In this document: in pieces, positions 1-64,000 of the stretch
How the letters are laid out: each line of letters opens with the position of its first letter
Numbering within the stretch: position 1 is the first letter of the stretch
NCBI GenBank assembly: GCA_041651055.1
Contig: JBAZJW010000003.1
Coordinates: 18,089 to 82,088, forward strand
Length of the DNA stretch: 64,000 nucleotides
Direction of reading: 5' to 3'
DNA from: Minisyncoccota bacterium
GTDB taxonomy: Bacteria > Patescibacteriota > Minisyncoccia > Phycocordibacterales > UBA5272
Notes under the pieces: generated by a model
What the model saw: only the letters and a program-made list of their open reading frames with translations
Database searches by the model: none
Told to the model about the DNA's origin: nothing
Translations under genes and position numbers: made by a program

Positions 1-15
1 GCTTCGAACGTTCTC

Positions 16-3000
16 GTGGATACGACCTCACCTTCATTGAATTTCACATATCCGACGACGGATAATGGCTCGTTTATCAACGTGAATTACTCGCAGGTGA
101 ATATTTCGATTACTGAGCAGAACCTTGATTCGTTCAAGTTCAACTGGAACGGGACGAATTACTCTATATATGACGACTCTCTTGTTTTGGCGTTGAACTT
201 TAACAATAATTCGGCGATAGGGGAGAATTCAACAAGGTTTGTAGATATCTCTAAGTATGAAAATAATGGTACATGCTCAGGTTCTACATGTCCTACTTAT
301 ACAAGTACAGGAAAGTTCAATGGAGCATATCAGTTTGATGGAATAGAAGATTACATAGATCTTAATCAAACTGATTTGATATGGAATTATAGCACATCAA
401 ATAGTTTATATTTCTGGATTAAAGTAAACTCATTATTTCCTGAGTTTCCAGTAATAGCAAACTTTAAGACAAGTAATAACACTGGAATAGGAATCTTCTT
501 ATATGATGGAGTTGATATCTGTTCAAATGTTGATGATATTAGAATTAGAACTGATGGAGACATAAGTGGTTCATTTGTTGGAACATGGAAGAATGTAGTA
601 ATAACATATAATGGCGTTAATAAGTCAGATACTTCTAATTATAAGATATATGTTGATGGAGTTTCACAAGTTCTTGTGTATGGGATTCCTTGGAATGCAC
701 CTTATATAAATCTTATTGGAGTTAATGAAGTAGGGGCTTCTGATGATTACTTAACTGGTTCTCTTGATGAGATAAGATTATATAGGAGAGAACTAAGTCA
801 AGAAGAGATATTATTTATGTATGAGTCTGAATTAAGTAAATATAATTCTACTGAATACAGATTCTATTCTAACATTACAAATATTTCTGAAGGTTCTTAC
901 CAATACTATGGATGGGCTAATGATAGTGCTGGGAATAGCGGAGTTAGTGAAACAAGAAGTCTTACAGTTGATATGATCTATCCACTAGTGTCGATAATAT
1001 CAGGTCCATTGAATCATAGCAGACAGACAACCAATTATACCATTATTAATTCAAGCATTAGAGAAGACAAGTTAAATAGTTCAGGAATAATACTTGATGG
1101 AGTTGACTACCCAATCTATGATGACTCCCTAGTATTAGCGATGAATTTCAACAATAATTCAGCGATAGGGGAGAATGAGACAAGAGTTGTAGATATATCA
1201 AGATATAGTAATAATTTAACACTTGGAACTAATTCAACAAATATTCCAACATATGTGAATGGAAGATATAATTACGGAATACAATTTGATGGAAGTGATG
1301 ACATAGCACAAACAATAGAACAGATTCCAGATACAAACTCAATTACAATAGAAGGTTGGTTTTGGACTTCAAACCAAAGTTATGTGCTTGGAGCAACAAG
1401 AGCAATATATACTACCCCAAATTGCTATACTAATGATTGTGGTTTTGATTTTAAGATAGGCCCTACTGGTTTTGGATTTTTAGTAGAAACTGATAACCTG
1501 ACAGAAGGATATTGCTATGCTCCTGTCGCTAATGATTCATGGCATCACTTGGTTGCGACTTATAGTTCAGGAAATATAATTTTATATGTTGATGGAGTAC
1601 TAACAAACTCAACAATGCTAGTAGGAAGCACAGGAATTGATTTTGGAAACCGTAAGATATATTTTTCTAATTTAGGGAAATATAAAGGAAAAATTGATGA
1701 AGTACGTATCTGGAACAGAGTTCTTTCAGCAGCAGAAATTGCTTTACATTATCAATCCGAGTTTAAGAAATACAATTCAACAGAGTACAGACTATGGATA
1801 AATATAACAGAACAAAGCAAAGGAAAACACGACTACAGCATCTATGCAAGTGACGACTACCTATACAATGAGACTGAGACAAGGACATACACAATATCAA
1901 CTGCTCCAGTATTAGAGTTCGAATATCCAACAGAAGACAATAGATCAGTAATTGATAGGAATTATACTGAGATAAATATATCAATAAAAGAAGAGAACTT
2001 AGATGTATTGAATGTAAACTGGAATGGAATCCAATATAATGTAACTGAAGGATTACTATTGGGACTTGACTTTGATAACAATTCAAGAATAGGAGAGAAT
2101 GACTCAACATTCGTAGACATATCGCAGTATAACAATAATGGATCATGTTCTGGAACAAGTTGCCCTACTTTTAATGCAAGTGGAAGATTCAACGGAGCAT
2201 ACCAATTTGACGGAACAGATGATTACATAGAATTAGGAAATGATAATAGCTTAGATGTTACAAGTGAATTAACTGTTGAAGGATGGATCAAAGGGAACCC
2301 ACAAGAAGGAAAAGTAATAATAGCAAAATATGATTATGGTTTATCTAAGAGAACTTACTCATTAATGTCTGGAATAGTTTCACAAGATAAATTACTGATT
2401 GTTTTATCTGATGATGGTTCTAATATAGATAAATTGTATGAGAGTAGTATCACAACATTAGATAATACATGGAAGCATATAGCTTTAACATTTAATGGTA
2501 CTGATATATCTATTTATATTAATGGAGTACTTGACAATTCACCAACTAAAACAGTGGATGATCCGATAAATGGACTATATTCTTCAGATGCTAATACAAG
2601 CATCGGAGCATATGTGTTATCTTCCGGAGTTAAAGAAGCATTCTTCAATGGTTCAATAGATAAGCTGAGAGTATATAACAAAACACTAAGCCAAGAAGAT
2701 ATATTGTTTATCTATGACTCAGAATACAGCAAATATAATACAAGTGAATACAGGTTCTATAAGAATATAAGTGGTCTAAGTTATGGAGTGTATATGCATT
2801 CTGCATGGGCGAATGATACTGCTGGAAACTATAACTCAACAGGTACAAGGAAATTAACCTGTGATCTTGACGTTGAACTGATATTCAGTGAATGGTGTTA
2901 TCAGGAATCAGCTACAGTATTCAATCAAAGTGGAATGGATGGAAGTTGTGGTCTTAGATACAATGGATCATATTCTCTTCCAACACTGTATCACCCGATC

Positions 3001-5595
3001 AATATCGTAGATGGTAATGATTCGACAAGCGCTACTGGAAGCTATCTATATGTCAATTACACCAAACCAGATAATTCTGTTAATACAAGTTTATGGAGAG
3101 TTAAAGCAGTGTTTGAGGAATCAGCTGAGATAAGGAATCTATCAATACCTTATCCCTGTTGGAATTACTCTGAAGTTACATTAAATCTAAGAGCTTATGC
3201 GTGTGGATTCGATTGGTATTCATGTTCTTCAGAGGATGATGATTCAGTAGGGTTCTCCTGTTGGAATGGAAGCAGTTGGCAGAACATATACAATCATAGC
3301 AATGTTTCAGTCCAATATTCTATGTATGAGGAAGGGATGTGGTGGAATATAAGCGAGGAAAAGTATTCTTTTTACTCATGGAATGGAAACAAGTGGATAT
3401 ATGATATGGAACCTTTGATAAGGGTTAATTGGAGCTGTCCAAGAGGGAAGAACTACTGCACTCCAAGATATCAGAATAGCAGTCAGGGAGTTATGATGAT
3501 ATATAATAAGAGAAACATGAGTGGAGCATATATGAGACTCAATCAAACATCTGATTATATTACTGTATTCTGCGGAAACAACGCATCATATACTTCTGAT
3601 TATGTTAGAACCATTAATACTGATTGGAAGAAGGTATGCGATCTTGACATATATGAGAATTGTACCTTGTGGTGTTGGGTTAACAACTCACTTAACTCTT
3701 CTTTGTATGGTTATTCTTCTTTTTTGTTTGATATGAACTTCTCTAATTTCCCTACGATATACTTTGAAGAACCAACTGAAGACAATGGCACATATATCTC
3801 TGAGAACCATACCAAGATAGTGTTGTATTCTTCTTTTACTGATGAGGATGCTGCTTCTAATATTTCATTCAATTGGAATGATGAGATTAATATGAGTATA
3901 TTTGATGATTCTCTTGTTCTAAGTTTGAACTTCGACAATAACTCATATATCGGGGAGAATTCTATTACTGCTAAAGACACATCAAAATATAATGCAACAA
4001 TAACACATTCACTTCAATCTATAGAAGGTAAATTTGGAAAAGCATTAAACTATACTGGAAGTTCGGGTACTGGAATAGCTGGTTCTCCTTATGACATATA
4101 TGATACTCCACAATTCACTTTGGAAGCATGGATATACCAGTTAAACAGGACTGGAACAGTTGCAAATAAAGGGATTGTTGCAGGTAGAAGTTTTCGATGG
4201 CCATACTGTATGTATATATCAAATACAGGATATATTGTTAGTGGATTAACTTGGTCAGATGATAATACAGAGTATACTACAGTCAGCAATAATATAATTC
4301 CTCTCAATACATGGACACATGTTGCATTATCTTATAATGGTAGCCACGTAATTACCTGGATAAACGGAGTATTTGATAAATCTACTGCAAAAAACAAAGA
4401 CTTGAAACTTGGAACAAATAACAATTTCAAGATAGGTTATTTGGATACTACGAACTACTTTAACGGAACAATAGATGAAGTTAGATTATATAATAGAAGT
4501 CTTTCAAATGAAGAGATAAGATTACACTACTTAATTAACTTAAAGTATAAACTGCCAAATGAATATGAGATAACCATGAATATAACAAACCTAACAGATG
4601 GAGAATACCACTACCAAGGATGGTCCCAGAATAGCGAGGGACATGGGGCTGAAACAGAAAGAAGAACACTATATGTCAATAAAGAAGCTCCAGTGTTGAC
4701 CTTCCAAGACCCTACCCCCATAGATGAGGAATCTTTAACCAATAATTGGGTAGATATCAATGTAAGTATATCGGATGTTGCTAGGAATACTTTTGGAGTA
4801 ACATGGGGATCAACCAACTGCTCAATAGACGATACCTATCTTAAATTAGCTTTAAACTTCAACAATAACTCAGAGATAGGAGACAACTCAACATATTCAG
4901 TGGATATATCAAGATATGAGAACAATGGAGTAATATCTAATGGAAGCTATGTTGAAGGAAAGTTTGGACTTGGATTAAACTTCAATACTTCATCAAGAAT
5001 AACAATACAAGATATGAGTAACATATCCAAGAGCTATACAATAATGCATTGGCTTAAACCTAACCCAACATCATACAATTATCCTCCAATATTATACAAG
5101 AAATCAGGTAATAATGGATTCCTTGAATACTTTAGAAAGGCTACAAATGAGGTAAGACTAGTCATGTATAACTCATCTGGAACCAATTTTGAATGCCAAC
5201 AAACAAGCGACTACTGGATCAACACATGGAAACAAGTAGTGTGGACATATTCCAATTATAGCGGAGAGACAAAGTTATACCTTGACGGAACACTATCAAA
5301 GACATGCACAAACCAAAAAGACATAATAACGAACAGTGCGGACCTATTGATCGGATCAGATGGAACATACGGATACAATGGAACAATAGACGAGTTAAGG
5401 ATATATAGTAGAGTGTTGTCAGCAGAGGAAATAGCAATACAATATAAATCAGAATACACAAGATATAATGACAGTACTTATAGATTCATAACTAATATGA
5501 GCGCTGGAACAGGAACACAGAAGTTCTCAGCGTGGGCCAAAGACAACATGAACAACTATGGGACAACAGAGATTAGAACAGTATATATCAATTGA
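16..5595 (+). CDS. giant multi-LamG (concanavalin A-like jelly-roll) repeat surface/fibre adhesin; 5' end truncated by window edge
   Basis: 1859-codon ORF open to nt 1 (no upstream stop). Five ~200-aa units begin with DDSLVL.LNF.NNS.IGENST..VDIS.Y.NNG. Each ends in the LamG hallmark [IL]DE[VIL]R[ILV][YW][NR][RK].LS.EEI..[HMI]Y (LDEIRLYRRELSQEEI, IDEVRIWNRVLSAAEI, IDKLRVYNKTLSQEDI, IDEVRLYNRSLSNEEI, IDELRIYSRVLSAEEI). Very high density of N-x-S/T sequons. Cys/Trp-rich central insert (aa ~950-1240). Confidence 0.6.
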   Translation: MDTTSPSLNFTYPTTDNGSFINVNYSQVNISITEQNLDSFKFNWNGTNYSIYDDSLVLALNFNNNSAIGENSTRFVDISKYENNGTCSGSTCPTYTSTGKFNGAYQFDGIEDYIDLNQTDLIWNYSTSNSLYFWIKVNSLFPEFPVIANFKTSNNTGIGIFLYDGVDICSNVDDIRIRTDGDISGSFVGTWKNVVITYNGVNKSDTSNYKIYVDGVSQVLVYGIPWNAPYINLIGVNEVGASDDYLTGSLDEIRLYRRELSQEEILFMYESELSKYNSTEYRFYSNITNISEGSYQYYGWANDSAGNSGVSETRSLTVDMIYPLVSIISGPLNHSRQTTNYTIINSSIREDKLNSSGIILDGVDYPIYDDSLVLAMNFNNNSAIGENETRVVDISRYSNNLTLGTNSTNIPTYVNGRYNYGIQFDGSDDIAQTIEQIPDTNSITIEGWFWTSNQSYVLGATRAIYTTPNCYTNDCGFDFKIGPTGFGFLVETDNLTEGYCYAPVANDSWHHLVATYSSGNIILYVDGVLTNSTMLVGSTGIDFGNRKIYFSNLGKYKGKIDEVRIWNRVLSAAEIALHYQSEFKKYNSTEYRLWINITEQSKGKHDYSIYASDDYLYNETETRTYTISTAPVLEFEYPTEDNRSVIDRNYTEINISIKEENLDVLNVNWNGIQYNVTEGLLLGLDFDNNSRIGENDSTFVDISQYNNNGSCSGTSCPTFNASGRFNGAYQFDGTDDYIELGNDNSLDVTSELTVEGWIKGNPQEGKVIIAKYDYGLSKRTYSLMSGIVSQDKLLIVLSDDGSNIDKLYESSITTLDNTWKHIALTFNGTDISIYINGVLDNSPTKTVDDPINGLYSSDANTSIGAYVLSSGVKEAFFNGSIDKLRVYNKTLSQEDILFIYDSEYSKYNTSEYRFYKNISGLSYGVYMHSAWANDTAGNYNSTGTRKLTCDLDVELIFSEWCYQESATVFNQSGMDGSCGLRYNGSYSLPTLYHPINIVDGNDSTSATGSYLYVNYTKPDNSVNTSLWRVKAVFEESAEIRNLSIPYPCWNYSEVTLNLRAYACGFDWYSCSSEDDDSVGFSCWNGSSWQNIYNHSNVSVQYSMYEEGMWWNISEEKYSFYSWNGNKWIYDMEPLIRVNWSCPRGKNYCTPRYQNSSQGVMMIYNKRNMSGAYMRLNQTSDYITVFCGNNASYTSDYVRTINTDWKKVCDLDIYENCTLWCWVNNSLNSSLYGYSSFLFDMNFSNFPTIYFEEPTEDNGTYISENHTKIVLYSSFTDEDAASNISFNWNDEINMSIFDDSLVLSLNFDNNSYIGENSITAKDTSKYNATITHSLQSIEGKFGKALNYTGSSGTGIAGSPYDIYDTPQFTLEAWIYQLNRTGTVANKGIVAGRSFRWPYCMYISNTGYIVSGLTWSDDNTEYTTVSNNIIPLNTWTHVALSYNGSHVITWINGVFDKSTAKNKDLKLGTNNNFKIGYLDTTNYFNGTIDEVRLYNRSLSNEEIRLHYLINLKYKLPNEYEITMNITNLTDGEYHYQGWSQNSEGHGAETERRTLYVNKEAPVLTFQDPTPIDEESLTNNWVDINVSISDVARNTFGVTWGSTNCSIDDTYLKLALNFNNNSEIGDNSTYSVDISRYENNGVISNGSYVEGKFGLGLNFNTSSRITIQDMSNISKSYTIMHWLKPNPTSYNYPPILYKKSGNNGFLEYFRKATNEVRLVMYNSSGTNFECQQTSDYWINTWKQVVWTYSNYSGETKLYLDGTLSKTCTNQKDIITNSADLLIGSDGTYGYNGTIDELRIYSRVLSAEEIAIQYKSEYTRYNDSTYRFITNMSAGTGTQKFSAWAKDNMNNYGTTEIRTVYIN

Positions 5596-5614
5596 ATAAG
5601 AAGAGAGGAATAGA

Positions 5615-7327
5615 ATGGTAGATGTAAAAGAGATTGGAGGAAGCGTATGGACCTCTATGGGGATACCTGATGAATTCTCAGTATACATAAATAAGAAGGA
5701 TTATACTGCTCATACTGTGTCATGGAGTCTGACAAAGAAACTAAATGAGATAACAACATTTAAGGCATCACTGCTTGGAATAGATGATGATGAGAAACTG
5801 GATGTGGCTAAAGGAGAAGACATCAACATACTATTCGATGACGGAATAATAATGCAGGGATCAATAGAAAGAGTAACCTATACAACAGATTATAAGACAG
5901 AAGTAGAAGGATATGGGGATGAAGGGAAGATGCTTAAGAAGATAATCCCCGTATGCTGCGAACTATACACTGATTATAAGACTGCAATATATCATATATG
6001 TTCCGAGAATGGGGATGGGATTGAACCATTTTATCTTACCCCTGCACCAAACATAGAAGACCTTGGAATAGTCATAGCTACAATAAAGTATAAGAGCAAA
6101 CTTGAAGCAATATCCGACCTTTGCAAGGTAACGGGGAGAGAATGGTGGGTTGAGACCGATTATGACACATGGATCAGCTACTTATACATGGCATACTTCA
6201 AAGGAAGCGAAGACTCAGTTATAACATTCACCGCAGATGGAACCGCTCCAAACTGCACTGTAATAAGCTACAAACAAGATATTGAGAACTTATGTAACTC
6301 AGTCTATTATACTGGAACAATAAATTCAGTTGAGACCACTGCAAGAATAACTGACTCTTATAGGGTTACTGGTTTGAATTGGGGGGACAAATACACTGGT
6401 CTAACAGTTGACAGCAACTTATATGAGGCAATGGATGATTCACAGACTATTATGAAGTGCAAGAAGAGCGCTAGAACAGCCAATGCAAGGTTTGAAGGTA
6501 GGTATGTAAGCATTGGAAGCGATGAAGTAGCCCTGGTGTCAAGCTTCATAGACATGGGAGACTACTACCAATATGAGATTGTAAGGGATGTGTTACCTGG
6601 TTACCCGGCATCAACCCACCCCATAAGAACAGAGGTGTGTCTTGCTGCAGGAGGTCCAGGAGCGGATGCTTATGTCATTGTATCCGGGAGTGATGAGGAC
6701 TTGGCTGCTTTACCTGCTGTCGGAGTGTTAAAGATAGGATCACAGGATTATATCATATCATCAACCACCACAACTGAAGAGGATGAGGAAGGAAATATGG
6801 TTGGATTGATAAAGATGGAGTCCAGAGGATACCTCGATGAATCCCTGTATACTGAATTACCTTTCAGTCCTGAGATAACCGGTCTACCATACAAACACAG
6901 TGAAGGATCCCTCATATTCTATTGGTATGATATGGCGGTGGCGATATATAACCCAACCCATCCATACAGTGGATCATCTGTAGCCCTTGATGGATTATCA
7001 GAGAAATGGTACTCAGATACTTCAATAGATACATTGGACGGATTGGATCAAGCAGCATATAGTAAGCTGAACACTGAGACAATGAAGACAATAACAATAG
7101 AAGTATGCGACCCATATGAGATATTCCCATTGATAAGGATCGGAGATGTAGTATCATTCAACGATTCAGAGACTACTTTAACAGGAGACTACAGGGTGTT
7201 AGGATATACTCTTGGAATGGATCAAGGACAAATATCTCTTAAATACACAATTAGTCAAAACTATGTGACATGTATTGATGACCTTGCAAAGACAACAAAA
7301 GATGTCAAGAACCTAACACTACATTAA
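5615..7327 (+). CDS. hypothetical virion-associated protein (570 aa)
   Basis: long ORF 20 nt downstream of and co-oriented with the adhesin gene; no motif recognised. Confidence 0.45.
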   Translation: MVDVKEIGGSVWTSMGIPDEFSVYINKKDYTAHTVSWSLTKKLNEITTFKASLLGIDDDEKLDVAKGEDINILFDDGIIMQGSIERVTYTTDYKTEVEGYGDEGKMLKKIIPVCCELYTDYKTAIYHICSENGDGIEPFYLTPAPNIEDLGIVIATIKYKSKLEAISDLCKVTGREWWVETDYDTWISYLYMAYFKGSEDSVITFTADGTAPNCTVISYKQDIENLCNSVYYTGTINSVETTARITDSYRVTGLNWGDKYTGLTVDSNLYEAMDDSQTIMKCKKSARTANARFEGRYVSIGSDEVALVSSFIDMGDYYQYEIVRDVLPGYPASTHPIRTEVCLAAGGPGADAYVIVSGSDEDLAALPAVGVLKIGSQDYIISSTTTTEEDEEGNMVGLIKMESRGYLDESLYTELPFSPEITGLPYKHSEGSLIFYWYDMAVAIYNPTHPYSGSSVALDGLSEKWYSDTSIDTLDGLDQAAYSKLNTETMKTITIEVCDPYEIFPLIRIGDVVSFNDSETTLTGDYRVLGYTLGMDQGQISLKYTISQNYVTCIDDLAKTTKDVKNLTLH

Positions 7328-7329
7328 CT

Positions 7330-7425
7330 TATTGCAGTAATATACAATAATACTTCAATAATACTGCAGTAATATATAATAACACCGCAGTATTATTCAA
7401 TACTACTGCAGTATTATTCAATAAG
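7330..7425. repeat. four direct copies of ~16-nt motif GCAGTAWTATWYAATA in intergenic spacer
   Basis: ttgcagtaatatacaataa / ctgcagtaatatataataa / cgcagtattattcaata / ctgcagtattattcaata at 7332-7350, 7364-7382, 7387-7402, 7408-7423; AT-rich, between two + strand genes. Confidence 0.55.
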
Positions 7426-7497
7426 TATAGTAGTATATATAGATGTTTGACTATTAAATAATAAATAAAATAATCAAATAAGATCAACACAAACAAA

Positions 7498-8808
7498 ATG
7501 ACAATAATGAAGAATGGAACAATAGTAGAAGATAGAAAACTAACACAAAAAGAAAGATTCGACCTACAACTACTTGAAAGCATAAGATCAATAAGTCCAA
7601 ACTGCATAGGAATAGCCAAAGGAACAAAGATAACAGAAGGAAAAGACACTGGGATGCCAGCATACAAGCTATTCGTAAAGAAGAAACTACCAATAGAAAA
7701 GATACCAACAGGAGAAATGCTTCCAAAAGTGCTTGGAACACAAGATGAAAGACTACCAACAGACGTACAAGAACTAGGAGAGATCTATATAACATCAATG
7801 CTCAAAACCAAAAGAAGCAATAAACAGAAGATAAAGAACATAATACAAAGAATACAAGGAATAAGCAGGACAGACAAGGCAAGACCCTTCAAGATGGGAA
7901 CCAGCGGAGGATGCTGGGACACCACCGCGTTAACCAATGGGATGACCTTCAAACACATAGAATCAGGGAAGAAGGTCATATTCACCAACGGACACGGATC
8001 AGGATGCGACCTAAGAGACGAGATGCCCCTATCAACAGAGAAAAGATACCTACAACCAGGACCAGTAGACGGAGGACAACAAGAAGGAAACGTAGTAGGG
8101 GAGAGACTAAACCTGGTAAGATACAAGGACGGGAAAGGATGGAATGACGGGATGACGGTCATGGTATCCTCGGAAGACTACCTGGATGAGGAGTTGTATG
8201 AATTAGGCAGGGTAGTTGGAGTTGATACGCTGGTGGTCGGGGATAAGGTATTCAAGTCAGGTAGGACGACAGGAAAGACCGAAGGAAACTGCACATCTCT
8301 CAACGCAACAATATCAGTAAACTATGGAAACTACTCCATAACACACCTTGGATGCATACTATTCACAGGGATGAGCGCAGGAGGAGACAGCGGATCAGTG
8401 ATAGTAAAGATCAGGGAAGGTAAGATATATGTGGTAGCCTACCTATTCGCAGGGAATGAATCAGTGACAGTAGCCCATGAAATACAGAACATGATGAGCA
8501 TATTCGGATTAGCCCTAACACAGACAGAAGAACCAAACGATCCAATGGAGAATACTTACACAATGAATGTGGAAATGGAAAAAGAAACAAATGAGACACC
8601 ACAAACATGGACAGTAAAAGGAGTCATAACAGATAAGACAACAAAACAACCAATAAACGGTGTCAATGTAAAGATAGGAGAGATAAACTGCAACACAGGA
8701 TTGGATGGATCATATGCGGTTAAAGGACTCATAAAAGGGACATATAATACGCTGTTCTCAATGAGCGGATACAAGCAGATAAACGGATCAATAGTTCTTG
8801 GAGGATAA
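7498..8808 (+). CDS. trypsin-like serine protease domain protein with C-terminal CarboxypepD_reg-like beta-sandwich
   Basis: MSAGGDSGSVIV resembles the chymotrypsin-family GDSGGP catalytic-serine motif; C-terminal TWTVKGVITDKTTKQPINGVNVKIGE...DGSYAV is a carboxypeptidase-regulatory-like fold signature. Confidence 0.45.
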   Translation: MTIMKNGTIVEDRKLTQKERFDLQLLESIRSISPNCIGIAKGTKITEGKDTGMPAYKLFVKKKLPIEKIPTGEMLPKVLGTQDERLPTDVQELGEIYITSMLKTKRSNKQKIKNIIQRIQGISRTDKARPFKMGTSGGCWDTTALTNGMTFKHIESGKKVIFTNGHGSGCDLRDEMPLSTEKRYLQPGPVDGGQQEGNVVGERLNLVRYKDGKGWNDGMTVMVSSEDYLDEELYELGRVVGVDTLVVGDKVFKSGRTTGKTEGNCTSLNATISVNYGNYSITHLGCILFTGMSAGGDSGSVIVKIREGKIYVVAYLFAGNESVTVAHEIQNMMSIFGLALTQTEEPNDPMENTYTMNVEMEKETNETPQTWTVKGVITDKTTKQPINGVNVKIGEINCNTGLDGSYAVKGLIKGTYNTLFSMSGYKQINGSIVLGG

Positions 8809-8819
8809 ATACAGAGTAA

Positions 8820-9434
8820 ATGGACAAAGAAGACATAGGAGAAGAACCGGAAGAGCAAGCACCAGAGATCCAACAAGAAGAATATAATGTGAGGAAACCA
8901 GGGAGAAAGAAAGGATCAACCAATAAAGGAGTAAGGAAAGTATTATGGGACAATCTTCCAATGAATATACAACTGGAGATATGGAAGATGAAAACAGACG
9001 GGGCAAGCATAGCAAAGATCTGTAAATACGTCCACGACCAATACCCAAAGTATACTGCAAGCGAGAAATCAGCAACTAAATTCTTCAACTACCGGAAAGA
9101 GATACTATCAACAGAAGTAGTAAACTCCAAGACCTACCAAGACTCAATAGTTGAAACCTTCTCAGAGATGTGCAAAGACATGAACGTAGTGAGTAAACTG
9201 CTCGTGGAAAGAGCGAAAGAAGAAGCGATAGGGGGTAAAACAGAGGATCTAACTGATGCTGCAGGAGAATTTCTGAACTTCTTCAAAGCACACGGAGACC
9301 TCTTAGAGAAGACTGGAAGACCAGATAGCAATCTGAAACCAGTGAATACAGTACAAGAATTGAAGGACACAGTGAGTGGAATAAAGATAAAGAAGATAAA
9401 CCAGGAAGTAAAAGAAGAAGAGCCGAGCATTTGA
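8820..9434 (+). CDS. hypothetical K/E-rich protein (204 aa), last gene of + strand block
   Basis: ORF starting 12 nt after protease stop; charged, no motif. Confidence 0.4.
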   Translation: MDKEDIGEEPEEQAPEIQQEEYNVRKPGRKKGSTNKGVRKVLWDNLPMNIQLEIWKMKTDGASIAKICKYVHDQYPKYTASEKSATKFFNYRKEILSTEVVNSKTYQDSIVETFSEMCKDMNVVSKLLVERAKEEAIGGKTEDLTDAAGEFLNFFKAHGDLLEKTGRPDSNLKPVNTVQELKDTVSGIKIKKINQEVKEEEPSI

Positions 9435-9500
9435 TCATTTAATCAATCAAGCCAATGCAAACAAAGTAAGTAGAACTCTTACTACTTATTAATATCCTAA

Positions 9501-9773
9501 TCACTTCAATTGACCAACATTACCAGAAGGACTTTTACCAACTTCCTTACATATCTGTCTTGGAGTCTTATGCAATGATTCCTCAAAGTCCAACGTATCT
9601 CCTAAACACTTGAATCTATAATTCATCATGCGTTTACAGTAGACACATCTTATTGGAGAATCACTTAGAGGAATACTATATGAGTCTCCGCATTTTGGAC
9701 ACACTGCTTCCTTCAAATAATATTTTCCTCCTCTTATCCCTATCATATCACTTACTTTCCTCATATGAATCAC
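9501..9773 (-). CDS. zinc-ribbon protein
   Basis: CPKCG...CVYCK four-Cys pattern; first gene of convergent - strand array. Confidence 0.4.
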   Translation of the reverse strand: MIHMRKVSDMIGIRGGKYYLKEAVCPKCGDSYSIPLSDSPIRCVYCKRMMNYRFKCLGDTLDFEESLHKTPRQICKEVGKSPSGNVGQLK

Positions 9774-10042
9774 TTCCTAGAGGTGAATCCTTCCTCCTCG
9801 GTATACTTAAGATCCTTATAGGTGTTTTGTTTGATTGGTGGTTCCTTAGTCATATTATATCCTGTAATACAGAAAAACCAACCTAAAGCTACAAATACTA
9901 TGACATGTAATATATAATCTCTTGGAACGTATGAGACAAGTGTTGCAGCCCCAATCATAGTAGACACTAAGAATGTTATTAGAACAGTAGTGAGGAATAC
10001 TGAGATTACTCCATTTATTATTGCTTTATAAAATCGCTTCAT
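9770..10042 (-). CDS. small membrane protein
   Basis: two hydrophobic helices; 4-nt overlap with neighbours. Confidence 0.35.
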   Translation of the reverse strand: MKRFYKAIINGVISVFLTTVLITFLVSTMIGAATLVSYVPRDYILHVIVFVALGWFFCITGYNMTKEPPIKQNTYKDLKYTEEEGFTSRK

Positions 10043-10296
10043 TTTGACAACTCCATTACCTCATTAGTTTCTTTGTTTATGATGTCCTCATCATCTAATA
10101 ACAAGATTAAGGATATTCTTGTTGGATTTTTCCATAACTCCCTTAACCAATCCCTTTGTTTTAGAGCTGCTTCAAGAGTTGGAAACCAGGATGAATTCAA
10201 TCTGCCATCAAGAGATATCCATTGAACTCCAAAGTTAAGATTTCCTCTCTCCTCTTTTATTTTTAATGTATGTTCGGTTACTGTTTTTGAATTCAC
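10039..10296 (-). CDS. hypothetical protein, paralog of 10860..11075
   Basis: shares (L)NFGVQWISLDGRLNS.W.PTL..A..QRDWLR.LW...RISL with the 71-aa ORF at 10860..11075. Confidence 0.5.
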   Translation of the reverse strand: MNSKTVTEHTLKIKEERGNLNFGVQWISLDGRLNSSWFPTLEAALKQRDWLRELWKNPTRISLILLLDDEDIINKETNEVMELSK

Positions 10297-10565
10297 TGTA
10301 ATACCTTCAGGAATAATTTGTAAAATTCTTCAGGAGATGGAGCTAAAGTGATATATTCAACAAATCCATCAACCAATAAGGTAGGGATAGTTGCCACATT
10401 CTTCATCAATGCCTCAGTATAGTCTTCAGATGTTACGATCATCTTCAACTCATAATCCTTCCCCTCAACCGCTCCAGTTCTTTTAGCCGATTCCAACAAC
10501 TCTTTCTCGAATATCTTGCAATTGGGGCAGTTCTCAGATTTATATAATACTATTCTTGGGTTCAT
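10293..10565 (-). CDS. glutaredoxin/thioredoxin-fold protein
   Basis: VLYKSENCPNCK (CxxC active site after beta1) and TIPTLLVDG motif typical of glutaredoxin/NrdH-like. Confidence 0.55.
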   Translation of the reverse strand: MNPRIVLYKSENCPNCKIFEKELLESAKRTGAVEGKDYELKMIVTSEDYTEALMKNVATIPTLLVDGFVEYITLAPSPEEFYKLFLKVLQ

Positions 10566-10863
10566 TTTCTTTTACAATAAGTGAATCATCTATTGTTATA
10601 TCCGAGGCAATAATTGAATTATTCCCAATCCTTTCAACTGATACTCCCGAGATATCAACTGGTAGATTCAATTTAAGGTCTTTTACAGTTGTTAAATTTA
10701 CTGTAGCTGAGATCAGTGGTCTCTTGAACATGGAATCATCTATGTTGAATTCCAGAGCAATAGCAATCTCATCTCTTTTCAAATTGCTTGGAATGCTCTT
10801 TCCAGTTGTCAATATACGTGCATGTCCCTTACTATCAAGGATCATATACTTCTTAATTTTCAT
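10540..10863 (-). CDS. hypothetical protein (107 aa)
   Basis: ORF between the two paralogs. Confidence 0.35.
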   Translation of the reverse strand: MKIKKYMILDSKGHARILTTGKSIPSNLKRDEIAIALEFNIDDSMFKRPLISATVNLTTVKDLKLNLPVDISGVSVERIGNNSIIASDITIDDSLIVKENEPKNSII

Positions 10864-11075
10864 TTTATCTTAGTTAAGTTAACGTCATCTATTGAGACAA
10901 GTAATGAGATCCTATTTGATGAGTTCCATAACTTCCTCAACCAATCTCTCTGCCTAATAGCATCATCCAATGTAGGATACCAATTAGAATTTAAACGCCC
11001 ATCTAATGATATCCATTGAACACAGAAAGGTAGATTGCCTTTACCTTCTTCCACATTAAGTTCATATTTAGCCAT
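10860..11075 (-). CDS. hypothetical protein, paralog of 10039..10296
   Basis: see 10039..10296. Confidence 0.5.
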   Translation of the reverse strand: MAKYELNVEEGKGNLPFCVQWISLDGRLNSNWYPTLDDAIRQRDWLRKLWNSSNRISLLVSIDDVNLTKIK

Positions 11076-11077
11076 TT

Positions 11078-11344
11078 TTATCTATACATCTGTTCAAACA
11101 TTTCTTCATCAAGAAAACATTTTCCTTCAAGGAATATCTCTAAATTATCTCTTAATTGCTTAACTGCATCTAGTCTATCAATAGGTTTACCACAGCAATT
11201 ACACACCACTTCATTCATACTGCATTCATCACATATTGTTTGTCTGATGTGTCCTTTTGATTTACTATTACACATACTGCAAACAAATTCATGTGATGTA
11301 CTGAATCTTGCACCAACACATCCGCATTCTAGTGTAAATTCCAT
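11078..11344 (-). CDS. Cys-rich zinc-finger protein
   Basis: CGC...CSMC...CDEC...CNCCG clusters. Confidence 0.4.
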   Translation of the reverse strand: MEFTLECGCVGARFSTSHEFVCSMCNSKSKGHIRQTICDECSMNEVVCNCCGKPIDRLDAVKQLRDNLEIFLEGKCFLDEEMFEQMYR

Positions 11345-11364
11345 CTTGTGTTTTTAATTGATTA

Positions 11365-11574
11365 TTATTTCCATTTATGTAAACCACACAATAGTTCAGT
11401 AAAGGAGCCTTCTTTGAATATCCACATAACTGCCTTAACACTGAATAATTCACCATCAATCATAATTGAATCACCAATTCTTGGAATATCGTTCAATGAA
11501 TGTTCCTCTGGTTCTCTAAGTCCTTCTGGATAGAATGCAAACGTAACTTTCATCTTATAATTCAACATGATCAT
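11365..11574 (-). CDS. hypothetical protein
   Basis: ORF in array. Confidence 0.3.
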   Translation of the reverse strand: MIMLNYKMKVTFAFYPEGLREPEEHSLNDIPRIGDSIMIDGELFSVKAVMWIFKEGSFTELLCGLHKWK

Positions 11575-11776
11575 CTATTTGGTCGGGTATGTTGTCCTCA
11601 ACTGAGTCCTCATGTATGTAGCTTCTTAGATTGGCTCGTTGTTGTAGGATAGCATGGCACATAGGACATTCGCCATTTGGTGGAATGGTCCTATTGTGTA
11701 TGTAACACATGTTCTTATATGCCATGCTTTCTCCTCTTATATCTTTCCTTCTTTCTTGGCAGTGCACAATGGACAA
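11555..11776 (-). CDS. zinc-ribbon protein (start possibly at internal Met)
   Basis: CYIH...ECPMCH; an additional 46-codon zinc-ribbon ORF (MPVTQPRKALCKECGEE...CPLCTAKK) lies at ~11737..11877 (-). Confidence 0.3.
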   Translation of the reverse strand: MSIVHCQERRKDIRGESMAYKNMCYIHNRTIPPNGECPMCHAILQQRANLRSYIHEDSVEDNIPDQIDDHVEL

Positions 11777-12071
11777 AGCTGCTCTACTTCATATCTGCTC
11801 TTCTTCCCTTTGTTCTTAAAGGTCATCTCCTCTCCACACTCCTTACAGAGTGCTTTCCTTGGTTGAGTCACTGGCATTTTAATGGTTTAATATTTTTAAT
11901 GATTTAATATTAACCCAGGAATGCCTTCCTTCATTGATACAAGGCTTCTTAGTCCTGGACCTATAATACTTCTTTGCTCCGCACTTAGTACAAATAAGTA
12001 CAATATTATTATTTGACATTTGTGTTACAGATTTAATTAGGAATGATAGTATATATACTGTTGGTTTGTTA

Positions 12072-12308
12072 TTAGTATATTCCTTTCGCTCTTCTTCGAT
12101 CTCTCTCTATTCTATGGACAACTGCAAATTTAGCATTTAACTTCTCAAGCTCTCTTTCCAGCCTTAATTTGTATGTTATAAGCCCAAGGTCGGAGCAGTG
12201 TTCAAGTATCATATTGTATTCACGAGTTAACCTGGATATATCTTCCCCTGGTACAGTATGAGATCCTTCGCATCCATACTCATCTATATAATCATTTGTG
12301 TCTTTCAT
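12072..12308 (-). CDS. hypothetical protein
   Basis: ORF in array. Confidence 0.35.
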   Translation of the reverse strand: MKDTNDYIDEYGCEGSHTVPGEDISRLTREYNMILEHCSDLGLITYKLRLERELEKLNAKFAVVHRIERDRRRAKGIY

Positions 12309-12318
12309 TTTAAATCAA

Positions 12319-12807
12319 TTAGTATATTCCAAAGAACCCTTCCATGTTCCAATCCGTACCAATCCTTGGAATCTCATAAGAAACACTTTTGATGACCTCC
12401 CAGGAGACTTCCGGCTTGCAGGAGGAAGCATACATAGATAGGAAGTCGCTTATTTTAGTGGCATAGGCTTTGAAATGGTGAGGCACTCTCCGGTCATTGA
12501 ATATGAAGTAGGATTTCACCCCTGCCTTAGATGATTCAGTAAGGGCTGCTATCTGGTGTGGTTTGATGTTGGCCCAAGGGAAGTTGTCTTTCTTGCATGA
12601 CTTCAACTCAAGGAAATAGATATCTCCCCTGAATACGACCAGGTAATCACATGGCTGCTCAATGCAACAAAGCTTCTCAGACGCTCTTCTAAATGATTTA
12701 GTATCATATAAGCGGTGTTTATAGAATCCTTTTACCTTGGATGATAGCCTGATCAATTCTTGATTCACTTCTCGCTCAAACTCATAACCATGATTGTTAT
12801 TGACCAC
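12319..12807 (-). CDS. Hjc-like Holliday-junction resolvase / PD-(D/E)xK nuclease
   Basis: GYEFEREVNQEL...KGF...DYLVVFRGDIYFLELKS matches the Hjc pattern G..ER......GF....SG...D.I.....IE.KS (D...E.K catalytic triad). Confidence 0.5.
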   Translation of the reverse strand: MVNNNHGYEFEREVNQELIRLSSKVKGFYKHRLYDTKSFRRASEKLCCIEQPCDYLVVFRGDIYFLELKSCKKDNFPWANIKPHQIAALTESSKAGVKSYFIFNDRRVPHHFKAYATKISDFLSMYASSCKPEVSWEVIKSVSYEIPRIGTDWNMEGFFGIY

Positions 12808-12813
12808 TTTGAA

Positions 12814-13650
12814 TCAAATACCATTACATGATCCTCTGTAAGCGCAGTAAACACATAGCATATTCTCAGATTGGCATGGTAGAATCTCACCTGCCTTCAC
12901 TTTATCAAGCATCTCAACAGTCTTATCAAGATTCTCCATGAATAACCTTCTACCTTTCTCCTTATCAGAACCACTTATCTTAACGGAAACAGGCTTCTCA
13001 TCTCCAAAGAAAACAAGATACCAATCCCTATCAGATCCAAGACCATTATTAGACAACAACCACTCATATCCAGCAAGTTGAGTAATATAATCAGAAGACA
13101 CTTTCTTCTTACCAGTCTTCCAATCAACCTGCTTCAAATCATCAAAGTAGTCCAGTTGACCTGAAAAAGTATACCCCTTGTAGACAAAATAGAACCTCTT
13201 CTCAAGGATACCCTTAGAAAAGTCCATGGGGGTGTCATCAAGCCACATCCTTGCCTTAACTATGTGCTGTGTGGCCTTATCCCTTGCTTCCAGGAATACT
13301 GTTTCAGGTATTCCATCCGAATGTTCTTTAAGCAGTCCTTTTAAAGATCCATCCTCCACTTTTCCTTTAGTGAGCAATTGTTCTATCGCGGAATGAGCAG
13401 TAGTTCCTATCAGGCCCCTTATATGTTGAGGTGCTTTCTCTATCTTGAAATCAGTGGTATTAGACAGATAAGTGTACTGTAGTTTTCTACCACACTTACC
13501 AATTTCAGTAATGTGGATAAAGACTTCCGATCCAATTGACTCTGTGTTTGGTTGTTCATTCTTTTGTTCAATTGAACCTGTTTGTTCAATAGAATTTTCA
13601 GTCAATTCTTCAATAAGTTTTCCAATTGATTGTTTAGTTTCTTCTTCCAT
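12814..13650 (-). CDS. Cas4-like / RecB-family PD-(D/E)xK exonuclease with Fe-S cluster
   Basis: N-terminal Cys (EIGKCGRK), QLDYFDDLKQVDWKTGKK (D/ExK), QLAGY (QhxxY) and C-terminal C-x6-C-x2-C-x5-C (CQSENMLCVYCAYRGSC). Confidence 0.6.
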   Translation of the reverse strand: MEEETKQSIGKLIEELTENSIEQTGSIEQKNEQPNTESIGSEVFIHITEIGKCGRKLQYTYLSNTTDFKIEKAPQHIRGLIGTTAHSAIEQLLTKGKVEDGSLKGLLKEHSDGIPETVFLEARDKATQHIVKARMWLDDTPMDFSKGILEKRFYFVYKGYTFSGQLDYFDDLKQVDWKTGKKKVSSDYITQLAGYEWLLSNNGLGSDRDWYLVFFGDEKPVSVKISGSDKEKGRRLFMENLDKTVEMLDKVKAGEILPCQSENMLCVYCAYRGSCNGI

Positions 13651-13652
13651 TC

Positions 13653-14258
13653 TTATTCCTCAGATTCATCCAGTTGCTCTTCCGCTTTATTATTTGAAAA
13701 GAAGTCAGCTTCTTCCATTGCTTTCCTAATAGCAGAAGGTTCCTTGTTATCAGTATCGTCAATTATTTGATTTGTGAACTCTAGTATCTGTTCTTCCTTT
13801 GATTTAAGGAGCTTATTCTGACAGTTTTCTATTGCTTTCTTGAAGTATTCTTCCTCCGCATGTTCTGCCTCATTCCTTGCAGCCCTTAGAGATATGATCA
13901 AATTGGTTGTTTCCCTCTCTATCTCACGATATTCCTTCTTTAAGCTTGTTGAGTTGTTCTTTATCGATATTAATTTAGAGATGGCTGAGTCTATCTTATC
14001 TAATGACTCATCATTATATGTTATCTTTTTCCTCATTGACGAAGCATAGTCAATGAATTCTGACTGTATTACCTTCTTCCTGAACTCCATAGCCTTTGAG
14101 ATATCTCCATTGAATAAACGCACCGCGTTTTCTTCAAGGACCATTGACACAATCTCTCCTTTGTTCGGCAATTGGTTCAATGCTTCTATCATTTGTTGTG
14201 GTAGACTTATACTTGTCCCAATTCTCCTCATAGCTTCGTCTTTAACTATTTTCGGCAT
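13653..14258 (-). CDS. coiled-coil protein
   Basis: heptad-rich charged sequence; possible recombination partner of the adjacent nuclease. Confidence 0.4.
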   Translation of the reverse strand: MPKIVKDEAMRRIGTSISLPQQMIEALNQLPNKGEIVSMVLEENAVRLFNGDISKAMEFRKKVIQSEFIDYASSMRKKITYNDESLDKIDSAISKLISIKNNSTSLKKEYREIERETTNLIISLRAARNEAEHAEEEYFKKAIENCQNKLLKSKEEQILEFTNQIIDDTDNKEPSAIRKAMEEADFFSNNKAEEQLDESEE

Positions 14259-14290
14259 AATTATTCACCTATTCTATTTTTATTATTTGA

Positions 14291-14482
14291 TTACCACTCA
14301 ATGTCTCCTTTACTGAAAGATATTGCTGCAAAGATCATACATACAGAACACCAAATACTTACAATAATCCATTCATTTGCAAAGATGTGAAATATAGCTA
14401 GAAGAATACTAAAACTCCATAAACCAAGGAATATTATTCTATTTATTATTGTTGTTCTTTGATCTTTGACAATCTTTGGCAT
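14291..14482 (-). CDS. small membrane protein
   Basis: two TM helices. Confidence 0.3.
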   Translation of the reverse strand: MPKIVKDQRTTIINRIIFLGLWSFSILLAIFHIFANEWIIVSIWCSVCMIFAAISFSKGDIEW

Positions 14483-14601
14483 TTTCTTTTATCAATTAGT
14501 ATTCTAAGTCTTCAGATTCCTGATCCATTGCTTGTTCTGATTCAGGTAATTGAGAATCAAAGGACTTGTATAAAAGAGCTTCCTCAGCTTCCAGGTCAAT
14601 A

Positions 14602-14871
14602 TCAATGTTGGAGTATTAGGGGATCCACCATATATTCAATGACCATAACAGTACCCCCACAGCAGGTGCAATACTTGACCACGCGGGGATCACCAGATAG
14701 GACAGATACCTCTATCCAGCGTATGATGTTGGGCTCCAGGCAGTTGCATCTTTTTCCGAATTTATCCATTCTTTTAAGCTTGGAATAGATGGCGTTGTCT
14801 AATTTCTTCTTACAGTTTAGGAGTTTGTCTATGTCAGGAGCCTGCTCAATCAAAGAATCAATAAATTCCAT
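14602..14871 (-). CDS. Cys-rich small protein
   Basis: CNCLEP...CTCCGG. Confidence 0.35.
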   Translation of the reverse strand: MEFIDSLIEQAPDIDKLLNCKKKLDNAIYSKLKRMDKFGKRCNCLEPNIIRWIEVSVLSGDPRVVKYCTCCGGTVMVIEYMVDPLILQH

Positions 14872-14983
14872 TGTGTGTTTAATTTAATAATTATCAACTA
14901 CTTTTTGTCTTATTATTTATTAGATAACCAAGTATAAATACTGGAAATTGCTGGAGCTGGGCAGAAAATAGGAGGATTATTAA

Positions 14984-15048
14984 TTATAAATAATTAAAAA
15001 TAGAATTATTTTTTAAATCTAATAGGATTTTTAATTATTAATAAAAAA
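14984..15048. promoter_or_regulatory. copy 1 of ~65-bp AT-rich promoter-like repeat (second copy 48176..48243)
   Basis: TTATAAATAATTAAAAATAGAAT...CTAATAGGATT..TTAATTATT shared with 48176-48243 (23-nt identical core); on the - strand contains an archaeal TATA-like TTTATAA upstream of - strand gene starts. Confidence 0.5.
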
Positions 15049-15069
15049 TAAAACCTTCTATTTTCTTAG

Positions 15070-16236
15070 TTAAAAGGTGTATTTAGCTGATTGTACTCTT
15101 GGTTTTGCCACCACAACTCCATTAATATCCATGAGTAATTGTTCCTTGACTGCTAACTTGATCCAGAGTGAGTTGATTCGTGGTTTACTCATCTGATAGT
15201 ATTTCTCAAAGAAGAAAAATAAATCCTCTTTGGTCATGGGGTTGGGCTCATTCAATACTACTTGATACATGGCTTCCTTCTCAGGATCATCCCGCAGTAT
15301 CATCCTATTCTTGCATTCATCTCTCAATAGGGCTTTGAGTGTGTCGTCTACTATGATGTCAGGGAAAGTGCCATTGGCTGCAGCATAACCTACTGCGATC
15401 CTCTTATACAATGATTCTTCAAAGTGTGGGACTGCCATTGTTGTGTCTATGAGCTTCTCTACCTCTGAGACATCTATCTTATCAATCAATTTAGCCAGTT
15501 CATATAACTCAGCCACTTCAGCAGCCACTTCGTTCTTAACGCATTCAGAGATGGGGCGTTTCATCCTTGGGTCTCTGCCAGCTTTCTTCAATTGGATTGC
15601 TATTGTTGGAGTAGGGAATATGATTTGAATGACAAAACGCCTCAATAAACCTGATGCAGTGTCCATATTGGTTAAGCGTAGACCAGGCCATATAGTAGTT
15701 CCTATCATGGTCTCTGTGATTTCTCCAGAGCATAGATCTTTGGTTGCGGTGTCTCCGTCCAATGCTGATAGGAGATACACTTCTTCATTTGTTGAGATAG
15801 CGTTCTCGGCAAGGAGTTTGAGACGCATAAACTCGTCTGCTCCAACCATCCCTCTCTTGAATCTGCTGAAGACTCCCTTGGTTGTGATGAGTTCTCCGTC
15901 CTTGCCTGTCTTCTTGTTTGAGATGGTGCCAAGCCAGCATTCAGCTGAGAATGTGGAGCGGACTGAGACAGGGAATGTAGTGTTAGAGGAGAGGATTCCA
16001 TTGGGGCCAAGGTAGAAATTAATAGTTTGAGACTTGGTGAATCCAGAAGGAGCCATAATGCCTTCGTGTAATCGGTAATTCTCCCTGCGACCAGCGTGAT
16101 AATGGCGGTCAGTATCCAAGTTGGCAAGGTTGATAACATGGGATGCTATGGATGCACAGGCTCGCTCAGTAAGGAAGGGGAATTGGATCAAGCCCATGTT
16201 CTCGTTCTCCTGCTTAACGATTGATAATAAAGACAT
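15070..16236 (-). CDS. hypothetical protein (388 aa), possibly replication-associated
   Basis: large ORF in replication/recombination neighbourhood; no clear motif. Confidence 0.4.
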   Translation of the reverse strand: MSLLSIVKQENENMGLIQFPFLTERACASIASHVINLANLDTDRHYHAGRRENYRLHEGIMAPSGFTKSQTINFYLGPNGILSSNTTFPVSVRSTFSAECWLGTISNKKTGKDGELITTKGVFSRFKRGMVGADEFMRLKLLAENAISTNEEVYLLSALDGDTATKDLCSGEITETMIGTTIWPGLRLTNMDTASGLLRRFVIQIIFPTPTIAIQLKKAGRDPRMKRPISECVKNEVAAEVAELYELAKLIDKIDVSEVEKLIDTTMAVPHFEESLYKRIAVGYAAANGTFPDIIVDDTLKALLRDECKNRMILRDDPEKEAMYQVVLNEPNPMTKEDLFFFFEKYYQMSKPRINSLWIKLAVKEQLLMDINGVVVAKPRVQSAKYTF

Positions 16237-16237
16237 C

Positions 16238-16483
16238 TTAGCCGCCTCCCTGCTTATCTTCCATCATTGAATCATTGAGAAAGATCTTGTTTGTAGTGGT
16301 CTTCTGATAGATTATCTTGGAATTCCTTCTAATCAATAAGTCAGATATGTCCTGTCTAAGCTGTTGGATGTCCTCTGCGTTCCCTTTGAAGACCACTCCA
16401 TAGTTCACCAATAAAGGCATAATTGATGGAGTAGATTCTTTCTTGTCGGTTGATTCAGGTCTTTTCATTTTGTAGTTTATCAT
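16238..16483 (-). CDS. hypothetical protein
   Basis: ORF in array. Confidence 0.3.
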   Translation of the reverse strand: MINYKMKRPESTDKKESTPSIMPLLVNYGVVFKGNAEDIQQLRQDISDLLIRRNSKIIYQKTTTNKIFLNDSMMEDKQGGG

Positions 16484-16841
16484 TAGATTTGATTGGGACC
16501 ATTATATAGATACGTTTACCTCTCTTGCAGATATCATAAGGAAAGACACCATGCTTCTTTAACACTAATATTCTGCTCACAATAGCCCTATGATCCATAT
16601 CATTTGAATCATAGAACGCTCTTCTCACAATGTGTTTGACTCCAAGAATCCTTAATCTATCATGTATGGTAGTGATTGATAAGACTTGGAATCCTTCTTC
16701 GAATAGGAATTCAACTGTTTCAAGGACCAATTCGGTGAATTGATCCAATGAAATAGTCTCCAATGAGGTCAAAGAAGAGAGGGGCTTCTTTGACTGTATC
16801 CTCAGTTGGGAGTGTTCCTTATACTTTGTCAACTGTTCCAT
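16455..16841 (-). CDS. hypothetical protein
   Basis: ORF in array. Confidence 0.3.
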   Translation of the reverse strand: MEQLTKYKEHSQLRIQSKKPLSSLTSLETISLDQFTELVLETVEFLFEEGFQVLSITTIHDRLRILGVKHIVRRAFYDSNDMDHRAIVSRILVLKKHGVFPYDICKRGKRIYIMVPIKSNDKLQNEKT

Positions 16842-17799
16842 TTGTCTTTCCTTCTGCTATGGCTTTGGAATTGTTTATCCTGTGCTCCTCATTCATGTTC
16901 AATACGAAGTCGTCCCTTATCTGGGAGTAGAGACCGACAAATTCTGTTGTAGATTTATCATTGCCTGTTCCTGGAGTGGTCTTTGATATTGTGTATTTGC
17001 GCCCTTCCAGTTCAGGGCTGCCTCTTGTCTTCTCCAATAGGGCGATTCGTTTGATGGTCCCGTACTCGTCTATTCTTTTGATGATGAAGCGGTAGCTAAT
17101 GTAATCTGGGAAGGTCTTGTACCAGATAGGGACATCTTCTTTCACTATCTCCCTCTTCTCATTTACCTTGTCTTCAGTGTGTGTAGTAACGATCATATCT
17201 AGTCCATTGTCACGGGCATAGAAGTATATGAGTTCAAAGGCTTCGATTATGTAATCGTTACGGAGATTCCAATCTTCTGCACTCACTTTAATAGTGTCGT
17301 CTTCCTTCTTGCCGAAGTATTTGATCTTTTCCAATGGGATGTTCTTGGCTTGGAGCATCATCTTGAAAGAGCGTTGTTTGAGACGGTCAACTCCTTCGAA
17401 GGCCAGGAGACCGAATTGGCCTTTGTTTACTTCAAGTGTCTTCTTGACTGCGGACATTCCTATCTTCAAGCCTCTGCGATAATCGTCTCCGCAGGTGGTT
17501 CCTGAGACCACTATGAATCTATCGCGCAAGTGTGGATAGTGTGTTGAGATGATTTTGTTGATGCTTCCATCCATGTCAAATACGAGACACTTTTTGTCTT
17601 TGGGAAGATTGGAGGCAAAGTCACATATGATGCTGCTCTTACAGGTGGAGTCTTTGCCGCACAATGCTATCACATTGGGGTCCATCACTGTGAAGGCTTC
17701 ATCTATCTCGGCTTCTGAGATGTCATTTACTATTTCATCTTTTTTCTTGGTTCCATTCCAGGAACTTATATCAAATGTTTTACCTGCCATTTTGTTCAC
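16819..17799 (-). CDS. PP-loop (PAPS-reductase-like) ATP pyrophosphatase family protein
   Basis: VIALCGKDSTCKSSIICDFA resembles the hhhhSGGKDS PP-loop of PAPS reductase/phage DUF3440 proteins, followed by LVFDMDGS. Confidence 0.35.
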   Translation of the reverse strand: MNKMAGKTFDISSWNGTKKKDEIVNDISEAEIDEAFTVMDPNVIALCGKDSTCKSSIICDFASNLPKDKKCLVFDMDGSINKIISTHYPHLRDRFIVVSGTTCGDDYRRGLKIGMSAVKKTLEVNKGQFGLLAFEGVDRLKQRSFKMMLQAKNIPLEKIKYFGKKEDDTIKVSAEDWNLRNDYIIEAFELIYFYARDNGLDMIVTTHTEDKVNEKREIVKEDVPIWYKTFPDYISYRFIIKRIDEYGTIKRIALLEKTRGSPELEGRKYTISKTTPGTGNDKSTTEFVGLYSQIRDDFVLNMNEEHRINNSKAIAEGKTNGTVDKV

Positions 17800-17973
17800 A
17801 TACTTTCACTTACGTCTTTAGCTATTGCCATCATGTCTATCATAACTGCTTTCATTCCATCCATAAATTCCTTATATTCTGTTGGATTGGTCTTTCTCAG
17901 TATCACTAATTTCTCAAGGAAATCAGTATTGCTCATATCAATGCTTGCCATTTTCTTTAATTACAAATTATCT

Positions 17974-18162
17974 TTAGTTTTTTGATTGATGTTCCACTCT
18001 TATATAATATTTGGATAAGGAGTGATGCTTTAGACAATTCTTACAGGTGCAGCGATCATACTTATAGGTTAATTTGGATTTGGTATCATCTTCCAAATCA
18101 AGTCCGCATAAGGTTTCCTGCTTGTCTGAATTGTATAAGTGGATACGAAAAGGTCTTGGCAT
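17974..18162 (-). CDS. small zinc-binding protein
   Basis: CGLD...CTCKNC. Confidence 0.3.
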   Translation of the reverse strand: MPRPFRIHLYNSDKQETLCGLDLEDDTKSKLTYKYDRCTCKNCLKHHSLSKYYIRVEHQSKN

Positions 18163-18235
18163 CTTGCTCTCCTTTTAATTGATAAGAAAAACATTGGAGA
18201 AGCGGAAGTTGTCTTCTCCAATGAGGGGGAATTGC

Positions 18236-18997
18236 TTAGATAACTGCTCGCGCATTTATCTGAGTTTTTCCGCCCTTGTCCTGGTTCACATATCCGAAGA
18301 CAGTGATCTTCTTTCCTTTTGCCGTCTTGTCTGTCTCAGGTCCGTTCACATATACTGTGACTGGGATCCCTTTTATGGAGACAAGTTCAAGTCCGTGTCC
18401 GCCATCATACTTGAAGACCCTTCCAACTATGCCAGTGAAGAACTCGCTCTTCTTCATGTAGTTGTCGGCTTCAGATATGTTGTGGACTCCTATCTTCTGG
18501 ACCAGCTGCTCGGTTGTCGGGAACGTGGCGGTGGACGCTTTGATTATGTCCTTGCCTTCTCCCAGCACTCGCAGCTTGGGCAGTTGATCACCGTTGCCTG
18601 CTACCAGCTTGGCTTTGCAGTCATACAGTTCTCCTTCAGATACTCCGTCCAATAGGGCTATGCGGTCATTGTAGAAGGATGCATCGTATAATACATCCTT
18701 TTCCAGTTTGCCGTCCACTCCTACAAAGGCATATACGCGGGCCACTGTGTAGGGCTCTTTGCCTTCTTTGGTTGGCTTCACAACTTGGGGGTCGCTTATT
18801 GATAGGACCCTCATTGTGATCTCTGCCACTCGTCCTCCGAATAGGTTTGCATTCTCTGACTTCCATAGACAGAATGCAGTCTCTTCGTCATATCCCTTTG
18901 TTACCATTTCAGCTATTGCTTTTTCAATATCAGCCAATGGTACCCCAGTTGTTGTTGAGGCTATTATTGCCTCCTTCTCTATGTTTTTGTCTTGCAT
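18236..18997 (-). CDS. putative OB-fold ssDNA-binding protein
   Basis: beta-rich segments (RVLSISDPQVV...YTVARVYAFVGVDG; KITVFGYVNQDKGGKTQINARAV) compatible with RPA/SSB OB folds; position in replication module. Confidence 0.3.
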   Translation of the reverse strand: MQDKNIEKEAIIASTTTGVPLADIEKAIAEMVTKGYDEETAFCLWKSENANLFGGRVAEITMRVLSISDPQVVKPTKEGKEPYTVARVYAFVGVDGKLEKDVLYDASFYNDRIALLDGVSEGELYDCKAKLVAGNGDQLPKLRVLGEGKDIIKASTATFPTTEQLVQKIGVHNISEADNYMKKSEFFTGIVGRVFKYDGGHGLELVSIKGIPVTVYVNGPETDKTAKGKKITVFGYVNQDKGGKTQINARAVI

Positions 18998-19035
18998 TTT
19001 CTTTTGTTCTACCTCACTCCCTCATGGGGAATGGG

Positions 19036-19371
19036 CTAATCTTTGGGATTAGTGTGAGTTTTATCTTCAGTTCTCTTTGATACTTCTTCTCTTGAGACTT
19101 GGAATAAAGGAATTCTGTTGTCGCATACAGGACAATATACACATGCTTCTTTGATCTTGTACTTGGTGTATTCCAGAGTCTCTTTGTCTATTACGCTTCT
19201 GATGTATGTAGTGATGCCAAGCCAGTTTTTAATCTCTTTTTTCTTGTATGTTGTATTTGCATCAGTCATCTCTTCTTTCTCTCTTTCTTTGTACATCAGG
19301 TCTTCTTTTGAGTAACTTGACACAAACCTACATTGAGGACAAGTTATATATCTTTCTCTTGTGTTTGCCAT
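19036..19371 (-). CDS. zinc-ribbon protein (start trimmed to internal Met)
   Basis: CPQCR...CVYCPVCD; the longer ORF overlaps the upstream gene. Confidence 0.35.
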   Translation of the reverse strand: MANTRERYITCPQCRFVSSYSKEDLMYKEREKEEMTDANTTYKKKEIKNWLGITTYIRSVIDKETLEYTKYKIKEACVYCPVCDNRIPLFQVSREEVSKRTEDKTHTNPKD

Positions 19372-19381
19372 TTTCAGTTGA

Positions 19382-19693
19382 TTATCGATGTTGTCTTTTG
19401 ATTGCGAATACTTGTCTTGTATAAGCAAGATATACCTTAGTGTTATTTTCTTCAATTACATGTGCGTGTTCAGTTCCCAATGCCACATGATTTCCTTTGT
19501 GTCCATGATCCATTGTGCAGTGATATGCTTTGTAAATTGATTGGTCTGATTCAAAGGCGAATTCAGTTGGAATATGTATGTAGTGGTCTTTGTCAACTAA
19601 TCGTTTTCCACAAGGAGTTGGACTTATCTCCACATCTGAGACAAGTTGACCAACCTTTAAGTAGTTCTGCCAGGGCGTGTCTTTAGCTTTCAT
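19382..19693 (-). CDS. hypothetical protein
   Basis: ORF in array; His-rich HCTMDHGHKGNH. Confidence 0.35.
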   Translation of the reverse strand: MKAKDTPWQNYLKVGQLVSDVEISPTPCGKRLVDKDHYIHIPTEFAFESDQSIYKAYHCTMDHGHKGNHVALGTEHAHVIEENNTKVYLAYTRQVFAIKRQHR

Positions 19694-19899
19694 TCTTTGA
19701 TTTCTTTATCATGTATCTCTTTGACAATGGATTCAATCATAGTTATCAGTGTTTCCTTTCTTGTCTCATTTATAACACTATCCTTTATCACAGAGTATAC
19801 AATGGATAGAACAAAGGAGTCATTGATGTCTTCATCTATTCCTTTGTATTCTGCTTTGTCCATGAATTCCCTTACCATTGAACCAATCGTAGTTGTCAT
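19690..19899 (-). CDS. hypothetical protein
   Basis: ORF in array. Confidence 0.3.
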   Translation of the reverse strand: MTTTIGSMVREFMDKAEYKGIDEDINDSFVLSIVYSVIKDSVINETRKETLITMIESIVKEIHDKEIKE

Positions 19900-20058
19900 T
19901 TTATGTTTTTGAAACTGAGTCTATTAAATAGTGTATCCTCTTTGCAGCTTCTCTCTCTTCTTCTTTTGAATTGGAACATACTAATACATGATCTACAAGG
20001 CAGTTTAAGTCATCTAAATCCAATGTTATTTTGGTATCAATTATCTTTGGCATTTTAT

Positions 20059-21819
20059 TTACTCTTTAATTAGATTGAAGAAGGTTTGGGGGAGTAGGGA
20101 TAAGTGGGATATTATCTTGAAGTTCCTGCGTTGAGGACCGAGGATGTCGTTGTAGTCCTTGATAACTCTCTCTCTCATTGAAGCGTCTGATTGAATGTAA
20201 GCAATTCCATAGATTGAGATGCCTGAGCGGTGAGCTATCTTGGATTGCTCAATGGCTTCCTGCTTGTCTGATGCTATGCCGTCAGAAATGAAGAGGATGC
20301 GTTTTATGTTATTGGCTTTGCATCTTGTAATGGCAGTCCCAAGGGCTCGTCCAAGAGGGGTGAGTTTGTCAGCGTCAAAGCCTCCAAGCAAGGCACGGGT
20401 TTGGTCTGTGAATCGTTCTGTTCGTTCCTTTACCATGCGGATCTGATCCTTGTGTCCAAAGTATAGCATCTCGTATTTAATCTTGGTTGTGGTGAGGGCT
20501 TCACATATTATTGCTAGTGACATTATGTATTGGTTCTCGTATTGGGAGACGCTTCCTGAGTTGTCCACTAATATGTATAAGTCGGTTTTGTTTGAGATGC
20601 GTTCTTCATTGTTGAAGTATTTGTCGGAGCAGGAGATGTAGGCTTCAGGGTCGAAGTCTTCTCCTTCAGTGTCTAAGTGCTCATCCCAGCCAATGGTCCA
20701 CTTCTTGAGACGCTGCTTCATGTCAAGGGTTTCGCGTTGGACTGCTCCCTTCAATGTGTTGTATCTGCCGATGTCTGAGGAATTGGAGCGGATTATTGGT
20801 GTCTTGGCTATCTTCATCTGTTGTGTGTATTGGTCGCATAGTGATTTGAATTCTACCTTGAGTTCTTCTGTTGGGGAGGTTTCATCGGAGTCTATTTGTT
20901 GCAGGATCTTTTCGACTGCTTCAAGGCTTCCTCTTATTGATGCTTCGGATGTTTGTATCTTTTGTCCAGGAGTTGTGTTAGTATCAAGTTCTCCAGGTGC
21001 TTGGATATAGACCATGTTCAAGCCTTGGGAGTTTGGGTCGAGTTCTTGAGAGGTTGATCCATTCTCTTTCCTTTCATTGTATTGGTCTCTGAAATCGGGT
21101 TCATCTGGGAATAGTTTGGAGAACTTGAATGTGGACTCTATTGCTTGGTCTGTGGTCTCGATGTCTTGGAATTCAGGTATCAATGCTTTTAGTTGTGTTA
21201 GGAGTTCAGGTGAGAGTTTTTCATACATTGGGTTGGTGTCTCTTTCAGTGTCTTTGGATATGGAGCGGAGAGAGTCGAGGATGTAGAGTCCTGCGATTCT
21301 AACAGTTGAGAGAGAGTGCTTTAATCTTGTGTATTCCTTTGCGTTCTTCTTCAAGTAGTATTGGTCTCTGAAGCGTTGTTCTCTGTAGTAGCCTGTGTAA
21401 GTGCGAAGACTGATTTTTTCTATGCGGTAATCTTCTAAGGCATTGAATAATTGGAAGATGAATTTGTCTTTGGCGTGTTCTTTTGGCAGTATGTCAGGGT
21501 TTATGTGGGGTGTGTGCCAGATGTGGAGTGATTCATGGAAAGTCTCAAAGCGGAAGAGTCTCCATATATTGAAGTCTTGGGTTAGATCGCCTGAAAACAT
21601 TGGGAGTTGAGGAATGAGAATTGTGCCTCTGCTGTCTTTAGTAATTAGTGTGGAGAATCCTTTGTTTGTGAGTGAGGTGATTATATGAGTATTCTTGCAT
21701 TTGGACCATACACGAGCCAAATGATTCAAGTGATCTACTCTTACATCATTGGTATAAGTGGTTTGAATAGATTGCTGTTGAGACATATTATCAATGTCGT
21801 CTGGAGTTGGTTGTTTCAT
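20059..21819 (-). CDS. von Willebrand factor A (vWA) domain protein, CoxE/NorD-like
   Basis: C-terminal MIDAS: LYILVDNSGSV (DxSxS)...TPLGRAL...ILFISDG; long N-terminal extension. Confidence 0.6.
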   Translation of the reverse strand: MKQPTPDDIDNMSQQQSIQTTYTNDVRVDHLNHLARVWSKCKNTHIITSLTNKGFSTLITKDSRGTILIPQLPMFSGDLTQDFNIWRLFRFETFHESLHIWHTPHINPDILPKEHAKDKFIFQLFNALEDYRIEKISLRTYTGYYREQRFRDQYYLKKNAKEYTRLKHSLSTVRIAGLYILDSLRSISKDTERDTNPMYEKLSPELLTQLKALIPEFQDIETTDQAIESTFKFSKLFPDEPDFRDQYNERKENGSTSQELDPNSQGLNMVYIQAPGELDTNTTPGQKIQTSEASIRGSLEAVEKILQQIDSDETSPTEELKVEFKSLCDQYTQQMKIAKTPIIRSNSSDIGRYNTLKGAVQRETLDMKQRLKKWTIGWDEHLDTEGEDFDPEAYISCSDKYFNNEERISNKTDLYILVDNSGSVSQYENQYIMSLAIICEALTTTKIKYEMLYFGHKDQIRMVKERTERFTDQTRALLGGFDADKLTPLGRALGTAITRCKANNIKRILFISDGIASDKQEAIEQSKIAHRSGISIYGIAYIQSDASMRERVIKDYNDILGPQRRNFKIISHLSLLPQTFFNLIKE

Positions 21820-21961
21820 AGTCTCACTCTTATTCTTTGTTTAACTGGTTTGCATTTATGCTCTTTCATCTCTCTTGGAGTTGGATTTAATAGTAATAAC
21901 CCACATGACTTACATTTCCAGTTTACTCCAATTGTTAGTTGTTTCATCTTGCTCCTAAGTG

Positions 21962-22216
21962 TTATAACTCTAAAAGTAACTTTGCATCATTATTCCATGT
22001 TCCATCTTTGTTCTCACGCCATGACATGTCTATAAACAAATTCTTCAAGTCCAGAATGTAAGCAGATTTGTAGTGATGATTTGAGAGTTCTATGGCGATG
22101 GCTTCTGCTATTCCAGCAGTTTCAGGTTGTCCTCTTCTTTGATATATGTCTCTTTTATCTTCCATTGATTTGATATAATATATCTGGGCTTCTTTGTATT
22201 CATCCATTGTAATCAC
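21962..22216 (-). CDS. hypothetical protein
   Basis: between AAA+ and vWA genes. Confidence 0.3.
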   Translation of the reverse strand: MITMDEYKEAQIYYIKSMEDKRDIYQRRGQPETAGIAEAIAIELSNHHYKSAYILDLKNLFIDMSWRENKDGTWNNDAKLLLEL

Positions 22217-22437
22217 TCCAATTTGATCTTACCTTGTTTGTATTGATGATATAATCTGACAACCAATCCTTTGTCTCTTATAGCGATTACTTGATTGTAG
22301 GAGCGATCTATGAATTTGGAGATTAATTCTAAGACAGTGAACCATGTGAGCATTATTCCAAGTAGGGATATACAGAGACAATCCAGGAAACCAAGGATTA
22401 TCAGTGTATAGTAAATTGATTCGAGTATTGGGATCAT
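22213..22437 (-). CDS. small membrane protein
   Basis: two TM helices. Confidence 0.3.
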   Translation of the reverse strand: MIPILESIYYTLIILGFLDCLCISLLGIMLTWFTVLELISKFIDRSYNQVIAIRDKGLVVRLYHQYKQGKIKLE

Positions 22438-22679
22438 TCTAATTTCCTCTTTACATATTCAGCTCTTGCTCTTTGTTCCAGTTCTTCTGCTTTGGAGAGA
22501 TCGAAGTTGAAGTATTCGAAGGCGGCTAGTATTTGAACTAGGGATTGAACTACTGCTTCTTCCACTTCTTTTTGTGTTGTCAGTTCATGTGAGCAGCATC
22601 CGCAGCCAGTTGATCTGGCACTGAATCCTTCTTCATCTATTTTGTTATCTTTATTAGACCAGAAACTCATTAGTCCCAT
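22434..22679 (-). CDS. hypothetical protein
   Basis: CGCCSHE. Confidence 0.3.
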   Translation of the reverse strand: MGLMSFWSNKDNKIDEEGFSARSTGCGCCSHELTTQKEVEEAVVQSLVQILAAFEYFNFDLSKAEELEQRARAEYVKRKLE

Positions 22680-22866
22680 TTTAGTTTTTATTTTTTATTC
22701 TCTTTGGACAATGATCTATATCGCAGAGACATAATACACCTGGGCCTTCATGTCTTGCATAGCATATTGCAGCTTCCATTGTCTCATTTTTGTTGTGTAT
22801 GATTTCTCTTGAAAGACAATCCTCATTTGAGGTGCTTATTATCCAAGTTAGTCCCATTTTGCTTGT

Positions 22867-23886
22867 TTAGATTGTAATGTCGTCCGCTTTAACTTTTTGC
22901 TCTTCATAGCAGCCAAGGGAATGTGCAAGCGTTTTAAGGTTATCCATGTGGAAGGTTCCCCATTGTCTCATAGCATTAATCAATGTAAGATCAATGGTTT
23001 CGGTCAATGAGTAGCCGCTGTTTAGTAGGTGGGCTGCTGTGATTGATTCTCTTGTGGTGGGGCGGTATGGGTATTCGTCTGTGCTTCTAATGTTCTCGAA
23101 TAGCTTCAATACCTTAAGCAAGTCATCGCGGTGTTGTGATTCTAGTGTCAGCTTTCTTTCGACTATTTTGAGTTCGGTGAAGGCTGGGGGATAGTTGTAG
23201 ACTAGGCGTGCTGAGAATCGTGAGAGTATTTGTTGGGGTAGTTCCTTTGCTCCAGGGCAGTCAAGGGGATTGATTGAGGCGGTGAAAAACCAGGAGGGTT
23301 TAGCGTGTATTGTTAGTCCTTCATAGTTGAGTTCTCGTCTGTCGTCTAGGCATTCATTTAAGCGGATTAGGACATCTGGCTCGGATTGATTGATTTCATC
23401 TAGCATTAAGATTGAGCCTTCTTCCATTGAGAGGGGGAGTGGTCCTTTTTTCCAGTTGATGTTTCCGTCCTGTAAATCCAAGCGTCCAAGTAAATGCTGT
23501 TCTCTGCAGCGTAGTGAGAGGTTTAGTGAGTGTATGTTTTGGTTGTATTTTTCTGCCATTAGTAGAATAGAGATCGTCTTGCCACAACCAGGGGGGCCAA
23601 TGAGTAGGGGGTTGATTCCTTTTTCATACAAGTGGCATAGTTTTCTGAAATTGCCTTCCCAGTCGTAGAATTTGCCTCCGCTTAGGTCTTTGAGTATCCA
23701 GATTGCTCCAGAACGTATTATGATATCCTTCTGTTTTAGTGAGTCTAGTGCAGGGTAGATGTTTTGTATGGTGAGCGGTTCTGGGAGATTTAGGGGTTTG
23801 CTCCATTCTATGAGTTCTGTGGGTGAGCCTTTCTTGTGTTGGTCCAGTATTGATACCAGTATTCCTTCTATTTGTGCTTTATCCAT
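22867..23886 (-). CDS. MoxR-like (AAA_5) AAA+ ATPase
   Basis: Walker A LLIGPPGCGKT, Walker B ILMLDEINQ, sensor ..FFTASINP; partner of the downstream vWA protein. Confidence 0.6.
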   Translation of the reverse strand: MDKAQIEGILVSILDQHKKGSPTELIEWSKPLNLPEPLTIQNIYPALDSLKQKDIIIRSGAIWILKDLSGGKFYDWEGNFRKLCHLYEKGINPLLIGPPGCGKTISILLMAEKYNQNIHSLNLSLRCREQHLLGRLDLQDGNINWKKGPLPLSMEEGSILMLDEINQSEPDVLIRLNECLDDRRELNYEGLTIHAKPSWFFTASINPLDCPGAKELPQQILSRFSARLVYNYPPAFTELKIVERKLTLESQHRDDLLKVLKLFENIRSTDEYPYRPTTRESITAAHLLNSGYSLTETIDLTLINAMRQWGTFHMDNLKTLAHSLGCYEEQKVKADDITI

Positions 23887-23898
23887 TTTGCTTTAGCT

Positions 23899-24273
23899 TT
23901 AGAGTTGTTTTCTTTTTTCATGTATCTTTAATGATTCGCTTGGGTTTTGTTGTAGGAATGTCTTCCACTGATCGTATGTGTATGTAATTCCTTTGTAGTA
24001 TACTGATATGATTTCTCCACTTCCTTTGCATGTGAATTGGGGAAGTTCCAGGCCATCAGCTAATGTTGTGTTGTCTATTTCTAGTTCTTGTTTTAGTTGG
24101 GTTGATATTATTTCTTGTCGTAGTTCTTCGCATATTGTTTGTATGTTAGTATAGTCTGATAAGGAGATATCTATTCCTAGATACATATCTCCATAAGTTG
24201 ACATTTCATCAAGAATTAGATCCACTATTTTTGTCAGAGAATTTATATTGACTTTTATTGTTTGATTTTCCAT
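23899..24273 (-). CDS. hypothetical protein
   Basis: ORF in array. Confidence 0.3.
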   Translation of the reverse strand: MENQTIKVNINSLTKIVDLILDEMSTYGDMYLGIDISLSDYTNIQTICEELRQEIISTQLKQELEIDNTTLADGLELPQFTCKGSGEIISVYYKGITYTYDQWKTFLQQNPSESLKIHEKRKQL

Positions 24274-24429
24274 CTTGCTTTCACTTTATTTGATGATTTC
24301 ACTTTCCTCTTTTGCTTTGGAGAATCAGAGGAATGCAATAAAAAAATTGGACATAGACCCCCTATCCTTTTTAGGGGAATAGGGGTGGTGTATACCTGTC
24401 TGTGTCCGTCGTAATGGGGGATTATTAAT

Positions 24430-24684
24430 TCACATCCGGTGCTTAAATAGTAAATTACGTAGTCGCTGTAATCGTGTTTTCATGTCGTGGTGTGTCGTGG
24501 GTTTAAGGGGCTTTAGGGTGCTATCTACTTTGTCTTGGGTGATTCTCCAGATACCGCAGTAGCATAGCCAGGAAGTGCCATCCCATTCCACTTCACCTGT
24601 TTTTAGCGATATGTATGTGGCTTGCTGAAGGGGGCACTTGTGGATGGGACAGTTTGGGACTTTAATAGGGGTTGATGAGATCAT
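24430..24684 (-). CDS. zinc-ribbon protein
   Basis: CPIHKCPL...CYCG. Confidence 0.3.
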   Translation of the reverse strand: MISSTPIKVPNCPIHKCPLQQATYISLKTGEVEWDGTSWLCYCGIWRITQDKVDSTLKPLKPTTHHDMKTRLQRLRNLLFKHRM

Positions 24685-24689
24685 AAGAA

Positions 24690-24887
24690 TTAGATGTGGA
24701 TTCCTGTATCGCTCATCTTCTCAAAGTCTTCTTCACTGATTGAGTTGGATTCAGTTGTGTTTAGACCTACTGGATCCTCTCCTATGTCTTCGTCAATGAT
24801 TATGTAATCAATGGGTTCAGTGCTTTCAACAGCACATACACAGCCCCCTTGGACTTGTATCACTACTTTTGGTTTTTGTGTGGTCAT
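24690..24887 (-). CDS. hypothetical protein
   Basis: ORF in array. Confidence 0.3.
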   Translation of the reverse strand: MTTQKPKVVIQVQGGCVCAVESTEPIDYIIIDEDIGEDPVGLNTTESNSISEEDFEKMSDTGIHI

Positions 24888-25105
24888 TTTGTTTGATTTT
24901 TTATAAGATATTCCCTGATAAGAGATCTAAGTTGTGGAACTCCAATACTGTTTAATTCTCCTGTCTTTATCCATTGTAGAAGACCAACAGTTCCATGCAT
25001 GAATGTGTGGAATGGATCAACATTATGATATACCTGATGATTTCTTTGTCTATACTCAATGATAACTCTTTGAGCTATATCTACTCTATTTTCTATGGTT
25101 GTCAT
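24884..25105 (-). CDS. hypothetical protein
   Basis: ORF in array. Confidence 0.3.
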   Translation of the reverse strand: MTTIENRVDIAQRVIIEYRQRNHQVYHNVDPFHTFMHGTVGLLQWIKTGELNSIGVPQLRSLIREYLIKNQTK

Positions 25106-25107
25106 CT

Positions 25108-25323
25108 TCAGTGTTCACTTATGTTTATGCGAGATAAGATATCTGATTCTCCATCATCTCTGCCTCTTCCATAATATGTTTGCTTAAGGTCAATGAGAAC
25201 ATCATACAATTGTTCATCAGTGGTTGCTTCTTTGATTTGTTTCAAGTAATCCTGCACTTCAAGCTCATCTTCAACACGTTGCAGCCTTACTTTCTCTTTG
25301 TGATACTCTTCAAATGTAGCCAT
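25108..25323 (-). CDS. hypothetical protein
   Basis: ORF in array. Confidence 0.3.
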   Translation of the reverse strand: MATFEEYHKEKVRLQRVEDELEVQDYLKQIKEATTDEQLYDVLIDLKQTYYGRGRDDGESDILSRINISEH

Positions 25324-25640
25324 GTTAAGAAATTATAAGGAGGCTGGTGTGAGGAATTAGCTCACATCTGCTTCATCAGTTGTTTTAATCACTTTCGGAA
25401 GCTGTCTTACACGGATTCTTCAAGGGTGAAAGGTATGAAGGTACCATTTGCTTGAAGTTCCCCATTAGACGAACCAGCCATCTTTACATATTTGATTTTA
25501 ATATTAATCTACATCAATACTACTCAAAAACACCTAATTTTATCAAATTCTGAAACGGAACCATATTTACAATGCTTGCATATCCAATCGTCAATCTTAC
25601 TCATCGTTCATTCCCTCCTTTGCAATCTGTCTCTAATGTT

Positions 25641-25745
25641 TCCCCATGTTGGGAATCGAACCCACACCCCAGGGTAATATTACCTCCCCAAAGGCTCCAT
25701 TCCAGGACTAGGGGATTTCGATCCATTTATGCTAGCTCGGCTTTG
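25641..25745 (-). tRNA. tRNA-like element (possible intron-containing tRNA or tRNA 3' fragment)
   Basis: - strand reads GTGGG-TTCGATT-CCCAA (canonical T-arm) followed by CATGGGG-A acceptor 3' strand (plus 25641-25665); no clean 5' acceptor partner found by eye; internal perfect palindrome GGTAATATTACC (25672-25683). Confidence 0.3.
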
Positions 25746-25873
25746 GCTTCCATTATATCTCGTTCTTCTATCTTTTTGCCTAGCAATTCCTTCGCTTTTT
25801 TAATTGCCTCTTGCTCGCTCTCTGCCTCAACCGTAGGGCAGACCGTTATATAAACATTGTAGTCCATTTTGAA

Positions 25874-26041
25874 TCTTATTAAGTGTTATATCCGCAGTCA
25901 TAGCATACAAGATCTTTATATTCTCCTTCCATAGTACATACATCGGTGTTCTGAGAACCGCATCTAGGGCATTTATCGCCCTTCCTTTGCTTCTGCTCAG
26001 CCGTTGAATCTGGATAGGTTTTATAACAATGCTTTTTGTTC
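25874..26041 (-). CDS. small zinc-ribbon protein (~55 aa; coordinates approximate)
   Basis: MMNKKHCYKTYPDS...KCPRCGSQNTDVC...CYDCGYNT; preceded by variant linker; below 60-aa ORF track cutoff. Confidence 0.3.
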
Positions 26042-26056
26042 ATCATTCATCCCCTC

Positions 26057-26263
26057 CTAATGGTTTATTGCTTGGGTTAGGTCTTGTTCTGAAATTATAT
26101 TTCCTTTATCATCGCTAACTACAAGAAAAACCGCTTTTATCGTTTTAAGATACTCACAGGTTAAAGTTCCTTCTACACAGAACTTATACCAAAACTCAGC
26201 CTCAGTTGCCTTCAACATTGATATTTTCCCATCTTTATAATTAATTCTCAGTTTTACAGTCAT
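26057..26263 (-). CDS. hypothetical small protein
   Basis: linker-preceded ORF. Confidence 0.4.
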   Translation of the reverse strand: MTVKLRINYKDGKISMLKATEAEFWYKFCVEGTLTCEYLKTIKAVFLVVSDDKGNIISEQDLTQAINH

Positions 26264-26266
26264 CGT

Positions 26267-26635
26267 TCATTCCCTCCTTTTAATCTCTGTCTCTTTCGAT
26301 TTTTCTTCTATTGGCTTATAATCCGGGCAATCCGACATCTCGCCATAACAATAGAAAAAGCATTGTTCTTGTATTTCACTACTTGGATTATGACACCAAT
26401 CGCCATGTAAAAACTTGCAGTCGGGACAGATACATGCAAGAGTGCCCTTTTCAATAACTCCCACCCCCTTCAAACGAGCAATCTCCTGGTCCTTCTCTTT
26501 GTGGTCTGGAAAGTAATGGTCCTCAACGCAGGACATACAACAAAAAACATACTCGTCCCCATCCGCTTCTATCACTCTGATTGCATCAAAAGAGCTAAAC
26601 ACGCCCTTGCAAGCCTCACAACCAAGTTTAGTCAT
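26267..26635 (-). CDS. Cys-rich zinc-binding protein
   Basis: CEACKG...CCMSC...CICPDCKF; ends ..EIKRRE* inside linker. Confidence 0.45.
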   Translation of the reverse strand: MTKLGCEACKGVFSSFDAIRVIEADGDEYVFCCMSCVEDHYFPDHKEKDQEIARLKGVGVIEKGTLACICPDCKFLHGDWCHNPSSEIQEQCFFYCYGEMSDCPDYKPIEEKSKETEIKRRE

Positions 26636-26638
26636 CGT

Positions 26639-26845
26639 TCATTCCCTCCTTTTTTCTCTGTCTCTTTCGATTATTTTTTTTGTTTTGTCAAGGAAAACCT
26701 CGAGAGCCGCATCCTTGACCTTCTGGTACTCAGCCAATGCCGGAGCCTCGACCTTCTGGTACTCAGCCCAGAAAACTAATACCTCTTTCTCGTTCCTCTT
26801 GATCGCATTAAGATTTTCCTTAGAAAAAACCATATTATAGCTCAT
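26639..26845 (-). CDS. hypothetical small protein with internal tandem duplication
   Basis: AEYQKVEAPALAEYQKVKDAAL from a ~30-nt tandem duplication (26715-26775); ends ..EKRRE* inside linker. Confidence 0.45.
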   Translation of the reverse strand: MSYNMVFSKENLNAIKRNEKEVLVFWAEYQKVEAPALAEYQKVKDAALEVFLDKTKKIIERDREKRRE

Positions 26846-26869
26846 CGTTCATTCCCTCCTTTTAACTGT

Positions 26870-27025
26870 TTCTAATGATTTATTCTCGTAGCCCTGCGCA
26901 CGTTTCAGAATGGCTTTATATTCCTTGTCTGTATACTGCCGTCCGCATCTGGGGCATTCTCCGATCCGGGGGTCGAAGTCGCTTTCTTCAAGCAAAACCT
27001 TACACCTTGTGCAATATGCGTCCAT
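26870..27025 (-). CDS. small zinc-ribbon protein (51 aa)
   Basis: MDAYCTRCKV...ECPRCGRQY...; stop codon TAG at 26870-72; start ATG overlaps stop of upstream gene (TAATG); below ORF-track cutoff. Confidence 0.4.
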
Positions 27026-27351
27026 TATCCTTTATGACCCTCTGTCTCTTTCGATTCTTTCCATTTTAACCCGGCACAGCTAATAATGTCCTTTGCCTGA
27101 ATCAAGTCATGATATAGCCGTGCGTTCTCGGCTTTCAGTTCCGCTATTTCTCCCTTCATCCTTGCAGCTTCAATATAACATGAATCCGCTTTAAGGCTCA
27201 TAATCTCCTGGTCCTTCTTCTTTAGTTCATTTAGAAGGCGTAAACAATCTTTATGGTCCAGTTCTAGTCCTCGGTGATTTAGCGTTCCCTCATAAAGTAA
27301 TTGCTTCCACTCATCCCAATTCTGAGAATTCAAAACTTGTGTTTTGTCCAT
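27025..27351 (-). CDS. coiled-coil protein
   Basis: heptad repeats; C-terminus ..KESKETEGHKG encoded by linker core. Confidence 0.4.
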   Translation of the reverse strand: MDKTQVLNSQNWDEWKQLLYEGTLNHRGLELDHKDCLRLLNELKKKDQEIMSLKADSCYIEAARMKGEIAELKAENARLYHDLIQAKDIISCAGLKWKESKETEGHKG

Positions 27352-27352
27352 G

Positions 27353-27559
27353 TTACTGTTTACCCTCTGTCTCTTTGGGATGGTATTTTCCTGAAACTTC
27401 TATATCCTCTCCTGATAGTCCGTTTGAATCTATCTCAATCTTATAGCGGGCAATTCTTCCAGAGTATAGTTCCATCGTTCCTGAAATTTCGGTCGCCCCA
27501 TCTCGTAGCATTTCCATCACCGCTTCCCCAATCTTGCCCGTCGTGCTAATTGCGCTCAT
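27353..27559 (-). CDS. hypothetical small protein, first gene of linker array
   Basis: preceded by SD-ATG half of linker; ends ..KETEGKQ. Confidence 0.4.
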   Translation of the reverse strand: MSAISTTGKIGEAVMEMLRDGATEISGTMELYSGRIARYKIEIDSNGLSGEDIEVSGKYHPKETEGKQ

Positions 27560-27827
27560 CGTTCATTCCCTCCTTGAACAAGCGATCAAACGAATATTAA
27601 AAAACTTACAAAAAGAAGGGAAGGTAGATGTAATAGAAGATAAAAGCCATGTCGTATTACTTAGAAAATAGGACTCAATTATATGTAAAAAGAAAAATAA
27701 TCACCAGTTAATCGCTTTAAGTTTCGCTGTTTTCTGGGGTTTTTTATACTTGGCGTAAAAGTCTTCCCCAACTTGTTTCAACTTACCTAAAACCTCCTTC
27801 TCTCTTTCTTTCACCTTTAGGGGAGCA

Positions 27828-28091
27828 TCATATCTTTTCATTTTTCAATACATCATTCAAAAGTTCTTTTCTTATCTTGCTATGCCTAGCGTTTTCTTCT
27901 TCATATTTTTTATGGATTTTTTCCATTAGCTCAGATTCATCATAATGTCTTCCTGTCTCTTTTGACAAGCATTCAAATAAAAGCAAATCAGAAAGAGATT
28001 TGTCATGATTGCATATGGAACATCTGTATTCAAAGGGATTAACTCTTATGCTTTCTGTATCAGTGTTGCAGATGGAGCAAGGGGTTTTCAT
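27828..28091 (-). CDS. zinc-ribbon protein
   Basis: CSICN...CSICNHD. Confidence 0.35.
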   Translation of the reverse strand: MKTPCSICNTDTESIRVNPFEYRCSICNHDKSLSDLLLFECLSKETGRHYDESELMEKIHKKYEEENARHSKIRKELLNDVLKNEKI

Positions 28092-28321
28092 TCTACAGTA
28101 TCTATTGAAGTTATTTCAACTCCACTGAATTCACGCTCACCATCTTCAATTCTGTTTTCATTTGATATGTCTTTGATGTTCTTTATAACAATATCAAAGG
28201 TGATAGTAGAATCGTCATATAAGTCATCAACTGAATTCCATATAGCATCCATTATCTCTTGAGGATATTGGTCCTTTAGTGAGTCCATAAATGCCTTTAA
28301 CTTAATTGTTGTCTCTTTCAT
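28088..28321 (-). CDS. hypothetical acidic protein
   Basis: ORF in overlapping operon. Confidence 0.3.
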   Translation of the reverse strand: MKETTIKLKAFMDSLKDQYPQEIMDAIWNSVDDLYDDSTITFDIVIKNIKDISNENRIEDGEREFSGVEITSIDTVE

Positions 28322-28725
28322 TGTATATGAGATTGTTCTAAATATTTATGCTCACCATACTCATTCACTTCATCAGTCCTAATGAATTTAAAATAATCAA
28401 CTGGTTTTAATGATGCAAGAATTGGAGCTTCTTCTACTGTCAAACTTAGTTTCCTACTTTTAGGTATTAAAATATAATCTCTAGTAGAATCCAAATATAA
28501 GTAAATTGATAGAGTACAGCCATAACTTTTTTCTTGTTCAAGCTCATCTATTTTCTTACGAATACTTAGAAGATTCTCACTCCAATTTGATACTGAGTCA
28601 AACCACAATATCTTTTGATCTTCACTTAGTTTTAAGTCATCTTTATATTCCTTTTTCAGAATATCTATTTTATTGATTATCAATCGTCTTCTTATAATAT
28701 ATGGATTTGAACTGTCTCCTTTCAT
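28318..28725 (-). CDS. hypothetical protein
   Basis: ORF in overlapping operon. Confidence 0.3.
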   Translation of the reverse strand: MKGDSSNPYIIRRRLIINKIDILKKEYKDDLKLSEDQKILWFDSVSNWSENLLSIRKKIDELEQEKSYGCTLSIYLYLDSTRDYILIPKSRKLSLTVEEAPILASLKPVDYFKFIRTDEVNEYGEHKYLEQSHIQ

Positions 28726-29381
28726 TTTAAATACTCTTGTAGAAATCTGACTCTGCTTTCATAATCTTCATCTATGAGAAGCAATGATGAGGGGATCTTT
28801 GAGTTGTCATGGATACAGGCATAGGATTCACGGACCTCTTGGTTAAAGAATTCCTTTAGTTCCATGTTGCGAGCGCACTTCTCATGGATATAGATGCCAT
28901 GAGTGTTGACTCCTTCAATTATGTTTGAGATGATTGGGTAATAACGGCAGATCTCAGGTCTGCAGGAATACACAGAACATCTGGAGTCCTTGGTAAAAGG
29001 ACATGGAGAACACTTCATATTGAATGTGTTGTCACTATCACTCTTCTTCACAGGAGAGATTCTATACAAATACATAAGGCGGGATTCAGTGATACCAAGG
29101 GAATCTGAGAGTCTTATGATGTCTTTGTCAGTCATACCGAGATTGTCGGGAGCAATGCAGCATAGACCACATCCTTTGCATTTGACTTTTGGATCAGTGA
29201 GAAGCTTGTATAAGACCATTGCTATGTAGTGGTCGGTTTGGAATGGGAAAGGAGCGAAGAAGGTTCCATCTATTTGGAGGATAGAATCAAGATAATCTTC
29301 CAGTTGCTCATCTGATATGGTGTGGAGATCGACTGGGGGGAATACTGGTTCTCCTATCTTGCGATTCTGTAGTGCTTTCAT
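28722..29381 (-). CDS. YkgJ-family (CxxCxxCC) putative Fe-S/zinc-cluster protein
   Basis: KVKCKGCGLCCIAPD plus downstream CSPCPF...CSVYSCRPEIC, as in UPF0153/YkgJ. Confidence 0.4.
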   Translation of the reverse strand: MKALQNRKIGEPVFPPVDLHTISDEQLEDYLDSILQIDGTFFAPFPFQTDHYIAMVLYKLLTDPKVKCKGCGLCCIAPDNLGMTDKDIIRLSDSLGITESRLMYLYRISPVKKSDSDNTFNMKCSPCPFTKDSRCSVYSCRPEICRYYPIISNIIEGVNTHGIYIHEKCARNMELKEFFNQEVRESYACIHDNSKIPSSLLLIDEDYESRVRFLQEYLK

Positions 29382-29776
29382 TTTTGTCTTGATGTCTCTA
29401 CAAGTTTTATCAATTCAGGATTCTCATAGATATTACCAAGGATAGTTAATTTATCTCCAGGTCTTGCCAGATTAGCCATTGGAAACCAGCTACCATATCT
29501 GTAGACTCCGAAGAAGCCAGTTATGTATTTCACTTCAGATAAATAGCAGTAACTTACAATATCATTGGACATCTTTATCTGAAGAATATCCCCTTCAAAT
29601 ATCTTTGAGTCTGTTTTGTCAAGGAAACCTGTGTATTGCATCAGATGGATTTGATTATATCCGATGTAGTGTCCTATATGCTCAAAGAATCGTCTTAATT
29701 CATGTATGTTCTTTTGAGAAGGACATACCATCTCTTTGGTTTTATCATTCCAGTATCTAAAAGTTGGAAGGCTCAT
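29378..29776 (-). CDS. YopX-family phage protein
   Basis: C-terminal LTILGNIYENPELIK is the YopX signature (IGNIYENPELL). Confidence 0.5.
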   Translation of the reverse strand: MSLPTFRYWNDKTKEMVCPSQKNIHELRRFFEHIGHYIGYNQIHLMQYTGFLDKTDSKIFEGDILQIKMSNDIVSYCYLSEVKYITGFFGVYRYGSWFPMANLARPGDKLTILGNIYENPELIKLVETSRQK

Positions 29777-29964
29777 TTCATATACCTCGCTTTATTGACT
29801 TCATTTGTGAGTATTTCTGTTGTGGAACGAAGAGAGTTCACAAGAGAGTCGAGGGTTTCGATGTCTTGAGAACTTATTAATTCAGAGATAGTGGATCTCT
29901 TATTCTTTATCCTTATGAATAGTTCACTGTTAGGATATACTGTAATGCTTGTTGTGTGGTTCAT
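29773..29964 (-). CDS. hypothetical protein
   Basis: ORF in overlapping operon. Confidence 0.3.
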   Translation of the reverse strand: MNHTTSITVYPNSELFIRIKNKRSTISELISSQDIETLDSLVNSLRSTTEILTNEVNKARYMK

Positions 29965-30563
29965 TGTTCAGAGTAAATTTCATCAAGTGTTTTCAACTGT
30001 TGATTGATGCTGAATTTAGTGTCTTTGAAGTGTTTCTTTAATACTGCATACTGGGTTGGATTCATTCTTCCGTCAAGTGTCAGGATTGTGTGTTCACATA
30101 TTCTTCTAATAACTATCCATCCTCTCTTCATCAAGTAATCAGTATCATTGCGCTCTTCAGTATCTGGATTGGTGTATTCTATGTATGAGTTGATGAATAT
30201 TCTATGATCTCCATAAGGGACGTTGTACCATTCACCAGATGGGGGCATCAGTACTTCTTCATTTCTTTCATCAGTGCAGGAAGCTATCTGAGCAGTCCAC
30301 AGGTAAGGACCAACTTGAGCTATCTCACGAACCAGTGCTCTCTTGTATTGTTCTCCGAATTTGGGATTAGAAGCTAAGACAGCAGCAGTTACGTTTCCAT
30401 CTAAGAATCCATATAATCTATCTGCAGGCTTGGAATCCTTCGCATAACAAGGGAGATCTATGTTAAAGCCTCCAAAGCAACACTTATTAGATAGACAATA
30501 CTTGCATGATTTATCTTCACAAATCCCTTGACACTTAGTTGCTCTTTTCATCTTATTCACCAT
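29961..30563 (-). CDS. hypothetical protein with Cys-rich N-terminus
   Basis: CQGICEDKSCKYCLSNKCC. Confidence 0.35.
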   Translation of the reverse strand: MVNKMKRATKCQGICEDKSCKYCLSNKCCFGGFNIDLPCYAKDSKPADRLYGFLDGNVTAAVLASNPKFGEQYKRALVREIAQVGPYLWTAQIASCTDERNEEVLMPPSGEWYNVPYGDHRIFINSYIEYTNPDTEERNDTDYLMKRGWIVIRRICEHTILTLDGRMNPTQYAVLKKHFKDTKFSINQQLKTLDEIYSEQ

Positions 30564-30744
30564 TCAATTGCTTTCCTGCTAGTTTGATCAATGCTTTCAC
30601 TGTTCTTCCTTTGTTGTCTAAGATGTGTTCGTCAACCCACATGGCAGTGAATAGCTTGATGTTCAATGCTTCCATAGGAGGGAGAGAACCGCTTTCGATC
30701 TTGGCTGCTATGTCCTTGAATGTTTGGATGTAGGATTGGTCCAT
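30553..30744 (-). CDS. hypothetical protein (start trimmed)
   Basis: longer ORF overlaps membrane-protein ORF upstream. Confidence 0.25.
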   Translation of the reverse strand: MDQSYIQTFKDIAAKIESGSLPPMEALNIKLFTAMWVDEHILDNKGRTVKALIKLAGKQLNGE

Positions 30745-30745
30745 G

Positions 30746-30928
30746 TTATTTGTTGGAGTATTCAAGAAGTTCTGTATATAAGACAACAAAGGATATGATA
30801 ACACAGTATAGGAATGTGTTGAATTCTCCATATGTTGTTAGAGAGATTTGCATCATTCCCACTATAAGATAACTCCATATAATTGATAGTATGAATGATA
30901 TGATGAGACAGGAGAGTTTGTGTTTCAT
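30746..30928 (-). CDS. small membrane protein
   Basis: two TM helices. Confidence 0.3.
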   Translation of the reverse strand: MKHKLSCLIISFILSIIWSYLIVGMMQISLTTYGEFNTFLYCVIISFVVLYTELLEYSNK

Positions 30929-31067
30929 CTTAATTGGCGAATTTTTAATTCCTTTAGTATTTCATCAGCAAAATCTTTATCACTTTGATCATTGGATTTT
31001 CTAGTTTCATTTAATAATACAATCAAATCCATGTCGCTCAATTCTTTAAGGTAAGGAAATTCCATTT

Positions 31068-31349
31068 TTATACTAATCTATTTAGTAAGAAATCCAATCC
31101 ATATGAAGCTACTCTTATTATATCTTTTACATCTGTAAGAGGTTTATATTTTCCATCTTTAAAATCAGTTAATTGAAGAAAACAAGATTCGCTTTTCATT
31201 GTAGATTTTCTAACAAGAGTCATTTTGATGCCATTTCCTGTTGGTAGAAAATCGAGAATCAGATCCTCATTTAAAGAATCAGGAAGGTTTTTATCTTTCA
31301 ATTGCTTCTTCAACCATTCTTTAATTAAAGATTCTTTTGTGGTTGTCAT
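31068..31349 (-). CDS. hypothetical protein
   Basis: ORF in overlapping operon. Confidence 0.3.
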   Translation of the reverse strand: MTTTKESLIKEWLKKQLKDKNLPDSLNEDLILDFLPTGNGIKMTLVRKSTMKSESCFLQLTDFKDGKYKPLTDVKDIIRVASYGLDFLLNRLV

Positions 31350-31768
31350 GGTCCTTTGTATTCTGTCAACGCTTTCATGAATGGTTCTTTTAAATAATTT
31401 GAACCAACAGAAACAATGCCTTCAGAGTCAAGTTTGTCAAGCCAAGATTCTAAAAATTCATCCCATAGTCTTTCACGCTTTATGTAGTCAGTTGCTTTGA
31501 TGTCTTTGTTGTAGTATAGGAGTTCACCTATTTCGATCTCTGATATAGGGAGAGAAGGTTCAAATGGGATATCATCATGGTCTCGCATCACCTGAGTGGA
31601 TCTGTATTGAGAAAGGATGGAGAATGATTTGATGCTGAACTTGGCTCTCTGTCCATTCTCATCTGTGAGTTCAATAGAAGAGAATTGGCGGAACTCATGT
31701 GTCTTTTTGCAGTCAAGAATTTGATTTAAATACTTTGATTTGATTGTGGCTTGTAGTTCCATTTTCAT
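31346..31768 (-). CDS. hypothetical protein
   Basis: ORF in overlapping operon. Confidence 0.3.
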   Translation of the reverse strand: MKMELQATIKSKYLNQILDCKKTHEFRQFSSIELTDENGQRAKFSIKSFSILSQYRSTQVMRDHDDIPFEPSLPISEIEIGELLYYNKDIKATDYIKRERLWDEFLESWLDKLDSEGIVSVGSNYLKEPFMKALTEYKGP

Positions 31769-32160
31769 AGTTCTCTTGAATATCTATATAAACATCCATG
31801 GGATGTTTTAATAACAAAATCAAATATTAATATCTTATGCTCTAGAGCAGTTAGGGGATCTGAAGATTCAAACAGTTGATAATCAATAACCTTTGCAATT
31901 TTTATTTCATCAGGAAATGGAGGTTCAGTAATATAAATTTCTCTCTCAAACCGTTCACTTATAGGTATCTCATTGTACTCTTTTTCAGAATTATATAAGA
32001 GTAAAGAAATATTATGTATAGCTTCAATACTCTGTTTTTCCTCAGAAAGATCATTTAAATAGTTAAGAGTATATCTATAATTATTTACTTCTTTTAAATG
32101 TTTTTGATAGTATCGTTCATAAACATCAACTGGATTTATCTTTTTCATTTTAGATTGCAT
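31765..32160 (-). CDS. hypothetical protein
   Basis: ORF in overlapping operon. Confidence 0.3.
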   Translation of the reverse strand: MQSKMKKINPVDVYERYYQKHLKEVNNYRYTLNYLNDLSEEKQSIEAIHNISLLLYNSEKEYNEIPISERFEREIYITEPPFPDEIKIAKVIDYQLFESSDPLTALEHKILIFDFVIKTSHGCLYRYSREL

Positions 32161-32407
32161 TAAACTCGTTAACTATCTCCCCAGTCTTAGAATTATAATA
32201 GAACCAATTATTAGTCCAGTTCCAAGGATCACCTGTTTTAGCTATCTCCACATATATTGTCCACCATTCCTTGCTTTTAACTCTACTTGCAGTAAAATAA
32301 GATATCTCAATTATTTCATATCCTCCAGGAACGATCTTTAGAATATCCTTTCTGAAATTCCTGAGAGCATAAGGCTTGAACCAATATAAGTATTTTAAGT
32401 ATTCCAT
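32150..32407 (-). CDS. hypothetical protein
   Basis: ORF in overlapping operon. Confidence 0.3.
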   Translation of the reverse strand: MEYLKYLYWFKPYALRNFRKDILKIVPGGYEIIEISYFTASRVKSKEWWTIYVEIAKTGDPWNWTNNWFYYNSKTGEIVNEFNAI

Positions 32408-32409
32408 CT

Positions 32410-32622
32410 TTATTCATAGATTAACATGTCAGGATCGCAGGCTTGAGGAGTTGGATTCAGAATGCAGACTCCATCATAACAGTGATAGAATCTTACAAAT
32501 ACATACTTGGAATTGGTGGATGTGATGATACCGCGCTCACAGTCCTTATGCAACTTGTCTCCTTTAGCATGGTGAGGGATGTAGATCACTGAGAGACCTG
32601 GTTCAAAGTCAGATGAGTTCAT
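32410..32622 (-). CDS. hypothetical protein
   Basis: ORF in overlapping operon. Confidence 0.3.
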   Translation of the reverse strand: MNSSDFEPGLSVIYIPHHAKGDKLHKDCERGIITSTNSKYVFVRFYHCYDGVCILNPTPQACDPDMLIYE

Positions 32623-32864
32623 TTTGTTTTCTCTAAGACTATAAGCTCTATAAAATCTATATCAGAAGAATGAATCTCTTTAATGTAATACCCATTCAAA
32701 TTAAGATAATCAAGAAGATAGAAACCCCTTAGTATCTTAAGTTCAGAAGGTATCCTTATTATGAAGTGATCTGGATTTATGTAAGATACACTGACTCGTG
32801 GAGTTACACTAAGAGAAGAAATACAAAGTTCTTCCAATCTTTCTATGTGTTCTGCAGTATTCAT
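32619..32864 (-). CDS. hypothetical protein
   Basis: ORF in overlapping operon. Confidence 0.3.
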   Translation of the reverse strand: MNTAEHIERLEELCISSLSVTPRVSVSYINPDHFIIRIPSELKILRGFYLLDYLNLNGYYIKEIHSSDIDFIELIVLEKTK

Positions 32865-33130
32865 TTCTTTCTACGGCTCAAAGAGAACTTGGTTACAATG
32901 CCTAAGTTCATGAGCATTGATTGGGAGACATAATGAGGTTGGACAAGTTCTTCAATATCATAAGTTGAGACAATATAATCGTTGATATCGTAGTGATTGT
33001 CAATAACCCACCAATCATCGGAAGTTCCTTGGATGACTCCCATACCATGATTGAGTTTTTCTTTACCGAAAAATATGGATGTTTTCTTTAGCTTTATGAG
33101 ATCCCCTATTTTATACTTTCGCTTTGTCAT
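32861..33130 (-). CDS. hypothetical protein (start trimmed to MTKRKYK)
   Basis: N-terminal 45 codons of the track ORF overlap the next gene in another frame and look non-coding. Confidence 0.3.
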   Translation of the reverse strand: MTKRKYKIGDLIKLKKTSIFFGKEKLNHGMGVIQGTSDDWWVIDNHYDINDYIVSTYDIEELVQPHYVSQSMLMNLGIVTKFSLSRRKK

Positions 33131-33371
33131 TTTGCAGTTTTGATTCCAATTGGTTGACACGCTGTTGGAATGCTTTAGATTTACGTTCCAGTGTAGCATA
33201 CTCAAGCATCCTTTTGTTCTTAGCCCATGCAAGCTTAGACTCAAGGATATTGATGTTAGAGTCAAGGTTGGAAATAGAGGTATTGCGTCTTACAATATTG
33301 TTGAATTGTCTCAGAAGGGATTCCCTATCAGCGTCGGAGTTACATGCCTTCAATAATCTATCAAGGTCCAT
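33111..33371 (-). CDS. coiled-coil protein
   Basis: heptad-rich. Confidence 0.35.
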   Translation of the reverse strand: MDLDRLLKACNSDADRESLLRQFNNIVRRNTSISNLDSNINILESKLAWAKNKRMLEYATLERKSKAFQQRVNQLESKLQNDKAKV

Positions 33372-33856
33372 TACTTTTTGAATCCAATATCAGTTGCTAC
33401 TGTGTCCTTTACTTTGTCGTAGGTAGCTTCAAGGAGGAAGTAACCTGCGATGTCTTGGATGGTGTCATAGGTGGATTCATTGGAAACTTCCTGCTGCTTG
33501 TTGGAGAGGGTTGTAAGTCTCATCAGTTTTTCCCATAACCTCATCAATAAGTAATTAGGGCCGAGTATTTTGCGGAGCTTATAGTAGGCTGAACCATAGT
33601 CGGAGTCCTTCTTCCTTACGAGCTCTGCAAGGTCAATGGCCTCGGAGATGAAGGGGTTGTAGTCCATGATGTTTTTGGAGAGCCAAGGGCATACCTTATC
33701 CAGTTCATTCTTGGTTAATCCTGAGTTGTAGGAGAAAGCAGTACCTATGTTTCCATTGGTTTTTAATACAATAACCATACCTGTTCTCCCATCAATCAAT
33801 TCTTGAACATCCCTCTTTATATCCTCTTTAGATACTCTTTTAAATTGTGTGTCCAT
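33371..33856 (-). CDS. hypothetical protein
   Basis: ORF in array. Confidence 0.35.
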   Translation of the reverse strand: MDTQFKRVSKEDIKRDVQELIDGRTGMVIVLKTNGNIGTAFSYNSGLTKNELDKVCPWLSKNIMDYNPFISEAIDLAELVRKKDSDYGSAYYKLRKILGPNYLLMRLWEKLMRLTTLSNKQQEVSNESTYDTIQDIAGYFLLEATYDKVKDTVATDIGFKK

Positions 33857-33998
33857 TTTTATATTAAGTTACCTAGATTGAAGTGGATCCATAGGGCTCT
33901 ACCAACAAGGAAGAAGAATACAAGGAGCCCAAGTTGAACTAATACAAGCAGAATCCATCCATAGTTAGAAAACCATTCCATTATACTATTCTTAAGGT

Positions 33999-34226
33999 TC
34001 ATTTTAGTTCATCTGCTTTAGAAAACAACTCCTTTATCATCCTTACAATCTCAGCCTTAATTATGTCAGGCAGGTCTACTATTTGCTCGACAACAGGTGC
34101 TGCGATTATCATTGCCCTGCTTAAAAGTAACCCATCTGTAGGTTTTTTATATACAATTGTTATTTGTATCTCTCCTTTCTTTAGAAAAGATTCAACTAAT
34201 TTGTTCTTGTTATTATTTGAGTTCAT
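33999..34226 (-). CDS. hypothetical protein
   Basis: ORF in array. Confidence 0.3.
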   Translation of the reverse strand: MNSNNNKNKLVESFLKKGEIQITIVYKKPTDGLLLSRAMIIAAPVVEQIVDLPDIIKAEIVRMIKELFSKADELK

Positions 34227-34251
34227 TTTAATTTGAAATTAGTGTAAGTAT

Positions 34252-34671
34252 TTATGAGAGCTTCCTTATATACTTACGCTTTAATATCTGAATCCAGCTT
34301 AACTCATAACATTCGACTCCAGATGGGAATCTGTTAGCTCGCTTGTGTTCTCCTTTTATCATGCCATCCACCTCTCTCCAGGATAATATCAATGGCATTC
34401 TTATCCTGGGAGATTGGAGGGATTTACCTATGAAAATATAATAGAAGGTGTCTGGGTGTTTGATGTTGTTGTGGGTGTTGGCATTGATCTTGACCTTGCC
34501 TACCTGCTTTCTTTTTGTTCCAGTGTAAAAGTAAAATGATTTGATTTCGATCTTGAATTTACCAAGATCGATGTCATGGTCGTCAAATTCAGAGGTAAGA
34601 GTACCGCGAAGCATGGCACCAATGAACTGCTCTATCTCAGTGCCTTCTGCTTTGTTATCTTTGATTGTCAT
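34252..34671 (-). CDS. hypothetical protein, possible PD-(D/E)xK nuclease
   Basis: DIDLGKFKIEIKS resembles a D..E.K nuclease core. Confidence 0.25.
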   Translation of the reverse strand: MTIKDNKAEGTEIEQFIGAMLRGTLTSEFDDHDIDLGKFKIEIKSFYFYTGTKRKQVGKVKINANTHNNIKHPDTFYYIFIGKSLQSPRIRMPLILSWREVDGMIKGEHKRANRFPSGVECYELSWIQILKRKYIRKLS

Positions 34672-34848
34672 CCTCTCTCTTTGTACTTTACACGCAGTCT
34701 ATTAGCAGCTAGACATATTGCTTCATCTAAATCATTTTTAGAATCAAGTAATTCCTTCTGAAGTTCTTCTATGATCTCTTCTTTGCGTAACAACTCAGCC
34801 TTTAAATCAGCTATCAATTGTTCAGTAGGTGTTAGAGATGCCATTGTA

Positions 34849-35151
34849 TTAGATTATCTTGTGGAAATATAGGTCAATTAAGTCAATGAGAGATACTTGA
34901 ATTGATCCTCCTTCATCGTACCTAATCAAGTTGTCAAATAGAAAACTTAGAGGATGAGTGTTGTCATCTTCACATTCAATACTGTACTGCTCTCCAAGTT
35001 CTACAAGTTTGTTATTCCAGGATTTAAGACCATCACGCACTTCTTCCAGTAATTGGATGCGGTCAGAGTAATTAAGATCATATATGGTTGGTTGTTCAAA
35101 TCCAAGCTCAAGTAGTTTCTCAAGAACCTCATCCAATGTTTTAGAGTCCAT
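34849..35151 (-). CDS. hypothetical acidic protein
   Basis: ORF in array. Confidence 0.3.
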   Translation of the reverse strand: MDSKTLDEVLEKLLELGFEQPTIYDLNYSDRIQLLEEVRDGLKSWNNKLVELGEQYSIECEDDNTHPLSFLFDNLIRYDEGGSIQVSLIDLIDLYFHKII

Positions 35152-35170
35152 TGTTCATGCATTTATGGAA

Positions 35171-35431
35171 TCATTTGTATACTAGGAATCTTATGATCCT
35201 AATAAAAAGACCAAACAGGATGCTATGTAATACTAATTTAAGGATGCTAGTGTAGTGATAAATATTAAAAATAGATAGGACAAGAAGAAAGATAAGGCCG
35301 AAGAATGAGTAAATTGTGATAACAAACAGGAAGATAAGAAGAATTATAAGACAAAGTAAAAGCCCAATTGCAGATCCAATTATAGTAGTTGCCAATATAT
35401 CAGATAATGTTTCCTTGGTTGTGTCGTCCAT
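35171..35431 (-). CDS. small membrane protein
   Basis: two TM helices. Confidence 0.3.
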   Translation of the reverse strand: MDDTTKETLSDILATTIIGSAIGLLLCLIILLIFLFVITIYSFFGLIFLLVLSIFNIYHYTSILKLVLHSILFGLFIRIIRFLVYK

Positions 35432-35465
35432 TTTGATTTTATTTGATCAATTGATTGTATGATTC

Positions 35466-35918
35466 CTACAAAAGTCCAATCTTATCCAACTGTTGTCTAT
35501 TTAATCTTGCGGTTGCTTTAGTATTATTGAAAGCCTTCTGTAATTTCTTCAATACCAGGATGGATGAATGAAGGGGTCTTTTTCCATTAAACTTAAAATC
35601 ATTACAAATAGATCTGGAATGACTGCTAATTGGAAATTTTGGATTCTTAAGAAGAAGCAAGTATAAGAGAGAACCGCACAATAAGTTCTTACCACCTGAA
35701 AACTTTATCGACCTACACTCACCAGATGTTAATAGATTAAAAAGATCAGAACGATAAGAAGAATATTTAGACGGAAGGAAGTTATCAAGGTAAGTATTAA
35801 CAAGAGCAGTCCTTCTACGATTACTTAAGGCTACCATATATCCTTTCTTACGCTCAGGATTATTACGACACCACTCCTTAAGATAAGCATTCAATTCTTC
35901 CCTAGACTTAGGAGCCAT
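35466..35918 (-). CDS. hypothetical basic protein; first gene of the - strand array
   Basis: followed upstream by a 500-bp AT-rich divergent promoter region. Confidence 0.35.
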   Translation of the reverse strand: MAPKSREELNAYLKEWCRNNPERKKGYMVALSNRRRTALVNTYLDNFLPSKYSSYRSDLFNLLTSGECRSIKFSGGKNLLCGSLLYLLLLKNPKFPISSHSRSICNDFKFNGKRPLHSSILVLKKLQKAFNNTKATARLNRQQLDKIGLL

Positions 35919-36419
35919 AATATTAGATTTAGAAACTAAAGTATAAATAGATAAGCAGTATTTATAGTTGAAAGAGTATGATAATATTAGAGGAATCCTG
36001 CAAAGCCTCGTGTCGGTTATAACATTGGTAGGTTATAAAATTGGGTCACTGGCTAGTTCCTTGTGTTCATCTAGTCCAGTGATCCTCATATTAGAATCAA
36101 GCATATATAAAATCAATCATATCTGTTTGTTTTTTCAATAAGGGATTCAAGCCTTAGAAGTTTGAAATCAATAGTCCTCTGGATATCTTTGAATACGTTG
36201 CGATCTGGATTGATAGCGCATAATATCGTGGTGCTGATTCACGAAATGCACGAACTAGGGATAAAGCCAGATTTTAAAAATATATCATTATAATGTACTA
36301 TTTTTTATAAAAACATATTGATTTATTAACCCTTGTGTGCTATAATATATTTGTTTGATACCCGCTATCGTTACTGTAACAGTGATGATAGGCTTAGATT
36401 ACCGTTACATCTGTATATA

Positions 36420-36752
36420 ATGGCTTCTAGTGACAAAGTTGCTATATTTATTGATTCGGGCTATTTTAACAAAGCCTTAGAGGAATTTGCCGAAGAGGTA
36501 AATGGTAGGAGGAAGTTACCTAGGATAGATTTTGGTAAAATCGGATCTGTCTTAGCAGAAATAGTAAACGCTGATTTATTTAGGGTATATTTTTATGATT
36601 GCCGCCCATTTCAAAGCAGCCCGCCAACACCCGAAGAAAGCACTAAATTTGCTTTAAATGACCGATTTCTCAAAGCACTAACTCGTATTCCTCGTTTTGT
36701 TGTTCGTGAAGGAAGACTTAATCGTTATACCGTAGTATGCAAGAAATGTAAT
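36420..36752 (+). pseudogene. N-terminal half of a LabA/NYN-domain gene, interrupted at ~36751
   Basis: KVAIFIDSGYF (NYN kvavfiDgeN), FRVYFYDC, RFVVREGRL; homology stops where GC-rich DNA begins. Confidence 0.55.
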
Positions 36753-37036
36753 AGGGCAGGGTGCCGGTTGTCTTCGGGTATAATATTTACTGCATGCTGG
36801 GCCGTAAGACCGGGAAGTTGCTTGCCCATAATGGGTTGTATGTTAAGAGTTTAAGCGTCGGATGGGCCGAATTAAAGAGGGATTTCTCCGGGTACGCAGT
36901 CAACGGGACTGCCTTGAATGCATCGCTGGATACGGGTAAGTCTTCCGTACAATAGAAGTTTTTGTGGGTATTCGTCCTCAGGCAGTTATAGTCGAGGGCA
37001 AAAGTTGTCCACAGACATGCCCTTAAGGGCAACTAG
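36751..37036 (+). ncRNA. RNase P RNA-like fragment lacking the 5' ~70 nt (P1-P4 5' strand)
   Basis: AUAGGGCAGGGUGCC (15/15 identical to the E. coli M1 RNA P5/P5.1 region), then GGCCGUAAGACCGGG, CUGCCUUGAAUGCAUCGCUGG, and UGUCCACAGACAUGCCCUUAAGG resembling the M1 RNA P4 3' strand UGUCCACGACAGAACCCGGCUUA, in the canonical order; followed by an oligo-T at 37039-37045. Confidence 0.45.
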
Positions 37037-37781
37037 CCTTTTTTTAAAAATCAGATTACGTGCCCTCGAATAGATTCGCGGCCGATAGCAGTCTAAATGC
37101 ATTTAAGGCATTTGCCTTTTTGCACAATTTATGGCCACGATTATGTCCAAATCAGCGTTTTTAAGCTCTTTTGTATCATTATCCGGTTTGCCTTAGGCTG
37201 TGGGTTCTTTCCGCCTTGCAGCAGCCGAGGTCATATTATAGTGCAGGAGATAACTTTCCTGCGCCCGTCGAGCGCATGCCTGTCAGGCGGAAAATTTGTG
37301 CCTAGAGGCACATGCCCCTTGAGGGCAAAGTCCCTTTATCTCCCTGCACTTGTTTCAAGGGCCAAAATCTTAGGGGTATTCTGGTCCTCGACTATAGTTC
37401 TTCAGGTCTTTTGCCTGCCTATTTTACAACAGTTTTCCGGCATTTAGGGATTGAATAATCGTGGAGGGATAACTTTTCCCTCCTTAAGGCATTCCCTGCG
37501 AGCATCCCGAGTTTTTCGTGAAAGACCTTTGTTCTCCCGCGCTGGTTTCCAGTAGGCGGACTTGCCTGGAAGGCGTTCCTCTTTAAAGGCGCGAAAATTT
37601 AATCCTTGACTAAGTGTTTTCCCTGTCTGCTCGGGGTCTGCTTCGAACACTTTTTTTCTATGCCGATGAGCCGCATATTTTCCAGGGAACCTACAGAAAA
37701 AAATTTGTTAGACGCAACATATCTTTTATTATAAATATATTCCAGTAAACATGATATAAGGACATAGTCTTATATAGTAAC

Positions 37782-38228
37782 GTGACATTACTTTATTTTG
37801 CCTATGGCGCGAATATGAACCACAAGCACATGAAAGACGCGTGCTCTCAGAGCAGGTTCTTGAAGAGGGCTTTTCTGGAGGATCATAAGATAATATACGA
37901 CGGGTACTCGGATTACATGAGAAGAAGAGCAAGGGCCAATGTCATCAGCTCTGAGGGCAGTGTCGTGTGGGGCGGCCTGTATGAGATAAGCGAGACGGAC
38001 CTTGTATCGCTGGACGTATCGGAGTACGCGCCTAACTCATTCGACCGGAAGACAACCGTCGTCAAAGACGAGGACGGGAAGACATATGAGGTCATCGTCT
38101 ACCGCAGGGAAAAAAGGGAGTTGTGCGCGCCTTCTACGGAGTACAGGCAGACCATAATACAGGGAGCAAAAGACTGCAACCTCCCCCAGGGATATATAAG
38201 GGGGATAAGTTATAGAGTAAGCGGATGA
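37782..38228 (+). CDS. gamma-glutamyl cyclotransferase-like (AIG2/GGCT family) protein
   Basis: N-terminal LYFAYGANMN matches the YFAYGSNM family signature; upstream TATA-like TTTATTATAAATATATT at ~37725. Confidence 0.55.
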   Translation: MTLLYFAYGANMNHKHMKDACSQSRFLKRAFLEDHKIIYDGYSDYMRRRARANVISSEGSVVWGGLYEISETDLVSLDVSEYAPNSFDRKTTVVKDEDGKTYEVIVYRREKRELCAPSTEYRQTIIQGAKDCNLPQGYIRGISYRVSG

Positions 38229-38242
38229 TTATCAAAATCTGA

Positions 38243-38680
38243 TTACATGTATTTAGACTGGCTTTTAGTCTCCCGGGCAGTTGGCTCTTCCTCTGCAGGC
38301 ACCGGTTCTTCTACCTGGACATCATCGGCCGGTTCGTCTACAGGGTCGTCTTCCAGGTATTCATCCAGCCGGTAGAGCCAGCAGCATTTGCCGCATTCAA
38401 GTTCCAGTTCTCCCGCGCAGTTGCCGTTTGTCCCTTCCTGCATCACTATTTCCCCGTCTCTCACATATGCTGTTATCTTGTTCTGGCATTCGGGGTTCTC
38501 ACAGGTGAAAGACACTTTTTCCGCCTCGCACACAAGTTCCGGTTTATAGACCATGTTCTCATCCTCCGATAGATCTTCGTTTAGTATCGCTCTTTCTGCG
38601 CTCGTGTAGCTTCCATATCTCAAGACAAGATATAGAAGGTACGCAACGCCAACCAGGAAAAATAAGCTTCCCAAGTCCAT
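38243..38680 (-). CDS. hypothetical membrane-anchored acidic protein with Cys pairs
   Basis: N-terminal TM helix, CEAE...CENPEC...CAGELELECGKCC. Confidence 0.4.
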   Translation of the reverse strand: MDLGSLFFLVGVAYLLYLVLRYGSYTSAERAILNEDLSEDENMVYKPELVCEAEKVSFTCENPECQNKITAYVRDGEIVMQEGTNGNCAGELELECGKCCWLYRLDEYLEDDPVDEPADDVQVEEPVPAEEEPTARETKSQSKYM

Positions 38681-38684
38681 TAAA

Positions 38685-40061
38685 TCATTCCTTCTTCTTT
38701 GTTTCGTGCTTTATCTCGTGCCTGCGCGTTATGGGCTCTACTCCGACAGCTTCGAATATCTTCGGCAGAGCCGCTGTTCCCTGCATCACGGTATTCAGGA
38801 TGGATCCGCCAAGTCCCATGTCTGACGTATCCCCTGTCTGGACTATCGTTATCTTGTCTCCGATGTTCTTCAGGGGCTCTGCTATTCTCTCGGCTATCAA
38901 AGGAAGCGTCTCTATCTTCATTATCTCAAGGCCGCTCTGGTTCAATTCCTTGTATGCTTCCGCCTTCTTCTGGACTCCTTCCGCTTCGGCTAGAAGCTTT
39001 TGTTTCTGTCCCTCCGCTTCGGCCAGTAATTTTGCCTTTATTGCTTCCGCTTCCCCGATCCCTTCCAGCTTCTTCTTCTCGGACTCTCCCGCCGCAATAG
39101 CGATCGTCTTGACTTTCTCGGCCTCTCCTTCAAGCTGCTGTATTTCCTTGTTTCGTTCGGATATCTCTACTTGTTTCTGCTTCTGTATTAGTTCGATCTT
39201 CATCTGCTCTTCTTTCAGTTTCTGTGTTTGTATGGCAGTCTCTATATCCTTTGCCTTGTCGGCCATGGCCTGCTGCGTGAATGTCTCCTGGTTGTATAGC
39301 GCCATCTTTATCTGTTTTTCTTTTTCGTATTCTGCTATCTTTGTCTGCGCTATGTTCTCCTGCTCGCTTGCTTCCTGGTTCGCCTTGGCGGTCGCCTTCC
39401 GGGACTCGCTCTTCGCGTTGGCTTCGGCTATCTCCGCTGCTTTTATCTTTTCGGCAAGCTCCTTTGCGTAGAGGGACTCTATGTACCCTCTGCCGGTCTC
39501 TTTCTTTGTTGACGATGAATCGCTGATGTCCTTTATCGTGAAGGATACTATCGAGAGGCCCATCTTCTCCAGGTCGTCTTTTGCGTTCTCAAGGACCCTT
39601 TTGTTGAAGCTTTCCCGGTCCTGTATCAATTCCTCGACTGTCATGTTGGCGCATATCGCCCTTATGTGGCCCTCCATTGTCTCTTCTATCTTCTGCATTA
39701 TCCTTTCGGTCTCAAAGCCCAGGAATGATTTTGATACGTTGGCGTATCCTTCTTCGGTGTCCTGCAACTGTAATTGTGCGACTGCTTCCACGTCGACGGG
39801 AACGATAAGCTGAGTCTGCACGTTTTCCTTTACTATTGTGACGGTCATAAGCTGTTTTGTTATGGACCACGCTTCTTCCAGGACAGGGAATATGAGCGTT
39901 GCTCCTCCCGACACGAATCTTGTTCCTTTCCTTCCGGAGATCACCATAAGCTTTGACGGGGGTACTTTGATATAGTTCCTGCTCATAACATACGCTCCCC
40001 CCATGACCGCTATTGCTCCCCCGCCGACTATTATCGGCAGCACGAATCCGTCGATGTTCAT
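38685..40061 (-). CDS. flotillin / SPFH (band 7) domain protein
   Basis: N-terminal TM segment, SPFH core (VISGRKGTRFVSGGATLIFPVLE...TVEELIQDRESFNKRV...GLSIVSFTIKDISD) and long Ala/Glu-rich coiled coil (AEAEGQKQKLLAEAEG). Confidence 0.7.
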   Translation of the reverse strand: MNIDGFVLPIIVGGGAIAVMGGAYVMSRNYIKVPPSKLMVISGRKGTRFVSGGATLIFPVLEEAWSITKQLMTVTIVKENVQTQLIVPVDVEAVAQLQLQDTEEGYANVSKSFLGFETERIMQKIEETMEGHIRAICANMTVEELIQDRESFNKRVLENAKDDLEKMGLSIVSFTIKDISDSSSTKKETGRGYIESLYAKELAEKIKAAEIAEANAKSESRKATAKANQEASEQENIAQTKIAEYEKEKQIKMALYNQETFTQQAMADKAKDIETAIQTQKLKEEQMKIELIQKQKQVEISERNKEIQQLEGEAEKVKTIAIAAGESEKKKLEGIGEAEAIKAKLLAEAEGQKQKLLAEAEGVQKKAEAYKELNQSGLEIMKIETLPLIAERIAEPLKNIGDKITIVQTGDTSDMGLGGSILNTVMQGTAALPKIFEAVGVEPITRRHEIKHETKKKE

Positions 40062-40639
40062 TTTTCAGCCTCTCTTGATGCTTTTTTTACTTTCAACATG
40101 TCGCCGCATAGTCCGGCGACTATTACATTCGTTCCCTTGGGCAGGCTTTCGTCCGAGACCGCCAGTAAAGACTTATGGCTCCCGTCTACGAAAAGAACTT
40201 CCCCCTTGTCGCCCGCGCCCTTTATCTCCACTGTCACTACGCCCTCTTTTCCTATGAAATCCCTCAGCTTGCGTATAGAGCTTGGCGAATTGGAGAACAC
40301 CTTGGACATTAGATACGTTGATGAGACGGTTATCGCTAAAGAGATAAAAAGCGACGCAGGAACCAGGACAAAAGGACTCATTTCAGGATACGCGAGCAGG
40401 AGATATACCCCGGCCCCTCCGAAAGTCGTGCAGAACGCGCCCATCGCGAATGTGCCAAAGCCGTGGAAAGACACTCCGTCGAATGCATCCCCCAGGAGGG
40501 ATATGCCATCCAACGCGTTGCCCACGCCTTCCAATACCCCTTCCAGGGCGTCGCCTAATATGTCGGCAAAGAAGCTGACAACTGTGATCAATAGCCCCAT
40601 CAAGAATATTATTCCGAAAACTAGTAGAATATCTATCAT
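40058..40639 (-). CDS. NfeD-like membrane protein (YuaF/YqiJ type), operon partner of flotillin
   Basis: multi-TM N-terminus plus C-terminal OB-like beta domain GKEGVVTVEIKGAGDKGEVLFVDGSHKSLLAVSDESLPKGTNVIVAGL; 4-nt overlap with flotillin gene. Confidence 0.6.
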   Translation of the reverse strand: MIDILLVFGIIFLMGLLITVVSFFADILGDALEGVLEGVGNALDGISLLGDAFDGVSFHGFGTFAMGAFCTTFGGAGVYLLLAYPEMSPFVLVPASLFISLAITVSSTYLMSKVFSNSPSSIRKLRDFIGKEGVVTVEIKGAGDKGEVLFVDGSHKSLLAVSDESLPKGTNVIVAGLCGDMLKVKKASREAEK

Positions 40640-40796
40640 TTTTATTGAATAATATTTAGATTATGTTATATTTATATAAATATTCTGTATAAAACTTTGA
40701 TTCTTTCCTGAATTTGTAGATTTGTGGGAAGTGAGCGAATGTAGTGCCTAACTTTCCGGACCAAAAAAAATATTTAAATAATCAGAAAACACATAC

Positions 40797-41309
40797 ATGT
40801 ATGTGATGAAAGCCAGCAAACATCGCATGCTTTCTTTTATGATGGTCGCCGCGTCTACCGCTGCCGGCGCGAACTCCGTAATGGGCCCTCTGACAGGCAT
40901 TTGGGGAGTGGCAATGATATTCTTATTCCTCCCGGTATGGCTTCTTGAGGCCGTAATCATTTACTTCGCAGCAAGGAAGATATGTTCCTACAGTATAAGC
41001 CTCAAGCGCGCATTTATCACGTCTTTTGCAGCCAACACCGCCTCGACAATAGGCGGCCTTATGGCAATGCAAATTTGCTACTTTATTACCTTCCTACTGT
41101 TCCATAACTATACCCTGAGCATATTTTACGAGATCGTCCCCGTCTTTGCCCTGGGTTTTGTGATAACGGTCATCATAGAAACGGTCGTGGTGCATATCTC
41201 AGTCAAGGATAAAGGCAGAGGCTGCAAGCCTTTTTATATTTCCATGCTGATGAATCTGGCGTCATATGCCCTGCTTGCAGCGCTTGCAGTCATCAGATAC
41301 AGTCGTTGA
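40797..41309 (+). CDS. integral membrane protein (4-5 TM helices)
   Basis: hydrophobic segments throughout; GC-rich codon usage like neighbours. Confidence 0.4.
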   Translation: MYVMKASKHRMLSFMMVAASTAAGANSVMGPLTGIWGVAMIFLFLPVWLLEAVIIYFAARKICSYSISLKRAFITSFAANTASTIGGLMAMQICYFITFLLFHNYTLSIFYEIVPVFALGFVITVIIETVVVHISVKDKGRGCKPFYISMLMNLASYALLAALAVIRYSR

Positions 41310-41634
41310 CGTTCTTAAGCCACATTAGCAGCGTCGACTGAACCGTTCCGGATGCCTCGGCGCTTATCCTCTCCGCGTCGTATCCGAACGTTATTAGCAG
41401 GTTCTCGAGAGCCCGGACCAATAGTTCGTAGTACTTGTCCGGATCGTATTCCCCCCGTATCTGCTTCGGCGTGTAGCGCCGCTCGGGCTTCTTCGCGCAG
41501 GCATCTGTTATCACGTACTCGACCGATTCCCCCGGCCGGGTCTTCAGACCGTAGCGTTCCAGCTTTTCCATCACGACCTTTTGCGCCGCCGCGCTCTTGT
41601 ATTCATTCCGCTCCCTTGTCACGCTCTTGAACAT
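41293..41634 (-). pseudogene. C-terminal (thumb-tip) fragment of a family-B DNA polymerase gene, truncated at the block boundary
   Basis: RERNEYKSAAAQKVVMEKLERYG...EYDPDKYYELLVRALENLLITFGYDAERI parallels archaeal PolB C-termini (..[24 protein letters not shown]...[29 protein letters not shown]); in-frame stop 12 codons upstream of the ATG in low-GC DNA. Confidence 0.5.
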
Positions 41635-41913
41635 ACAATTGACTACAAGCAGAAAGGCGTAGATATACTACTATCTATGGATTTAGTAAAGTTGGTTTCT
41701 AAGGAAGAAATAAACAAAGCAGTACTAATAACTGGTGACAGTGACTTTGTGCCTGCGGTTCGAATGGCAAAGGATGATACGATCCAAATTTATTTGATAC
41801 ATGGTACTAGAATCCATAATGGAAAAACTCTTCCACTAGCTCATGATGAACTTTATTCGTTATGTGACGAACGCATACCTATAACAAAGGAGCTACTTAA
41901 AAGGCTGACCTAA
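41634..41913 (+). pseudogene. C-terminal half of the LabA/NYN-domain gene
   Basis: KQKGVDILLSMDL...AVLITGDSDFVPAVRMAKDDTIQIYLI matches NYN gk.dvDialavDa...vvLvSgDsDFaplv...G..V.v. Confidence 0.55.
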
Positions 41914-42076
41914 TCATCTCTTTCTGCTAATAAACTCCCTCGTCTGCTAATAAAGTCGCTGGTTTTCATGACTAAATTAGCAAAGCCAGTATAGATATGT
42001 TAGGATAAGTATAAAACAGATAGAAGAATCTAAGGGGATACCAAGAAGAATCCAGAGAAGTATTAACCTGGAATAC

Positions 42077-42310
42077 CTACTTGAAGTCGAAGGCTTCGAT
42101 AACTTCATCCGGTGTTGGATTATATATGTCTCCACACCCAATTGTTCCATCATATTCATTTTCTTTGTCAACTACAAGAGCGCGTTTAGGCATGGTTCTC
42201 TTCTTGTATCCACAAAGGGGACATGCTTCTCCCGGCTTCCTGCTATCAATTCGTTCTTTCCTTTTAAGCACCTTATCCAAGTATGCTCCGATCTTATCCA
42301 ATGTGTTCAT
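42077..42310 (-). CDS. zinc-ribbon protein
   Basis: CPLCGYKK...GCGD. Confidence 0.35.
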   Translation of the reverse strand: MNTLDKIGAYLDKVLKRKERIDSRKPGEACPLCGYKKRTMPKRALVVDKENEYDGTIGCGDIYNPTPDEVIEAFDFK

Positions 42311-42497
42311 TTTATGTGTATAAGTTATGAGAGAAATTGGAGCCAGTCAGGATTTGCACCTGACAACCTGGGGACATTGTACTGTGTCAATCCCATACTG
42401 TAACAGCAGCGGCACTACAATCTTTCTCCGCCCTTGACTCCATTAATATATGAGAGTATTATGTAGAATTGATGAAAAAAGTTAATGAAAAAAAGAG

Positions 42498-42770
42498 TTA
42501 GAGCTTATTTCTCTTCTCCATATCATTCCATAACTCAGTCATCATCAAGTAGAAACCAGCTATAGTTATCCCCCAAAAGAATGCAGTAATAAAGAGTTCA
42601 GGTAATGCTTCTCCATAGTTGTTAATTGCAACCCATGATTTTTTAGAGCTGTCCATCCAGCTTGTAAACCATACAAGCTGTAGTAGGGAGGCAAGACCCG
42701 TGCTCCATATAAGAGATATTAACTTGACATACCTTCTAATAATGTGTTTATCCATTTTTTTAGAGCACAT
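42498..42770 (-). CDS. small membrane protein
   Basis: 2-3 TM helices. Confidence 0.35.
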   Translation of the reverse strand: MCSKKMDKHIIRRYVKLISLIWSTGLASLLQLVWFTSWMDSSKKSWVAINNYGEALPELFITAFFWGITIAGFYLMMTELWNDMEKRNKL

Positions 42771-43188
42771 AAATGAATCTATCTCCTGTTGTTTCCCTGG
42801 TTAAAGCCCTCCAAGGCCACTTATCCTCCATACCAATTACCTGGTTTCCTTCTAATTCAATCACTCCAGGTCTTGAAGTCTCCGGAACAACCAGGGAATA
42901 TGTAACTTTGGATGGTATTGGAGAGAAATAAGTCCATAAAAGCCACTCTATTTTTCCATACCTCACCATTCCATTGTTCGATATATTGGTGACATTAAAA
43001 CCATCAGGTATAGATTCTTCAATTCCAACAACTACTGTATCATTTGTCTTTGTTATGTCCAATGATATAGAGTAATTGTATCCTCTATGCATTATTAAAG
43101 AGCTACAGTCTCGTTCAATTGTTGCGGTTCCATAACAGGTTCCTATCAGCGCAAGAATTAGTATTCCTGCTATTGTTTTTGTATTCAT
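42760..43188 (-). CDS. secreted protein with signal peptide
   Basis: MNTKTIAGILILALIGTCYG hydrophobic leader; NxS/T sequons. Confidence 0.4.
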   Translation of the reverse strand: MNTKTIAGILILALIGTCYGTATIERDCSSLIMHRGYNYSISLDITKTNDTVVVGIEESIPDGFNVTNISNNGMVRYGKIEWLLWTYFSPIPSKVTYSLVVPETSRPGVIELEGNQVIGMEDKWPWRALTRETTGDRFIYVL

Positions 43189-43397
43189 CTTAGTTTATTT
43201 ACTCTATTTATATTCACTTCAGGGAATTTGGCTTCCAACAAAAAACCTATGATTTCTTCAACACCATCATCTCTCATACGTACTATTGAGATTAGGCGAG
43301 TAACATAGCCCATCTTTTCAAGTTTATCACATTTAGGGTAAAAATCCTTAAGAGTCATATTTAGAGGGAGAGACTCTGATACTGTAGGTTCAACCAT
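43185..43397 (-). CDS. hypothetical protein
   Basis: ORF in array. Confidence 0.3.
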   Translation of the reverse strand: MVEPTVSESLPLNMTLKDFYPKCDKLEKMGYVTRLISIVRMRDDGVEEIIGFLLEAKFPEVNINRVNKLR

Positions 43398-43456
43398 TTT
43401 CTGTTTAAATAATAGAATAATAAGTATTTATATTTGTATGTCTAATATTAGTTTGT

Positions 43457-43780
43457 ATGGATCCAATAACATACAATGCATTGGTAGGAGTAATAGCTGC
43501 AGGAGTGCTGGCTATGAGTACGTATATAAGGAAAAGAGAGCAGGATGGTACGAGTTTTGAGTTTTCAAAGCTTCTAGCCACAGGGATAACAGGGATTATT
43601 GTAGGGATAAGTGCGGCATTCATGGGGATACAGGTGAGTGAGTCATGGCTGCTAATACAGTTGGGAGCATATGCAGGATTCACTTCCATACTTGAGTCCT
43701 GGATTCGTATAGTCCTTACAAAGCTTAGAGGAATAGGAGTTGTTAATTCCTTGTACTCGAAGATCTATAAGACTGTATGA
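43457..43780 (+). CDS. small membrane protein (only + strand gene in this block)
   Basis: three TM helices. Confidence 0.3.
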   Translation: MDPITYNALVGVIAAGVLAMSTYIRKREQDGTSFEFSKLLATGITGIIVGISAAFMGIQVSESWLLIQLGAYAGFTSILESWIRIVLTKLRGIGVVNSLYSKIYKTV

Positions 43781-44015
43781 TCTGTTCTTCTTTCTTTTTT
43801 TCTTTTATCCTATTTGATTCATCTATTGATTTACGTGCTTCTTTCAGTGATTCTTCTTCTGTTAAATGTTTGAAGAAGCAGCGGATTCCGCGAGCATAGT
43901 TCTCAACCCTATTATCTTCAGGCATCACTATTGGTTCTCTCTTTGATATTTCATTCGATTCAATTGTTTCTATGTCCTCATATGTTTCCGTGTCCATTTT
44001 AGTGTAAATCAGCAA
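43743..44015 (-). CDS. hypothetical protein
   Basis: ORF in array. Confidence 0.3.
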   Translation of the reverse strand: MLIYTKMDTETYEDIETIESNEISKREPIVMPEDNRVENYARGIRCFFKHLTEEESLKEARKSIDESNRIKEKKKEEQIIQSYRSSSTRN

Positions 44016-44046
44016 TAATTTGTAATAAGTAATGATTTGTAGTATT

Positions 44047-44427
44047 TTAGTAATAATGTGAGAGAGCCATTATCTTGAATGCTTTATTAGTCATATCAAT
44101 ATCATTCTTATCAATGAAATTAACTAAAGGCATGATCAGTTCATCTAACTCTTTGTTTTCAATCTCGATGTAATCCAAATTGCCTCCATCTTCATCACTA
44201 TCACTCATTGCAAGTATGTTACCAATGAGACAATATTCTCCTGACATTCCATCAGTTACTATACGGATTCCTCTATTCTCTTCAATGTCTGAGTATTCGT
44301 CAAAGGCAAATTCAGCAAGAGAGGAGTCTTCAATCCCATCAGGCAATAGTTTCCTGTATTCTTCCTCGTTCAGTTTTATCCCATACATTACCAGTGTTAC
44401 GCAGTGTGTGCTCATTTTGGTTTCCAC
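44047..44427 (-). CDS. hypothetical acidic protein
   Basis: ORF in array. Confidence 0.3.
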   Translation of the reverse strand: METKMSTHCVTLVMYGIKLNEEEYRKLLPDGIEDSSLAEFAFDEYSDIEENRGIRIVTDGMSGEYCLIGNILAMSDSDEDGGNLDYIEIENKELDELIMPLVNFIDKNDIDMTNKAFKIMALSHYY

Positions 44428-44798
44428 TTCTCTTTGTACATCTTTTCATATAATTCAAGTAAGTAGTTGTAGAAGTCTGTTGCAAGTTCCTGAGAGTGTC
44501 CTACTTTAAGTAATTCCTTCTCCCATGCTCTATAAGGAGTATAACTACATGCAGTTTGTTTATTATTACATAGACCAAGTACACAGTAATTTACACCACT
44601 TCCAGCATAATTGTAGAGTTCACAAAAAGGACAGTCAAATTTTCTAGGTCCAATCCCAAGTTCATCCAAGAGTTTTCCTTTCAAGTTATTTAAGTTTCCA
44701 TAACTTGTTGATGGTGTATTGCTTAGTTCCTTCCATAATAGAAGACACTCATTGAATGCTTTCCTATTTCGTTTGCTTGGCTTCATGTATACTTCCAT
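44412..44798 (-). CDS. hypothetical protein with Cys motifs
   Basis: CPFCEL...CVLGLC. Confidence 0.3.
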   Translation of the reverse strand: MEVYMKPSKRNRKAFNECLLLWKELSNTPSTSYGNLNNLKGKLLDELGIGPRKFDCPFCELYNYAGSGVNYCVLGLCNNKQTACSYTPYRAWEKELLKVGHSQELATDFYNYLLELYEKMYKEKWKPK

Positions 44799-44822
44799 TT
44801 TACCTCTAATATATTGAGATAG

Positions 44823-45275
44823 TTATTCAACAAAAACATACTCATACATATAAACGGGATATCCTGACTCATCATGTCCATATTTTGTATTAGCCGTTCT
44901 TTTAAACACCAATGGTTGAGGCATACTAACAGGTATATTCATCGCTTCACATACTTCATATATCTTGTTTGATCTTCTAGGAAATTGGATTATATCTCCT
45001 GCATATTCAGAAAAAAATTTAGTATCAAAGGTGTGTGTATCAAGCTTATGCTTTATTTCCTTTAGCTCTGTAGAATACCTCTTTTCCTTTGTATTTAGTT
45101 CTTCCTCAAAAGGATCCAAGATTTTTGCTTTTGTATATATTGATACATCAAGTTTATCTCTTATTTTCTTAATATCTTTTTTACATATCCTTATATCATC
45201 TAATTCCATCTGTATTGCTTTGATCCTGCTTCTAGATCTAGCTTCAAATGAATCATATGGGTTTATTGCTTCCAT
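44823..45275 (-). CDS. hypothetical protein
   Basis: ORF in array. Confidence 0.3.
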   Translation of the reverse strand: MEAINPYDSFEARSRSRIKAIQMELDDIRICKKDIKKIRDKLDVSIYTKAKILDPFEEELNTKEKRYSTELKEIKHKLDTHTFDTKFFSEYAGDIIQFPRRSNKIYEVCEAMNIPVSMPQPLVFKRTANTKYGHDESGYPVYMYEYVFVE

Positions 45276-45281
45276 TTTACT

Positions 45282-45746
45282 TTATTCTTTCACTACTTTG
45301 ATTGTTAGAGTGGTTGATCCTTCGATCCATGGAGGCATCTTATCTGATTGAGCAAATGACTCACACCATCCATACAAGAAGTGGTTCATATAGTTATTTT
45401 CAAAATCTATCCAATTATCTATGGTAACTTCACGAGTCCAGTTTTCATAAGTGGCATCGTCCATACCAGAATATTTCCTAGTGTCTTCTATTTCATCAGT
45501 GACATCCTCAGTGTATGTATGTTTGCCGTCTGTGATTATTACTTTGACTCTTAGGGGTTTCTTCAAAGTATCCAATGCTTCCTTTAGTTCAGGGATGCAG
45601 TTGGATTCTAAGAATAGCAGCAATTCAAGACGAGTAATTCCGTTGCCTTCATCCAGTACTATCATATCTATTGGTTCATTGTTATTTGCTCCAAGAGTCA
45701 ATAGGATATACTTCTTCAACACTTCCCTAGCTTGTATTTTGTCCAT
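45282..45746 (-). CDS. hypothetical protein
   Basis: ORF in array. Confidence 0.3.
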   Translation of the reverse strand: MDKIQAREVLKKYILLTLGANNNEPIDMIVLDEGNGITRLELLLFLESNCIPELKEALDTLKKPLRVKVIITDGKHTYTEDVTDEIEDTRKYSGMDDATYENWTREVTIDNWIDFENNYMNHFLYGWCESFAQSDKMPPWIEGSTTLTIKVVKE

Positions 45747-46002
45747 TGTATATACTACATAAAAATTGCGCTTTTAGTACGTATTCAGAAGACCCAACTG
45801 GATATTCTTCTATTACCGCCGTTCCTTTGATTATCTTTCCAATATTACAGCTTAATCCTGGAGCAATATCCAAAGTTACAGGGATCTCAATGTCTTCATT
45901 ATTAATTTGGTCTCTCATTTTGTGAAGAGATTCAAGTGAAAAACTAACACCCTTGTTTTTCCCTGACACAGCTAAAACTGCAATATATGTCTTAGGTTCC
46001 AT
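45727..46002 (-). CDS. hypothetical protein
   Basis: ORF in array. Confidence 0.3.
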   Translation of the reverse strand: MEPKTYIAVLAVSGKNKGVSFSLESLHKMRDQINNEDIEIPVTLDIAPGLSCNIGKIIKGTAVIEEYPVGSSEYVLKAQFLCSIYNGQNTS

Positions 46003-46008
46003 TGTATA

Positions 46009-46191
46009 TTATTCCTTAGTCTTATTCTTAATGATCCTACGTATATCCCTTAACTTACTTGTCAATGTTTGAGCCATTTCAGTGAAGTCAACCCAGTCAT
46101 CAAAAGAAAGTTTTTTATCCTTTGAGTAGTTGGCTAAATTAGTCAATTCATCATCAATGATTTGACACGATTCCTTAACTGTTCGGCTCAT
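46009..46191 (-). CDS. hypothetical protein
   Basis: ORF in array. Confidence 0.25.
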   Translation of the reverse strand: MSRTVKESCQIIDDELTNLANYSKDKKLSFDDWVDFTEMAQTLTSKLRDIRRIIKNKTKE

Positions 46192-46373
46192 GTTTAATCT
46201 CCTAAGTATTCATTTAATATACGACTCAAGTTGAGTTTGAGCTGTTCTTTCTTAACTCCGATCATATCATCAGACGAGGGGTATTTATATTTGAGATACT
46301 ATCCATCAATAGCAGAACATAATATAATCTCCAGTTGTTCTATTAAGTTTGATGAGACCATTGTAGTAACTAT

Positions 46374-46877
46374 TCAATATTCTCCCTCCTCATAATCTAT
46401 TGAGAAATCTGAGATAAATAGTTCAATGTCAATAGAGAATCCAGCTTTGATCAATTCATCAGCCCACTTCCTCCTCAACATACGTATAGCAGTCCTGGGT
46501 TTATGCAAAGACATCAAGTAATCCTGATCTGATTTGAATCTGGAATCAATTTCATTTAGGATGACGGCGCGATTGGATTCATCTATCTTCACAACCTGCT
46601 GCTCTAATAGGAGAGAGGGATATATGATTTGAAGTTCATGGACTGTTGTAGATGAGGCTCCCTTGAATATGAAGGTGGCGCGCTTCAGATTGCGAGTACC
46701 TGGCTCATGCTCCTTTATTATCTGAAGCGTCCCTTTCAGTTCAGGGGGTATCAGCCAGAGGTATTTTTCAGCCAGGTAGTTGCCTATCCATTTCCATTTG
46801 TCTCTTTTGCGGTACTTCTCAAATTCTTTTCGGTTTCCTTCGTATTCTACTCCTGAGATCGTTGCTGTGTAATCCAT
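46374..46877 (-). CDS. hypothetical protein
   Basis: ORF in array. Confidence 0.35.
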   Translation of the reverse strand: MDYTATISGVEYEGNRKEFEKYRKRDKWKWIGNYLAEKYLWLIPPELKGTLQIIKEHEPGTRNLKRATFIFKGASSTTVHELQIIYPSLLLEQQVVKIDESNRAVILNEIDSRFKSDQDYLMSLHKPRTAIRMLRRKWADELIKAGFSIDIELFISDFSIDYEEGEY

Positions 46878-46882
46878 CTTAA

Positions 46883-47056
46883 TTAGAAGTCTATTCCTCC
46901 AAATTGCCAGGAGTAAACTATTCTACCATCAACCATAAAAGGCTCACCAGTATTTGGATCAACTGATGCATGACACTTGGAACATTCAGAAGCACATGCA
47001 CCAATGTTTATTCCTATATGCCCGCAGGCTCCACACTTTATTTCTTTTGTTTCCAT
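46883..47056 (-). CDS. small zinc-ribbon protein (57 aa)
   Basis: METKEIKCGACGH...CSKCHASVDPNTG; fills the gap between neighbours; below ORF-track cutoff. Confidence 0.35.
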   Translation of the reverse strand: METKEIKCGACGHIGINIGACASECSKCHASVDPNTGEPFMVDGRIVYSWQFGGIDF

Positions 47057-47544
47057 TGTTTAGTGAATGATTTCAATGAGGGTTCATCCTCGAATAGTTT
47101 CCAGAAGCGGGATGCTTCAATGTAGGACTGTTGTCGTGAGGGGGGCCAGGCTGACATGCGGGAAAGGTTGGAGGCGCGGTCACACATCTTTATCATTACA
47201 GCATCCCTTGATTTCAAGTTGGGGAAATAGTAGCCTGTTGATTTAGTTCCAGCGTGAGTGAGTTCATTGATTAGTTTAACTGCTCTTTCGTCAAAGACTT
47301 CCAGCAGTTGAGAGTATGTCAAATGCAAGTCTTCAACCAAGTCATGACCATAAGCTTCTTGGATTACATGAGGTTGATCTGTTAATACTTTCACCATTGA
47401 GACTACTGGGAGGAGGTGGGCGTTGAAGTAGGGGATGCCCTCATCGTCCAATACATCTTTGAATGCGGCGGCAGTGTAAGAGTAAATGCGTTGCTCCCAT
47501 TGGGGCAAGTATAGGAAGTCCTTAAGTGTTTGATCGTCTTTCAT
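47038..47544 (-). CDS. HD-domain phosphohydrolase-like protein
   Basis: H..(x29)..HD..ED: YFNAHLLPVV...AYGHDLVEDL compatible with YfbR-type HD hydrolases. Confidence 0.35.
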   Translation of the reverse strand: MKDDQTLKDFLYLPQWEQRIYSYTAAAFKDVLDDEGIPYFNAHLLPVVSMVKVLTDQPHVIQEAYGHDLVEDLHLTYSQLLEVFDERAVKLINELTHAGTKSTGYYFPNLKSRDAVMIKMCDRASNLSRMSAWPPSRQQSYIEASRFWKLFEDEPSLKSFTKQWKQKK

Positions 47545-47692
47545 TTTAATTTGGGTTTAGTCCAACCAGTGCTTACAACAAAAGTATCTCTCGGATCTAC
47601 GTTGTATTTGTCATCAACTTCTATAGTTAGTTCCCCTGTGAGAGTATCCATTGAAGGCTCTCCTTTGAAATGAGCTACAAGAACTTTCATTT

Positions 47693-48133
47693 TTATTCAG
47701 ACGGTTTGAATAGATCTTTTCCATAAGAAATATTCCTAAGTGTTCTTTTTTGCTCATCAGATAAATTTGAATCATTTATCTTCTTTAGTTCCTCTTGAAG
47801 TTCGTCCTTTGCAGGAGCTACAATAGTGGCCCAAGTCTCTGAACCTGCAAGAGAACTTGTCATGTAAGGATAGGTTTTGTTTGACGTAGTGAATGTAAGA
47901 TTAGACAAGTGGTAGCCATAATGTTTTCCATACTCATGATAACAATTCTCATCAAATTCACATTCAGAACATTCATAGGTGCCGAGAGTGACAATGCCTT
48001 TGAAGTCTCCCTTGGTTTGTATAAGGTCACCCAAGCTGATATCTTTTCCATTCATATCCTTAATTCCAATAGGTATCTTTTTCATTTTAAGTATAGTCAA
48101 AATATGCTTCCATCTCAAGAATCTCCTGACCAA
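47693..48133 (-). CDS. hypothetical protein with Cys pair
   Basis: YECSECEFDENC; immediately downstream of promoter-like repeat copy 2. Confidence 0.35.
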   Translation of the reverse strand: MVRRFLRWKHILTILKMKKIPIGIKDMNGKDISLGDLIQTKGDFKGIVTLGTYECSECEFDENCYHEYGKHYGYHLSNLTFTTSNKTYPYMTSSLAGSETWATIVAPAKDELQEELKKINDSNLSDEQKRTLRNISYGKDLFKPSE

Positions 48134-48175
48134 TCTGCTTCAACGGATTGTAAAAAAAAGAAGGGGATTTTATTT

Positions 48176-48243
48176 TTATAAATAATTAAAAATAGAATAA
48201 AAAATTTTTTCTAATAGGATTATTAATTATTTTTAATTAATAA
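48176..48243. promoter_or_regulatory. copy 2 of ~65-bp AT-rich promoter-like repeat
   Basis: see 14984..15048; lies between tRNA-like genes and the next - strand gene start. Confidence 0.5.
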
Positions 48244-48300
48244 TGGGGGGTTGTTTTTAGATCGTGGAGTATGGTTAGTGTATAGATTGAGATATTTCTT

Positions 48301-48394
48301 TGCAGGTTGGGGGAATCGAACCCCCGACTCTCACAGGACTATTTATTCATCACAGTTAGTGACTTTCCCAGTTAATCCATTGGTCGATACCTGC
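48301..48394 (-). tRNA. tRNA-like gene, 94 nt, probably intron-containing
   Basis: perfect T-arm GGGGG-TTCGATT-CCCCC; acceptor 3' AACCTGC-A pairs with 5' GCAGGT(A) at 48388-48394; ~21 nt longer than a canonical tRNA. Confidence 0.45.
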
Positions 48395-48402
48395 TTACGT
48401 AT

Positions 48403-48473
48403 TGGAAGGGGTGGGATTCGAACCCACACTCATGGTATCACCCGCAACACATCCATATTATATTATCCCTTCC
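48403..48473 (-). tRNA. tRNA-like gene, 71 nt, with atypical AT-rich D region
   Basis: perfect 7-bp acceptor GGAAGGG/CCCTTCC and perfect T-arm GTGGG-TTCGAAT-CCCAC; the D/anticodon region did not fold canonically by eye. Confidence 0.4.
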
Positions 48474-48745
48474 TTTTTGATATTGTATGATTCGTCAAAT
48501 GCTTCTATGTTATCCAATTGTTCTTGAGTGAAAGGCCCATATGATTCTTGATCATTGTCTTCATCTCTTGCATTATCAAGCTCTTCTTTGGATAATACTC
48601 CAATATTTGTATAAGTATTGAATCCACAACGCTTGCATATTCCTTCAATCACATCAAACGGTTTATAATCAGAGTAACACTCTAAAGTTTGCTTTCCTCT
48701 GCAGCGAGGGCAATCATTTGAGTAACTGGTTCCTGACATCTTCAA
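48458..48745 (-). CDS. zinc-ribbon protein
   Basis: CPRCRG...CKRCGF. Confidence 0.35.
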   Translation of the reverse strand: MKMSGTSYSNDCPRCRGKQTLECYSDYKPFDVIEGICKRCGFNTYTNIGVLSKEELDNARDEDNDQESYGPFTQEQLDNIEAFDESYNIKKEGII

Positions 48746-48978
48746 TCATCTCCATTGTATTCTTCTATTCTGTCAAAGTCCAAGAGAACATCTCCACAAT
48801 TTTCGCATTCAATAGCGACATTCATGATAGGGCCTGTTCTCTTTCCTGTCTTATGATTCATCTTAGAATAACCAACACATACAATCCAGTGACCAATGTG
48901 TTGCCTTAGTGTTTCAAAGTCGTGTGCTCCCATAAGAATTAGTCCTCCTTGTTTGATTTGCCAGTAGCACAAGTCCAA
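48742..48978 (-). CDS. small Cys-containing protein
   Basis: CVGY...CENCGD. Confidence 0.3.
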   Translation of the reverse strand: MDLCYWQIKQGGLILMGAHDFETLRQHIGHWIVCVGYSKMNHKTGKRTGPIMNVAIECENCGDVLLDFDRIEEYNGDD

Positions 48979-49175
48979 TGAACTGGAATTGCTACTGAGT
49001 TATATACTTTTCCTTCTCTGCACTTCTCCTGTTCTATGACATCTTCTCCAGGACCAACAGGGACTAAACATATTAGGTCACCCAATTTAAATAAGTGCTT
49101 GCATGCGGGGCATTCTTTTCCAATTATTGGAGAATTTTGTTTAAGCGGTCCGAACTTCCTTAATTCAGTAATCAT
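48939..49175 (-). CDS. zinc-ribbon protein
   Basis: CPACKH...CREG..HWTC. Confidence 0.3.
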   Translation of the reverse strand: MITELRKFGPLKQNSPIIGKECPACKHLFKLGDLICLVPVGPGEDVIEQEKCREGKVYNSVAIPVHWTCATGKSNKED

Positions 49176-49391
49176 TTTGTTTTGTTTGATTTATATTTTT
49201 TCATAAGTATCTCAGTTATTTCACTACGTTCCTAATTGGTTAAATCCAAGACTATCTCTATATCAACCATGAATCTATTGGTTGAATCTGAGATCTTACA
49301 CATATATCTGCGTCCCTTGTATATAACATCGTAATAGGTTGCAGTCATGTCTCCTGTCTTGCGGATTGTATCTGACATTTTGATTTATTGA

Positions 49392-49577
49392 TTATTCTAT
49401 GTCATCTAGGAAGGCTCTGACAGTTTTGATATTATTGTAGATGTGGGTTGAGGTATCCTGTCCAGAGGATTCCATCTCTTCCATATGTGTGCGTTCATCA
49501 TCTTCCAAGTAGTCAAGTATGGTTCTCATCGAGGAGAGAACAGCATCGGTCAGTTCAGCCATTTTTATTCGATCCAA
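49392..49577 (-). CDS. hypothetical protein
   Basis: ORF in array. Confidence 0.25.
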   Translation of the reverse strand: MDRIKMAELTDAVLSSMRTILDYLEDDERTHMEEMESSGQDTSTHIYNNIKTVRAFLDDIE

Positions 49578-49580
49578 GTG

Positions 49581-49919
49581 TTATGGTTGGTTTATAACTT
49601 CCTTCTTTAATTTCTTCTTCAAGTAGTTGTAGAAGATTAAAGCGTTCTCAGGAGTTTGAACAAGATACCAGTTTACATAAGGTTTGTTTCTACTATTACA
49701 CTTATTGATAGGACAGGAATAACAGCCTCCATTGTATTGATTGCAGTAGTATTCGCAGAGGAAACATTCTGCCATGACAAAATCATCAGATATACCAATT
49801 GCAGTCCTAGCCATATACTTGTTTATTTCTGATGATAGGGTTGGGTCGCTATGCTTGGATAACCATTCCCACGCCTTAAGACAATAAGAGTGGGCCTCTT
49901 CTTCAGTCAATGTTTTCAT
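49581..49919 (-). CDS. Cys-rich protein
   Basis: CFLCEYYC...CYSCPINKC. Confidence 0.3.
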   Translation of the reverse strand: MKTLTEEEAHSYCLKAWEWLSKHSDPTLSSEINKYMARTAIGISDDFVMAECFLCEYYCNQYNGGCYSCPINKCNSRNKPYVNWYLVQTPENALIFYNYLKKKLKKEVINQP

Positions 49920-50316
49920 TTGGTTTATCGTATTTCAATAAGAGTTCACATAGGTCGGCTTTAAATAAGTGTTCATCAGAGGGTGAGAGCTTGATTCCAA
50001 GGTCCGTATAAAGCAGTAGAGTGATGGAGGTTGAGAGTTTGAGGAGGGAGTCATAGGGTGTAGCTGGAGGGGTTGTGGTTTGGTGGGTCAGGATGACTGC
50101 ATAGGACTCTATCTTAGACAGTGTGTTGCGTTCTTTCTCCATTAGGAACCAGGTGTTCAACATGCGAAGGGAGTCGAATTGAAGCAATCGCTTGGAGAAA
50201 TGGATGTCAAAGTCCTTATTAGACATAAGGCGTTCAGATGTTGGGGAAATCATTGTAATCAGGTGAAGTCTCTGAGTTCGTCTTTGTTCATTGGTCGGGA
50301 GGCTCCACATATACAC
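49903..50316 (-). CDS. hypothetical protein
   Basis: ORF in array. Confidence 0.3.
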   Translation of the reverse strand: MYMWSLPTNEQRRTQRLHLITMISPTSERLMSNKDFDIHFSKRLLQFDSLRMLNTWFLMEKERNTLSKIESYAVILTHQTTTPPATPYDSLLKLSTSITLLLYTDLGIKLSPSDEHLFKADLCELLLKYDKPNENID

Positions 50317-51386
50317 GAGACAGTCATATCTACCATGTCGTAACAGCAGTAGTCGTGTTTCTTACAGGTTTTCTCCTCAGTGGATTTTTTCTTTGAGGAA
50401 TTTAGTTCTGAATCCTTTGAGAAAGTCCTGAACCAGGACTCCTTTTCCTTAGCGACTTGGACTAGTTTGGCGGCTTCCTTCTTGATTGCTTTGATTATGC
50501 GGTTTGGAATTTTTCGTCCAAGATACTCATAGATAAAGATTTCCTGATCCCTGGTCTCAATGGCCTCCTTACAATAATGCTTTCTAACATAGTCGATTGG
50601 GTCTGTTTTCTTGGAGAGGTGGAGACCGCACCATATTGCTAGGACGGTTCCAGTGCGGCCGTGAGCTCCTTCACATGTGACCAATACTTTTCCAGTGGTG
50701 GTTCTCTCTTTTAAGTAGTCAATGATCACATCCATTTGTTCTTTGGTTGGGGGAGTGCGGTCCATGACATCAACGATTAATGGAGAGAAGTAGCGGGTGT
50801 CAAAGATGGGGTATTCTCTGAGGGTGTGGTTGTCAGTCATAACCCAACCTGAGAATTCCTTCAAGCGATCATAAGGTATTGTGTAGGACATCAGGCGGAC
50901 TGGTTGTAGATTGAATAGCTTGGGGTGGCTGTGTTCAATGGTGTGGGAGCAAGTATCAAAGTTGTAATAAGTGTTTGAGTGGATACAAGCTGAGCCTTTG
51001 GTGTAGAGGCCGCCGCTCAATGTGGTTTGACCTCTCATCATAGCTTCCTCTTGTTCGAGCTTGTATTCTTCAAACATGTCGCGTTCTTCTTCTGATGAGG
51101 CGCATTGAGTTAGGTAGCCTTCACATGCCAAGACAATGCGCTCATAATCTTCTTCAGAGTGACATTCAAGAGCGCAATCACATCCAATGCAGTCTACAGG
51201 TGAGCCGCATATGTCAATGTCTGATATCATAGTAGAATCTACAAGTGGAAGGATACCATAATCCTTTGACTCCTTTTCGCTCACATCGTGGTCTGAGAAT
51301 AAGGAGACAATGGCTTGGTTCTCATTGATGTCATCTGAGAAGTCTTCATTTGAGTTACGTCTGCTTGTGTGTTTGTTTCGTCCCAT
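50259..51386 (-). CDS. protein-tyrosine / dual-specificity phosphatase-like protein with Cys-rich N-terminal half
   Basis: GKVLVTCEGAHGRTGTVLAIW matches the Cys-X5-Arg P-loop (h-C-x2-G-x2-R-[ST]-G) of PTP/DSP enzymes. Confidence 0.5.
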   Translation of the reverse strand: MGRNKHTSRRNSNEDFSDDINENQAIVSLFSDHDVSEKESKDYGILPLVDSTMISDIDICGSPVDCIGCDCALECHSEEDYERIVLACEGYLTQCASSEEERDMFEEYKLEQEEAMMRGQTTLSGGLYTKGSACIHSNTYYNFDTCSHTIEHSHPKLFNLQPVRLMSYTIPYDRLKEFSGWVMTDNHTLREYPIFDTRYFSPLIVDVMDRTPPTKEQMDVIIDYLKERTTTGKVLVTCEGAHGRTGTVLAIWCGLHLSKKTDPIDYVRKHYCKEAIETRDQEIFIYEYLGRKIPNRIIKAIKKEAAKLVQVAKEKESWFRTFSKDSELNSSKKKSTEEKTCKKHDYCCYDMVDMTVSCICGASRPMNKDELRDFT

Positions 51387-51841
51387 TTTTGAATCTTATT
51401 TAATGTATTTTAAAAAGTATGTTTAATTGGATAAGTGAGAATAAAACTCAAGAGAGTTTAAGCTCTTGAGTAAATACTGTTGTTGTTTCCGTTGTCGTGG
51501 TCGATCTATTGGCTGCCGTATCCGTAGGTTTTGTCAACTATTTCCTGAGCGTTTTCTCCCTTAGATATGTGGGTTACGGAGAGGACAGAAGGGGTTGCCT
51601 TTGATGTTCCCTGGGTGTATAGGAAGCGAACAGCTGAGTTCACTACTCCAACACATAAGCCAACTGAGGTTACTTGTGATGCGTGGTTTCCTTGCTTCCA
51701 GGTAAAGGACTCAGGTAGCTCTCCTTTTACAGTTGTGGTCTGATCTGCAAGTTGTATGCGGACTCTTACTGCTTCTTCACTGATCGCTCTGATTCCAATT
51801 AATCCTTTGTTGTTTCTTCAGGTTCTGTTGGGGTGGTCATC

Positions 51842-52060
51842 TTAAGGTTTGTAACGCGGTTCGATTGTGGTTCCGAATCGTTTGAGTCTGCATAGGGAGT
51901 TGATTTGATTGATGCGGAATATAAGGGAACGTGCTTGTTTTACTGTCATGCCTTCGATTAACTGTCGTTCATGTTCCATGAGGCCGTCAGTGTTTACTGG
52001 TTGGTTGTCTGCTTCAAGTTCGCGTTGTCTCATCTGTTTGATTGCATCGGAGAAGGTCAT
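51842..52060 (-). CDS. hypothetical protein
   Basis: ORF; the 450-bp tract 51387-51841 upstream of it has no ORF >=60 aa. Confidence 0.3.
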   Translation of the reverse strand: MTFSDAIKQMRQRELEADNQPVNTDGLMEHERQLIEGMTVKQARSLIFRINQINSLCRLKRFGTTIEPRYKP

Positions 52061-52344
52061 TTTATTTTTTGTAGTCTGGAGAGCACTTGTATCTGAATAA
52101 ATCTGGTTGGAATTGGGGGTTGTCTTTTTTGAAGACGAGGCAGAGAGCGTCCAGTTGTTGTTCTATGCTTCCAGTGCGGAAGGCTTTGGCTACCAGTTCG
52201 TAATCTTTGCGGCTTGTCATTTTGATTTGTTTAGTTTACGTAAGGCAAAGTATCATCCAAGATATATTCCAAGGAAAGAGCCAAGGTATATTCCAAAGAA
52301 AAAGGCAAGTGACCATTGAATCAGTGTAATTTGTGCGATTTGAT

Positions 52345-52767
52345 TCATTTTTGTTTGTTTAATTTGATTCTATTGATTTTTTCTTCTTGTAACTCTGCAA
52401 GTATTGTTTTAAGGTAATCTACCTCTGATTGTATTAGTGATATCATATATGAGTCAGTTGGGTCTATTGTTGTTTGTAGTTTTCTTTTTCCTTCTAAAAC
52501 GTATTTTGTGTGTATTTTGTCCCAAGGCGTATTTACACAATGTCCATCTCTTAAGCGTATTGGACAATATTCGCATTTAAAATTTACGAAGAATGTTAAG
52601 CATAAAGGGCATGTATCAGTGTAGATTTCAGGGGAGTATGGTTTTTTGGCATTTGGCTTTAAGTTGTCTTTGATCCAGTGAGAGATGCTTTGCTTGGTTG
52701 CCTCGATTGCTTTGTTAAGGTCTTGGTCTGTGTGTGTTGTTGTGTATTTGGTTGTACTGATTGTCAT
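52345..52767 (-). CDS. Cys-rich protein
   Basis: CPLCLTFF...CEYCPIRLRDGHC. Confidence 0.3.
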   Translation of the reverse strand: MTISTTKYTTTHTDQDLNKAIEATKQSISHWIKDNLKPNAKKPYSPEIYTDTCPLCLTFFVNFKCEYCPIRLRDGHCVNTPWDKIHTKYVLEGKRKLQTTIDPTDSYMISLIQSEVDYLKTILAELQEEKINRIKLNKQK

Positions 52768-52777
52768 TTTTATTTGT

Positions 52778-52972
52778 TTATTTTGATTCGTTTAAGAGTG
52801 ATCTTGCGTGTTGGATTATTTTGGTTGCGGATTGCTTGAGTATTCCTATTTCTTCAAAGTCAAGATATGTGGATTCTGAGACATCTTGGATTGAGTAGAT
52901 TCCTTGGGAGTTTAGGGCTTTCTCAAGTTTTGGTCCGATTCCTGCTATTTCTTTTAGGTCGTATTCGTCCAT
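52778..52972 (-). CDS. helix-hairpin-helix (HhH) DNA-binding mini-protein
   Basis: LKEIAGIGPKLEKAL is a classic HhH (h.G.G...a..h) motif. Confidence 0.45.
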   Translation of the reverse strand: MDEYDLKEIAGIGPKLEKALNSQGIYSIQDVSESTYLDFEEIGILKQSATKIIQHARSLLNESK

Positions 52973-53182
52973 TTTTGTTGTAACTTGATTTTATCTGGTT
53001 TTAAGATTAATTGTTTTTATAAAGGAATTGGCTTCGTGTTCGTAGTATATGAATTCGATTGATGATTCGATCAAGTAGTTTGATTAATTCATTCCATGTT
53101 TGTCGTAGTCGTAACAGGAGTGTCCATGTATGTCTAAATCTTGTTCATTCATTATAGTATTTTAAGTGTTTGTGTGAATTGA

Positions 53183-53602
53183 TTAGAGGGGTTTGTATGA
53201 GCAGATGGGGTAGCGTCTGTCTGCTTTGGAGGTGTATGGTTTGAGGTTGTAGATGCGGCTTGGGGGCCTGGGTTCAAGGGGGTTGCGGTTTAGGTCTTTT
53301 TTCTTGCGTTTTAGGTAGTCTATTGCGTCTTCTTTTTGTGTTGAGTGGAATTGTTTTAGGGTTTTGACTGTGGTGGGGGTTATGTGGAGTATTTGGTAGA
53401 CTAGTTGGTTTGGGCGTAGTAGTAGGGGGAGGATTTTTAGTGAGTCGTTTAGGCCTAGGCGGTAGTAGCCGTTGAATTCGCCTTTTTTATCGTATGTTTC
53501 GATCCAGTTGGTTGAATGCTGGATTTGCGTTGTAAGTGGTTCGATTAATGGTGTGGTCATTGGTTCCTTTATTGGTTCCTGCTCTTTAATCAGTGTTTCC
53601 AT
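53183..53602 (-). CDS. hypothetical protein
   Basis: ORF in array. Confidence 0.3.
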   Translation of the reverse strand: METLIKEQEPIKEPMTTPLIEPLTTQIQHSTNWIETYDKKGEFNGYYRLGLNDSLKILPLLLRPNQLVYQILHITPTTVKTLKQFHSTQKEDAIDYLKRKKKDLNRNPLEPRPPSRIYNLKPYTSKADRRYPICSYKPL

Positions 53603-53609
53603 GTTAGAT

Positions 53610-53807
53610 TTATCTTAATTTGCAGTACTCTTTGAATCTGGGTGTGTGTTTATGAAGTAGTGAATCATATTTGGAGTATTTATCAGATAATGGGTGTTCA
53701 TTGTCTCTTATTCCAACTAGGCGGTTATAGAGAGTCATGAAGTAATGTAAACTTGCCTCACTTAAAGCATTGTCGTATTCTTTTAGTTCTTGTTCAAATG
53801 TTTCCAT
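53610..53807 (-). CDS. hypothetical protein
   Basis: ORF in array. Confidence 0.3.
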   Translation of the reverse strand: METFEQELKEYDNALSEASLHYFMTLYNRLVGIRDNEHPLSDKYSKYDSLLHKHTPRFKEYCKLR

Positions 53808-53813
53808 GTTAGA

Positions 53814-54029
53814 TTAAGGCTTTGTAATTGTTGCTCTTATGGTGTATGTTGATTCGTCAAAGGTTCGTGTGTAGGTGTAGAGTTTCCATGTGCCTGGGAG
53901 GAAGCCAAGGCCTTTTAGGATTCTGTTGGCGGCTCCTTTGAGTGTTTTTAGATCTCTGATGAAGATTCCGTTGTCAGAACCCAGTCCTGCTAGTTGTCCG
54001 TTTATGTGCCTTTCAGCAAAGTAGTTCAT
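53814..54029 (-). CDS. hypothetical protein
   Basis: ORF in array. Confidence 0.3.
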   Translation of the reverse strand: MNYFAERHINGQLAGLGSDNGIFIRDLKTLKGAANRILKGLGFLPGTWKLYTYTRTFDESTYTIRATITKP

Positions 54030-54393
54030 GTTAGAGGTTATTGCTTAGGATATATCTTGTGTATCTCATCTCATCATCTAACTGTTCATATACTGAGTTC
54101 TTGAATTGGTTGTCTTTGCTTGGGATTCTGTCTAATAGGATTGTTAAGGCATTCATTATGGCTTCTTGATTCCTGAGTATCTGTTTGGGTGTTGGGTCCA
54201 TGTTATGGTTTAGATGGTGATGAGTTTATTTGATTGATTAAATCCTTGCAGCCTTTAAGGATTGTTGACTTCTGTAGTTCTGATAGTTCTTGTGAGTCAA
54301 TTGTTATTGTATTTTGTCCCTGGTATATGCAGGTTATTGTATTGTTTTTATTTGTGTATTTGCCAAAAGTAATTGGGTCCATGTTAGAGTTTA

Positions 54394-54711
54394 TTATTGA
54401 CTATTTTCTTGTAGTTTTTCAAGTATGGTGTCATCTGTGAAGGCTATCCGGGTTTTTAGGGCTTGGTCAGCTGGCGGGCCTGAGAAGATACGTTTGAAGG
54501 CGGATTCTTTAAGTACGACAAGGCGGCCTGTGTTGGGGTTTATTAGGAGGATGCCTTCAGTTAAGTATTTGGTTTGGCATTCTTCGCATACTTGGGGTAG
54601 GGTTGAGTCTTTAGGAGGGAGTTCGTATTTAGTGTTTTTTCGTGCTATGAGGATTACTTCCCTGTGGCATATCATACAGTCTTTTACCAGTGTTGTTTCT
54701 CCAAGTTTCAT
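54394..54711 (-). CDS. zinc-ribbon protein
   Basis: CMICHREV...CEECQ. Confidence 0.3.
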   Translation of the reverse strand: MKLGETTLVKDCMICHREVILIARKNTKYELPPKDSTLPQVCEECQTKYLTEGILLINPNTGRLVVLKESAFKRIFSGPPADQALKTRIAFTDDTILEKLQENSQ

Positions 54712-54719
54712 TTTGTTTG

Positions 54720-55070
54720 GTTTATTTGTTATGTTAAGGTAATTGTGGGGATAGTTTGGGGATAGTTGTTGGAAAGATGCGGGAAAGATTGACTCAAATT
54801 TGGGTAGGTACTCGGATTTGAGCAGGTACTCATTTTTGGGTAATTACTCAAAAGTGAGTAGGAAAAGTGTTAGAAAGTGGACTCACTTAATTCCAAGATA
54901 GGTGAGGACTTGGACATTAAGTGAGTGTAAGTGTAATAGGTATCAAGAGAACCATATTGATGTATTTTAATATATCAATAAGGGTTTATTATTGGGTTTT
55001 TTCTTAAGTTTATTCAAATAAATTGAATAAAAGAAAAACAATAAATAAAAGAAGAATTTTTGTTCGTTTA
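54720..55070. promoter_or_regulatory. iteron-like cluster of short direct/inverted repeats (candidate origin or operator array)
   Basis: GGGATAGTT x2, GGAAAGAT x2, GGTACTC x2 plus GTAATTACTC / GTGGACTCAC and inverted GTGAGTAGG / GTGAGTGTAAGTG within 54745-54935, followed by AT-rich DNA. Confidence 0.45.
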
Positions 55071-55071
55071 T

Positions 55072-55593
55072 TCAAGAGAAGATTTCCTCAAAACCGGGGG
55101 AAAAGCGAAAAAGCTCTGAATGAGTTGATTTCAATAAACGAAGAGCAATTTCAGGAGAAACAAAGCCTTTATAATCGGTTTCATAGATTTCCTTAATGCG
55201 ATTAATGTAAGCATGTTTTATTCCCTCTGACTCGATTTTACACTGGTTTTTCCAGTCAGGGTCGAGAGAAATGCTCTTGAATAGGTTTGATGTTGCTTTT
55301 TGGACAAGGGCTTCAAAAACTGCTCGGTCTTTTTGGAGGAGTAAAGCCATTTCAGGAGTTAAAGGAATTGTCATAGTGTTTATACCAATGCCTATGCGTA
55401 TTTGTTTTTGACTTTCGATAAGTTCTTTATCGTAGGCGATTATTTGTTCATAGGTTTTGTTGTCGTATTTTCTTTTACGGAAGTCATAGCGGCGCATATG
55501 ACTTAATTTCTTTTCGTTCTCTTTCGTTCTTTCACTTGGTCCGGTCAAGAGGACTTTTCCTCTTGGATGGTTTCGTCTATCCATTGGTTTCAC
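55072..55593 (-). CDS. hypothetical basic protein
   Basis: ORF. Confidence 0.35.
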   Translation of the reverse strand: MKPMDRRNHPRGKVLLTGPSERTKENEKKLSHMRRYDFRKRKYDNKTYEQIIAYDKELIESQKQIRIGIGINTMTIPLTPEMALLLQKDRAVFEALVQKATSNLFKSISLDPDWKNQCKIESEGIKHAYINRIKEIYETDYKGFVSPEIALRLLKSTHSELFRFSPGFEEIFS

Positions 55594-55682
55594 CTTTTAT
55601 TTTTAATTTTTTTTAATTTGTGAGAATGAATAGAAGAAGACCAAGTTCAGTTGACTTGGCTCTACAGATTCGATCAAGCCCT

Positions 55683-56096
55683 TTATTTCAGGGTTAATGC
55701 TCCCAGGACTTTTATCTGGGTTTCCGCCTGTCCACCGAGGTACTTGATACCGCTTAACCACTCGGTCGGATACTGCGTTGGATTTTCAAACGCAGCCAGA
55801 GCAGTCTTGTTCATTGCGTCTATTTGCTCCTCGGTGTAGACGATTCCCACTGCTGCTGATTGAGTCACTATTGACTTAACTTTGGCTAATGGGTCGCCTG
55901 TTTTTACGTCGCATACTCGTGCGACTTCGGTCAGCACTTTGACTGCTGCTGTCAGTTCTTCTTTGCTTATGCCGTGAAGTTCAATCTTTGTCGCAAGTGT
56001 TGCGGCTGGGATTGACTTCTTTTTCTCGTCTGTTTCTGTTGCCATTTTTCGCTCAATTAATTGAGAGGGAAATGGAGAGTTAATTATTTGGAACAA
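55683..56096 (-). CDS. hypothetical Ala-rich protein
   Basis: ORF. Confidence 0.35.
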   Translation of the reverse strand: MFQIINSPFPSQLIERKMATETDEKKKSIPAATLATKIELHGISKEELTAAVKVLTEVARVCDVKTGDPLAKVKSIVTQSAAVGIVYTEEQIDAMNKTALAAFENPTQYPTEWLSGIKYLGGQAETQIKVLGALTLK

Positions 56097-56135
56097 GTGT
56101 GAGTCGTCAATGTAGGCAGTGTGCCTCTATTGGAT

Positions 56136-56351
56136 TTATCTTCTGAGAATCAATCCGAGCAATCTGTCGGGGTCGAAGTCGGACATCTTTATCAGTTGCC
56201 TCTCGCTCATCCCTGTCATCATGGAGATTTCCTTAAGTGGGATCTTCGATGTGCTTCCATTGGCTTCCAGTACAAAGACAGGCTCCCTGCTTCTTGTTTT
56301 GATTGGCAGGTCGCTCACCCTTATCTGGATGCCCCTTGTTGTATAGGTCAT
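56136..56351 (-). CDS. small protein, possible HTH regulator
   Basis: MTGMSERQLIKMSDF helix-turn-helix-like; overlapping alternative-frame ORF 56233..56421 considered less likely. Confidence 0.3.
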   Translation of the reverse strand: MTYTTRGIQIRVSDLPIKTRSREPVFVLEANGSTSKIPLKEISMMTGMSERQLIKMSDFDPDRLLGLILRR

Positions 56352-56929
56352 CCTTAAAGTCTGTTAAGTTGGATATATCTGAGAATTCCTTGGAGATTAT
56401 CTTTATGAATCTTCTTATCATTCAGAATTTTCTGAATTAATTTATTCTTATCTCCATGTCTTAGAAGTGTTATTAACACGTAGTCAGGGATGGATTCAAG
56501 ATTTATTTCCATGTTCATATCAGTTCCACTATGTAGAACATTAATTGAATCAGTTTCATTTTATTTTTTTAGAATCATTGATTAAACATTTTTTGCATGT
56601 AACTGCTTTTTTTGTTCTTGAAGCATTATTTATTTCGTTAAGACTAAGCCCACATGCTATTTTATTGTCTCCGATAATTAAGTGAATAAATTTGTTTTTC
56701 ATTTTGAGTATACTTTAGGAATCAAGTCTCTTACATTGGGTACAGTCCATTTTTGAGAAGAAAATGATTAACTCATTTTTGAGTTAATCAAATTATGTGC
56801 ATGTTTACTTCATACATCATCCATTCTGTGCCTGAGCATATCTGTATGTTGGCTATGTAAGCACAAGCATCCAAATATCTCTGAGCAAGTCGAGAGAATT
56901 CCATTGTTTAGTTCACCTTAAAACAGTTG

Positions 56930-57600
56930 CTTGGCGGCATAGTGATTGAACACACATGCCTTAACCAGCCCGTGCAGTCTTCCAATTAAGGCTTGACTGC
57001 ACGCTGTGGTATTTAGAAGCAGCACCATGTTTACTCCTTTCACCATATTGGCTTATGGATGCCAACAGCTTTCCCGTTGAATGCAGAACAGCTGAATAAG
57101 TCAGCCCGATTCAAAGGTTATACTATGTGGCAGTGCTGCCCGTATGCCTGCATTATTTAAATACTTGCCCGCTCTGCCTCCGACAGCCGACAGTCTAAAC
57201 TGTAGTAGTCATGCGTCCTCCCCGTTTTTGCTATTATCTCCAATCTTCCAAGGACCGAGTAGTTACTGACTACATCACCCGGTTAGTTCCTTGACCGTCA
57301 AGGAGAGCAATTCGTAAGAGCCGACGCTCAAGAGTATAGAGCCTCAAGTTTGTTTTTTGCGCTTTGCGACACGAGAGCCAGGCTAACAGCTCCCGTTTTT
57401 TTGCTCAATCTCATACAACCTCTGAGATTGTCGCACCGCTCCCGCTATATGGGAGATTCGGAGTCACTCTTATAGGATACAGGATAACAGGTCGCTGCCC
57501 GCATTTCCTCCTATGATAACCATTAGACGATTAGGATATAAGAGCGATTACGACCAATTTCCCAAACCAAAACCAGCACCCTGCGAATTCACAGAGCAAA
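56930..57600. other. GC-richer (~45-50%) segment with no ORF >=60 aa in any frame; candidate ncRNA or decayed foreign DNA
   Basis: composition contrast with flanks; several stem-capable GC tracts (e.g. GCACCGCTCCCGCTATATGGGAGATTCGGAG); weak RNase P-like 8-mers (GUAAGAGC) noted but not conclusive. Confidence 0.35.
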
Positions 57601-57792
57601 AAGATTAGAAGGGGTAGTTACACTATTTTTTCTCAGTCTGACCTTTGACTTTTTCTTATTCTGATCTTTGATTATTCTGACCTTTGGTAAAAATCGGACT
57701 CAAACATTAGAAGCATAAATACTTATACTCTCATAATTACACATTCCAAACAATTAATCTTAACATATACTTAATCAACCAAAAATACAAAC

Positions 57793-58180
57793 CACAATGC
57801 TCACCAACATAAGAACCCAAATTAAAACAAACCCAGCAGAACCCAATCTCATCTTTGATCCTATAACACTAATGACTCTACACTTATTATCAATAAACAA
57901 AACCAAATATTGCATCCATCAATCACAATGCTAACAAACATAGACCTACAAATCAAAACAAGCCTCACAACCTCAAACCACATCATTGATCCAATAACAT
58001 CAAAGACCCCACACCATCTCCAAATAGATAAACCCAAATACAATTACCACCCACAATGCTAACCAATATCGACTTACAGATCAAGACCGGACTAACAACC
58101 TCAGACTTCATAATAAAAGGAGCCACAGACTTCAAATACTGGGCCGAAACCCTATACGACTACACAATCAAACCATACCA
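57793..58180 (+). repeat. three diverged tandem ~130-bp copies of the terL 5' end (CACAATGCT.AC.AA.AT...)
   Basis: unit starts at 57793, 57924, 58052 (ATGs at 57797, 57928, 58056; not in frame with one another). Copies 1-2 encode MLTNIRTQIKTNPAEP.. and MLTNIDLQIKTSLTTS.. versus the real MLTNIDLQIKTGLTTS.. Confidence 0.65.
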
Positions 58181-59600
58181 CATCGAATGGGCCAACAACC
58201 TAACACAACAAACACGCTCCTCAACCATCGCAGCAAGAGGACTAGGCAAATCACTCATACTAGGAACCCTAATGCCCATCTGGCTAAGCTTCTACGACTA
58301 CACACCACAGACAACAAACCTAAAAGGAATAGTAATAGCAGCCCAAAACCTAAGCCAAAGCACTAAACTAATGATGAACATCCGAAACCACATCAACAAA
58401 ACAGAACTAACACAACTACTCATACCAAAAACAGGAGACTACACCTGGACCAAAAAAGAAATAAACACCACAACCGACTGGAAAATAAACGTACTACCAT
58501 ACAGCGACAACGCAAGAGGACCACACGTCCCATACCTCCTAATGGAAGAAGCAGGTCTATTCACCGACCTAGAAATATACACAGACGTATTCCTACCAAT
58601 GATCCAAAGAGCCAACGGCAACGCAATGTTATTAGGGACCCCAAAAACAGCATACGACCTGCTAGCAAGAAGCCAAATACCCGGAAGCGGATACCAGATA
58701 AGCAAATACCCCCTAATCAAAAACGGAGAATGCATCCTACCAGAAATATTCCCCCCAGAACGAATACAACAAATACGAAAAGACATCGGAGAACTAAGCT
58801 TCGCAAGAGAATACCTACTCGAAATAGTAGGAGAAGGACGAGCAATAAAAACACAACACATAATAGACAGCCTAGACCCAACAGAAACCTTCACCACACT
58901 AGGAACCGAAACAGGAGAATACTACATAGGAGCAGACCTAGCACTATCCCCCACAGGAGACTACACAGTACTAACAGTCATAGAACGCTACAATGGACGC
59001 TACCACATCCGCAAAATAGAAGAATACCGCGGCATGAGCTTCGACAACCAAATAAACACCATAGCCACCCTATACAAACAATACAACCCCGTCACCCTAC
59101 TAATAGACGAAAGCAACTTCGGAGGAATAGTAACCCAAAAACTACAAACACAATACAACATACCAGCCCAAAGCATCAAATTCCTCCCAACCACCCGCAA
59201 CACCATGCTCATAAGACTAATAAACACCTTCACATCAAACAAAATAACCATACCACGAAACCCCAACTGCCCCACCACCCTCACACTAACAGACCACCTA
59301 CTAGACCAAATAAGCAGCCTACACAGCGACAAAACACGCAGCGGCCAAGACACCTACAAAGCATCAACAAAACACGATGATTCTTTAATGTCCCTAGCAC
59401 TAGCCCTACACGCAGCAGGAGACACAGACAACTACCAAGAAACAGCCATACTAACAGCCAAACCACCAACAAACCAAACACAACAAAACAAGATAATACA
59501 AGACAACTACTATGAAACAATACAAAAAATGAGACAAAAACCAATAAAAGAAACCAAAGAATACGGATCAGCCTTCAACAAATGGCTACCACACAACTAA
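58056..59600 (+). CDS. terL: terminase large subunit
   Basis: Walker A AARGLGKSLILG, Walker B-like VPYLLMEEAG, C-terminal RNase H-like nuclease Asp motifs YYIGADLALSPTGDYTVLTVIE and LLIDESNFGG; strongly A/C-rich codon usage. Confidence 0.65.
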   Translation: MLTNIDLQIKTGLTTSDFIIKGATDFKYWAETLYDYTIKPYHIEWANNLTQQTRSSTIAARGLGKSLILGTLMPIWLSFYDYTPQTTNLKGIVIAAQNLSQSTKLMMNIRNHINKTELTQLLIPKTGDYTWTKKEINTTTDWKINVLPYSDNARGPHVPYLLMEEAGLFTDLEIYTDVFLPMIQRANGNAMLLGTPKTAYDLLARSQIPGSGYQISKYPLIKNGECILPEIFPPERIQQIRKDIGELSFAREYLLEIVGEGRAIKTQHIIDSLDPTETFTTLGTETGEYYIGADLALSPTGDYTVLTVIERYNGRYHIRKIEEYRGMSFDNQINTIATLYKQYNPVTLLIDESNFGGIVTQKLQTQYNIPAQSIKFLPTTRNTMLIRLINTFTSNKITIPRNPNCPTTLTLTDHLLDQISSLHSDKTRSGQDTYKASTKHDDSLMSLALALHAAGDTDNYQETAILTAKPPTNQTQQNKIIQDNYYETIQKMRQKPIKETKEYGSAFNKWLPHN

Positions 59601-60325
59601 AACACCAAACTAATCAAGCCACACAATCAACTGACACAATCAACTGACACAATCAACTGACACAACTAACAGAGACAACTAACAGAGACAAACAAACCAA
59701 AAAACCAACCAAGACAACACAAGTAAACAAAGACAACCAAACACACAACATACCAATATGAATAAGCAAAGACAACTAACACAACTAACAGAAACAACAC
59801 AACCAAACCACGCAACTAAGCAGACAAAGATAACTAAACCAAACAACAAACTAACACAACCAAAACAAGACAACTAAAACAAGACAACTAAACCAAGACA
59901 ATTAGATCATACAATAAAACCATACAACCAAACCAAGACAGATAAACTAAAAAAACTAACTAACTCAACTGTTAAGAATCAAAACAACTAACAGAGATAA
60001 CATAACCAAATCACACAATTAATCAAAATAACTAAACAACACAATTAGATCATACAACTAAACCATACAACTAACTAACACAACAAACCAAATAAAACAA
60101 ATCAAAAACAACCAAACACAAACCAATCAGAAAAATTTAATATAAATACTACAATACATATACAACTAATATATACCATACAAAACTAATTAATAAAAAA
60201 CCAAATAAACAAGCACTAAAACAAACAGATATCAAAACAAATAAATACAAAAACAAATAAAAACCAAATTAATAAAAAACAAGACTAAAAAACAACAATA
60301 ACATACAATCAATAAATATTACAAG
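59601..60325. repeat. ~720-bp almost pure A/C low-complexity spacer with short tandem repeats
   Basis: CACAATCAACTGA x3, CAACTAACAGAGACA x2, many CAA/ACA/CAAAC units; G and T nearly absent on + strand; no plausible ORF (the - strand 64-aa ORF is a composition artefact). Confidence 0.6.
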
Positions 60326-61744
60326 ATGACAACACCAAATCAAAAAACAAAAACCCAAAGAAGATCACAACCAATATCAACACACACACAAAACATACAA
60401 AACACCGGATTCCAAGGAATAATACCCACACTGCAAAAATTCATGTACGGAGAACAAAAAACAGACAACACCCCCGAACCGGAAATAGGAAACAAAGGAT
60501 ACAGCACCGGACTAACACTAAACAGGGCAAGCAAAGCAGACCTGGAAGCACTATACATAAGCGACCCAGTAATATTCAACGGAATAAACACCTACTACAA
60601 AACAATCCTCTCAAACCCCCCAACCCTGACAAACGGATCGGAAAAAGACCAAAAAAAACTAGACCAATTCAGCAAACAAATAAAACTACAAAGAAGCATA
60701 ATACCAAGCATAACCCAACACAGCCTCATATACGGAACCGCGTGGAATGAAAAAATCTACAACAAAGCCCCCAGAGGAAACATCCTACACAAAATACTCG
60801 GAATACCCACAAGAGACCCCAAACTAATGGACTTCCTAAGACACCAAAACACCAACTACATAAGATTCAACGAAGTAGGAGAACCGGAAGGATACTGCCA
60901 ATACATAGCTGACGGAATACACTACGAAGGAACCGACACCATAATAAACGGAACAAACAGCCTAAAAGCCATACCCTTCACCCCAAACAAAATAATGTGG
61001 ACCAACTACATAGCAGTAGGAGACACCTATGAAGGAATAGGCCTGGTCGAACCAATACTAAACAGCTCACTAGACAAAAACAACGCCCAAAAAGGATTCA
61101 GCGCATACATCTACCGACTAGGACACGGACTACTAGGCATCAAAGCAGGAAACGAAAGATTCATACCCTCAACCGACATGATACACAAAGCCATACAGAT
61201 CTTCAGCAACATAAACACCGAAACAGTAGTCTCCTACCCCTACTACCTACAACCCGAAATGATCGAACCCAAAAGAGGAATAGAACGACTAAGAGAACAA
61301 GTAGACTACTTCATAGACCAACAAATAGCCGGAATCGGTTTGCCAGCATGCTTAGTAACAGGCCAAGGAACTTCTATGAACCGCAGCATCCTGGACAAAA
61401 TGATGATGCTATTCTACCAAAGCCTCACCATGATCCAAAACAACATATCTATAAGCATAGAAGACAACCTATCCCAAGAACTAATGGACATATACGGACT
61501 AGACAACCCCCCAAGACTAGAATGGCCCGACATAAACATAGAAAGCATGGACAGCAAAGCAAACAGGCTAAGCACATACGCAAAAGCAGGCCTGCTAGGA
61601 GCCACCCCAATGCTGCAGACATACATACGACACTCAGAACACCTACCCCAAGAAGGAGACAACACGCCCAACACGCCAGACACCCAATCAAACGAAGACC
61701 AGGAGAACCACAAATCAAAGCTGGATTCAATCCTCGACTTCTAA
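60326..61744 (+). CDS. putative portal protein (472 aa)
   Basis: size and position immediately after terL in a co-oriented packaging block; no motif verified. Confidence 0.35.
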   Translation: MTTPNQKTKTQRRSQPISTHTQNIQNTGFQGIIPTLQKFMYGEQKTDNTPEPEIGNKGYSTGLTLNRASKADLEALYISDPVIFNGINTYYKTILSNPPTLTNGSEKDQKKLDQFSKQIKLQRSIIPSITQHSLIYGTAWNEKIYNKAPRGNILHKILGIPTRDPKLMDFLRHQNTNYIRFNEVGEPEGYCQYIADGIHYEGTDTIINGTNSLKAIPFTPNKIMWTNYIAVGDTYEGIGLVEPILNSSLDKNNAQKGFSAYIYRLGHGLLGIKAGNERFIPSTDMIHKAIQIFSNINTETVVSYPYYLQPEMIEPKRGIERLREQVDYFIDQQIAGIGLPACLVTGQGTSMNRSILDKMMMLFYQSLTMIQNNISISIEDNLSQELMDIYGLDNPPRLEWPDINIESMDSKANRLSTYAKAGLLGATPMLQTYIRHSEHLPQEGDNTPNTPDTQSNEDQENHKSKLDSILDF

Positions 61745-61758
61745 ACCACATAAAAAAG

Positions 61759-63945
61759 ATGCCAAACCCCCAAACTAACACCAAACCACCACATGAAAAC
61801 AATGAGAAAATAGCGGAGTTGGTTCACTCCAACTCCGAAATAGGCTCGTCAGGATCCTCACCAACATCTTCCCCCGATTCCTCCGTCTCGGAAGCATCCT
61901 CGACTACGGAACCTCGCTCAGACTCGGCTTCATATCCTTCCTCGTTACAGGGATTGGTTCACGCCAATCCCACGTTACCTACGGAGTCGGTCTCTAAGAC
62001 CTCCTCGACGTTACAATTACAAGATGAATCATCTGTGAATGTTACATCAGACGTTACATTACGAGAACAAATAGCCAATCAATCCCATACTCAATGGTCT
62101 AAATGGATGGAATATCTATTCAATGAATCAAATCAATTAGAAGATGGAACAGTAAGCATCCCACCAACTAAAGTAAGCAGATGGAAGAGACAAATAGTTA
62201 CAGATTACAAAGACTTAACTATAGAAGAGCAGAATAGTGACTTAAAAGAAGCAGATATCTACATACAAATCTTTAATTCATACTTACATAATTCCAAAGA
62301 GACCTTAGATAATGCAGAGTTAGTTCAATCCAACTCTGAAATGAATGAATCAAGTGAAAAACCACTGAATAAAGAAGAAAAGAACGCTCCGACCAACTGC
62401 GAACTAATGAAGCCATTCACCCCAATGCAGATGACAAACAAACAAATGAACATAGAAGACATCAATTACTACTTCAACGACAAATACTCAGAGAAATACA
62501 TGCTATTCAACCAAACAAACAAAGGAACACACATATTCCTACATAAAGGAAGCAGATGGAACGGTTCAACAGTAAAGATATACAACGACAACAAAGAAGA
62601 GATAACTGACAGATACCCAGACATAGTATACCAAGCACCTGAACTGACAGATTACTCCATAATAGTGGAAGGAATAATAGAAAACAATGGAACACTAGAC
62701 TCTGGAACTCTAAATGGAACACCAAAAGGAACAGTAAACTCTGGAACACAGAATGAAACACTAAATGAAACACTAAATGGAACACTACAACTATACGACA
62801 TACTATACTACGACCAACCGATGAACAGATCACAGCTGATAGAAAGACTAAGAGTATTATTCATGAATATAAAAGACACTGAAAACATAAAGAAGAACAG
62901 ACCAATACCTGAGAAAAACATCAAACACATGATCAAACTAGCTAAAAAGATGGGAACAGGCATAATAAGACACCTAGACTCAGCCTACCATATCAATGAA
63001 CATGGAAACGACAAAGGATTCCAACTCTCAGACACTTCTGCAGCCTCCTCCACTAACACTGATACAATATATAATAATATACATACAATAGGCAACAACA
63101 CTTCTACAATACTAAAAGAGATATCAGACAAATTACCACAAACATTCATATCAGAATTAAGCAAAGCAAAAGACAACTGGATACCATTCACACTATCAAA
63201 GCATTACAGAGGACACAAAGAAGGAAATAATATAATAATGAATAGCGTACACCAGGATCTAAGATTCAACATCCCCAATTCAACAAACGTACAAGCAATA
63301 ACGATACTAACACCAGGAAACAATGAAAATCAGGACCTACTAACAATAGGGGAAGCAGCTAGAAATGGAAAGATAAGATTCCTGGTAAAAGAACCAGAAC
63401 CAATACAAAGCACAAAACCAACATACTACCAAGAGAATAACCCAGGAGCCACAACAGTACCTGGATTCAGCATAGTAGTAGCAGAAGGCCAATACACGCT
63501 CCTGGAATCAACAGATACCAAGCTACATATCGAATTAAACTGCATAGAGTCCTCATCCAGTGAAGGAGAGCATACAGTAAGAAAAAACAAGGAAGTCATA
63601 GATAAAGCGCTGGAAGCAGGGATCAAAGTAGACGAAATAGACTGGAGTACTTTAAAAGACATATCAGGGGTGTGGAGCCTAAGCGAAGCGCATATGACAG
63701 ACACTACAATACTACTTATGAGGCTTCTAAACAGGGGAACAGCAAGATTACTTGAAAAAGTAGACAAAACATGGATGGAACAAGTCAAAAAAGGACACAT
63801 ACACAAGACCGGAGTAAACAAGGAAAAACTATACAAAATAGCCCTTATGAGCGAAGAAGGATACTACAGACCAGAGATAGCCAAAGAGATAGGAACAAAC
63901 AAGGACACAGTATACAGATGGCAGAAAGCATTAGGATACTACTAA
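61759..63945 (+). CDS. hypothetical head-morphogenesis/structural protein (728 aa) with C-terminal HTH-like motif
   Basis: in-frame ATG after portal stop (the track ORF's first 137 codons overlap portal in an H/P/R-rich alternate frame and are discounted); internal repeats ELVHSNSE / ELVQSNSE and NGTL/NETL runs; C-terminal RPEIAKEIGTNKDTVYRWQK. Confidence 0.35.
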   Translation: MPNPQTNTKPPHENNEKIAELVHSNSEIGSSGSSPTSSPDSSVSEASSTTEPRSDSASYPSSLQGLVHANPTLPTESVSKTSSTLQLQDESSVNVTSDVTLREQIANQSHTQWSKWMEYLFNESNQLEDGTVSIPPTKVSRWKRQIVTDYKDLTIEEQNSDLKEADIYIQIFNSYLHNSKETLDNAELVQSNSEMNESSEKPLNKEEKNAPTNCELMKPFTPMQMTNKQMNIEDINYYFNDKYSEKYMLFNQTNKGTHIFLHKGSRWNGSTVKIYNDNKEEITDRYPDIVYQAPELTDYSIIVEGIIENNGTLDSGTLNGTPKGTVNSGTQNETLNETLNGTLQLYDILYYDQPMNRSQLIERLRVLFMNIKDTENIKKNRPIPEKNIKHMIKLAKKMGTGIIRHLDSAYHINEHGNDKGFQLSDTSAASSTNTDTIYNNIHTIGNNTSTILKEISDKLPQTFISELSKAKDNWIPFTLSKHYRGHKEGNNIIMNSVHQDLRFNIPNSTNVQAITILTPGNNENQDLLTIGEAARNGKIRFLVKEPEPIQSTKPTYYQENNPGATTVPGFSIVVAEGQYTLLESTDTKLHIELNCIESSSSEGEHTVRKNKEVIDKALEAGIKVDEIDWSTLKDISGVWSLSEAHMTDTTILLMRLLNRGTARLLEKVDKTWMEQVKKGHIHKTGVNKEKLYKIALMSEEGYYRPEIAKEIGTNKDTVYRWQKALGYY

Positions 63946-64000
63946 AAGTTGTCACTAATCTAAGTGAGAAAAATAGAGACAAAAAACCAGATAAACAACA

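Follow-up and report, generated by a model that had tools for sequence, protein, structure and literature searches.

In the window, i.e. the whole stretch of 64,000 nucleotides which was analysed, a tailed virus carries two minus-strand genes, one coding for a MoxR-class AAA+ ATPase of 339 amino acids (22867..23886), the other for a MIDAS-bearing vWA protein of 586 amino acids (20059..21819). An earlier note had described such a virus-borne pair, and its coordinates were exact for both reading frames as well as for the motifs GPPGCGKT (23575-23598) and DNSGS (20551-20565).

The gene pair and its surroundings

The ATPase gene, the small ORFs that follow it and the vWA gene are co-oriented on the minus strand, and no minus-strand terminator-like site was found inside the unit. 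The gap between the partners is 1,047 nt and holds five ORFs of 58, 81, 74, 84 and 43 aa, with two 4-nt overlaps among them, a third onto the start of the vWA gene, and short spacers elsewhere. Three tiny intervening genes had been proposed; the number is four or five. Prodigal-type gene callers call four of them and NCBI PGAP two, and a codon-usage frame test backs four. The 58-aa ORF (22681..22857), called by the JGI, Logan and ENA callers and not by PGAP, has 5 Cys and 3 His, and in its own frame the codon score is positive and higher than in any of the other five. It is followed by an 81-aa ORF (22434..22679; 78 aa by PGAP; codon score +16.7). The 74-aa ORF (22213..22437; Prodigal-type callers; codon score +10.3) overlaps each neighbour by 4 nt and agrees with the membrane mini-protein of the earlier note, its Kyte-Doolittle 19-residue mean peaking at 2.59 in residues 12-30. 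The 84-aa ORF (21962..22216; 81 aa from an ATG start; called by PGAP and other callers; codon score +14.1) has a near-identical copy on a second contig of 511 bp. The 43-aa ORF (21816..21947), with a CxxC...HxC motif and AGGAG 5 nt upstream, is doubtful; it is called by none of the gene callers, and its codon score of -3.2 is equivocal. A search for homologues or paralogues of the small ORFs found none. The two partner genes are probably of shared origin, to judge from an unusual C-rich coding-strand composition common to both, which the small ORFs do not have. Because they are orphans with a base composition unlike that of either partner, the small ORFs look like later, lineage-specific accessory insertions and not like parts of the machine.

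Co-occurrence in related viruses had been suggested as a check. The pair is present in eight related metagenomic virus lineages, with the AAA and vWA genes adjacent or one small ORF apart. In L001/2, L003-5, L006/7, L008 and L039 the vWA gene follows immediately on the AAA gene, and a single 85-aa ORF separates them in L037/38; L036, where the contig ends within the AAA gene and there is a 148-nt gap ahead of the vWA gene, is consistent with the pairing.

The pair heads a conserved replication/recombination block, with genes for an RPA-like SSB, a P-loop protein, a PD-(D/E)XK nuclease and RecU downstream on the same strand, and in several of the related lineages it is embedded in such a block. 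The conserved downstream neighbour is the RPA-like OB-fold protein of 253 aa (18236..18997, minus strand), a homologue of which follows the vWA gene in L001, L006, L036, L037 and L039. The profile of this family matches archaeal Replication factor A (8aa9, E 8e-4), and three of six homologues match the OB-fold family tRNA_anti-codon. The structural genes are on the opposite strand (tail/virion genes at 16-9434, terminase and portal at 58056-61744) and include a protease-like gene of their own (7498-8808, phrog_20754).

The ATPase and the vWA protein

The assignment of the ATPase to AAA_5/MoxR was borne out by domain search (Pfam AAA_5, 80.1 bits, E 2e-22, cut-off 22). The protein also matches phrog_249, "porphyrin biosynthesis" (CobS), at 3e-26 and S. 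meliloti CobS by hhalign (prob 97.7, E 1.5e-12). In a PDB sequence search the nearest solved structures were the AAA modules of midasin (3.5e-46, a value summed over the AAA repeats of midasin), NorQ (3e-19) and CbbQ (1e-17). CbbQ_C reached just 12.9 bits (cut-off 20.6) and bpMoxR 17 bits (cut-off 27); bpMoxR was weakly matched by all six ATPase homologues (best E 1e-5). G97, G100, G102 and K103 of the Walker A motif GPPGCGKT (23575..23598) and D163 and E164 of the Walker B motif MLDEIN (23389..23406) are invariant in the ATPase alignment A3, as are N206, R223 and R267. Because their spacing resembles that of N186, R210 and R271 in CobS, these last three are the putative sensor 1, arginine finger and sensor 2, respectively. 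The N-terminal ~70 residues (23677..23886) gave no direct Pfam match; they align to the N-terminus of a single homologue, P0005, which matches HTH_IclR (3e-7), HTH_5 (6.5e-6) and HTH_24 (5e-5), and they probably form a winged helix-turn-helix.

The AF2 model (pLDDT 82) and the profile and BFVD matches describe the 586-aa protein as a CobT-like adaptor with a zincin-like N-domain, a disordered linker, a shaft and a vWA domain. The profile of its family (111 cluster representatives) matches CobT (9uka_G) collinearly across both domains with an E of 1.6e-10, viral CobT/VWFA proteins in BFVD match it over the full length, and all 56 homologues have the same architecture, a few of them (3 or 4 of 56) touching Pfam CobT or CobT_C. 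A vWA domain with MIDAS had been claimed, and Pfam VWA confirms it at 24.9 bits (cut-off 23.8). The MIDAS is complete, with the DxSxS residues D419, S421 and S423 in DNSGS (20551..20565) joined by T487 and D513, all five invariant across the 56 homologues. In a Foldseek search the domain matched the vWA domain of NorD (E 4e-10), with the MIDAS domain of midasin as second-best structural match, and the family profile matches NorD at 1e-18, which is closer than CobT. The vWA domain is thus secure from the MIDAS invariance, the AF2 model, the Foldseek match and the profile matches to NorD and CobT. The protein had been called CoxE/NorD-like; it is not CoxE-like. VWA_CoxE stays under its cut-off (20.5 bits, cut-off 26.4), there is no 4-helix CoxE N-domain, and the protein has instead the full CobT architecture with a zincin-like HExxH N-domain, which the earlier note had overlooked.

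The N-domain (residues 24-240, 21100..21750) is modelled with pLDDT 85 as a helix, a three-stranded sheet and a helical bundle. The N-domain of CobT, which its authors likened to peptidase M48C, has the same order of elements (10.64898/2026.07.21.739949), and a cyanophage "peptidase" aligns to the domain by hhalign (prob 97.9, E 5e-13). With Foldseek no significant match was obtained for the N-domain, the weak ones being selecase (the best, E 0.6, prob 0.6) and BlaR1. We regard the N-domain as zincin-like. The long helix that follows the sheet carries the HExxH motif HESLH (21523..21537), and the helix behind it carries EDYRIE (E129-E134); conservation in the family is 90% or higher at E96, H99, E129, D130 and R132. 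The HExxH site is presumably catalytically competent in the present protein. Catalysis may be dispensable, since HExxH is kept in 47 of the 56 family members and absent from the other 9.

The linker (residues 242-290, 20950..21096) has a pLDDT <50 and a disordered counterpart of roughly 90 residues in CobT (10.64898/2026.07.21.739949). Two modelled helices then lead to a conserved segment just before beta-1 of the vWA domain (GWxE..G.D.D..Y, 20584..20691), in which G377, W378, E380, G386, D390 and E405 are invariant in alignment A1. The segment is a candidate for the shaft or finger entering the ATPase pore because of its conservation, its alignment to the "GDDLD" stretch of NorD, and a position matching that of the CobT shaft, which is Q373-R413 ahead of the MIDAS D422 (10.64898/2026.07.21.739949). 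At the C-terminus LPxxFFxL is conserved.

Relation to known MoxR-vWA pairs

It is very probable that the two proteins are a CobS/CobT-like MoxR-vWA pair. Such pairs have already been published from viruses, among them the version that has a metallopeptidase domain at the N-terminus (PMC7824862, PMC8651126, PMC7911831), and by its sequence the present one is a remote, divergent member of the cobST cluster of bacterial and archaeal tailed viruses. Like that cluster it consists of two genes, for an AAA_5 ATPase and a partner (of ~550-850 aa in the cluster) which has an HExxH + ExxR(I/V)E domain at the N-terminus and, after a linker, a MIDAS vWA domain at the C-terminus. HExxH is intact also in the two phage CobT-like proteins examined, the cobS/cobT-like genes of a cyanophage and a Rhizobium phage are also found amid replication genes, and cyanophage ACG-2014b has two small genes inserted between the partners. 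The differences are the probable N-terminal wHTH of the ATPase, the four or five inserted ORFs, and the gene order, which is ATPase then adaptor here and the reverse in the two phages examined. The distance is large: when 50,697 phage records were searched by tblastn, the vWA protein gave no match, and the ATPase matched 476 records, all below 60% identity, with 22-25% in the 25 of them that were listed.

Among solved structures both proteins are matched best by NorQ/NorD (9QH4-9QHG; PMC13036017) and CbbQ/CbbO, and NorD too has a "GDxLD" segment ahead of its vWA domain. It should be noted that only the vWA part of NorD aligns, the N-domains having no detectable relation, and that the nitric oxide reductase or Rubisco context is absent here. 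Midasin (Rea1/MDN1), whose AAA modules gave the ATPase its best sequence match, differs in being one giant polypeptide of eukaryotes in which six AAA modules are fused, with a function in ribosome biogenesis.

The cellular CobS/CobT (EC 6.6.1.2; 9UKA-9UKL) has the same CobT domain layout, the MIDAS being at 422 versus 419 here, and the motif on the glutamate helix is common to both (EQARVE in CobT). The published reading of the viral cobST cluster is that of a chelatase (PMC8651126). As an auxiliary metabolic gene the viral CobS and CobT would then be cobaltochelatase subunits working with the CobN of the host, inserting cobalt into hydrogenobyrinic acid a,c-diamide to give more cobalamin, e.g. 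for B12-dependent nucleotide reduction. This agrees with the matches of the ATPase to phrog_249 and S. meliloti CobS, with the collinearity to CobT and the few family members touching Pfam CobT or CobT_C, and with the cellular order cobS-cobT, which is the order found here. We nevertheless consider it unlikely. At E 0.01 neither protein matched a CobS- or CobT-named NCBIfam family (GvpN, BchD and RFC were far under their cut-offs), and the vWA domain is closer to NorD than to CobT. The family retains HExxH, for which a chelatase would not be expected to have a need and which is lost in S. meliloti CobT, the sole cellular CobT examined (GDSMALR instead). The window has no cobN partner or other cob gene, and the ORFs that were scanned did not include a B12-dependent RNR. 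CobN is touched in CobSTN by the N-domain and the MIDAS face (10.64898/2026.07.21.739949); sequence identity here is 15-20%, too low to show whether such contacts are kept.

Possible function

A role in virion assembly, also proposed in the earlier note, would make the pair a chaperone with a processing protease which folds, assembles or trims structural proteins. Iyer et al. (2021) proposed such a role for the same MoxR + metallopeptidase-vWA architecture in T4-like jumbo phages (PMC7824862). They cite as precedent the p618 (MoxR)/p892 (vWA) pair of Acidianus two-tailed virus, whose chaperone role in tail development is experimentally supported (PMC7824862; PMC7911831); this pair is without the peptidase domain (PMC7824862). 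The conserved HExxH would fit, whereas the gene position does not favour the role, with the pair on the strand opposite to the tail/virion, terminase and portal genes, within a replication/recombination block in several lineages, and with a protease-like gene already present in the structural module; we find this quite improbable. The anti-defence role, for which no positive evidence was found, and the link to NTP-dependent conflict systems suggested earlier have the poorest prospects: MoxR-vWA pairs do form the cores of cellular vWA-MoxR ternary systems (PMC7159879), the ATPase homologues touch bpMoxR, and the pair lies in an array of small accessory-looking genes, but a third component (VMAP, iSTAND, FtsH, beta-propeller) is absent, the vWA domain ends the protein with no variable effector domains C-terminal to it, bpMoxR stays under its cut-off on the ATPase itself, PADLOC had no match for the seven proteins tested, and the architecture is constant where conflict systems typically vary.

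The reading we prefer, with a probability of roughly 0.55 for the whole statement, is a viral CobS/CobT-type MoxR-vWA machine acting on a replication or take-over protein. From homology to NorQ, CbbQ, CobS and midasin the ATPase would form a hexameric ring. The 586-aa protein would be its adaptor, the segment before the vWA domain plugging the pore as a shaft or finger, as the CobT shaft is inserted in the CobS ring (10.64898/2026.07.21.739949) and the finger of NorD in the pore of NorQ. A second contact to the ring may come from the conserved C-terminus, as it does in NorD (PMC13036017). The MIDAS face and the zincin-like N-domain would face away from the ring and hold the client protein, and ATP hydrolysis would twist or pull the adaptor so that the client is remodelled, metal-loaded or cut at the HExxH site. 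The synteny with replication genes may reflect just a common timing of expression. Since the ATPase probably has a wHTH and the pair heads the replication/recombination block, the client of this machine is more likely to be a protein, viral or from the host, that serves DNA replication or host take-over than a virion protein or the CobN of the host.

The ATPase and its vWA partner

The earlier note had read one gene as a MoxR-type AAA+ ATPase and another as a vWA (MIDAS) protein, and this pair was confirmed at the coordinates given. The genes of this region are all encoded on the minus strand. The ATPase (22867-23886, minus strand, 339 aa) carries GPPGCGKT and MLDEIN in its translation, and its AAA_5 domain scores 80.1 bits against a Pfam gathering score of 22, which places it in the MoxR class. 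It matches PHROG 249 (annotated "porphyrin biosynthesis", which is CobS) at 3e-26 and Sinorhizobium meliloti CobS with an hhalign probability of 97.7; among solved structures the AAA modules of midasin are best, followed by NorQ (3e-19) and CbbQ. Across six homologues there is no variation in Walker A, Walker B (D163/E164), N206, R223 or R267. The spacing of the last three is similar to that in CobS, and from their positions they may be sensor 1, arginine finger and sensor 2, respectively. Homology to NorQ, CbbQ and CobS suggests that the ATPase would form a hexameric ring whose pore is lined by the helix-2 and pre-sensor-1 inserts. Over its first ~70 residues the ATPase can be aligned on the N-terminus of the ATPase homologue P0005, which matches several winged-helix families (HTH_IclR at 3e-7). 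Since these ~70 residues of the ATPase itself gave no direct winged-helix match, we infer the winged helix-turn-helix (wHTH) by way of P0005, and regard it as probable.

The vWA protein (20059-21819, minus strand, 586 aa) carries DNSGS in its translation and passes the Pfam VWA cut-off narrowly (24.9 against 23.8 bits). In spite of this marginal score the identity of the domain is secure. The MIDAS residues D419, S421, S423, T487 and D513 are invariant in an alignment of 56 sequences, giving the complete DxSxS...T...D signature, and an AlphaFold model (pLDDT 82) matches NorD's vWA domain in NorQD complexes with a Foldseek E of 4e-10, then the MIDAS domain of MDN1; integrin I-domains are also matched many times. 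Of the "CoxE/NorD-like" description offered earlier, the CoxE half falls: VWA_CoxE scores 20.5 bits, under its gathering score of 26.4, and in place of a 4-helix bundle the N-domain combines a sheet with helices and carries HExxH. A word-based homologue search with the vWA protein returned only the protein itself. The family emerged when 1.84 billion representatives were searched exhaustively with phmmer: 111 relatives were found, of which 51 have E ≤ 1e-10, and the 111 cluster representatives are all metagenomic.

The N-terminal third of the vWA protein contains HESLH (21523-21537), with EDYRIE 30 residues further on. Conservation reaches 90% or more at E96, H99, E129, D130 and R132, and 47 of the 56 aligned members have HExxH. 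In the model the N-domain consists of a helix, a three-stranded sheet, the long HExxH helix, a second helix with EDYRIE and more helices; then come a disordered linker (242-290), two helices, a conserved GWxE..G.D.D..Y and the vWA domain, with which the protein terminates at residue 586. This architecture is the same in all 56 homologues, and the C-terminus of the family is conserved as LPxxFFxL. The motifs and the order of secondary structure in the N-domain, with the HExxH helix after the sheet and the glutamate in the next helix, fit the gluzincin pattern. The isolated N-domain gave sub-significant Foldseek matches in the PDB (selecase at E 0.6, BlaR1, M1 peptidases), and a profile search returned MJ1213/selecase only, at a non-significant E of 0.58. 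Because there is no significant fold match, the assignment rests on motifs, topology and homology to a phage "peptidase" and to CobT; the N-domain is therefore predicted, not proven, to be zincin-like.

Relation to CobT and to the viral cobST cluster

The link to CobT comes from several comparisons. The family profile is collinear with the CobT chain 9uka_G of a solved structure from the glutamate helix through the vWA domain (E 1.6e-10), and in this match the CobT sequence AVEQARVEAIG is aligned on the family consensus NIlEDyRIEklG. With hhalign the N-domain matches the "peptidase" of cyanophage ACG-2014b over a region spanning both HExxH and EDxRIE (probability 97.9, E 5e-13), and the vWA domain matches a Rhizobium phage CobT (E 2e-12) and S. 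meliloti CobT (E 5e-10). Full-length Foldseek matches in BFVD are viral VWFA/CobT proteins of uncultured podo- and siphoviruses, HCTV-2, HVTV-1, Brevibacterium phage Cantare, Gordonia phages and Thermus phage P74-26. Cellular CobT has an M48C-like N-domain, a linker of ~90 residues and a beta0-alpha0'-alpha0 segment, then a shaft (Q373-R413) and a vWA domain with its MIDAS at D422 (10.64898/2026.07.21.739949); as modelled, the vWA protein appears to correspond to it element for element in N-domain, linker, position of the shaft and vWA domain.

A viral cobST cluster is frequent in tailed viruses of bacteria and archaea, and cyanophage cobT is mostly labelled peptidase (Liu et al., PMC8651126). 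A MoxR-vWA pair with an N-terminal metallopeptidase has been described in T4-like jumbo phages (Iyer et al., PMC7824862). The CobT-type architecture together with the profile, hhalign and BFVD links therefore makes the pair a remote member of the viral cobST cluster. An NCBIfam scan of the pair returned no CobS- or CobT-named family at E 0.01, and matches to Pfam CobT or CobT_C are confined to 3-4 of the 56 vWA family members, at a best E of 3e-4.

The HExxH and glutamate-helix motifs are found in both phage CobT-like proteins examined, where the former is kept as HEVGH (loci L031:1051-3162 and L030:940-3483). The S. meliloti CobT (L040:2228-4123) has GDSMALR in place of HExxH and keeps the EQARVE helix. 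This contrast between the cellular CobT and the two phage proteins is a comparison of three sequences.

Co-occurrence in related viruses, proposed earlier as a check, was found. ATPase homologues of 41-52% identity together with vWA homologues define eight further lineages (L001/2, L003-5, L006/7, L008, L036, L037/38, L039 and the short L035), and adjacent, co-oriented ATPase and adaptor genes, as in viral cobST, are present in the window and in these eight. In every lineage which shows both genes, that of the ATPase is upstream of that of the vWA protein and shares its strand. The two genes overlap or are a few nucleotides apart except in L037/38, where one 85-aa ORF separates them, and in L036, where the contig end truncates the AAA gene and the vWA gene is preceded by a gap of 148 nt. 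Among 50,697 deposited phage records, tblastn with the vWA protein gave no match, and a search of phages at the DNA level with the locus was negative as well. In IMG/VR, one alignment (A2) was too diverse for use and another (A1) gave no confirmed relative; the alignment of ATPase homologues (A3) gave 22 loci, L008 being the sole close one.

The intervening ORFs and the genomic neighbourhood

Three tiny genes had been proposed between the partners, but the gap of 1,047 nt holds five ORFs, of 58, 81, 74, 84 and 43 aa. In a frame test of codon usage, for which the window's long genes served as training set, the four larger ones are supported (in-frame score positive and best of the six frames) and the 43-aa ORF is equivocal. 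Prodigal-type callers predict four of them and NCBI PGAP two; the 43-aa ORF is called by none. There are 4-nt overlaps at two junctions among the small ORFs and between the 43-aa ORF and the start of the vWA gene, and the remaining junctions are short spacers. The postulated membrane mini-protein is real, since the 74-aa ORF has a strongly hydrophobic stretch. None of the five gave a match above threshold in Pfam, PHROG, NCBIfam or PADLOC, and neither a paralogue within the window nor a homologue among the 39 compared loci was found; weak matches to DUF7128 (0.019), MamI (0.0033) and phrog_13529 (0.0047) were not credited. The first two ORFs (22681-22857 and 22434-22679, minus strand) open with the identical sequence AAAATGGGACTAA (Met-Gly-Leu), which may reflect a small duplication or a common translation-initiation context.

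The ATPase and vWA genes have in common an unusual, C-rich coding strand (C 0.27, G 0.16-0.17, GC3 0.46-0.48, GC skew -0.23/-0.25). The GC content of the five small ORFs is 0.33-0.40; their skew is opposite in four and mildly negative in the 74-aa ORF, and their base composition is similar to that of other mini-ORFs in the array. Joint acquisition of the two genes, or a constraint common to both, is suggested by this C-rich strand, which the conserved neighbouring replication genes also lack. As the partners are adjacent in the related lineages, adjacency is ancestral, and the window, with four or five inserted ORFs, shows such insertion in extreme form. In cyanophage ACG-2014b, too, two small genes separate the "peptidase" from cobS.

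The 84.9-kb contig, which NCBI bins as Candidatus Paceibacterota, is from end to end the genome of a tailed virus, in which a tail or virion protein, a terminase, a Mu-like portal and other structural proteins are encoded, and a prophage within a Paceibacterota genome is therefore ruled out. The vWA gene is followed by a gene for an RPA-like protein of 253 aa (18236-18997, minus strand), which resembles archaeal RPA at its N-terminus and whose family profile matches archaeal Replication factor A (8aa9, E 8e-4) and OB-fold models. Five other lineages (L001, L006, L036, L037, L039) have such a gene after that of the vWA protein, which makes it the most constant follower in the related viruses and the conserved third gene of the unit. 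A 388-aa protein (15070-16236, minus strand) is conserved at 47-52% identity in L001/L006 and 31% in L037. It has no match in Pfam, PHROG or the PDB; with the Walker-A-like APSGFTKSQ and the GADEF seen by eye, it is possibly a divergent P-loop NTPase belonging to that module of replication genes. An MCM-like identity is not claimed from motifs read by eye only. A 326-aa protein encoded downstream of the pair on the same strand has no match in the PDB or Pfam, no P-loop-like motifs by eye and no detectable similarity to the AAA_24 protein of L037. Genes for a PD-(D/E)XK nuclease and RecU also lie downstream on the minus strand; L037 likewise has this nuclease and the 388-aa protein. More distant relatives have PCNA, PriL, PolB and TGT genes, and in the cyanophage and the Rhizobium phage the cobS/cobT-like genes are beside clamp, clamp-loader or Pol III genes. 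The replication genes of the contig and its relatives (RPA-like, PCNA, PriL, PolB) are of archaeal/eukaryal type in appearance, and RecU is of bacterial type.

A promoter and terminator scan showed no minus-strand terminator-like site inside the unit and is otherwise uninformative, because its counts equalled those of shuffled controls; a tRNA scan found none. Elsewhere in the window there is a membrane-scaffold pair inside the virus genome, SPFH/flotillin (458 aa) and NfeD-like (193 aa) genes (38685-40639, minus strand), located in a GC-rich island (0.46-0.49 against ~0.38 elsewhere). An ORF directly after the portal (61348-63945, plus strand; 865 aa by ORF finder, 728 aa as called) combines an ATP-dependent DNA ligase domain with an HTH at the C-terminus, and this is an unusual place for a ligase-like domain. 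A 375-aa protein (50259-51386, minus strand) carries a PTP-like phosphatase domain, dual-specificity, of the polymorphic-toxin "Swiss Army Knife" type (PTP-SAK, 2e-9).

A possible mechanism, the client and the alternatives

The domain identities, the motifs and the gene pairing are established, and on this basis a mechanism can be drawn by analogy with the NorQD structures (PMC13036017) and the CobST structures (10.64898/2026.07.21.739949). The ATPase would assemble into its hexameric ring, the segment ahead of the vWA domain in the adaptor would be plugged into the ring pore, and the conserved LPxxFFxL at the adaptor C-terminus would make a second contact with the ring. ATP-driven twisting could then act on a client held by the MIDAS face and the N-domain. 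We infer from these relatives both the ring/adaptor assembly and the catalytic competence of HExxH.

As client we rank first a replication-linked or host take-over protein, because of the genomic context, the probable wHTH and the retained HExxH. Second comes a cobaltochelatase; the phage cobS/cobT-like pair is habitually labelled a vitamin-B12 auxiliary metabolic gene. Against this label, NCBIfam returned no family named CobS or CobT for the pair, the vWA domain is nearer NorD than CobT, there are no cob genes in view and no CobN-sized ORF within the window besides a 1859-aa virion protein, and HExxH would not be required for chelation. A role in virion assembly, which the earlier note had considered, is disfavoured and ranked third, because the pair is on the opposite strand and outside the structural module, and that module has its own protease-like gene. 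Last is the suggested link to conflict systems: vWA-MoxR ternary systems are defined by a third component that is VMAP, iSTAND, an FtsH-type ATPase or a vWA-fused beta-propeller (PMC7159879), but no domain of this sort occurs in the seven ORFs of the unit, there are no variable effector domains C-terminal to vWA, bpMoxR is under its cut-off for the ATPase, and PADLOC-DB 2.0 matched none of the seven proteins at E 0.01.

The replication-linked reading can be carried further, to a proposal to which we give roughly one chance in eight. The viral CobT-like proteins would represent the CobT fold in its ancestral and catalytically active form, and the pair would be an ATP-driven protease or remodeller, possibly tethered to DNA by the wHTH, working with the RPA-like single-strand binding protein in a replication-linked cassette of three genes, for the processing or loading of proteins of the replisome or the host.

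Among the gene pairs of tailed viruses that lack an explanation, the cobS/cobT-like pair is one of the more widespread. The locus adds to this already described kind a very divergent, metagenome-only branch, and no new kind of system. The branch retains the gene pairing, the MIDAS site and the HExxH, which is lost in the cellular chelatase subunit examined, and sets the pair beside replication and recombination genes; these features are more in keeping with a general machine for remodelling or proteolysis than with a chelatase. Its particulars are the four or five inserted mini-genes, the probable wHTH on the ATPase and the conserved RPA-like neighbour. E96, D419/S421 and E164 are concrete residues of functional interest in cultivable relatives. 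Should the pair indeed belong to a protease cassette that is driven by ATP and linked to replication, hundreds of phage genes now labelled "cobalt chelatase" would be misnamed.

Follow-up and report, generated by a model that had tools for sequence, protein, structure and literature searches.

Genomic setting of the cassette array

The window analysed here, a 64-kb stretch of the 85-kb contig JBAZJW010000003.1, carries 104 ORFs and belongs to a phage which is not T4-like, has a portal of the Mu type and possesses backbone genes without Shine-Dalgarno (SD) sequences; the nearest, though distant, relatives of its terminase are found in Bacteroides phages. Among the genes of the phage are those for a RecU-like resolvase and a PD-(D/E)XK exonuclease. 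No integrase, tyrosine or serine recombinase, transposase, TnpA or reverse transcriptase was detected among the 104 ORFs by a Pfam scan (E <= 1e-4) that covered the 64-kb window, about 21 kb of the contig lying outside it.

A run of approx. 2 kb in this window consists of tiny phage genes without assigned function, which form an array of nine short ORFs (25524..27577, - strand) with junction modules, designated E and S, between them (Table 1). The GC content of the array is 0.41-0.46 vs 0.31-0.33 in the flanks. Proteins of neighbouring cassettes are dissimilar (all-vs-all blastp), and because they are unrelated a recent tandem duplication is excluded. Searches of the cassette proteins of the window and its relatives against Pfam and PHROGs gave no significant function, the zinc-ribbon and Lar-like matches being weak, and lend no support to the putative anti-defence role suggested originally. 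Searches for homologues of the 122-aa and 108-aa proteins retrieved none but the proteins themselves. An internal motif, KEKDQEI, is common to several cassette genes. The 26-aa ORF at the 3' edge is probably a truncated cassette, and the solitary GAGACAG upstream of the array may be the relic of a junction within a fused gene; outside the array this heptamer, considered as a Chi-like sequence, is not enriched.

The array had been thought to be headed by a tRNA-like element. The sequence concerned sits at the array's 3' end and is sub-threshold: ARAGORN with default settings and Rfam at the gathering threshold reported no tRNA, a mismatched tRNA-Ile(aat) was seen only at the ARAGORN 80% threshold, and the match to a tRNA is limited to a 15-nt T-arm. 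Its identity as a tRNA, a tmRNA or a member of an Rfam family was consequently rejected at standard thresholds.

Table 1. Junctions, cassette ORFs and associated features, listed 5' to 3' on the - strand (positions refer to the window)
Feature	Position	Strand	Remarks
Isolated GAGACAG (..SKETG..)	27953..27959	-	Inside 87-aa gene upstream of array
Junction 1, array 5' edge	27557..27577	-	S-A only (TCAAGGAGGGAATGAACGATG)
Cassette ORF, 68 aa (MSAISTT..)	27353..27559	-	99.5% nt identity in L067 and L118, with other neighbours there
Junction 2	27349..27378	-	E core (AAAGAGACAGAG) + S-B (GGTAAACAGTAACATG)
Cassette ORF, 108 aa, coiled-coil	27025..27351	-	Shared intragenic motif AAGGACCAGGAGAT at 27203-27216
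Junction 3	27023..27056	-	AATCGAAAGAGACAGAG + S-B variant (GGTCATAAAGGATAATG); stop and start codons overlap
Cassette ORF, 58 aa, zinc ribbon, KRRE-stop end	26849..27025	-	97% identity in L116, different downstream neighbour
Junction 4	26843..26875	-	Degenerate E (TTAGAAACAG) + S-A
Cassette ORF, 68 aa	26639..26845	-	Two 33-nt tandem units; core read as RDRE
Junction 5	26633..26672	-	Full E + S-A (AATCGAAAGAGACAGAGAAAAAAGGAGGGAATGAACGATG)
Cassette ORF, 122 aa, Cys-rich	26267..26635	-	Weak TRASH-like match; AAGGACCAGGAGAT motif at 26481-26494
Junction 6	26261..26301	-	Full 41-nt E + S-A
Cassette ORF, 68 aa	26057..26263	-	
Junction 7	26041..26057	-	Degenerate S-A (GGAGGGGATGAATGATG), without E
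Cassette ORF, 55 aa, zinc ribbon	25879..26046	-	phrog_2945, E = 1.5e-5
Junction 8	25865..25884	-	S-C (CTTAATAAGATTCAAAATGG); L116 identity resumes here
Cassette ORF, 46 aa	25727..25867	-	99% identity in L116, tRNA-like element included
tRNA-like sequence, degenerate	25640..25715	-	T-arm GGGTTCGATTCCC; mismatched cloverleaf at relaxed threshold only
Junction 9	25600..25637	-	TTAGAGACAGATTGCAAAGGAGGGAATGAACGATG; 35/35 positions identical to junction before L118 MSAISTT cassette
26-aa ORF, array 3' edge	25524..25604	-	First codons resemble 54-aa gene of L067 and L118

Modular composition of the junctions

The original prediction described a conserved 41-nt linker between consecutive genes. The recurrence is real and far above chance: GGAGGGAATGAACGATG has five exact copies on the - strand (25602, 26261, 26633, 26843 and 27557) and an inexact one with two mismatches at 26041, a recurrence with a chance expectation of 0.11 that was equalled in none of 100 shuffles, and AAGAGACAGAG has four exact copies on the same strand (26285, 26656, 27040 and 27365) along with degenerate ones at ~26866-26872 (GAAACAG) and 25627-25633 (TTAGAGACAGAT). 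The unit of 40-41 nt is complete, however, at junctions 5 and 6 only. Junctions 4 and 9 hold degenerate full copies, junction 1 has the SD/start half alone, junctions 2 and 3 combine the GAGACAG half with a different start module (..GGGTAAACAGTAACATGGAC), and a third start module (TTAATAAGATTCAAAATGG) is found at junction 8. As the junctions pair the halves differently, the unit is composite, and the repeat comprises two separable modules, a gene-end module E, (AATCGAAA)GAGACAG(A/G), and a gene-start module S, which occurs as S-A (AAGGAGGGAATGAACGATGA), S-B (..GTAAACAGTAACATGGAC) or S-C (..TTAAATAAGATTCAAAAATGG).

All module copies share one orientation. The 7-nt core GAGACAG and the 9-nt spacer of S-A, GAATGAACG, are invariant, while positions round the core vary and the distance from the E core to the start ranges between 17 and 63 nt. 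E and S are independent in their occurrence; S-A, for example, lacks E at 7 of the 18 aligned junctions.

Reading frames of the modules

Within the array, KETE is the usual translation of the core, and the second of the three 68-aa genes (26639-26845) yields RDRE. Of 31 classified copies from the window and other contigs, 24 have the core in the E-T frame, three give R-D-R, and the remaining four are untranslated, following an overlapping TGA; S-A is read in three frames. Since the modules lie in different frames or beyond a stop codon, the conservation resides in the nucleotides, as had been proposed from the two frames seen in the array. Cores in the E-T frame are always spelled GAG ACA, although in gene bodies 41% of Glu codons are GAG and 29% of Thr codons are ACA. 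The prevalence of the E-T frame (approx. 75% of cores) is not predicted by a pure nucleotide function. The shared C-terminal KRRE-stop attributed to the linker terminates three genes, of 58, 68 and 122 aa, and the tails of other genes differ.

Related contigs and exchange of cassettes

In total, approximately 35 E cores were located at gene junctions of eight contigs, seven of them metagenome contigs other than the window, and their partners were S-A (10), S-B (8) and S-C (13). The linker is thus present in relatives and its neighbouring proteins are dissimilar, contrary on both counts to the alternative set beside the original prediction, a linker missing from related loci and copies made by tandem duplication. 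A 19-mer search gave 88 metagenome and genome matches, most of which represent unrelated single RBSs of SD-using bacteria; the members of the family among these were only L024, L030, L040, L067, L070 and L071. Contigs L024, L030, L040 and L067 probably share their sampling site with the window, and L119 (ERZ27247358) corresponds to the JGI contig L067 with one additional nucleotide. Scanning of IMG/VR with linker patterns and with the array and flanking proteins yielded no family member, the matches L001-L021, L111, L112 and L117 being rejected as chance occurrences in coding sequence or single RBSs, and no match was found in INPHARED phage DNA. Exact look-up of flanking proteins retrieved no relative of the window phage with an empty site, and further exact protein look-ups added no context. 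The short contigs, considered as possible excised mini-circles with a single chimeric motif (a trait of the PeSL cassettes discussed below), were without terminal overlaps, and no circular contig was seen.

Near-identical cassettes (97-99.5%) have different neighbours in L067, L118 and L116, and homology stops inside the modules, with the reservation that assemblies may be chimeric across shared cassettes exceeding the assembly k-mer. Over the segment 27575-27356 the window agrees with L067 and L118 at 99.5% identity; the match begins at S-A and stops at E+GGGTAAA, and among the window, L067 and L118 the segment is placed in three different upstream and two downstream contexts. In L116, two parts of the array recur, the 58-aa cassette at 97% identity and, at 99%, the 46-aa cassette with the tRNA-like element; the interval that holds four cassettes in the window contains a single novel one, of 61 aa, in L116. 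In related contigs whole genes are exchanged, gained or missing precisely at the modules, which supports the proposal of an array shuffled through a common linker. The modules are conserved far better than any coding sequence, the proteins shared across contigs being only 36-44% identical; the N-terminal half of the 122-aa protein, for instance, has 44% identity to a 127-aa protein of L030. The homologue of the RDRE-containing gene in L071 has at least eight of the 33-nt units and starts with S-C instead of S-A. In L116, a cassette position is occupied by a C-terminal fragment of TnpB and a perfect hairpin. A 190-aa protein of L030 and L040 was considered as a DNA methyltransferase, for which neither Pfam nor PHROGs gave support.

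Predicted translation signals and structure of the junction RNA

The sequence GGAGG, part of the GGAGGG for which an SD role was originally suggested, lies 9 nt ahead of each ATG, and the predicted pairing of S-A with the anti-SD amounts to -13.3 kcal/mol; the rest of the phage is SD-less, however, and S-A is essentially its sole strong SD. If the host ribosome ignores SDs, GGAGG may not act as one. The junctions have the anatomy of translational coupling, with the upstream stop near or overlapping the downstream start and the SD inside the upstream ORF, in three arrangements: TGA 5 nt before ATG (after KRRE), an ATGA overlap (after KGGNER), and ATGG or TAATG overlaps at S-B.

The linker RNA of the window is unstructured (MFE of -0.4 to -0.5 kcal/mol over 50 nt) and matches no Rfam family, which gives no support to an RNA-processing hairpin (RNA processing was among the roles originally suggested); a hairpin or RNase III-type site was rejected. 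A GC hairpin is present only in the long linker variants of L040, L067, L071, L030 and L116, a minority. The linker was also rejected as a promoter, as a scan of 24800-28400 detected no sigma-70-like site at the junctions and site counts equalled those of shuffles, and as an attC site, there being no inverted repeat or hairpin at the junctions and no integrase in the window.

Proposed function and alternative explanations

On balance, we favour the explanation that the modules are portable stop/restart adaptors which double as short-homology joints for the shuffling of cassettes. On this view the array would form a hyperplastic block in which ORFan cassettes without promoters are each placed between portable start and end modules, and the 'linker' would arise wherever two cassettes abut and bring E and S together. 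As an expression adaptor, the module would offer every upstream frame a stop inside it or just past the next ATG (KRRE-TGA 5 nt before ATG, KGGNER-TGA overlapping as ATGA, KEGMNDE a few codons past), within a purine-rich, unstructured stretch carrying an extended SD or an A-rich leader, so that ribosomes handed over from the upstream ORF could translate any inserted cassette irrespective of its own sequence. As a recombination joint, the 20-45 nt of common sequence would supply homology for exchange, insertion and deletion of cassettes between co-infecting relatives, for which general recombination functions would suffice without a site-specific enzyme; nuclease genes of the RecU-like and PD-(D/E)XK kinds are present in the phage. 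The modules, their conservation as nucleotide sequence, their varied pairing and the swaps with breakpoints inside them are demonstrated, and from this anatomy and comparison we infer both parts of the mechanism, translational hand-over and homologous recombination.

The tight spacer GAATGAACG and the 7-nt core exceed what homology or an SD needs, which hints at a sequence-specific reader. The modules might be sites for a trans-acting factor, with recombination there as a by-product; candidates include an RNA-binding translational repressor or endoribonuclease of phage or host, a stoperator- or ESAS-like DNA-binding regulator and a special ribosome state. The invariance of core and spacer amid variable positions, the single orientation of all copies and the singularity of S-A as a strong SD in an SD-less genome agree with such a reader, as does the precedent of Bacteroidia, in which ribosomes lacking bS21 selectively read extended SDs (PMC9976891). 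Against it, the 104 ORFs yield no candidate factor, the core-to-start distance is variable, and E and S each occur without the other. We consider this explanation rather unlikely; it is compatible with the adaptor and joint functions.

Another possible explanation is that the shared ends are functionless relics of one small gene which was serially duplicated and whose interiors diverged or were replaced. The E-T frame and similar tails (SKETE..) of most copies and the KEKDQEI motif of several genes point in this direction, but no similarity could be detected among the interiors, which include such different types as zinc ribbons and coiled coils, the modules outdo coding sequence in conservation, the sequence is kept in copies that are read in another frame or left untranslated, and E and S are combined in every way. 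We therefore regard a relic origin as improbable. Little credence can likewise be given to protein-level selection on a C-terminal peptide (..SKETE..KRRE), such as a tag, degron or packaging signal: the translation of 24 of the 31 classified cores as E-T and the K/E/R-rich tails would fit, but the Glu and Thr codons show no synonymous variation (P ~0.12 per copy at background usage), three copies give RDR and four lie untranslated behind TGA, S-A too is found in three frames, and downstream of the core the genes end in diverse tails (KRRE, KGGNER, GHKG, GKQ and RQEAIK, each before a stop). Finally, an integron-like or transposon-driven array, in which the linker is an attC-like or target site for a dedicated recombinase or an IS200/IS605-type enzyme, is suggested by the promoterless, repeat-bounded cassettes in one orientation and by the TnpB fragment and hairpin of L116, but it is very hard to reconcile with linkers devoid of inverted repeats or hairpins (hairpins being limited to the minority of long variants on other contigs) and with the lack of tyrosine or serine recombinase, transposase and TnpA among the 104 ORFs of the 64-kb window.

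Comparison with known systems

The closest analogues of the array modules are the PeSLs (promoter-early stem-loop cassettes) of T4-type phages (Arbiol et al. 2010, PMC2839356; Comeau et al. 2014, PMC4122927) and the SAS and extended SAS (ESAS) of Cluster K mycobacteriophages (Pope et al. 2011, PMC3203893). PeSLs are likewise composite repeats, each reaching from the stop codon of one gene as far as the SD and start of the following one; they are concentrated before ORFans in hyperplastic regions, where insertions, deletions and replacements between relatives map to them, and they are proposed to provide homology for modular shuffling, with expression signals travelling with the gene (PMC2839356, PMC4122927). 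They differ in having a sigma-70-like early promoter and a stem-loop, the former missing from the array modules and the latter from the window copies, and in their length (~100 bp vs ~20-45 nt). Furthermore, the array modules overlap the upstream coding sequence in different frames, their signal is translational (stop/restart) and not transcriptional, and the phage, with its Mu-type portal and SD-less backbone, is not T4-like.

SAS resemble the modules as asymmetric conserved sequences with an SD core a few nt before ATG starts, all in one orientation and confined to various families of non-structural genes; the stop of the preceding gene at times falls inside, conservation exceeds what pairs with rRNA, and an optional second element lies immediately upstream. 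A translational role is suspected (PMC3203893). However, the SAS consensus is the 13-bp GGGATAGGAGCCC instead of AAGGAGGGAATGAACGATGA, ESAS is a 17-bp imperfect inverted repeat whereas E has a direct, non-palindromic GAGACAG core, SAS genes are spread over half a genome whereas the array is contiguous, no cassette exchange has been described at SAS, and mycobacteria use SDs whereas the backbone of the array phage does not. In lambdoid phages, short conserved sequences at gene borders have been proposed as targets for homologous recombination; the cases are not many and are disputed, and illegitimate recombination is regarded as dominant (PMC3974807). The array family differs from these in its dozens of copies with mapped breakpoints.

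Among engineered systems, the synthetic 'bicistronic design' was reportedly introduced by Mutalik et al. in 2013 as a translational-coupling part. As in the array, the downstream SD lies in the end of the upstream ORF and the stop overlaps the start (ATGA) or precedes it by a few nt. In this design, the sequence of an inserted gene has no influence on downstream initiation. To our knowledge, coupling junctions of natural operons do not share a single conserved sequence among unrelated genes.

With integrons (attC x attI, IntI) the array has in common promoterless small cassettes of unrelated genes in the same orientation, a recurring boundary element and variable content. It differs in being without an integrase (in the 64-kb window) and an attC-type imperfect inverted repeat, its boundary doubles as stop, SD and start, and exchange is most simply attributed to homology. 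A bolder version of the adaptor and joint explanation, which we put forward tentatively and do not expect to be the likelier outcome, is that the array is a recombinase-free, homology-driven analogue of integrons, in which the junction doubles as a specialised signal for translation and the exceptionally strong S-A SD would, in an SD-ignoring (Bacteroidia-like) host, restrict translation of cassettes either to terminating ribosomes handed over from the ORF upstream or to a bS21-free subpopulation. The cassette pool would then be under an expression regime of its own, independent of the backbone genes.

Significance

How phages acquire and reshuffle small ORFans is an old question, and few cases expose the joints; in this array family, a short, defined junction is present dozens of times and the breakpoints of exchange are mapped. 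The PeSL idea is thereby extended to another phage group and to another level of gene expression, because the junction signals are translational and overlap coding sequence in different frames. The modules may be used as search patterns to find and delimit hypervariable gene pools in metagenomes, and as a natural template for context-independent expression junctions. The strong SD of the junctions, set against an SD-less backbone, also raises the question of whether SD-led genes constitute a separate translational class in SD-ignoring hosts.

Composite junctions in the array

The array comprises nine short ORFs (68, 108, 58, 68, 122, 68, 55, 46 and 26 aa), one directly after another, on the minus strand at window positions 25524-27577, with a G+C content of 0.41-0.46 versus 0.31-0.33 in the flanks. 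The 17-mer GGAGGGAATGAACGATG was found on this strand in five exact copies and one with two mismatches, every copy ending in a start codon; 0.11 copies are expected by chance, and the count was reached in 0 of 100 shuffles. Another element, AAGAGACAGAG, has four exact and two degenerate copies in the array. The repeat is genuine and not a product of chance, but the 41-nt linker of the original prediction is a composite and not one unit: both halves are intact at two junctions only, and the others have degenerate halves, the start half alone or a different start sequence (Table). Its described reading was borne out: KRRE-TGA, with the stop inside the repeat, ends three array genes, and the core is read in two frames, KETE in most genes and RDRE in gene 26639-26845.

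All-against-all blastp detected no meaningful similarity between neighbouring array proteins, which argues against a single recent tandem duplication as the source of the copies. The best match (E = 1e-4) was a zinc-ribbon CxxC stretch in two non-adjacent genes; apart from that, all that the proteins have in common are the tails encoded by the modules and a single short motif in the interior. The 87-aa gene 27828-28091 (minus strand), which lies immediately before the array, contains an internal ..SKETG.. (GAGACAGGAAG; core 27953-27959) followed by ATGATG, and looks like two former cassettes fused via a decayed junction.

Coordinates of junctions, recombination genes and intragenic motif (window positions unless a contig is named)
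Feature	Location	Strand	Remark
Junctions	26261-26301, 26633-26672	-	Only ones with both halves intact
Junctions	26843-26875, 25600-25637	-	Full copies, degenerate
Junction	27557-27577	-	Shine-Dalgarno (SD)/start half (S-A) only
Junctions	27349-27378, 27023-27056	-	GAGACAG half (E) with another start sequence (S-B), of the GGGTAAACAGTAACATGGAC type
Junction	25865-25884	-	Third start sequence (S-C), TTAATAAGATTCAAAATGG
RecU-like resolvase	12319-12807	-	Recombination module 12319-14258
PD-(D/E)XK/Cas4-like exonuclease	12814-13650	-	Recombination module 12319-14258
Intragenic motif (A)TAATCAAAGAGAAGGACCAGGAGAT(T/A)GC	27203-27216, 26481-26494; L030 11222, L040 527, L070 302, L071rc 490, L118 9819		

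Phage setting and related contigs

The window comes from an 84.9-kb phage contig (ENA ERZ27247363 k141_3129407) that encodes terminase, Mu-type portal and tail proteins. NCBI places it in a 'Candidatus Paceibacterota' MAG (proteins MFA5132803-808), which is probably not a host assignment; among isolated phages, the terminase has only distant relatives, in Bacteroides phages (about 24% identity). Scanning 104 window ORFs against Pfam revealed a DNA ligase alongside a RecU-like resolvase and a PD-(D/E)XK/Cas4-like exonuclease, and gave no match to an integrase, another resolvase, a transposase, a reverse transcriptase, an RNA polymerase or bS21. An unannotated 201-aa ORF adjacent to the resolvase and exonuclease genes in the recombination module could encode its annealing protein.

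Searches for the linker in related sequences, as originally suggested, recovered small-gene arrays with these junction modules on six metagenome contigs (L024, L030, L040, L067, L070 and L071), and exact-protein look-ups added L116 and L118. No member of the family was found in IMG/VR, and most of the 88 exact matches to the 19-mer of start module S-A in metagenome and genome collections were ordinary single ribosome-binding sites of SD-using bacteria. As contig L119 (ERZ27247358) is JGI contig L067 with one base added, the ENA assemblies are probably re-assemblies of the Ga0172380/81 samples, and therefore the window, L116, L024, L030, L040 and L067 likely come from one common site; L070 (Ga0182027), L071 (Ga0315274) and L118 (Ga0378408) belong to other projects. 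L118 also has two similar AT-rich repeats (6980-7033, ..TTATATAACAGTTATATAAGCATTACATAA..; 8665-8717, ..TATATAAGCGTTACATAATAGTTATATAA..) before the genes at 7034 and 8718, which may be phage promoters or operators.

In a census of eight contigs, of which L024 and L118 overlap, about 35 cores of the gene-end module E (GAGACAG) lie at gene ends, 17-63 nt from the next ATG, and are followed by one of three alternative start modules, S-A (10), S-B (8) or S-C (13). Across 18 aligned S-A junctions, AAGGAGGGAATGAACGATGA is nearly invariant and E was found in only 11; four or five long variants have a GC hairpin inserted between E and S (e.g. TGCCCTCGAAGGGCA, TGCCCAGCTGGGCA).

Cassette exchange at the modules

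The original prediction of cassettes shuffled at a common linker is supported by breakpoints of swapped cassettes that fall within modules across L067, L118 and L116. The 68-aa MSAISTT cassette (window 27575-27356) recurs with 99.5% identity at L067 371-590 and L118 9985-10204, from the first base of S-A to E+GGGTAAA, and the flanks on both sides are unrelated. In the window it follows non-coding DNA and precedes the 108-aa gene; in L067 it has a 68-aa gene with a hairpin-type junction upstream and a 54-aa gene downstream, and in L118 a 127-aa gene upstream and, again, the 54-aa gene downstream. All 35 positions of window junction 25634-25600 recur in the L118 junction before this cassette. 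Between the 58-aa cassette (27068-26842; 97% identical in L116) and the 46-aa cassette with its tRNA-like element (25884-25650; 99%), L116 has one novel 61-aa cassette versus four in the window, the homology ending at the ATG of S-A and restarting within S-C. Gene 26639-26845 has a homologue in L071 (85% nucleotide identity) that is preceded by S-C instead of S-A.

Within the window gene (minus strand), a 33-nt in-frame tandem repeat (AEYQKV.., 26706-26768) has two units, versus at least eight in the L071 homologue (L071 1-330), which runs off the contig. At L116 159-482, just upstream of an E/S-B junction, a cassette position is taken up by a 107-aa C-terminal TnpB fragment (Pfam Cas12f1-like_TNB, E = 8.6e-8), with the perfect 10-bp hairpin CCCCATGCTTTTAAGCATGGGG after it (L116 455-480; z = -3.5). 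Several short contigs (the ends of L067 and L119, the start of L040) break exactly inside E or S-A, as expected if the modules are assembly-graph branch points arising from cassette heterogeneity in the population.

The 122-aa array protein and a 127-aa protein of L030 match in their N-terminal halves only (44%), as far as a conserved internal nucleotide motif. This motif, which encodes I-I-K-E-K-D-Q-E-I-A with no synonymous variation, links unrelated N- and C-terminal parts in seven genes; its first 11 nt are similar to E, and it may be a recombination joint within genes.

Translation signals and RNA elements

GGAGGG had been taken to serve as the SD. The predicted pairing of S-A with the canonical anti-SD is indeed strong (-13.3 kcal/mol, versus about -1 for backbone starts), but the role should not be assumed, because the phage backbone outside the array lacks SDs and Bacteroidia ribosomes are 'blind' to them, their anti-SD being sequestered by bS21, bS18 and bS6 (PMC9976891). 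No SD precedes any of about 45 backbone genes in a 20-kb gene-called stretch, where starts lie in an A-rich context (..aaaATG), and L030 and L118 likewise have backbones devoid of them. Window-wide, real ORFs with GGAGG upstream at SD distance are almost confined to the array; the exception is GGGAGG before a 388-aa gene at 16236. Bacteroidia-type blindness in the host of this phage is a lead and not a result.

A promoter at the linker was rejected, since no junction was among the promoter-like sites, whose counts equalled those of shuffles. So was a structured RNA (minimum free energy, MFE, -0.4 to -0.5 kcal/mol over 50 nt), and no Rfam family matched. The tRNA-like element said to head the array is a sub-threshold sequence at its 3' end instead (25640-25715, minus strand): it was not called at default ARAGORN or Rfam thresholds, and only at 80% ARAGORN stringency appeared as a mismatched tRNA-Ile(aat), whose T-arm is perfect and whose acceptor and anticodon stems contain mismatches. 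The element accompanies the 46-aa cassette in L116 (1056-1133) and overlaps an uncalled 41-aa ORF (25601-25726) with a module-encoded tail (..ETLETDCKGGNER*). Just past the array, non-coding positions 25325-25530 (minus strand) fold to an MFE of -56.4 kcal/mol versus -37.4 for shuffles (z = -4.9; 0 of 200 shuffles). This stretch matches no Rfam family and has no copy in the related contigs. A terminator complex or an uncharacterised structured RNA may lie there, at the 3' boundary of the array.

Alternative explanations and proposed role of the modules

A factor that reads GAGACAG or the S-A spacer sequence-specifically is a live alternative of fairly low probability, compatible with the explanation that we favour; the remaining alternatives are less likely still. 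That the module ends are passive relics is improbable; the backbone proteins that L030 shares with the window show only 36-44% identity, yet the modules are nearly identical. A functional C-terminal peptide is hardly probable either. E encodes Glu-Thr in 24 copies and Arg-Asp-Arg in 3, and is untranslated in 4, directly behind an overlapping TGA stop (tTGAGACAG); upstream genes cross S-A in all three frames (..KRRE*, ..KGGNER* with ATGA overlap, ..KEGMNDE..). The codons are GAG ACA in all in-frame E copies, whereas in the bodies of these genes GAG makes up 41% of Glu codons and ACA 29% of Thr codons. Because of these several frames, untranslated copies and invariant codons, conservation is of nucleotides and not of a peptide, in agreement with the original prediction; the predominance of the Glu-Thr frame is not accounted for by it. 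An integron- or transposon-type mechanism is very improbable: the cassette logic is in common with integrons, but the array is without integron enzyme and attC site, no attC-type inverted repeat being present at the linker and no recombinase beside it in the Pfam scan.

Functionally, the closest known system is the PeSLs of T4-type phages, composite stop-promoter-stem-loop-SD-start motifs that precede ORFans and mediate modular shuffling (PMC2839356), but the array has neither the promoter nor the stem-loop that define a PeSL. The SAS/ESAS of Cluster K mycobacteriophages (PMC3203893) are similar in their start-associated position, single orientation and restriction to non-structural genes, and differ in sequence and in their inverted-repeat extension.

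We conclude that each cassette carries its own portable start module and portable end module. That cassettes are exchanged at the modules has direct support from the comparisons; their translational role and the recombination mechanism we infer. Taken as a whole, the explanation that we consider reasonably probable is that the junction would act, first, as a standard stop/restart adaptor, unstructured and purine-rich, in which every upstream frame ends at or just past the next start and which offers an extended SD or an A-rich leader, and second, as 20-45 nt of common homology through which general recombination would swap, insert and delete cassettes.

Follow-up and report, generated by a model that had tools for sequence, protein, structure and literature searches.

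A block of archaeal-type cellular DNA within the NYN/LabA gene of a tailed virus, probably gained by recent non-homologous insertion

Described routes of host-gene capture and related gene clusters

The capture of host genes by viruses is a known phenomenon, and the case described here, in which cellular-type DNA interrupts a viral NYN/LabA nuclease gene, is clean but not unprecedented. In tailed phages, host genes are gained by illegitimate recombination (as morons, auxiliary genes and mosaic junctions), and the present locus is like these in its foreign composition, in the absence of a recombinase signature, in having its own upstream regions and in the non-essential site of the insertion. 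Classical morons, however, are whole genes lying between genes, whereas here the insert lies within a gene, has two truncated bystander genes and has an archaeal-type donor. The insertion is an unpolished and apparently very recent event.

Specialised transduction by aberrant prophage excision (lambda gal/bio) also places a contiguous piece of chromosome, with arbitrary end points, in a virus. It takes att-adjacent DNA, however, and replaces viral DNA at the genome end, whereas here the fragment is internal, no more than ~2 codons of viral DNA are lost, and neither an integrase nor an att site is found in the window. The original prediction described the block as a random chromosomal chunk, picked up by illegitimate recombination in a transduction-like capture. 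The truncated gene at each end and the synteny with donor-type contigs are in agreement with this description, but the term transduction-like is loose, as the DNA is inside the viral genome and is not packaged in its place. A further parallel is the end-joining capture of 'filler' DNA where both strands are broken, described mostly in eukaryotes and in a few bacteria; there too, an unrelated linear fragment is inserted with no homology or duplication and with essentially no loss of the target. Among the products of the virus are a ligase domain, a weakly RecU-like resolvase and a Cas4-like nuclease, and any role of these proteins in such an event is speculation.

Two described gene clusters are also relevant for the comparison. 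NfeD–flotillin operons occur in bacteria and archaea, for example yuaF–floT of Bacillus subtilis. As in these operons, an NfeD-like gene lies here directly upstream of, and overlaps, the gene of a flotillin with SPFH and Flot domains; here the pair is virus-borne and is accompanied, as it is in the donor-type loci, by a Cys-rich protein of 145 aa and a GGACT-like enzyme. The second comparison system is the archaeal operon of the translesion polymerase PolB2 (PMC11791011, PMC8764526). It appears to be alike in that the full-length relatives of the polymerase fragment described here are ~724 aa long, read IVD where the catalytic DxD would be, fit the short PolB models of archaea and have a small, putative RecA/RadA-like ORF ahead of them. 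The window (the whole stretch of 64,000 nucleotides that was analysed) keeps only the last ~105 codons of this gene, and the PolB2 membership is judged from the relatives.

The interrupted NYN/LabA gene and the foreign block

The window belongs to a virus, with genes for a large terminase, a portal protein and tail proteins. The N-terminal half of the viral NYN/LabA gene (36420–36752, + strand) comprises 111 codons, and its ORF continues for 34 codons into the block, up to a stop at 36852–36854. The C-terminal half (41635–41913, + strand) comprises 92 codons plus the stop. Fusing the two pieces, a check that the original prediction had proposed, restores a full-length ORF; with 36752 joined to 41635, they give in frame a protein of 203 aa with a single match to the Pfam NYN family (PF01936, E = 1.1e-10, residues 6–167). 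This protein is 59% identical, over 99% of the length, to an intact archaeal homologue of 201 aa (P0002), and the prediction that the two pieces are one interrupted gene is thereby confirmed. When aligned with homologues, the halves map to complementary, non-overlapping portions of one domain, and the join is shorter by only ~2 residues, at a loop that is of variable length among members of the family. All of the 10 aligned homologues are single, uninterrupted proteins, and 29 invariant columns, including D12, D121, D127 and the DSDFVP motif, are common to these and the joined protein. Both halves are still open and in phase, with all family-invariant residues. The joined protein also matches the HEC-09 and NYN models of PADLOC. 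The NYN/LabA nuclease gene is evidently dispensable to the virus.

The inserted block (36753–41634, with no strand assigned) is archaeal-type cellular DNA of 4,882 bp (3n+1), as delimited by the shift in GC content and tetranucleotide usage, by collinear homology and by the junction alignments. The latter place the breakpoints with an uncertainty of a few bases (36750–36758 on the left and 41628–41636 on the right). The block is foreign DNA by composition. Its GC content is 48.2% versus 37.9% for the remainder, with ten consecutive 1-kb windows at 2–3.4 SD over the viral mean, and its tetranucleotide correlation is 0.42 with the virus and 0.79 with the non-homologous part of the donor-type contig L016. 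The earlier reading of a GC-richer 4.9-kb block that splits a NYN-domain gene is in full agreement with the compositional shift and the in-frame join. The longest k-mer common to the block and the virus is 14, which equals the chance expectation. When the window is compared with the ENA contig, there are 3 SNPs elsewhere and both junctions are identical, so that two non-identical assemblies concur, and the same arrangement recurs on long contigs, three or four in number, of different origin. Searches for an empty-site relative (a junction-spanning DNA pattern in viral contigs, the joined NYN protein and the terminase in IMG/VR, and exact look-ups of the flanking genes) retrieve only this virus.

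Gene content of the block and of the donor-type loci

Four independent metagenomic contigs, each from a different sample, carry a locus with which the block is collinear. Collinear homology is seen with L015, L016, L017 and L020, the last being one extra short locus recovered with the alignment of the 145-aa protein in metagenome contigs. The order of the genes in these donor-type loci is PolB2, a variable gene, NfeD, flotillin, the 145-aa protein, GGACT, an sce7726-like gene and rhodanese, and the identity of the core with the block is 80–82% for the DNA and about 94% for the flotillin protein. Full-length PolB is present on L015, on L016 and on one contig without a DNA record, and full-length rhodanese is present on L016 and L017. 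None of the donor-type contigs is longer than 12.7 kb. They have a GC content of 48–51%, 10 points above that of the virus, and their genes include those for response-regulator/PAS proteins and histidine kinases, with viral hallmark genes being absent. In L020, an IS200-type TnpA adjoins the cluster. No counterpart of 36956–37674 (about 700 nt) and of 40687–41292, the region of the 170-aa ORF, is found in the sampled donor-type loci, so that the strict contiguity of the block in its donor is only presumed. The synteny that had been predicted for the donor is partly recovered: the GGACT–flotillin–NfeD–PolB order is present on independent contigs with full-length border genes, and rhodanese takes the place of rnpB.

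At the left border, a 5'-truncated rhodanese-domain gene (36755–36955, + strand, stop at 36953–36955) keeps its last ~65 codons and lacks ~105 N-terminal codons, as seen from tblastn and tblastx comparisons with L016. In the tblastn alignment, 36758–36916 (+ strand) corresponds to residues 107–159 of the 178-aa rhodanese of L016 (75% identity, E = 3e-24), and tblastx carries the similarity to residue ~170 of 178. The 66-aa fragment has no Pfam match by itself, and the full-length L016 homologue matches PF00581 (residues 58–146); the fragment is assigned to the rhodanese domain through its homology to the C-terminal part of this protein, including the Cys loop, where it has an active-site-loop-like motif (YCMLGRKTG). 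The same segment had been read as an RNase P RNA that lacks its 5' part, and this reading does not hold. Rfam has no match to RNase P RNA or any other family at the gathering score in the whole window and, with lax filters, nothing at E <= 10 in 36400–38000 and 36700–37120 (slices of 1.6 kb and 0.4 kb); the fold of the left border is no better than that of shuffled sequences (z = -0.9 and -0.4). With Rfam and the folds negative, and the protein homology explaining the segment, RNase P RNA or any other structured RNA at this border is rejected. The mis-annotation is thereby corrected: the GC-rich left border is a fragment of a rhodanese gene.

Between the rhodanese stump and the GGACT gene, short and degraded remnants of an sce7726-family ('P4 cII-like') gene may be present (37168–37436, - strand), as suggested by collinear tblastx fragments, whose evidence is weak. 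The fragments at 37168–37212 and 37398–37436 align to 7208–7319 of L016, and there is a 24-nt match to L020. The sce7726-like protein of L016 matches NCBIfam NF033832, and in the donor-type loci this gene sits between GGACT and rhodanese. For the rest of 36956–37700, no homologue or family match is detected.

The interior genes had been described as GGCT-like, flotillin, NfeD and membrane protein genes; this description is borne out, with the 145-aa protein as a further member. The GGACT/AIG2-like gene (gamma-glutamyl cyclotransferase-like; 37782–38228, + strand, with the start at 37815 according to gene callers) is intact, matches PF13772/PF06094 and is 83–89% identical in protein sequence to its counterparts in L015/L016. 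The AT-rich, promoter-like region upstream of it is conserved with the donor-type loci. The intact 145-aa protein (38243–38680, - strand) is specific to the cluster and is 65–67% identical over its full length to the L015/L016 orthologues; it is hydrophobic over a segment near its N-terminus, contains Cys-rich CxxC motifs, and has no match in Pfam, NCBIfam or PADLOC. The flotillin (38685–40061, - strand, 458 aa) is also intact. It has both the SPFH/Band 7 domain (PF01145, E = 6e-20) and the Flot domain (PF15975, E = 2e-10), is FloT-like according to NCBIfam and is 94% identical to P0123. Its dN/dS versus relatives is 0.03–0.05, with saturated synonymous sites, and in the reference genomes it finds only bacterial matches at 26–33% identity and no close donor.

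The gene of the intact NfeD-like membrane protein (40058–40639, - strand, 193 aa) overlaps the flotillin start by 4 nt, in the manner of the canonical NfeD–flotillin pairing. Its match to the Pfam NfeD C-terminal domain has E = 5e-4 and 20.7 bits, under the gathering score of 29.1; it is 81% identical to the NfeD of L015/L016, and its orthologues are named 'membrane protein implicated in regulation of membrane protease activity' by JGI. The position between NfeD and PolB is variable. In the block it is occupied by an ORF, taken from the ORF list, for a predicted membrane protein of 170 aa (40797–41309, + strand), which has no family match and, by peptide patterns, no relatives in metagenome contigs; in L015 the position has a 592-aa secreted protein and in L016 other genes. 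None of the five block proteins matches the defence models of PADLOC.

At the right border, the block ends in a 5'-truncated family-B DNA polymerase gene, probably of the PolB2 type (41293–41634, - strand), of which the last ~105 of 724 codons are kept and ~618 N-terminal codons are gone. The fragment aligns to positions 616–715 of 717 of the NCBIfam archaeal PolB model NF004418 (E = 1.6e-8) and is 75% identical to residues 620–722 of the 724-aa PolB of L015 (71–75% to the C-termini of the L015/L016 polymerases). These matches agree with the predicted opposite-strand fragment of a family-B polymerase C-terminus and place it in family B by the homology of its C-terminal (thumb) region to archaeal PolB. 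The ATG at 41634–41632 falls on the junction by coincidence, and a search for homologues in an index of 5.8 billion proteins returns only the stump itself. The full-length PolB of L015 reads HGIVDSL, with IVD for DxD, in a region that is missing from the window fragment, and upstream of it lies a 144-aa RecA-like ORF without a family match. The assignment as a PolB2-type, translesion-type polymerase is inferred from this replacement in the full-length relatives and from the described operon (PMC11791011). With only ~105 codons left, the stump cannot be functional. Both borders of the block are thus truncated cellular genes, as had been predicted; they are not, however, the two housekeeping genes that had been named, as the left one is rhodanese and not rnpB and the polymerase is probably of the PolB2 type and not a core replicative enzyme.

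Origin of the block and its meaning

The most plausible reading, with a probability of about 0.8, is that the block is a recent non-homologous insertion of cellular DNA into the virus's own NYN gene, by which an intact flotillin–NfeD cluster came in along with its promoter regions. A tailed virus of ~85 kb would have gained a linear fragment of ~4.88 kb of cellular, most probably archaeal, DNA, which non-homologous recombination (illegitimate, of the end-joining or microhomology type) would have put into the NYN/LabA coding sequence. The fragment would be a contiguous slice of a conserved cellular locus. Because the arbitrary breaks would have fallen inside the polymerase and rhodanese genes, only 3' stumps of these are present, and the four middle genes would have arrived whole, with their own AT-rich upstream regions. 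This mechanism of recombination is suggested by exclusion. The direction was probably from cell to virus, because 48–51% GC contigs with sensor genes have full-length versions of the two genes of which the virus has stumps, and the donor may have been the host of the virus. The event appears to be recent, because the block keeps its donor-like composition and the NYN halves are open and in phase, with the invariant residues kept. The closest relatives have only ~80% DNA identity, with saturated synonymous sites, which limits how well the breakpoints can be placed, microhomology recognised and the insertion dated.

The hallmarks of mobile elements are absent. The borders of the block show neither terminal inverted repeats nor direct repeats, the junctions show no target duplication, the window has no tRNA or tmRNA as an integration target, and neither Cas1 nor a recombinase is found in the block. 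A scan of the block ORFs and of viral ORFs in the window with a length of at least 150 aa detects no integrase or transposase. A transposon or insertion sequence is rejected, as terminal inverted repeats, a target-site duplication and a transposase domain are lacking, and so is a site-specific integrative element, as an integrase, att repeats and a tRNA are lacking within the same scope. A self-splicing intron is also rejected: Rfam finds no group I or group II ribozyme core, and the block has genes on both strands and truncated genes.

It is highly unlikely that the block is nevertheless a mobile genetic element, or part of one, with its own machinery (a transposon, an integrative element or a casposon-like PolB element). 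PolB genes are present in self-synthesising elements, an IS200-type TnpA lies beside the cluster in the related locus L020, and the donor-type locus has an sce7726-family gene. The ends of the block, however, are truncated ordinary genes and not element termini, the repeats, target duplication, recombinase, Cas1 and transposase are all missing, the PolB is only a 3' stump, and the relatives keep the genes in a stable order beside sensor-kinase and response-regulator genes. A two-step route, by which the fragment came from another virus or a plasmid that already carried the cellular locus and not straight from a chromosome, is unlikely. Flotillin-family genes are sporadic in phages, and the type of replicon is unproven for donor-type contigs of at most 12.7 kb; against this route, these contigs have two-component sensors and no viral hallmark genes, their GC content is 10 points above that of the virus, and a small RecA/RadA-like ORF lies ahead of PolB2, an arrangement also seen in the PolB2 operons of cells (PMC11791011).

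An assembly chimera, in which the assembler spliced archaeal reads into a viral contig, is very improbable, even though the sequence is a metagenomic MEGAHIT contig (k141_3129407) and comes essentially from one dataset. Such an artefact would take two wrong joins, the second of which leads back into the gene that the first one left, in phase and at a cost of no more than ~2 codons; the longest shared k-mer, of 14, is at the level of chance, whereas de Bruijn assemblers need at least 21, and two assemblies with SNP differences elsewhere concur on both junctions. The chance that the NYN pieces come from two paralogues, or from a gene that is split by nature, with the block being resident DNA between them, is practically negligible. 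The only point in its favour is that both pieces are open reading frames; the pieces are complementary, in phase and part of one domain, the composition of the block is foreign, and the ten aligned homologues are all uninterrupted.

For the recent non-homologous insertion, the host of the virus is relevant, and it seems most likely that this host is archaeal. The signals from the viral genes themselves are suggestive only: TerL is ~24% identical to that of Bacteroides phages, there is no enrichment of sigma-70 promoters or terminators, the resolvase is weakly RecU-like and the use of Shine-Dalgarno sites is low. The NCBI bin label of the contig is Candidatus Paceibacterota, which is a hint only, as viral contigs are not reliably binned. 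An episymbiotic or parasitic life on methanogenic archaea is documented for Paceibacteria (PMC9600506, PMC9763046, PMC10936435), and there is a very small chance that the virus infects a Paceibacterota bacterium, the block being archaeal DNA gained via the host's close contact with, and DNA scavenging from, an archaeon. If true, this would be a route of cross-domain gene flow caught in the act. Counter to a Paceibacterota host, the closest NYN relative is archaeal, and a low-Shine-Dalgarno, TATA-box style is common to the virus and the archaeal contigs.

Host-derived viral genes are mostly seen late, when useless sequence is gone and the composition has come to resemble that of the virus. Here the raw product of a capture is visible, with a cellular locus cut out at arbitrary points, two dead stumps of genes and a broken viral gene, and an auxiliary function for the virus could arise from the intact flotillin–NfeD membrane-scaffold cluster. 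With an archaeal host, this would be a concrete case in which a tailed virus of archaea captured DNA by a non-homologous route, and a starting point for asking whether a virus-borne flotillin alters the membranes of the host during infection.

Interruption of a viral NYN gene by a block of foreign composition

The N-terminal (36420-36752) and C-terminal (41635-41913) pieces of the NYN gene are separated by a block of 4,882 bp (36753-41634), a length of 3n+1, such that the pieces are in phase exactly when the block is taken out. The joined protein of 203 aa has one continuous Pfam NYN match (residues 6-167), and its alignment with P0002, an intact archaeal homologue of 201 aa, covers 99% of the length with 59% identity; more than 100 further single-piece homologues are found. 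In the multiple alignment, the two pieces occupy complementary parts of the domain, and all family-invariant residues are retained in the joined protein. The break is located just past a CxxC motif, within a loop of family-variable length, where the joined protein is about two residues shorter than P0002. The in-phase join, the single match and the complementary alignment therefore identify one gene, as originally predicted, that was recently interrupted; two paralogues are rejected, also in view of the intact one-piece homologues. Among the PADLOC models, the joined protein hits not only NYN but also HEC-09, a candidate defence model (E = 1e-10), and it may be, judging from sequence, that the disrupted gene had a defence or counter-defence role.

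In agreement with the GC-richer block that had been predicted, the GC content changes abruptly, being 48.2% in the block versus 37.9% in the remaining window, and ten 1-kb windows in a row over the block are 2-3.4 SD above the viral mean. The tetranucleotide correlation of the block is 0.42 with the virus, 0.79 with the nonhomologous part of L016, a cellular contig that is related, and 0.76 with the archaeal chromosomal contig L009. An assembly chimera could also place foreign DNA within a viral gene, but this is very improbable, as it needs two mis-joins into the same gene and in the same phase, whereas block and virus have no common k-mer of 15 or more. Moreover, the same arrangement is carried by three to four long contigs of different sources, and the window is identical to its counterpart in the ENA assembly ERZ27247363 (contig k141_3129407) across the block and both junctions, although the two differ at 26736, 26749 and 26807; these SNPs are inside the repeat family at 25727-27559 and may thus be strain variation or assembly repeat collapse.

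Donor-type loci and the truncated border genes

The block flotillin (38685-40061, minus strand) has relatives of about 94% identity on contigs of other samples. On the metagenomic contigs, the conserved donor-type locus comprises, in order, a small RecA-like ORF, a 724-aa PolB and a variable gene, for which L015 has a 592-aa secreted protein and L016 has different genes; next are NfeD, flotillin, a Cys-rich protein of 145 aa and, on the opposite strand, GGACT, followed by an sce7726-family ("P4 cII-like") gene, a 75-aa Cys-rich protein and a 178-aa rhodanese, and then by a response regulator/PAS protein and a PAS histidine kinase. Three block segments match these loci at the DNA level in the same order and orientation: 37675-40686 (80-82% identity with L015, L016 and L017), 41365-41628 (73-75%, PolB 3' end of the same contigs) and 36788-36912 (74%, rhodanese gene of L016 and L017). 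The 145-aa, GGACT and sce7726-like part recurs in L020, a fourth locus, which comes from a different metagenome. The synteny sought with a donor chromosome is thus found on independent contigs for GGACT, flotillin, NfeD and PolB, with a rhodanese gene at the position expected for rnpB. In L020, the sce7726-like gene is frameshifted, and an IS200/IS605-type TnpA-like ORF (2583-2957, with the motif HVHMFV), past a Cys-rich 85-aa gene, occupies the place of the L016 rhodanese gene. The RecA/RadA-like ORF (141-144 aa) directly upstream of the PolB2-type gene, seen in L015 (90-524) and another relative contig, has no recognisable Walker A motif and no family match; perhaps it is a short partner of the iRadA-like kind reported in PolB2 operons (PMC11791011).

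The right border was correctly placed within the C-terminal part of a family-B polymerase gene: 41628-41320 (minus strand) aligns with residues 620-722 of the 724-residue L015 PolB (75% identity), and the match to archaeal type-B polymerase models is limited to the last 100 positions. At the left border, 36758-36916 (plus strand) corresponds to residues 107-159 of the 178-aa rhodanese (75% identity, E = 3e-24), in a frame that is open as far as the stop at 36953-36955; PF00581 is present in the full-length homologue. Each border therefore cuts an ordinary protein-coding gene, of which the 3' part is left. This coding homology also leads to the rejection of the truncated RNase P RNA that had been predicted here. 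Rfam finds no family at gathering score in the entire window, neither RNase P nor another plausible family is found at the left border at E <= 10 with lax filters (1.6-kb and 0.4-kb slices), and neither strand of the segment folds better than shuffled sequence. The breakpoints lie at 36750-36758 and 41628-41636, where nucleotide alignments to relatives are too divergent to resolve a microhomology of few bases.

The interior genes are much as predicted: GGACT, flotillin, the NfeD-like protein and the 145-aa protein all span the full length of their orthologues, and a 170-aa membrane ORF (40797-41309), at a position that varies among relatives, has no homologues detectable with family models or in metagenome contigs. 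The pairwise dN/dS values of 0.03-0.18 show strong purifying selection, which, dS being saturated at 0.8-2.3, mainly reflects cellular history and does not date the capture. The donor-type loci also conserve the AT-rich stretches upstream of GGACT and NfeD. These stretches have TATA-box-like motifs, so that the cluster probably brought its own expression signals along. Apart from short remnants of the sce7726-like gene, nothing in the region 36956-37674 matches a family or RNA model. In this noncoding left part, two similar copies of about 60-70 nt (36985-37060 and 37280-37355, about 75% identity), absent from the donor-type loci compared, each centre on a GC hairpin (GCCCTTAAGGGC and GCCCCTTGAGGGC) followed by a T-rich run; they could act as terminators or represent a small repeat element.

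The viral genome and the route of insertion

By its sequence, the window is a portion of a tailed-virus genome of about 85 kb. It has the large terminase (58056-59600) and a Mu-like portal (60326-61744) as hallmarks, encodes proteins associated with the tail (16-7327) and contains many small ORFs that have no known relatives. At 16-5595, an ORF of 1,859 aa, in which Laminin_G_3 (concanavalin-like lectin) repeats occur five times, presumably encodes a tail fibre or an adhesin; next come a protein of prophage-tail-like type (5615-7327) and one that is protease-like and has a CarboxypepD_reg domain (7498-8808). A VWA-domain protein (20059-21819) and an AAA_5 (MoxR/GvpN-like) ATPase (22867-23886) form an arrangement typical of MoxR-VWA chaperone systems, here virus-borne. 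Several of the small paralogous genes on the minus strand at 25727-27559 have in common a near-identical upstream segment (CGAAAGAGACAGAG, then AAAAGGAGGGAATGAACG-ATG) with a strong Shine-Dalgarno motif, in contrast to most other viral genes. A 375-aa DSP-PTPase "Swiss Army Knife" phosphatase-domain protein (PF22784/PF22785; 50259-51386) is encoded in a locally GC-richer 1-kb window (0.45).

The block ends have no terminal inverted repeats, direct repeats or target duplication, and the window has no tRNA. Searches of the block with Pfam, NCBIfam and PADLOC models reveal neither a recombinase nor a transposase nor Cas1, the viral ORFs scanned include no integrase, Rfam finds no intron signature, and block and virus share no homology longer than chance. 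By exclusion, the insertion is therefore non-homologous: a fragment of cellular DNA would have entered either by joining at a break in the viral genome or through two illegitimate crossovers. Among the viral genes is a recombination module (12319-14258) with a RecU-like Holliday-junction resolvase (12319-12807), a PD-(D/E)XK/Cas4-like nuclease (12814-13650) and an adjoining 201-aa ORF without family match, and there is also a long ORF (61348-63945) that combines an ATP-dependent DNA ligase domain with a C-terminal HTH. The latter, as listed, overlaps the portal ORF by about 400 nt, so its true start is probably downstream; its exact product has no record in the gene collection. Participation of resolvase, nuclease and ligase in the insertion is speculation. 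The insert adds about 5.7% to the viral genome, which is within the usual tolerance of headful-type packaging.

Donor, host and meaning of the probable capture

The donor-type PolB scores 430 and 354 bits with short archaeal PolB models versus at most 105 bits with bacterial Pol II, and IVD replaces DxD, a hallmark of PolB2, which is mainly an archaeal translesion polymerase (PMC11791011, PMC8764526). As for the NYN gene, its closest intact relative resides on contigs that also carry genes of archaeal type (FilR1/HVO_A0261-type regulators, KaiC-like ATPases, geranylgeranyl reductase, DUF7343). Low Shine-Dalgarno usage is common to the virus (14 of 61 called genes at 25.7-53 kb, where most have A-rich leaders ending in AAA-ATG), the donor-type loci and L009 (3 of 27 genes, same style), as are TATA-like boxes that precede first genes by 25-45 nt, with a distance of 25-35 nt in the viral genes at 25.7-53 kb. 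In the virus, neither sigma-70 promoters nor hairpin terminators are enriched. None of these features is decisive, but together they favour an archaeon related to the donor as the host. The NCBI bin of the viral contig is Candidatus Paceibacterota bacterium (MFA5132835.1, MFA5132838.1), likely a binning artefact. In view of this label and the RecU-like gene, a bacterial host living on archaea retains a low probability, and Paceibacteria-methanogen associations are known (PMC9600506, PMC9763046, PMC10936435).

The predicted capture of a cellular chunk thus holds, both as observation and in its main interpretation, with one clear correction, a rhodanese stump in place of RNase P RNA. The block is not a new kind of system; it is a well-preserved, recent case of a known process, the viral capture of cellular DNA via illegitimate recombination, made notable by the rawness of the capture and its probable archaeal setting.
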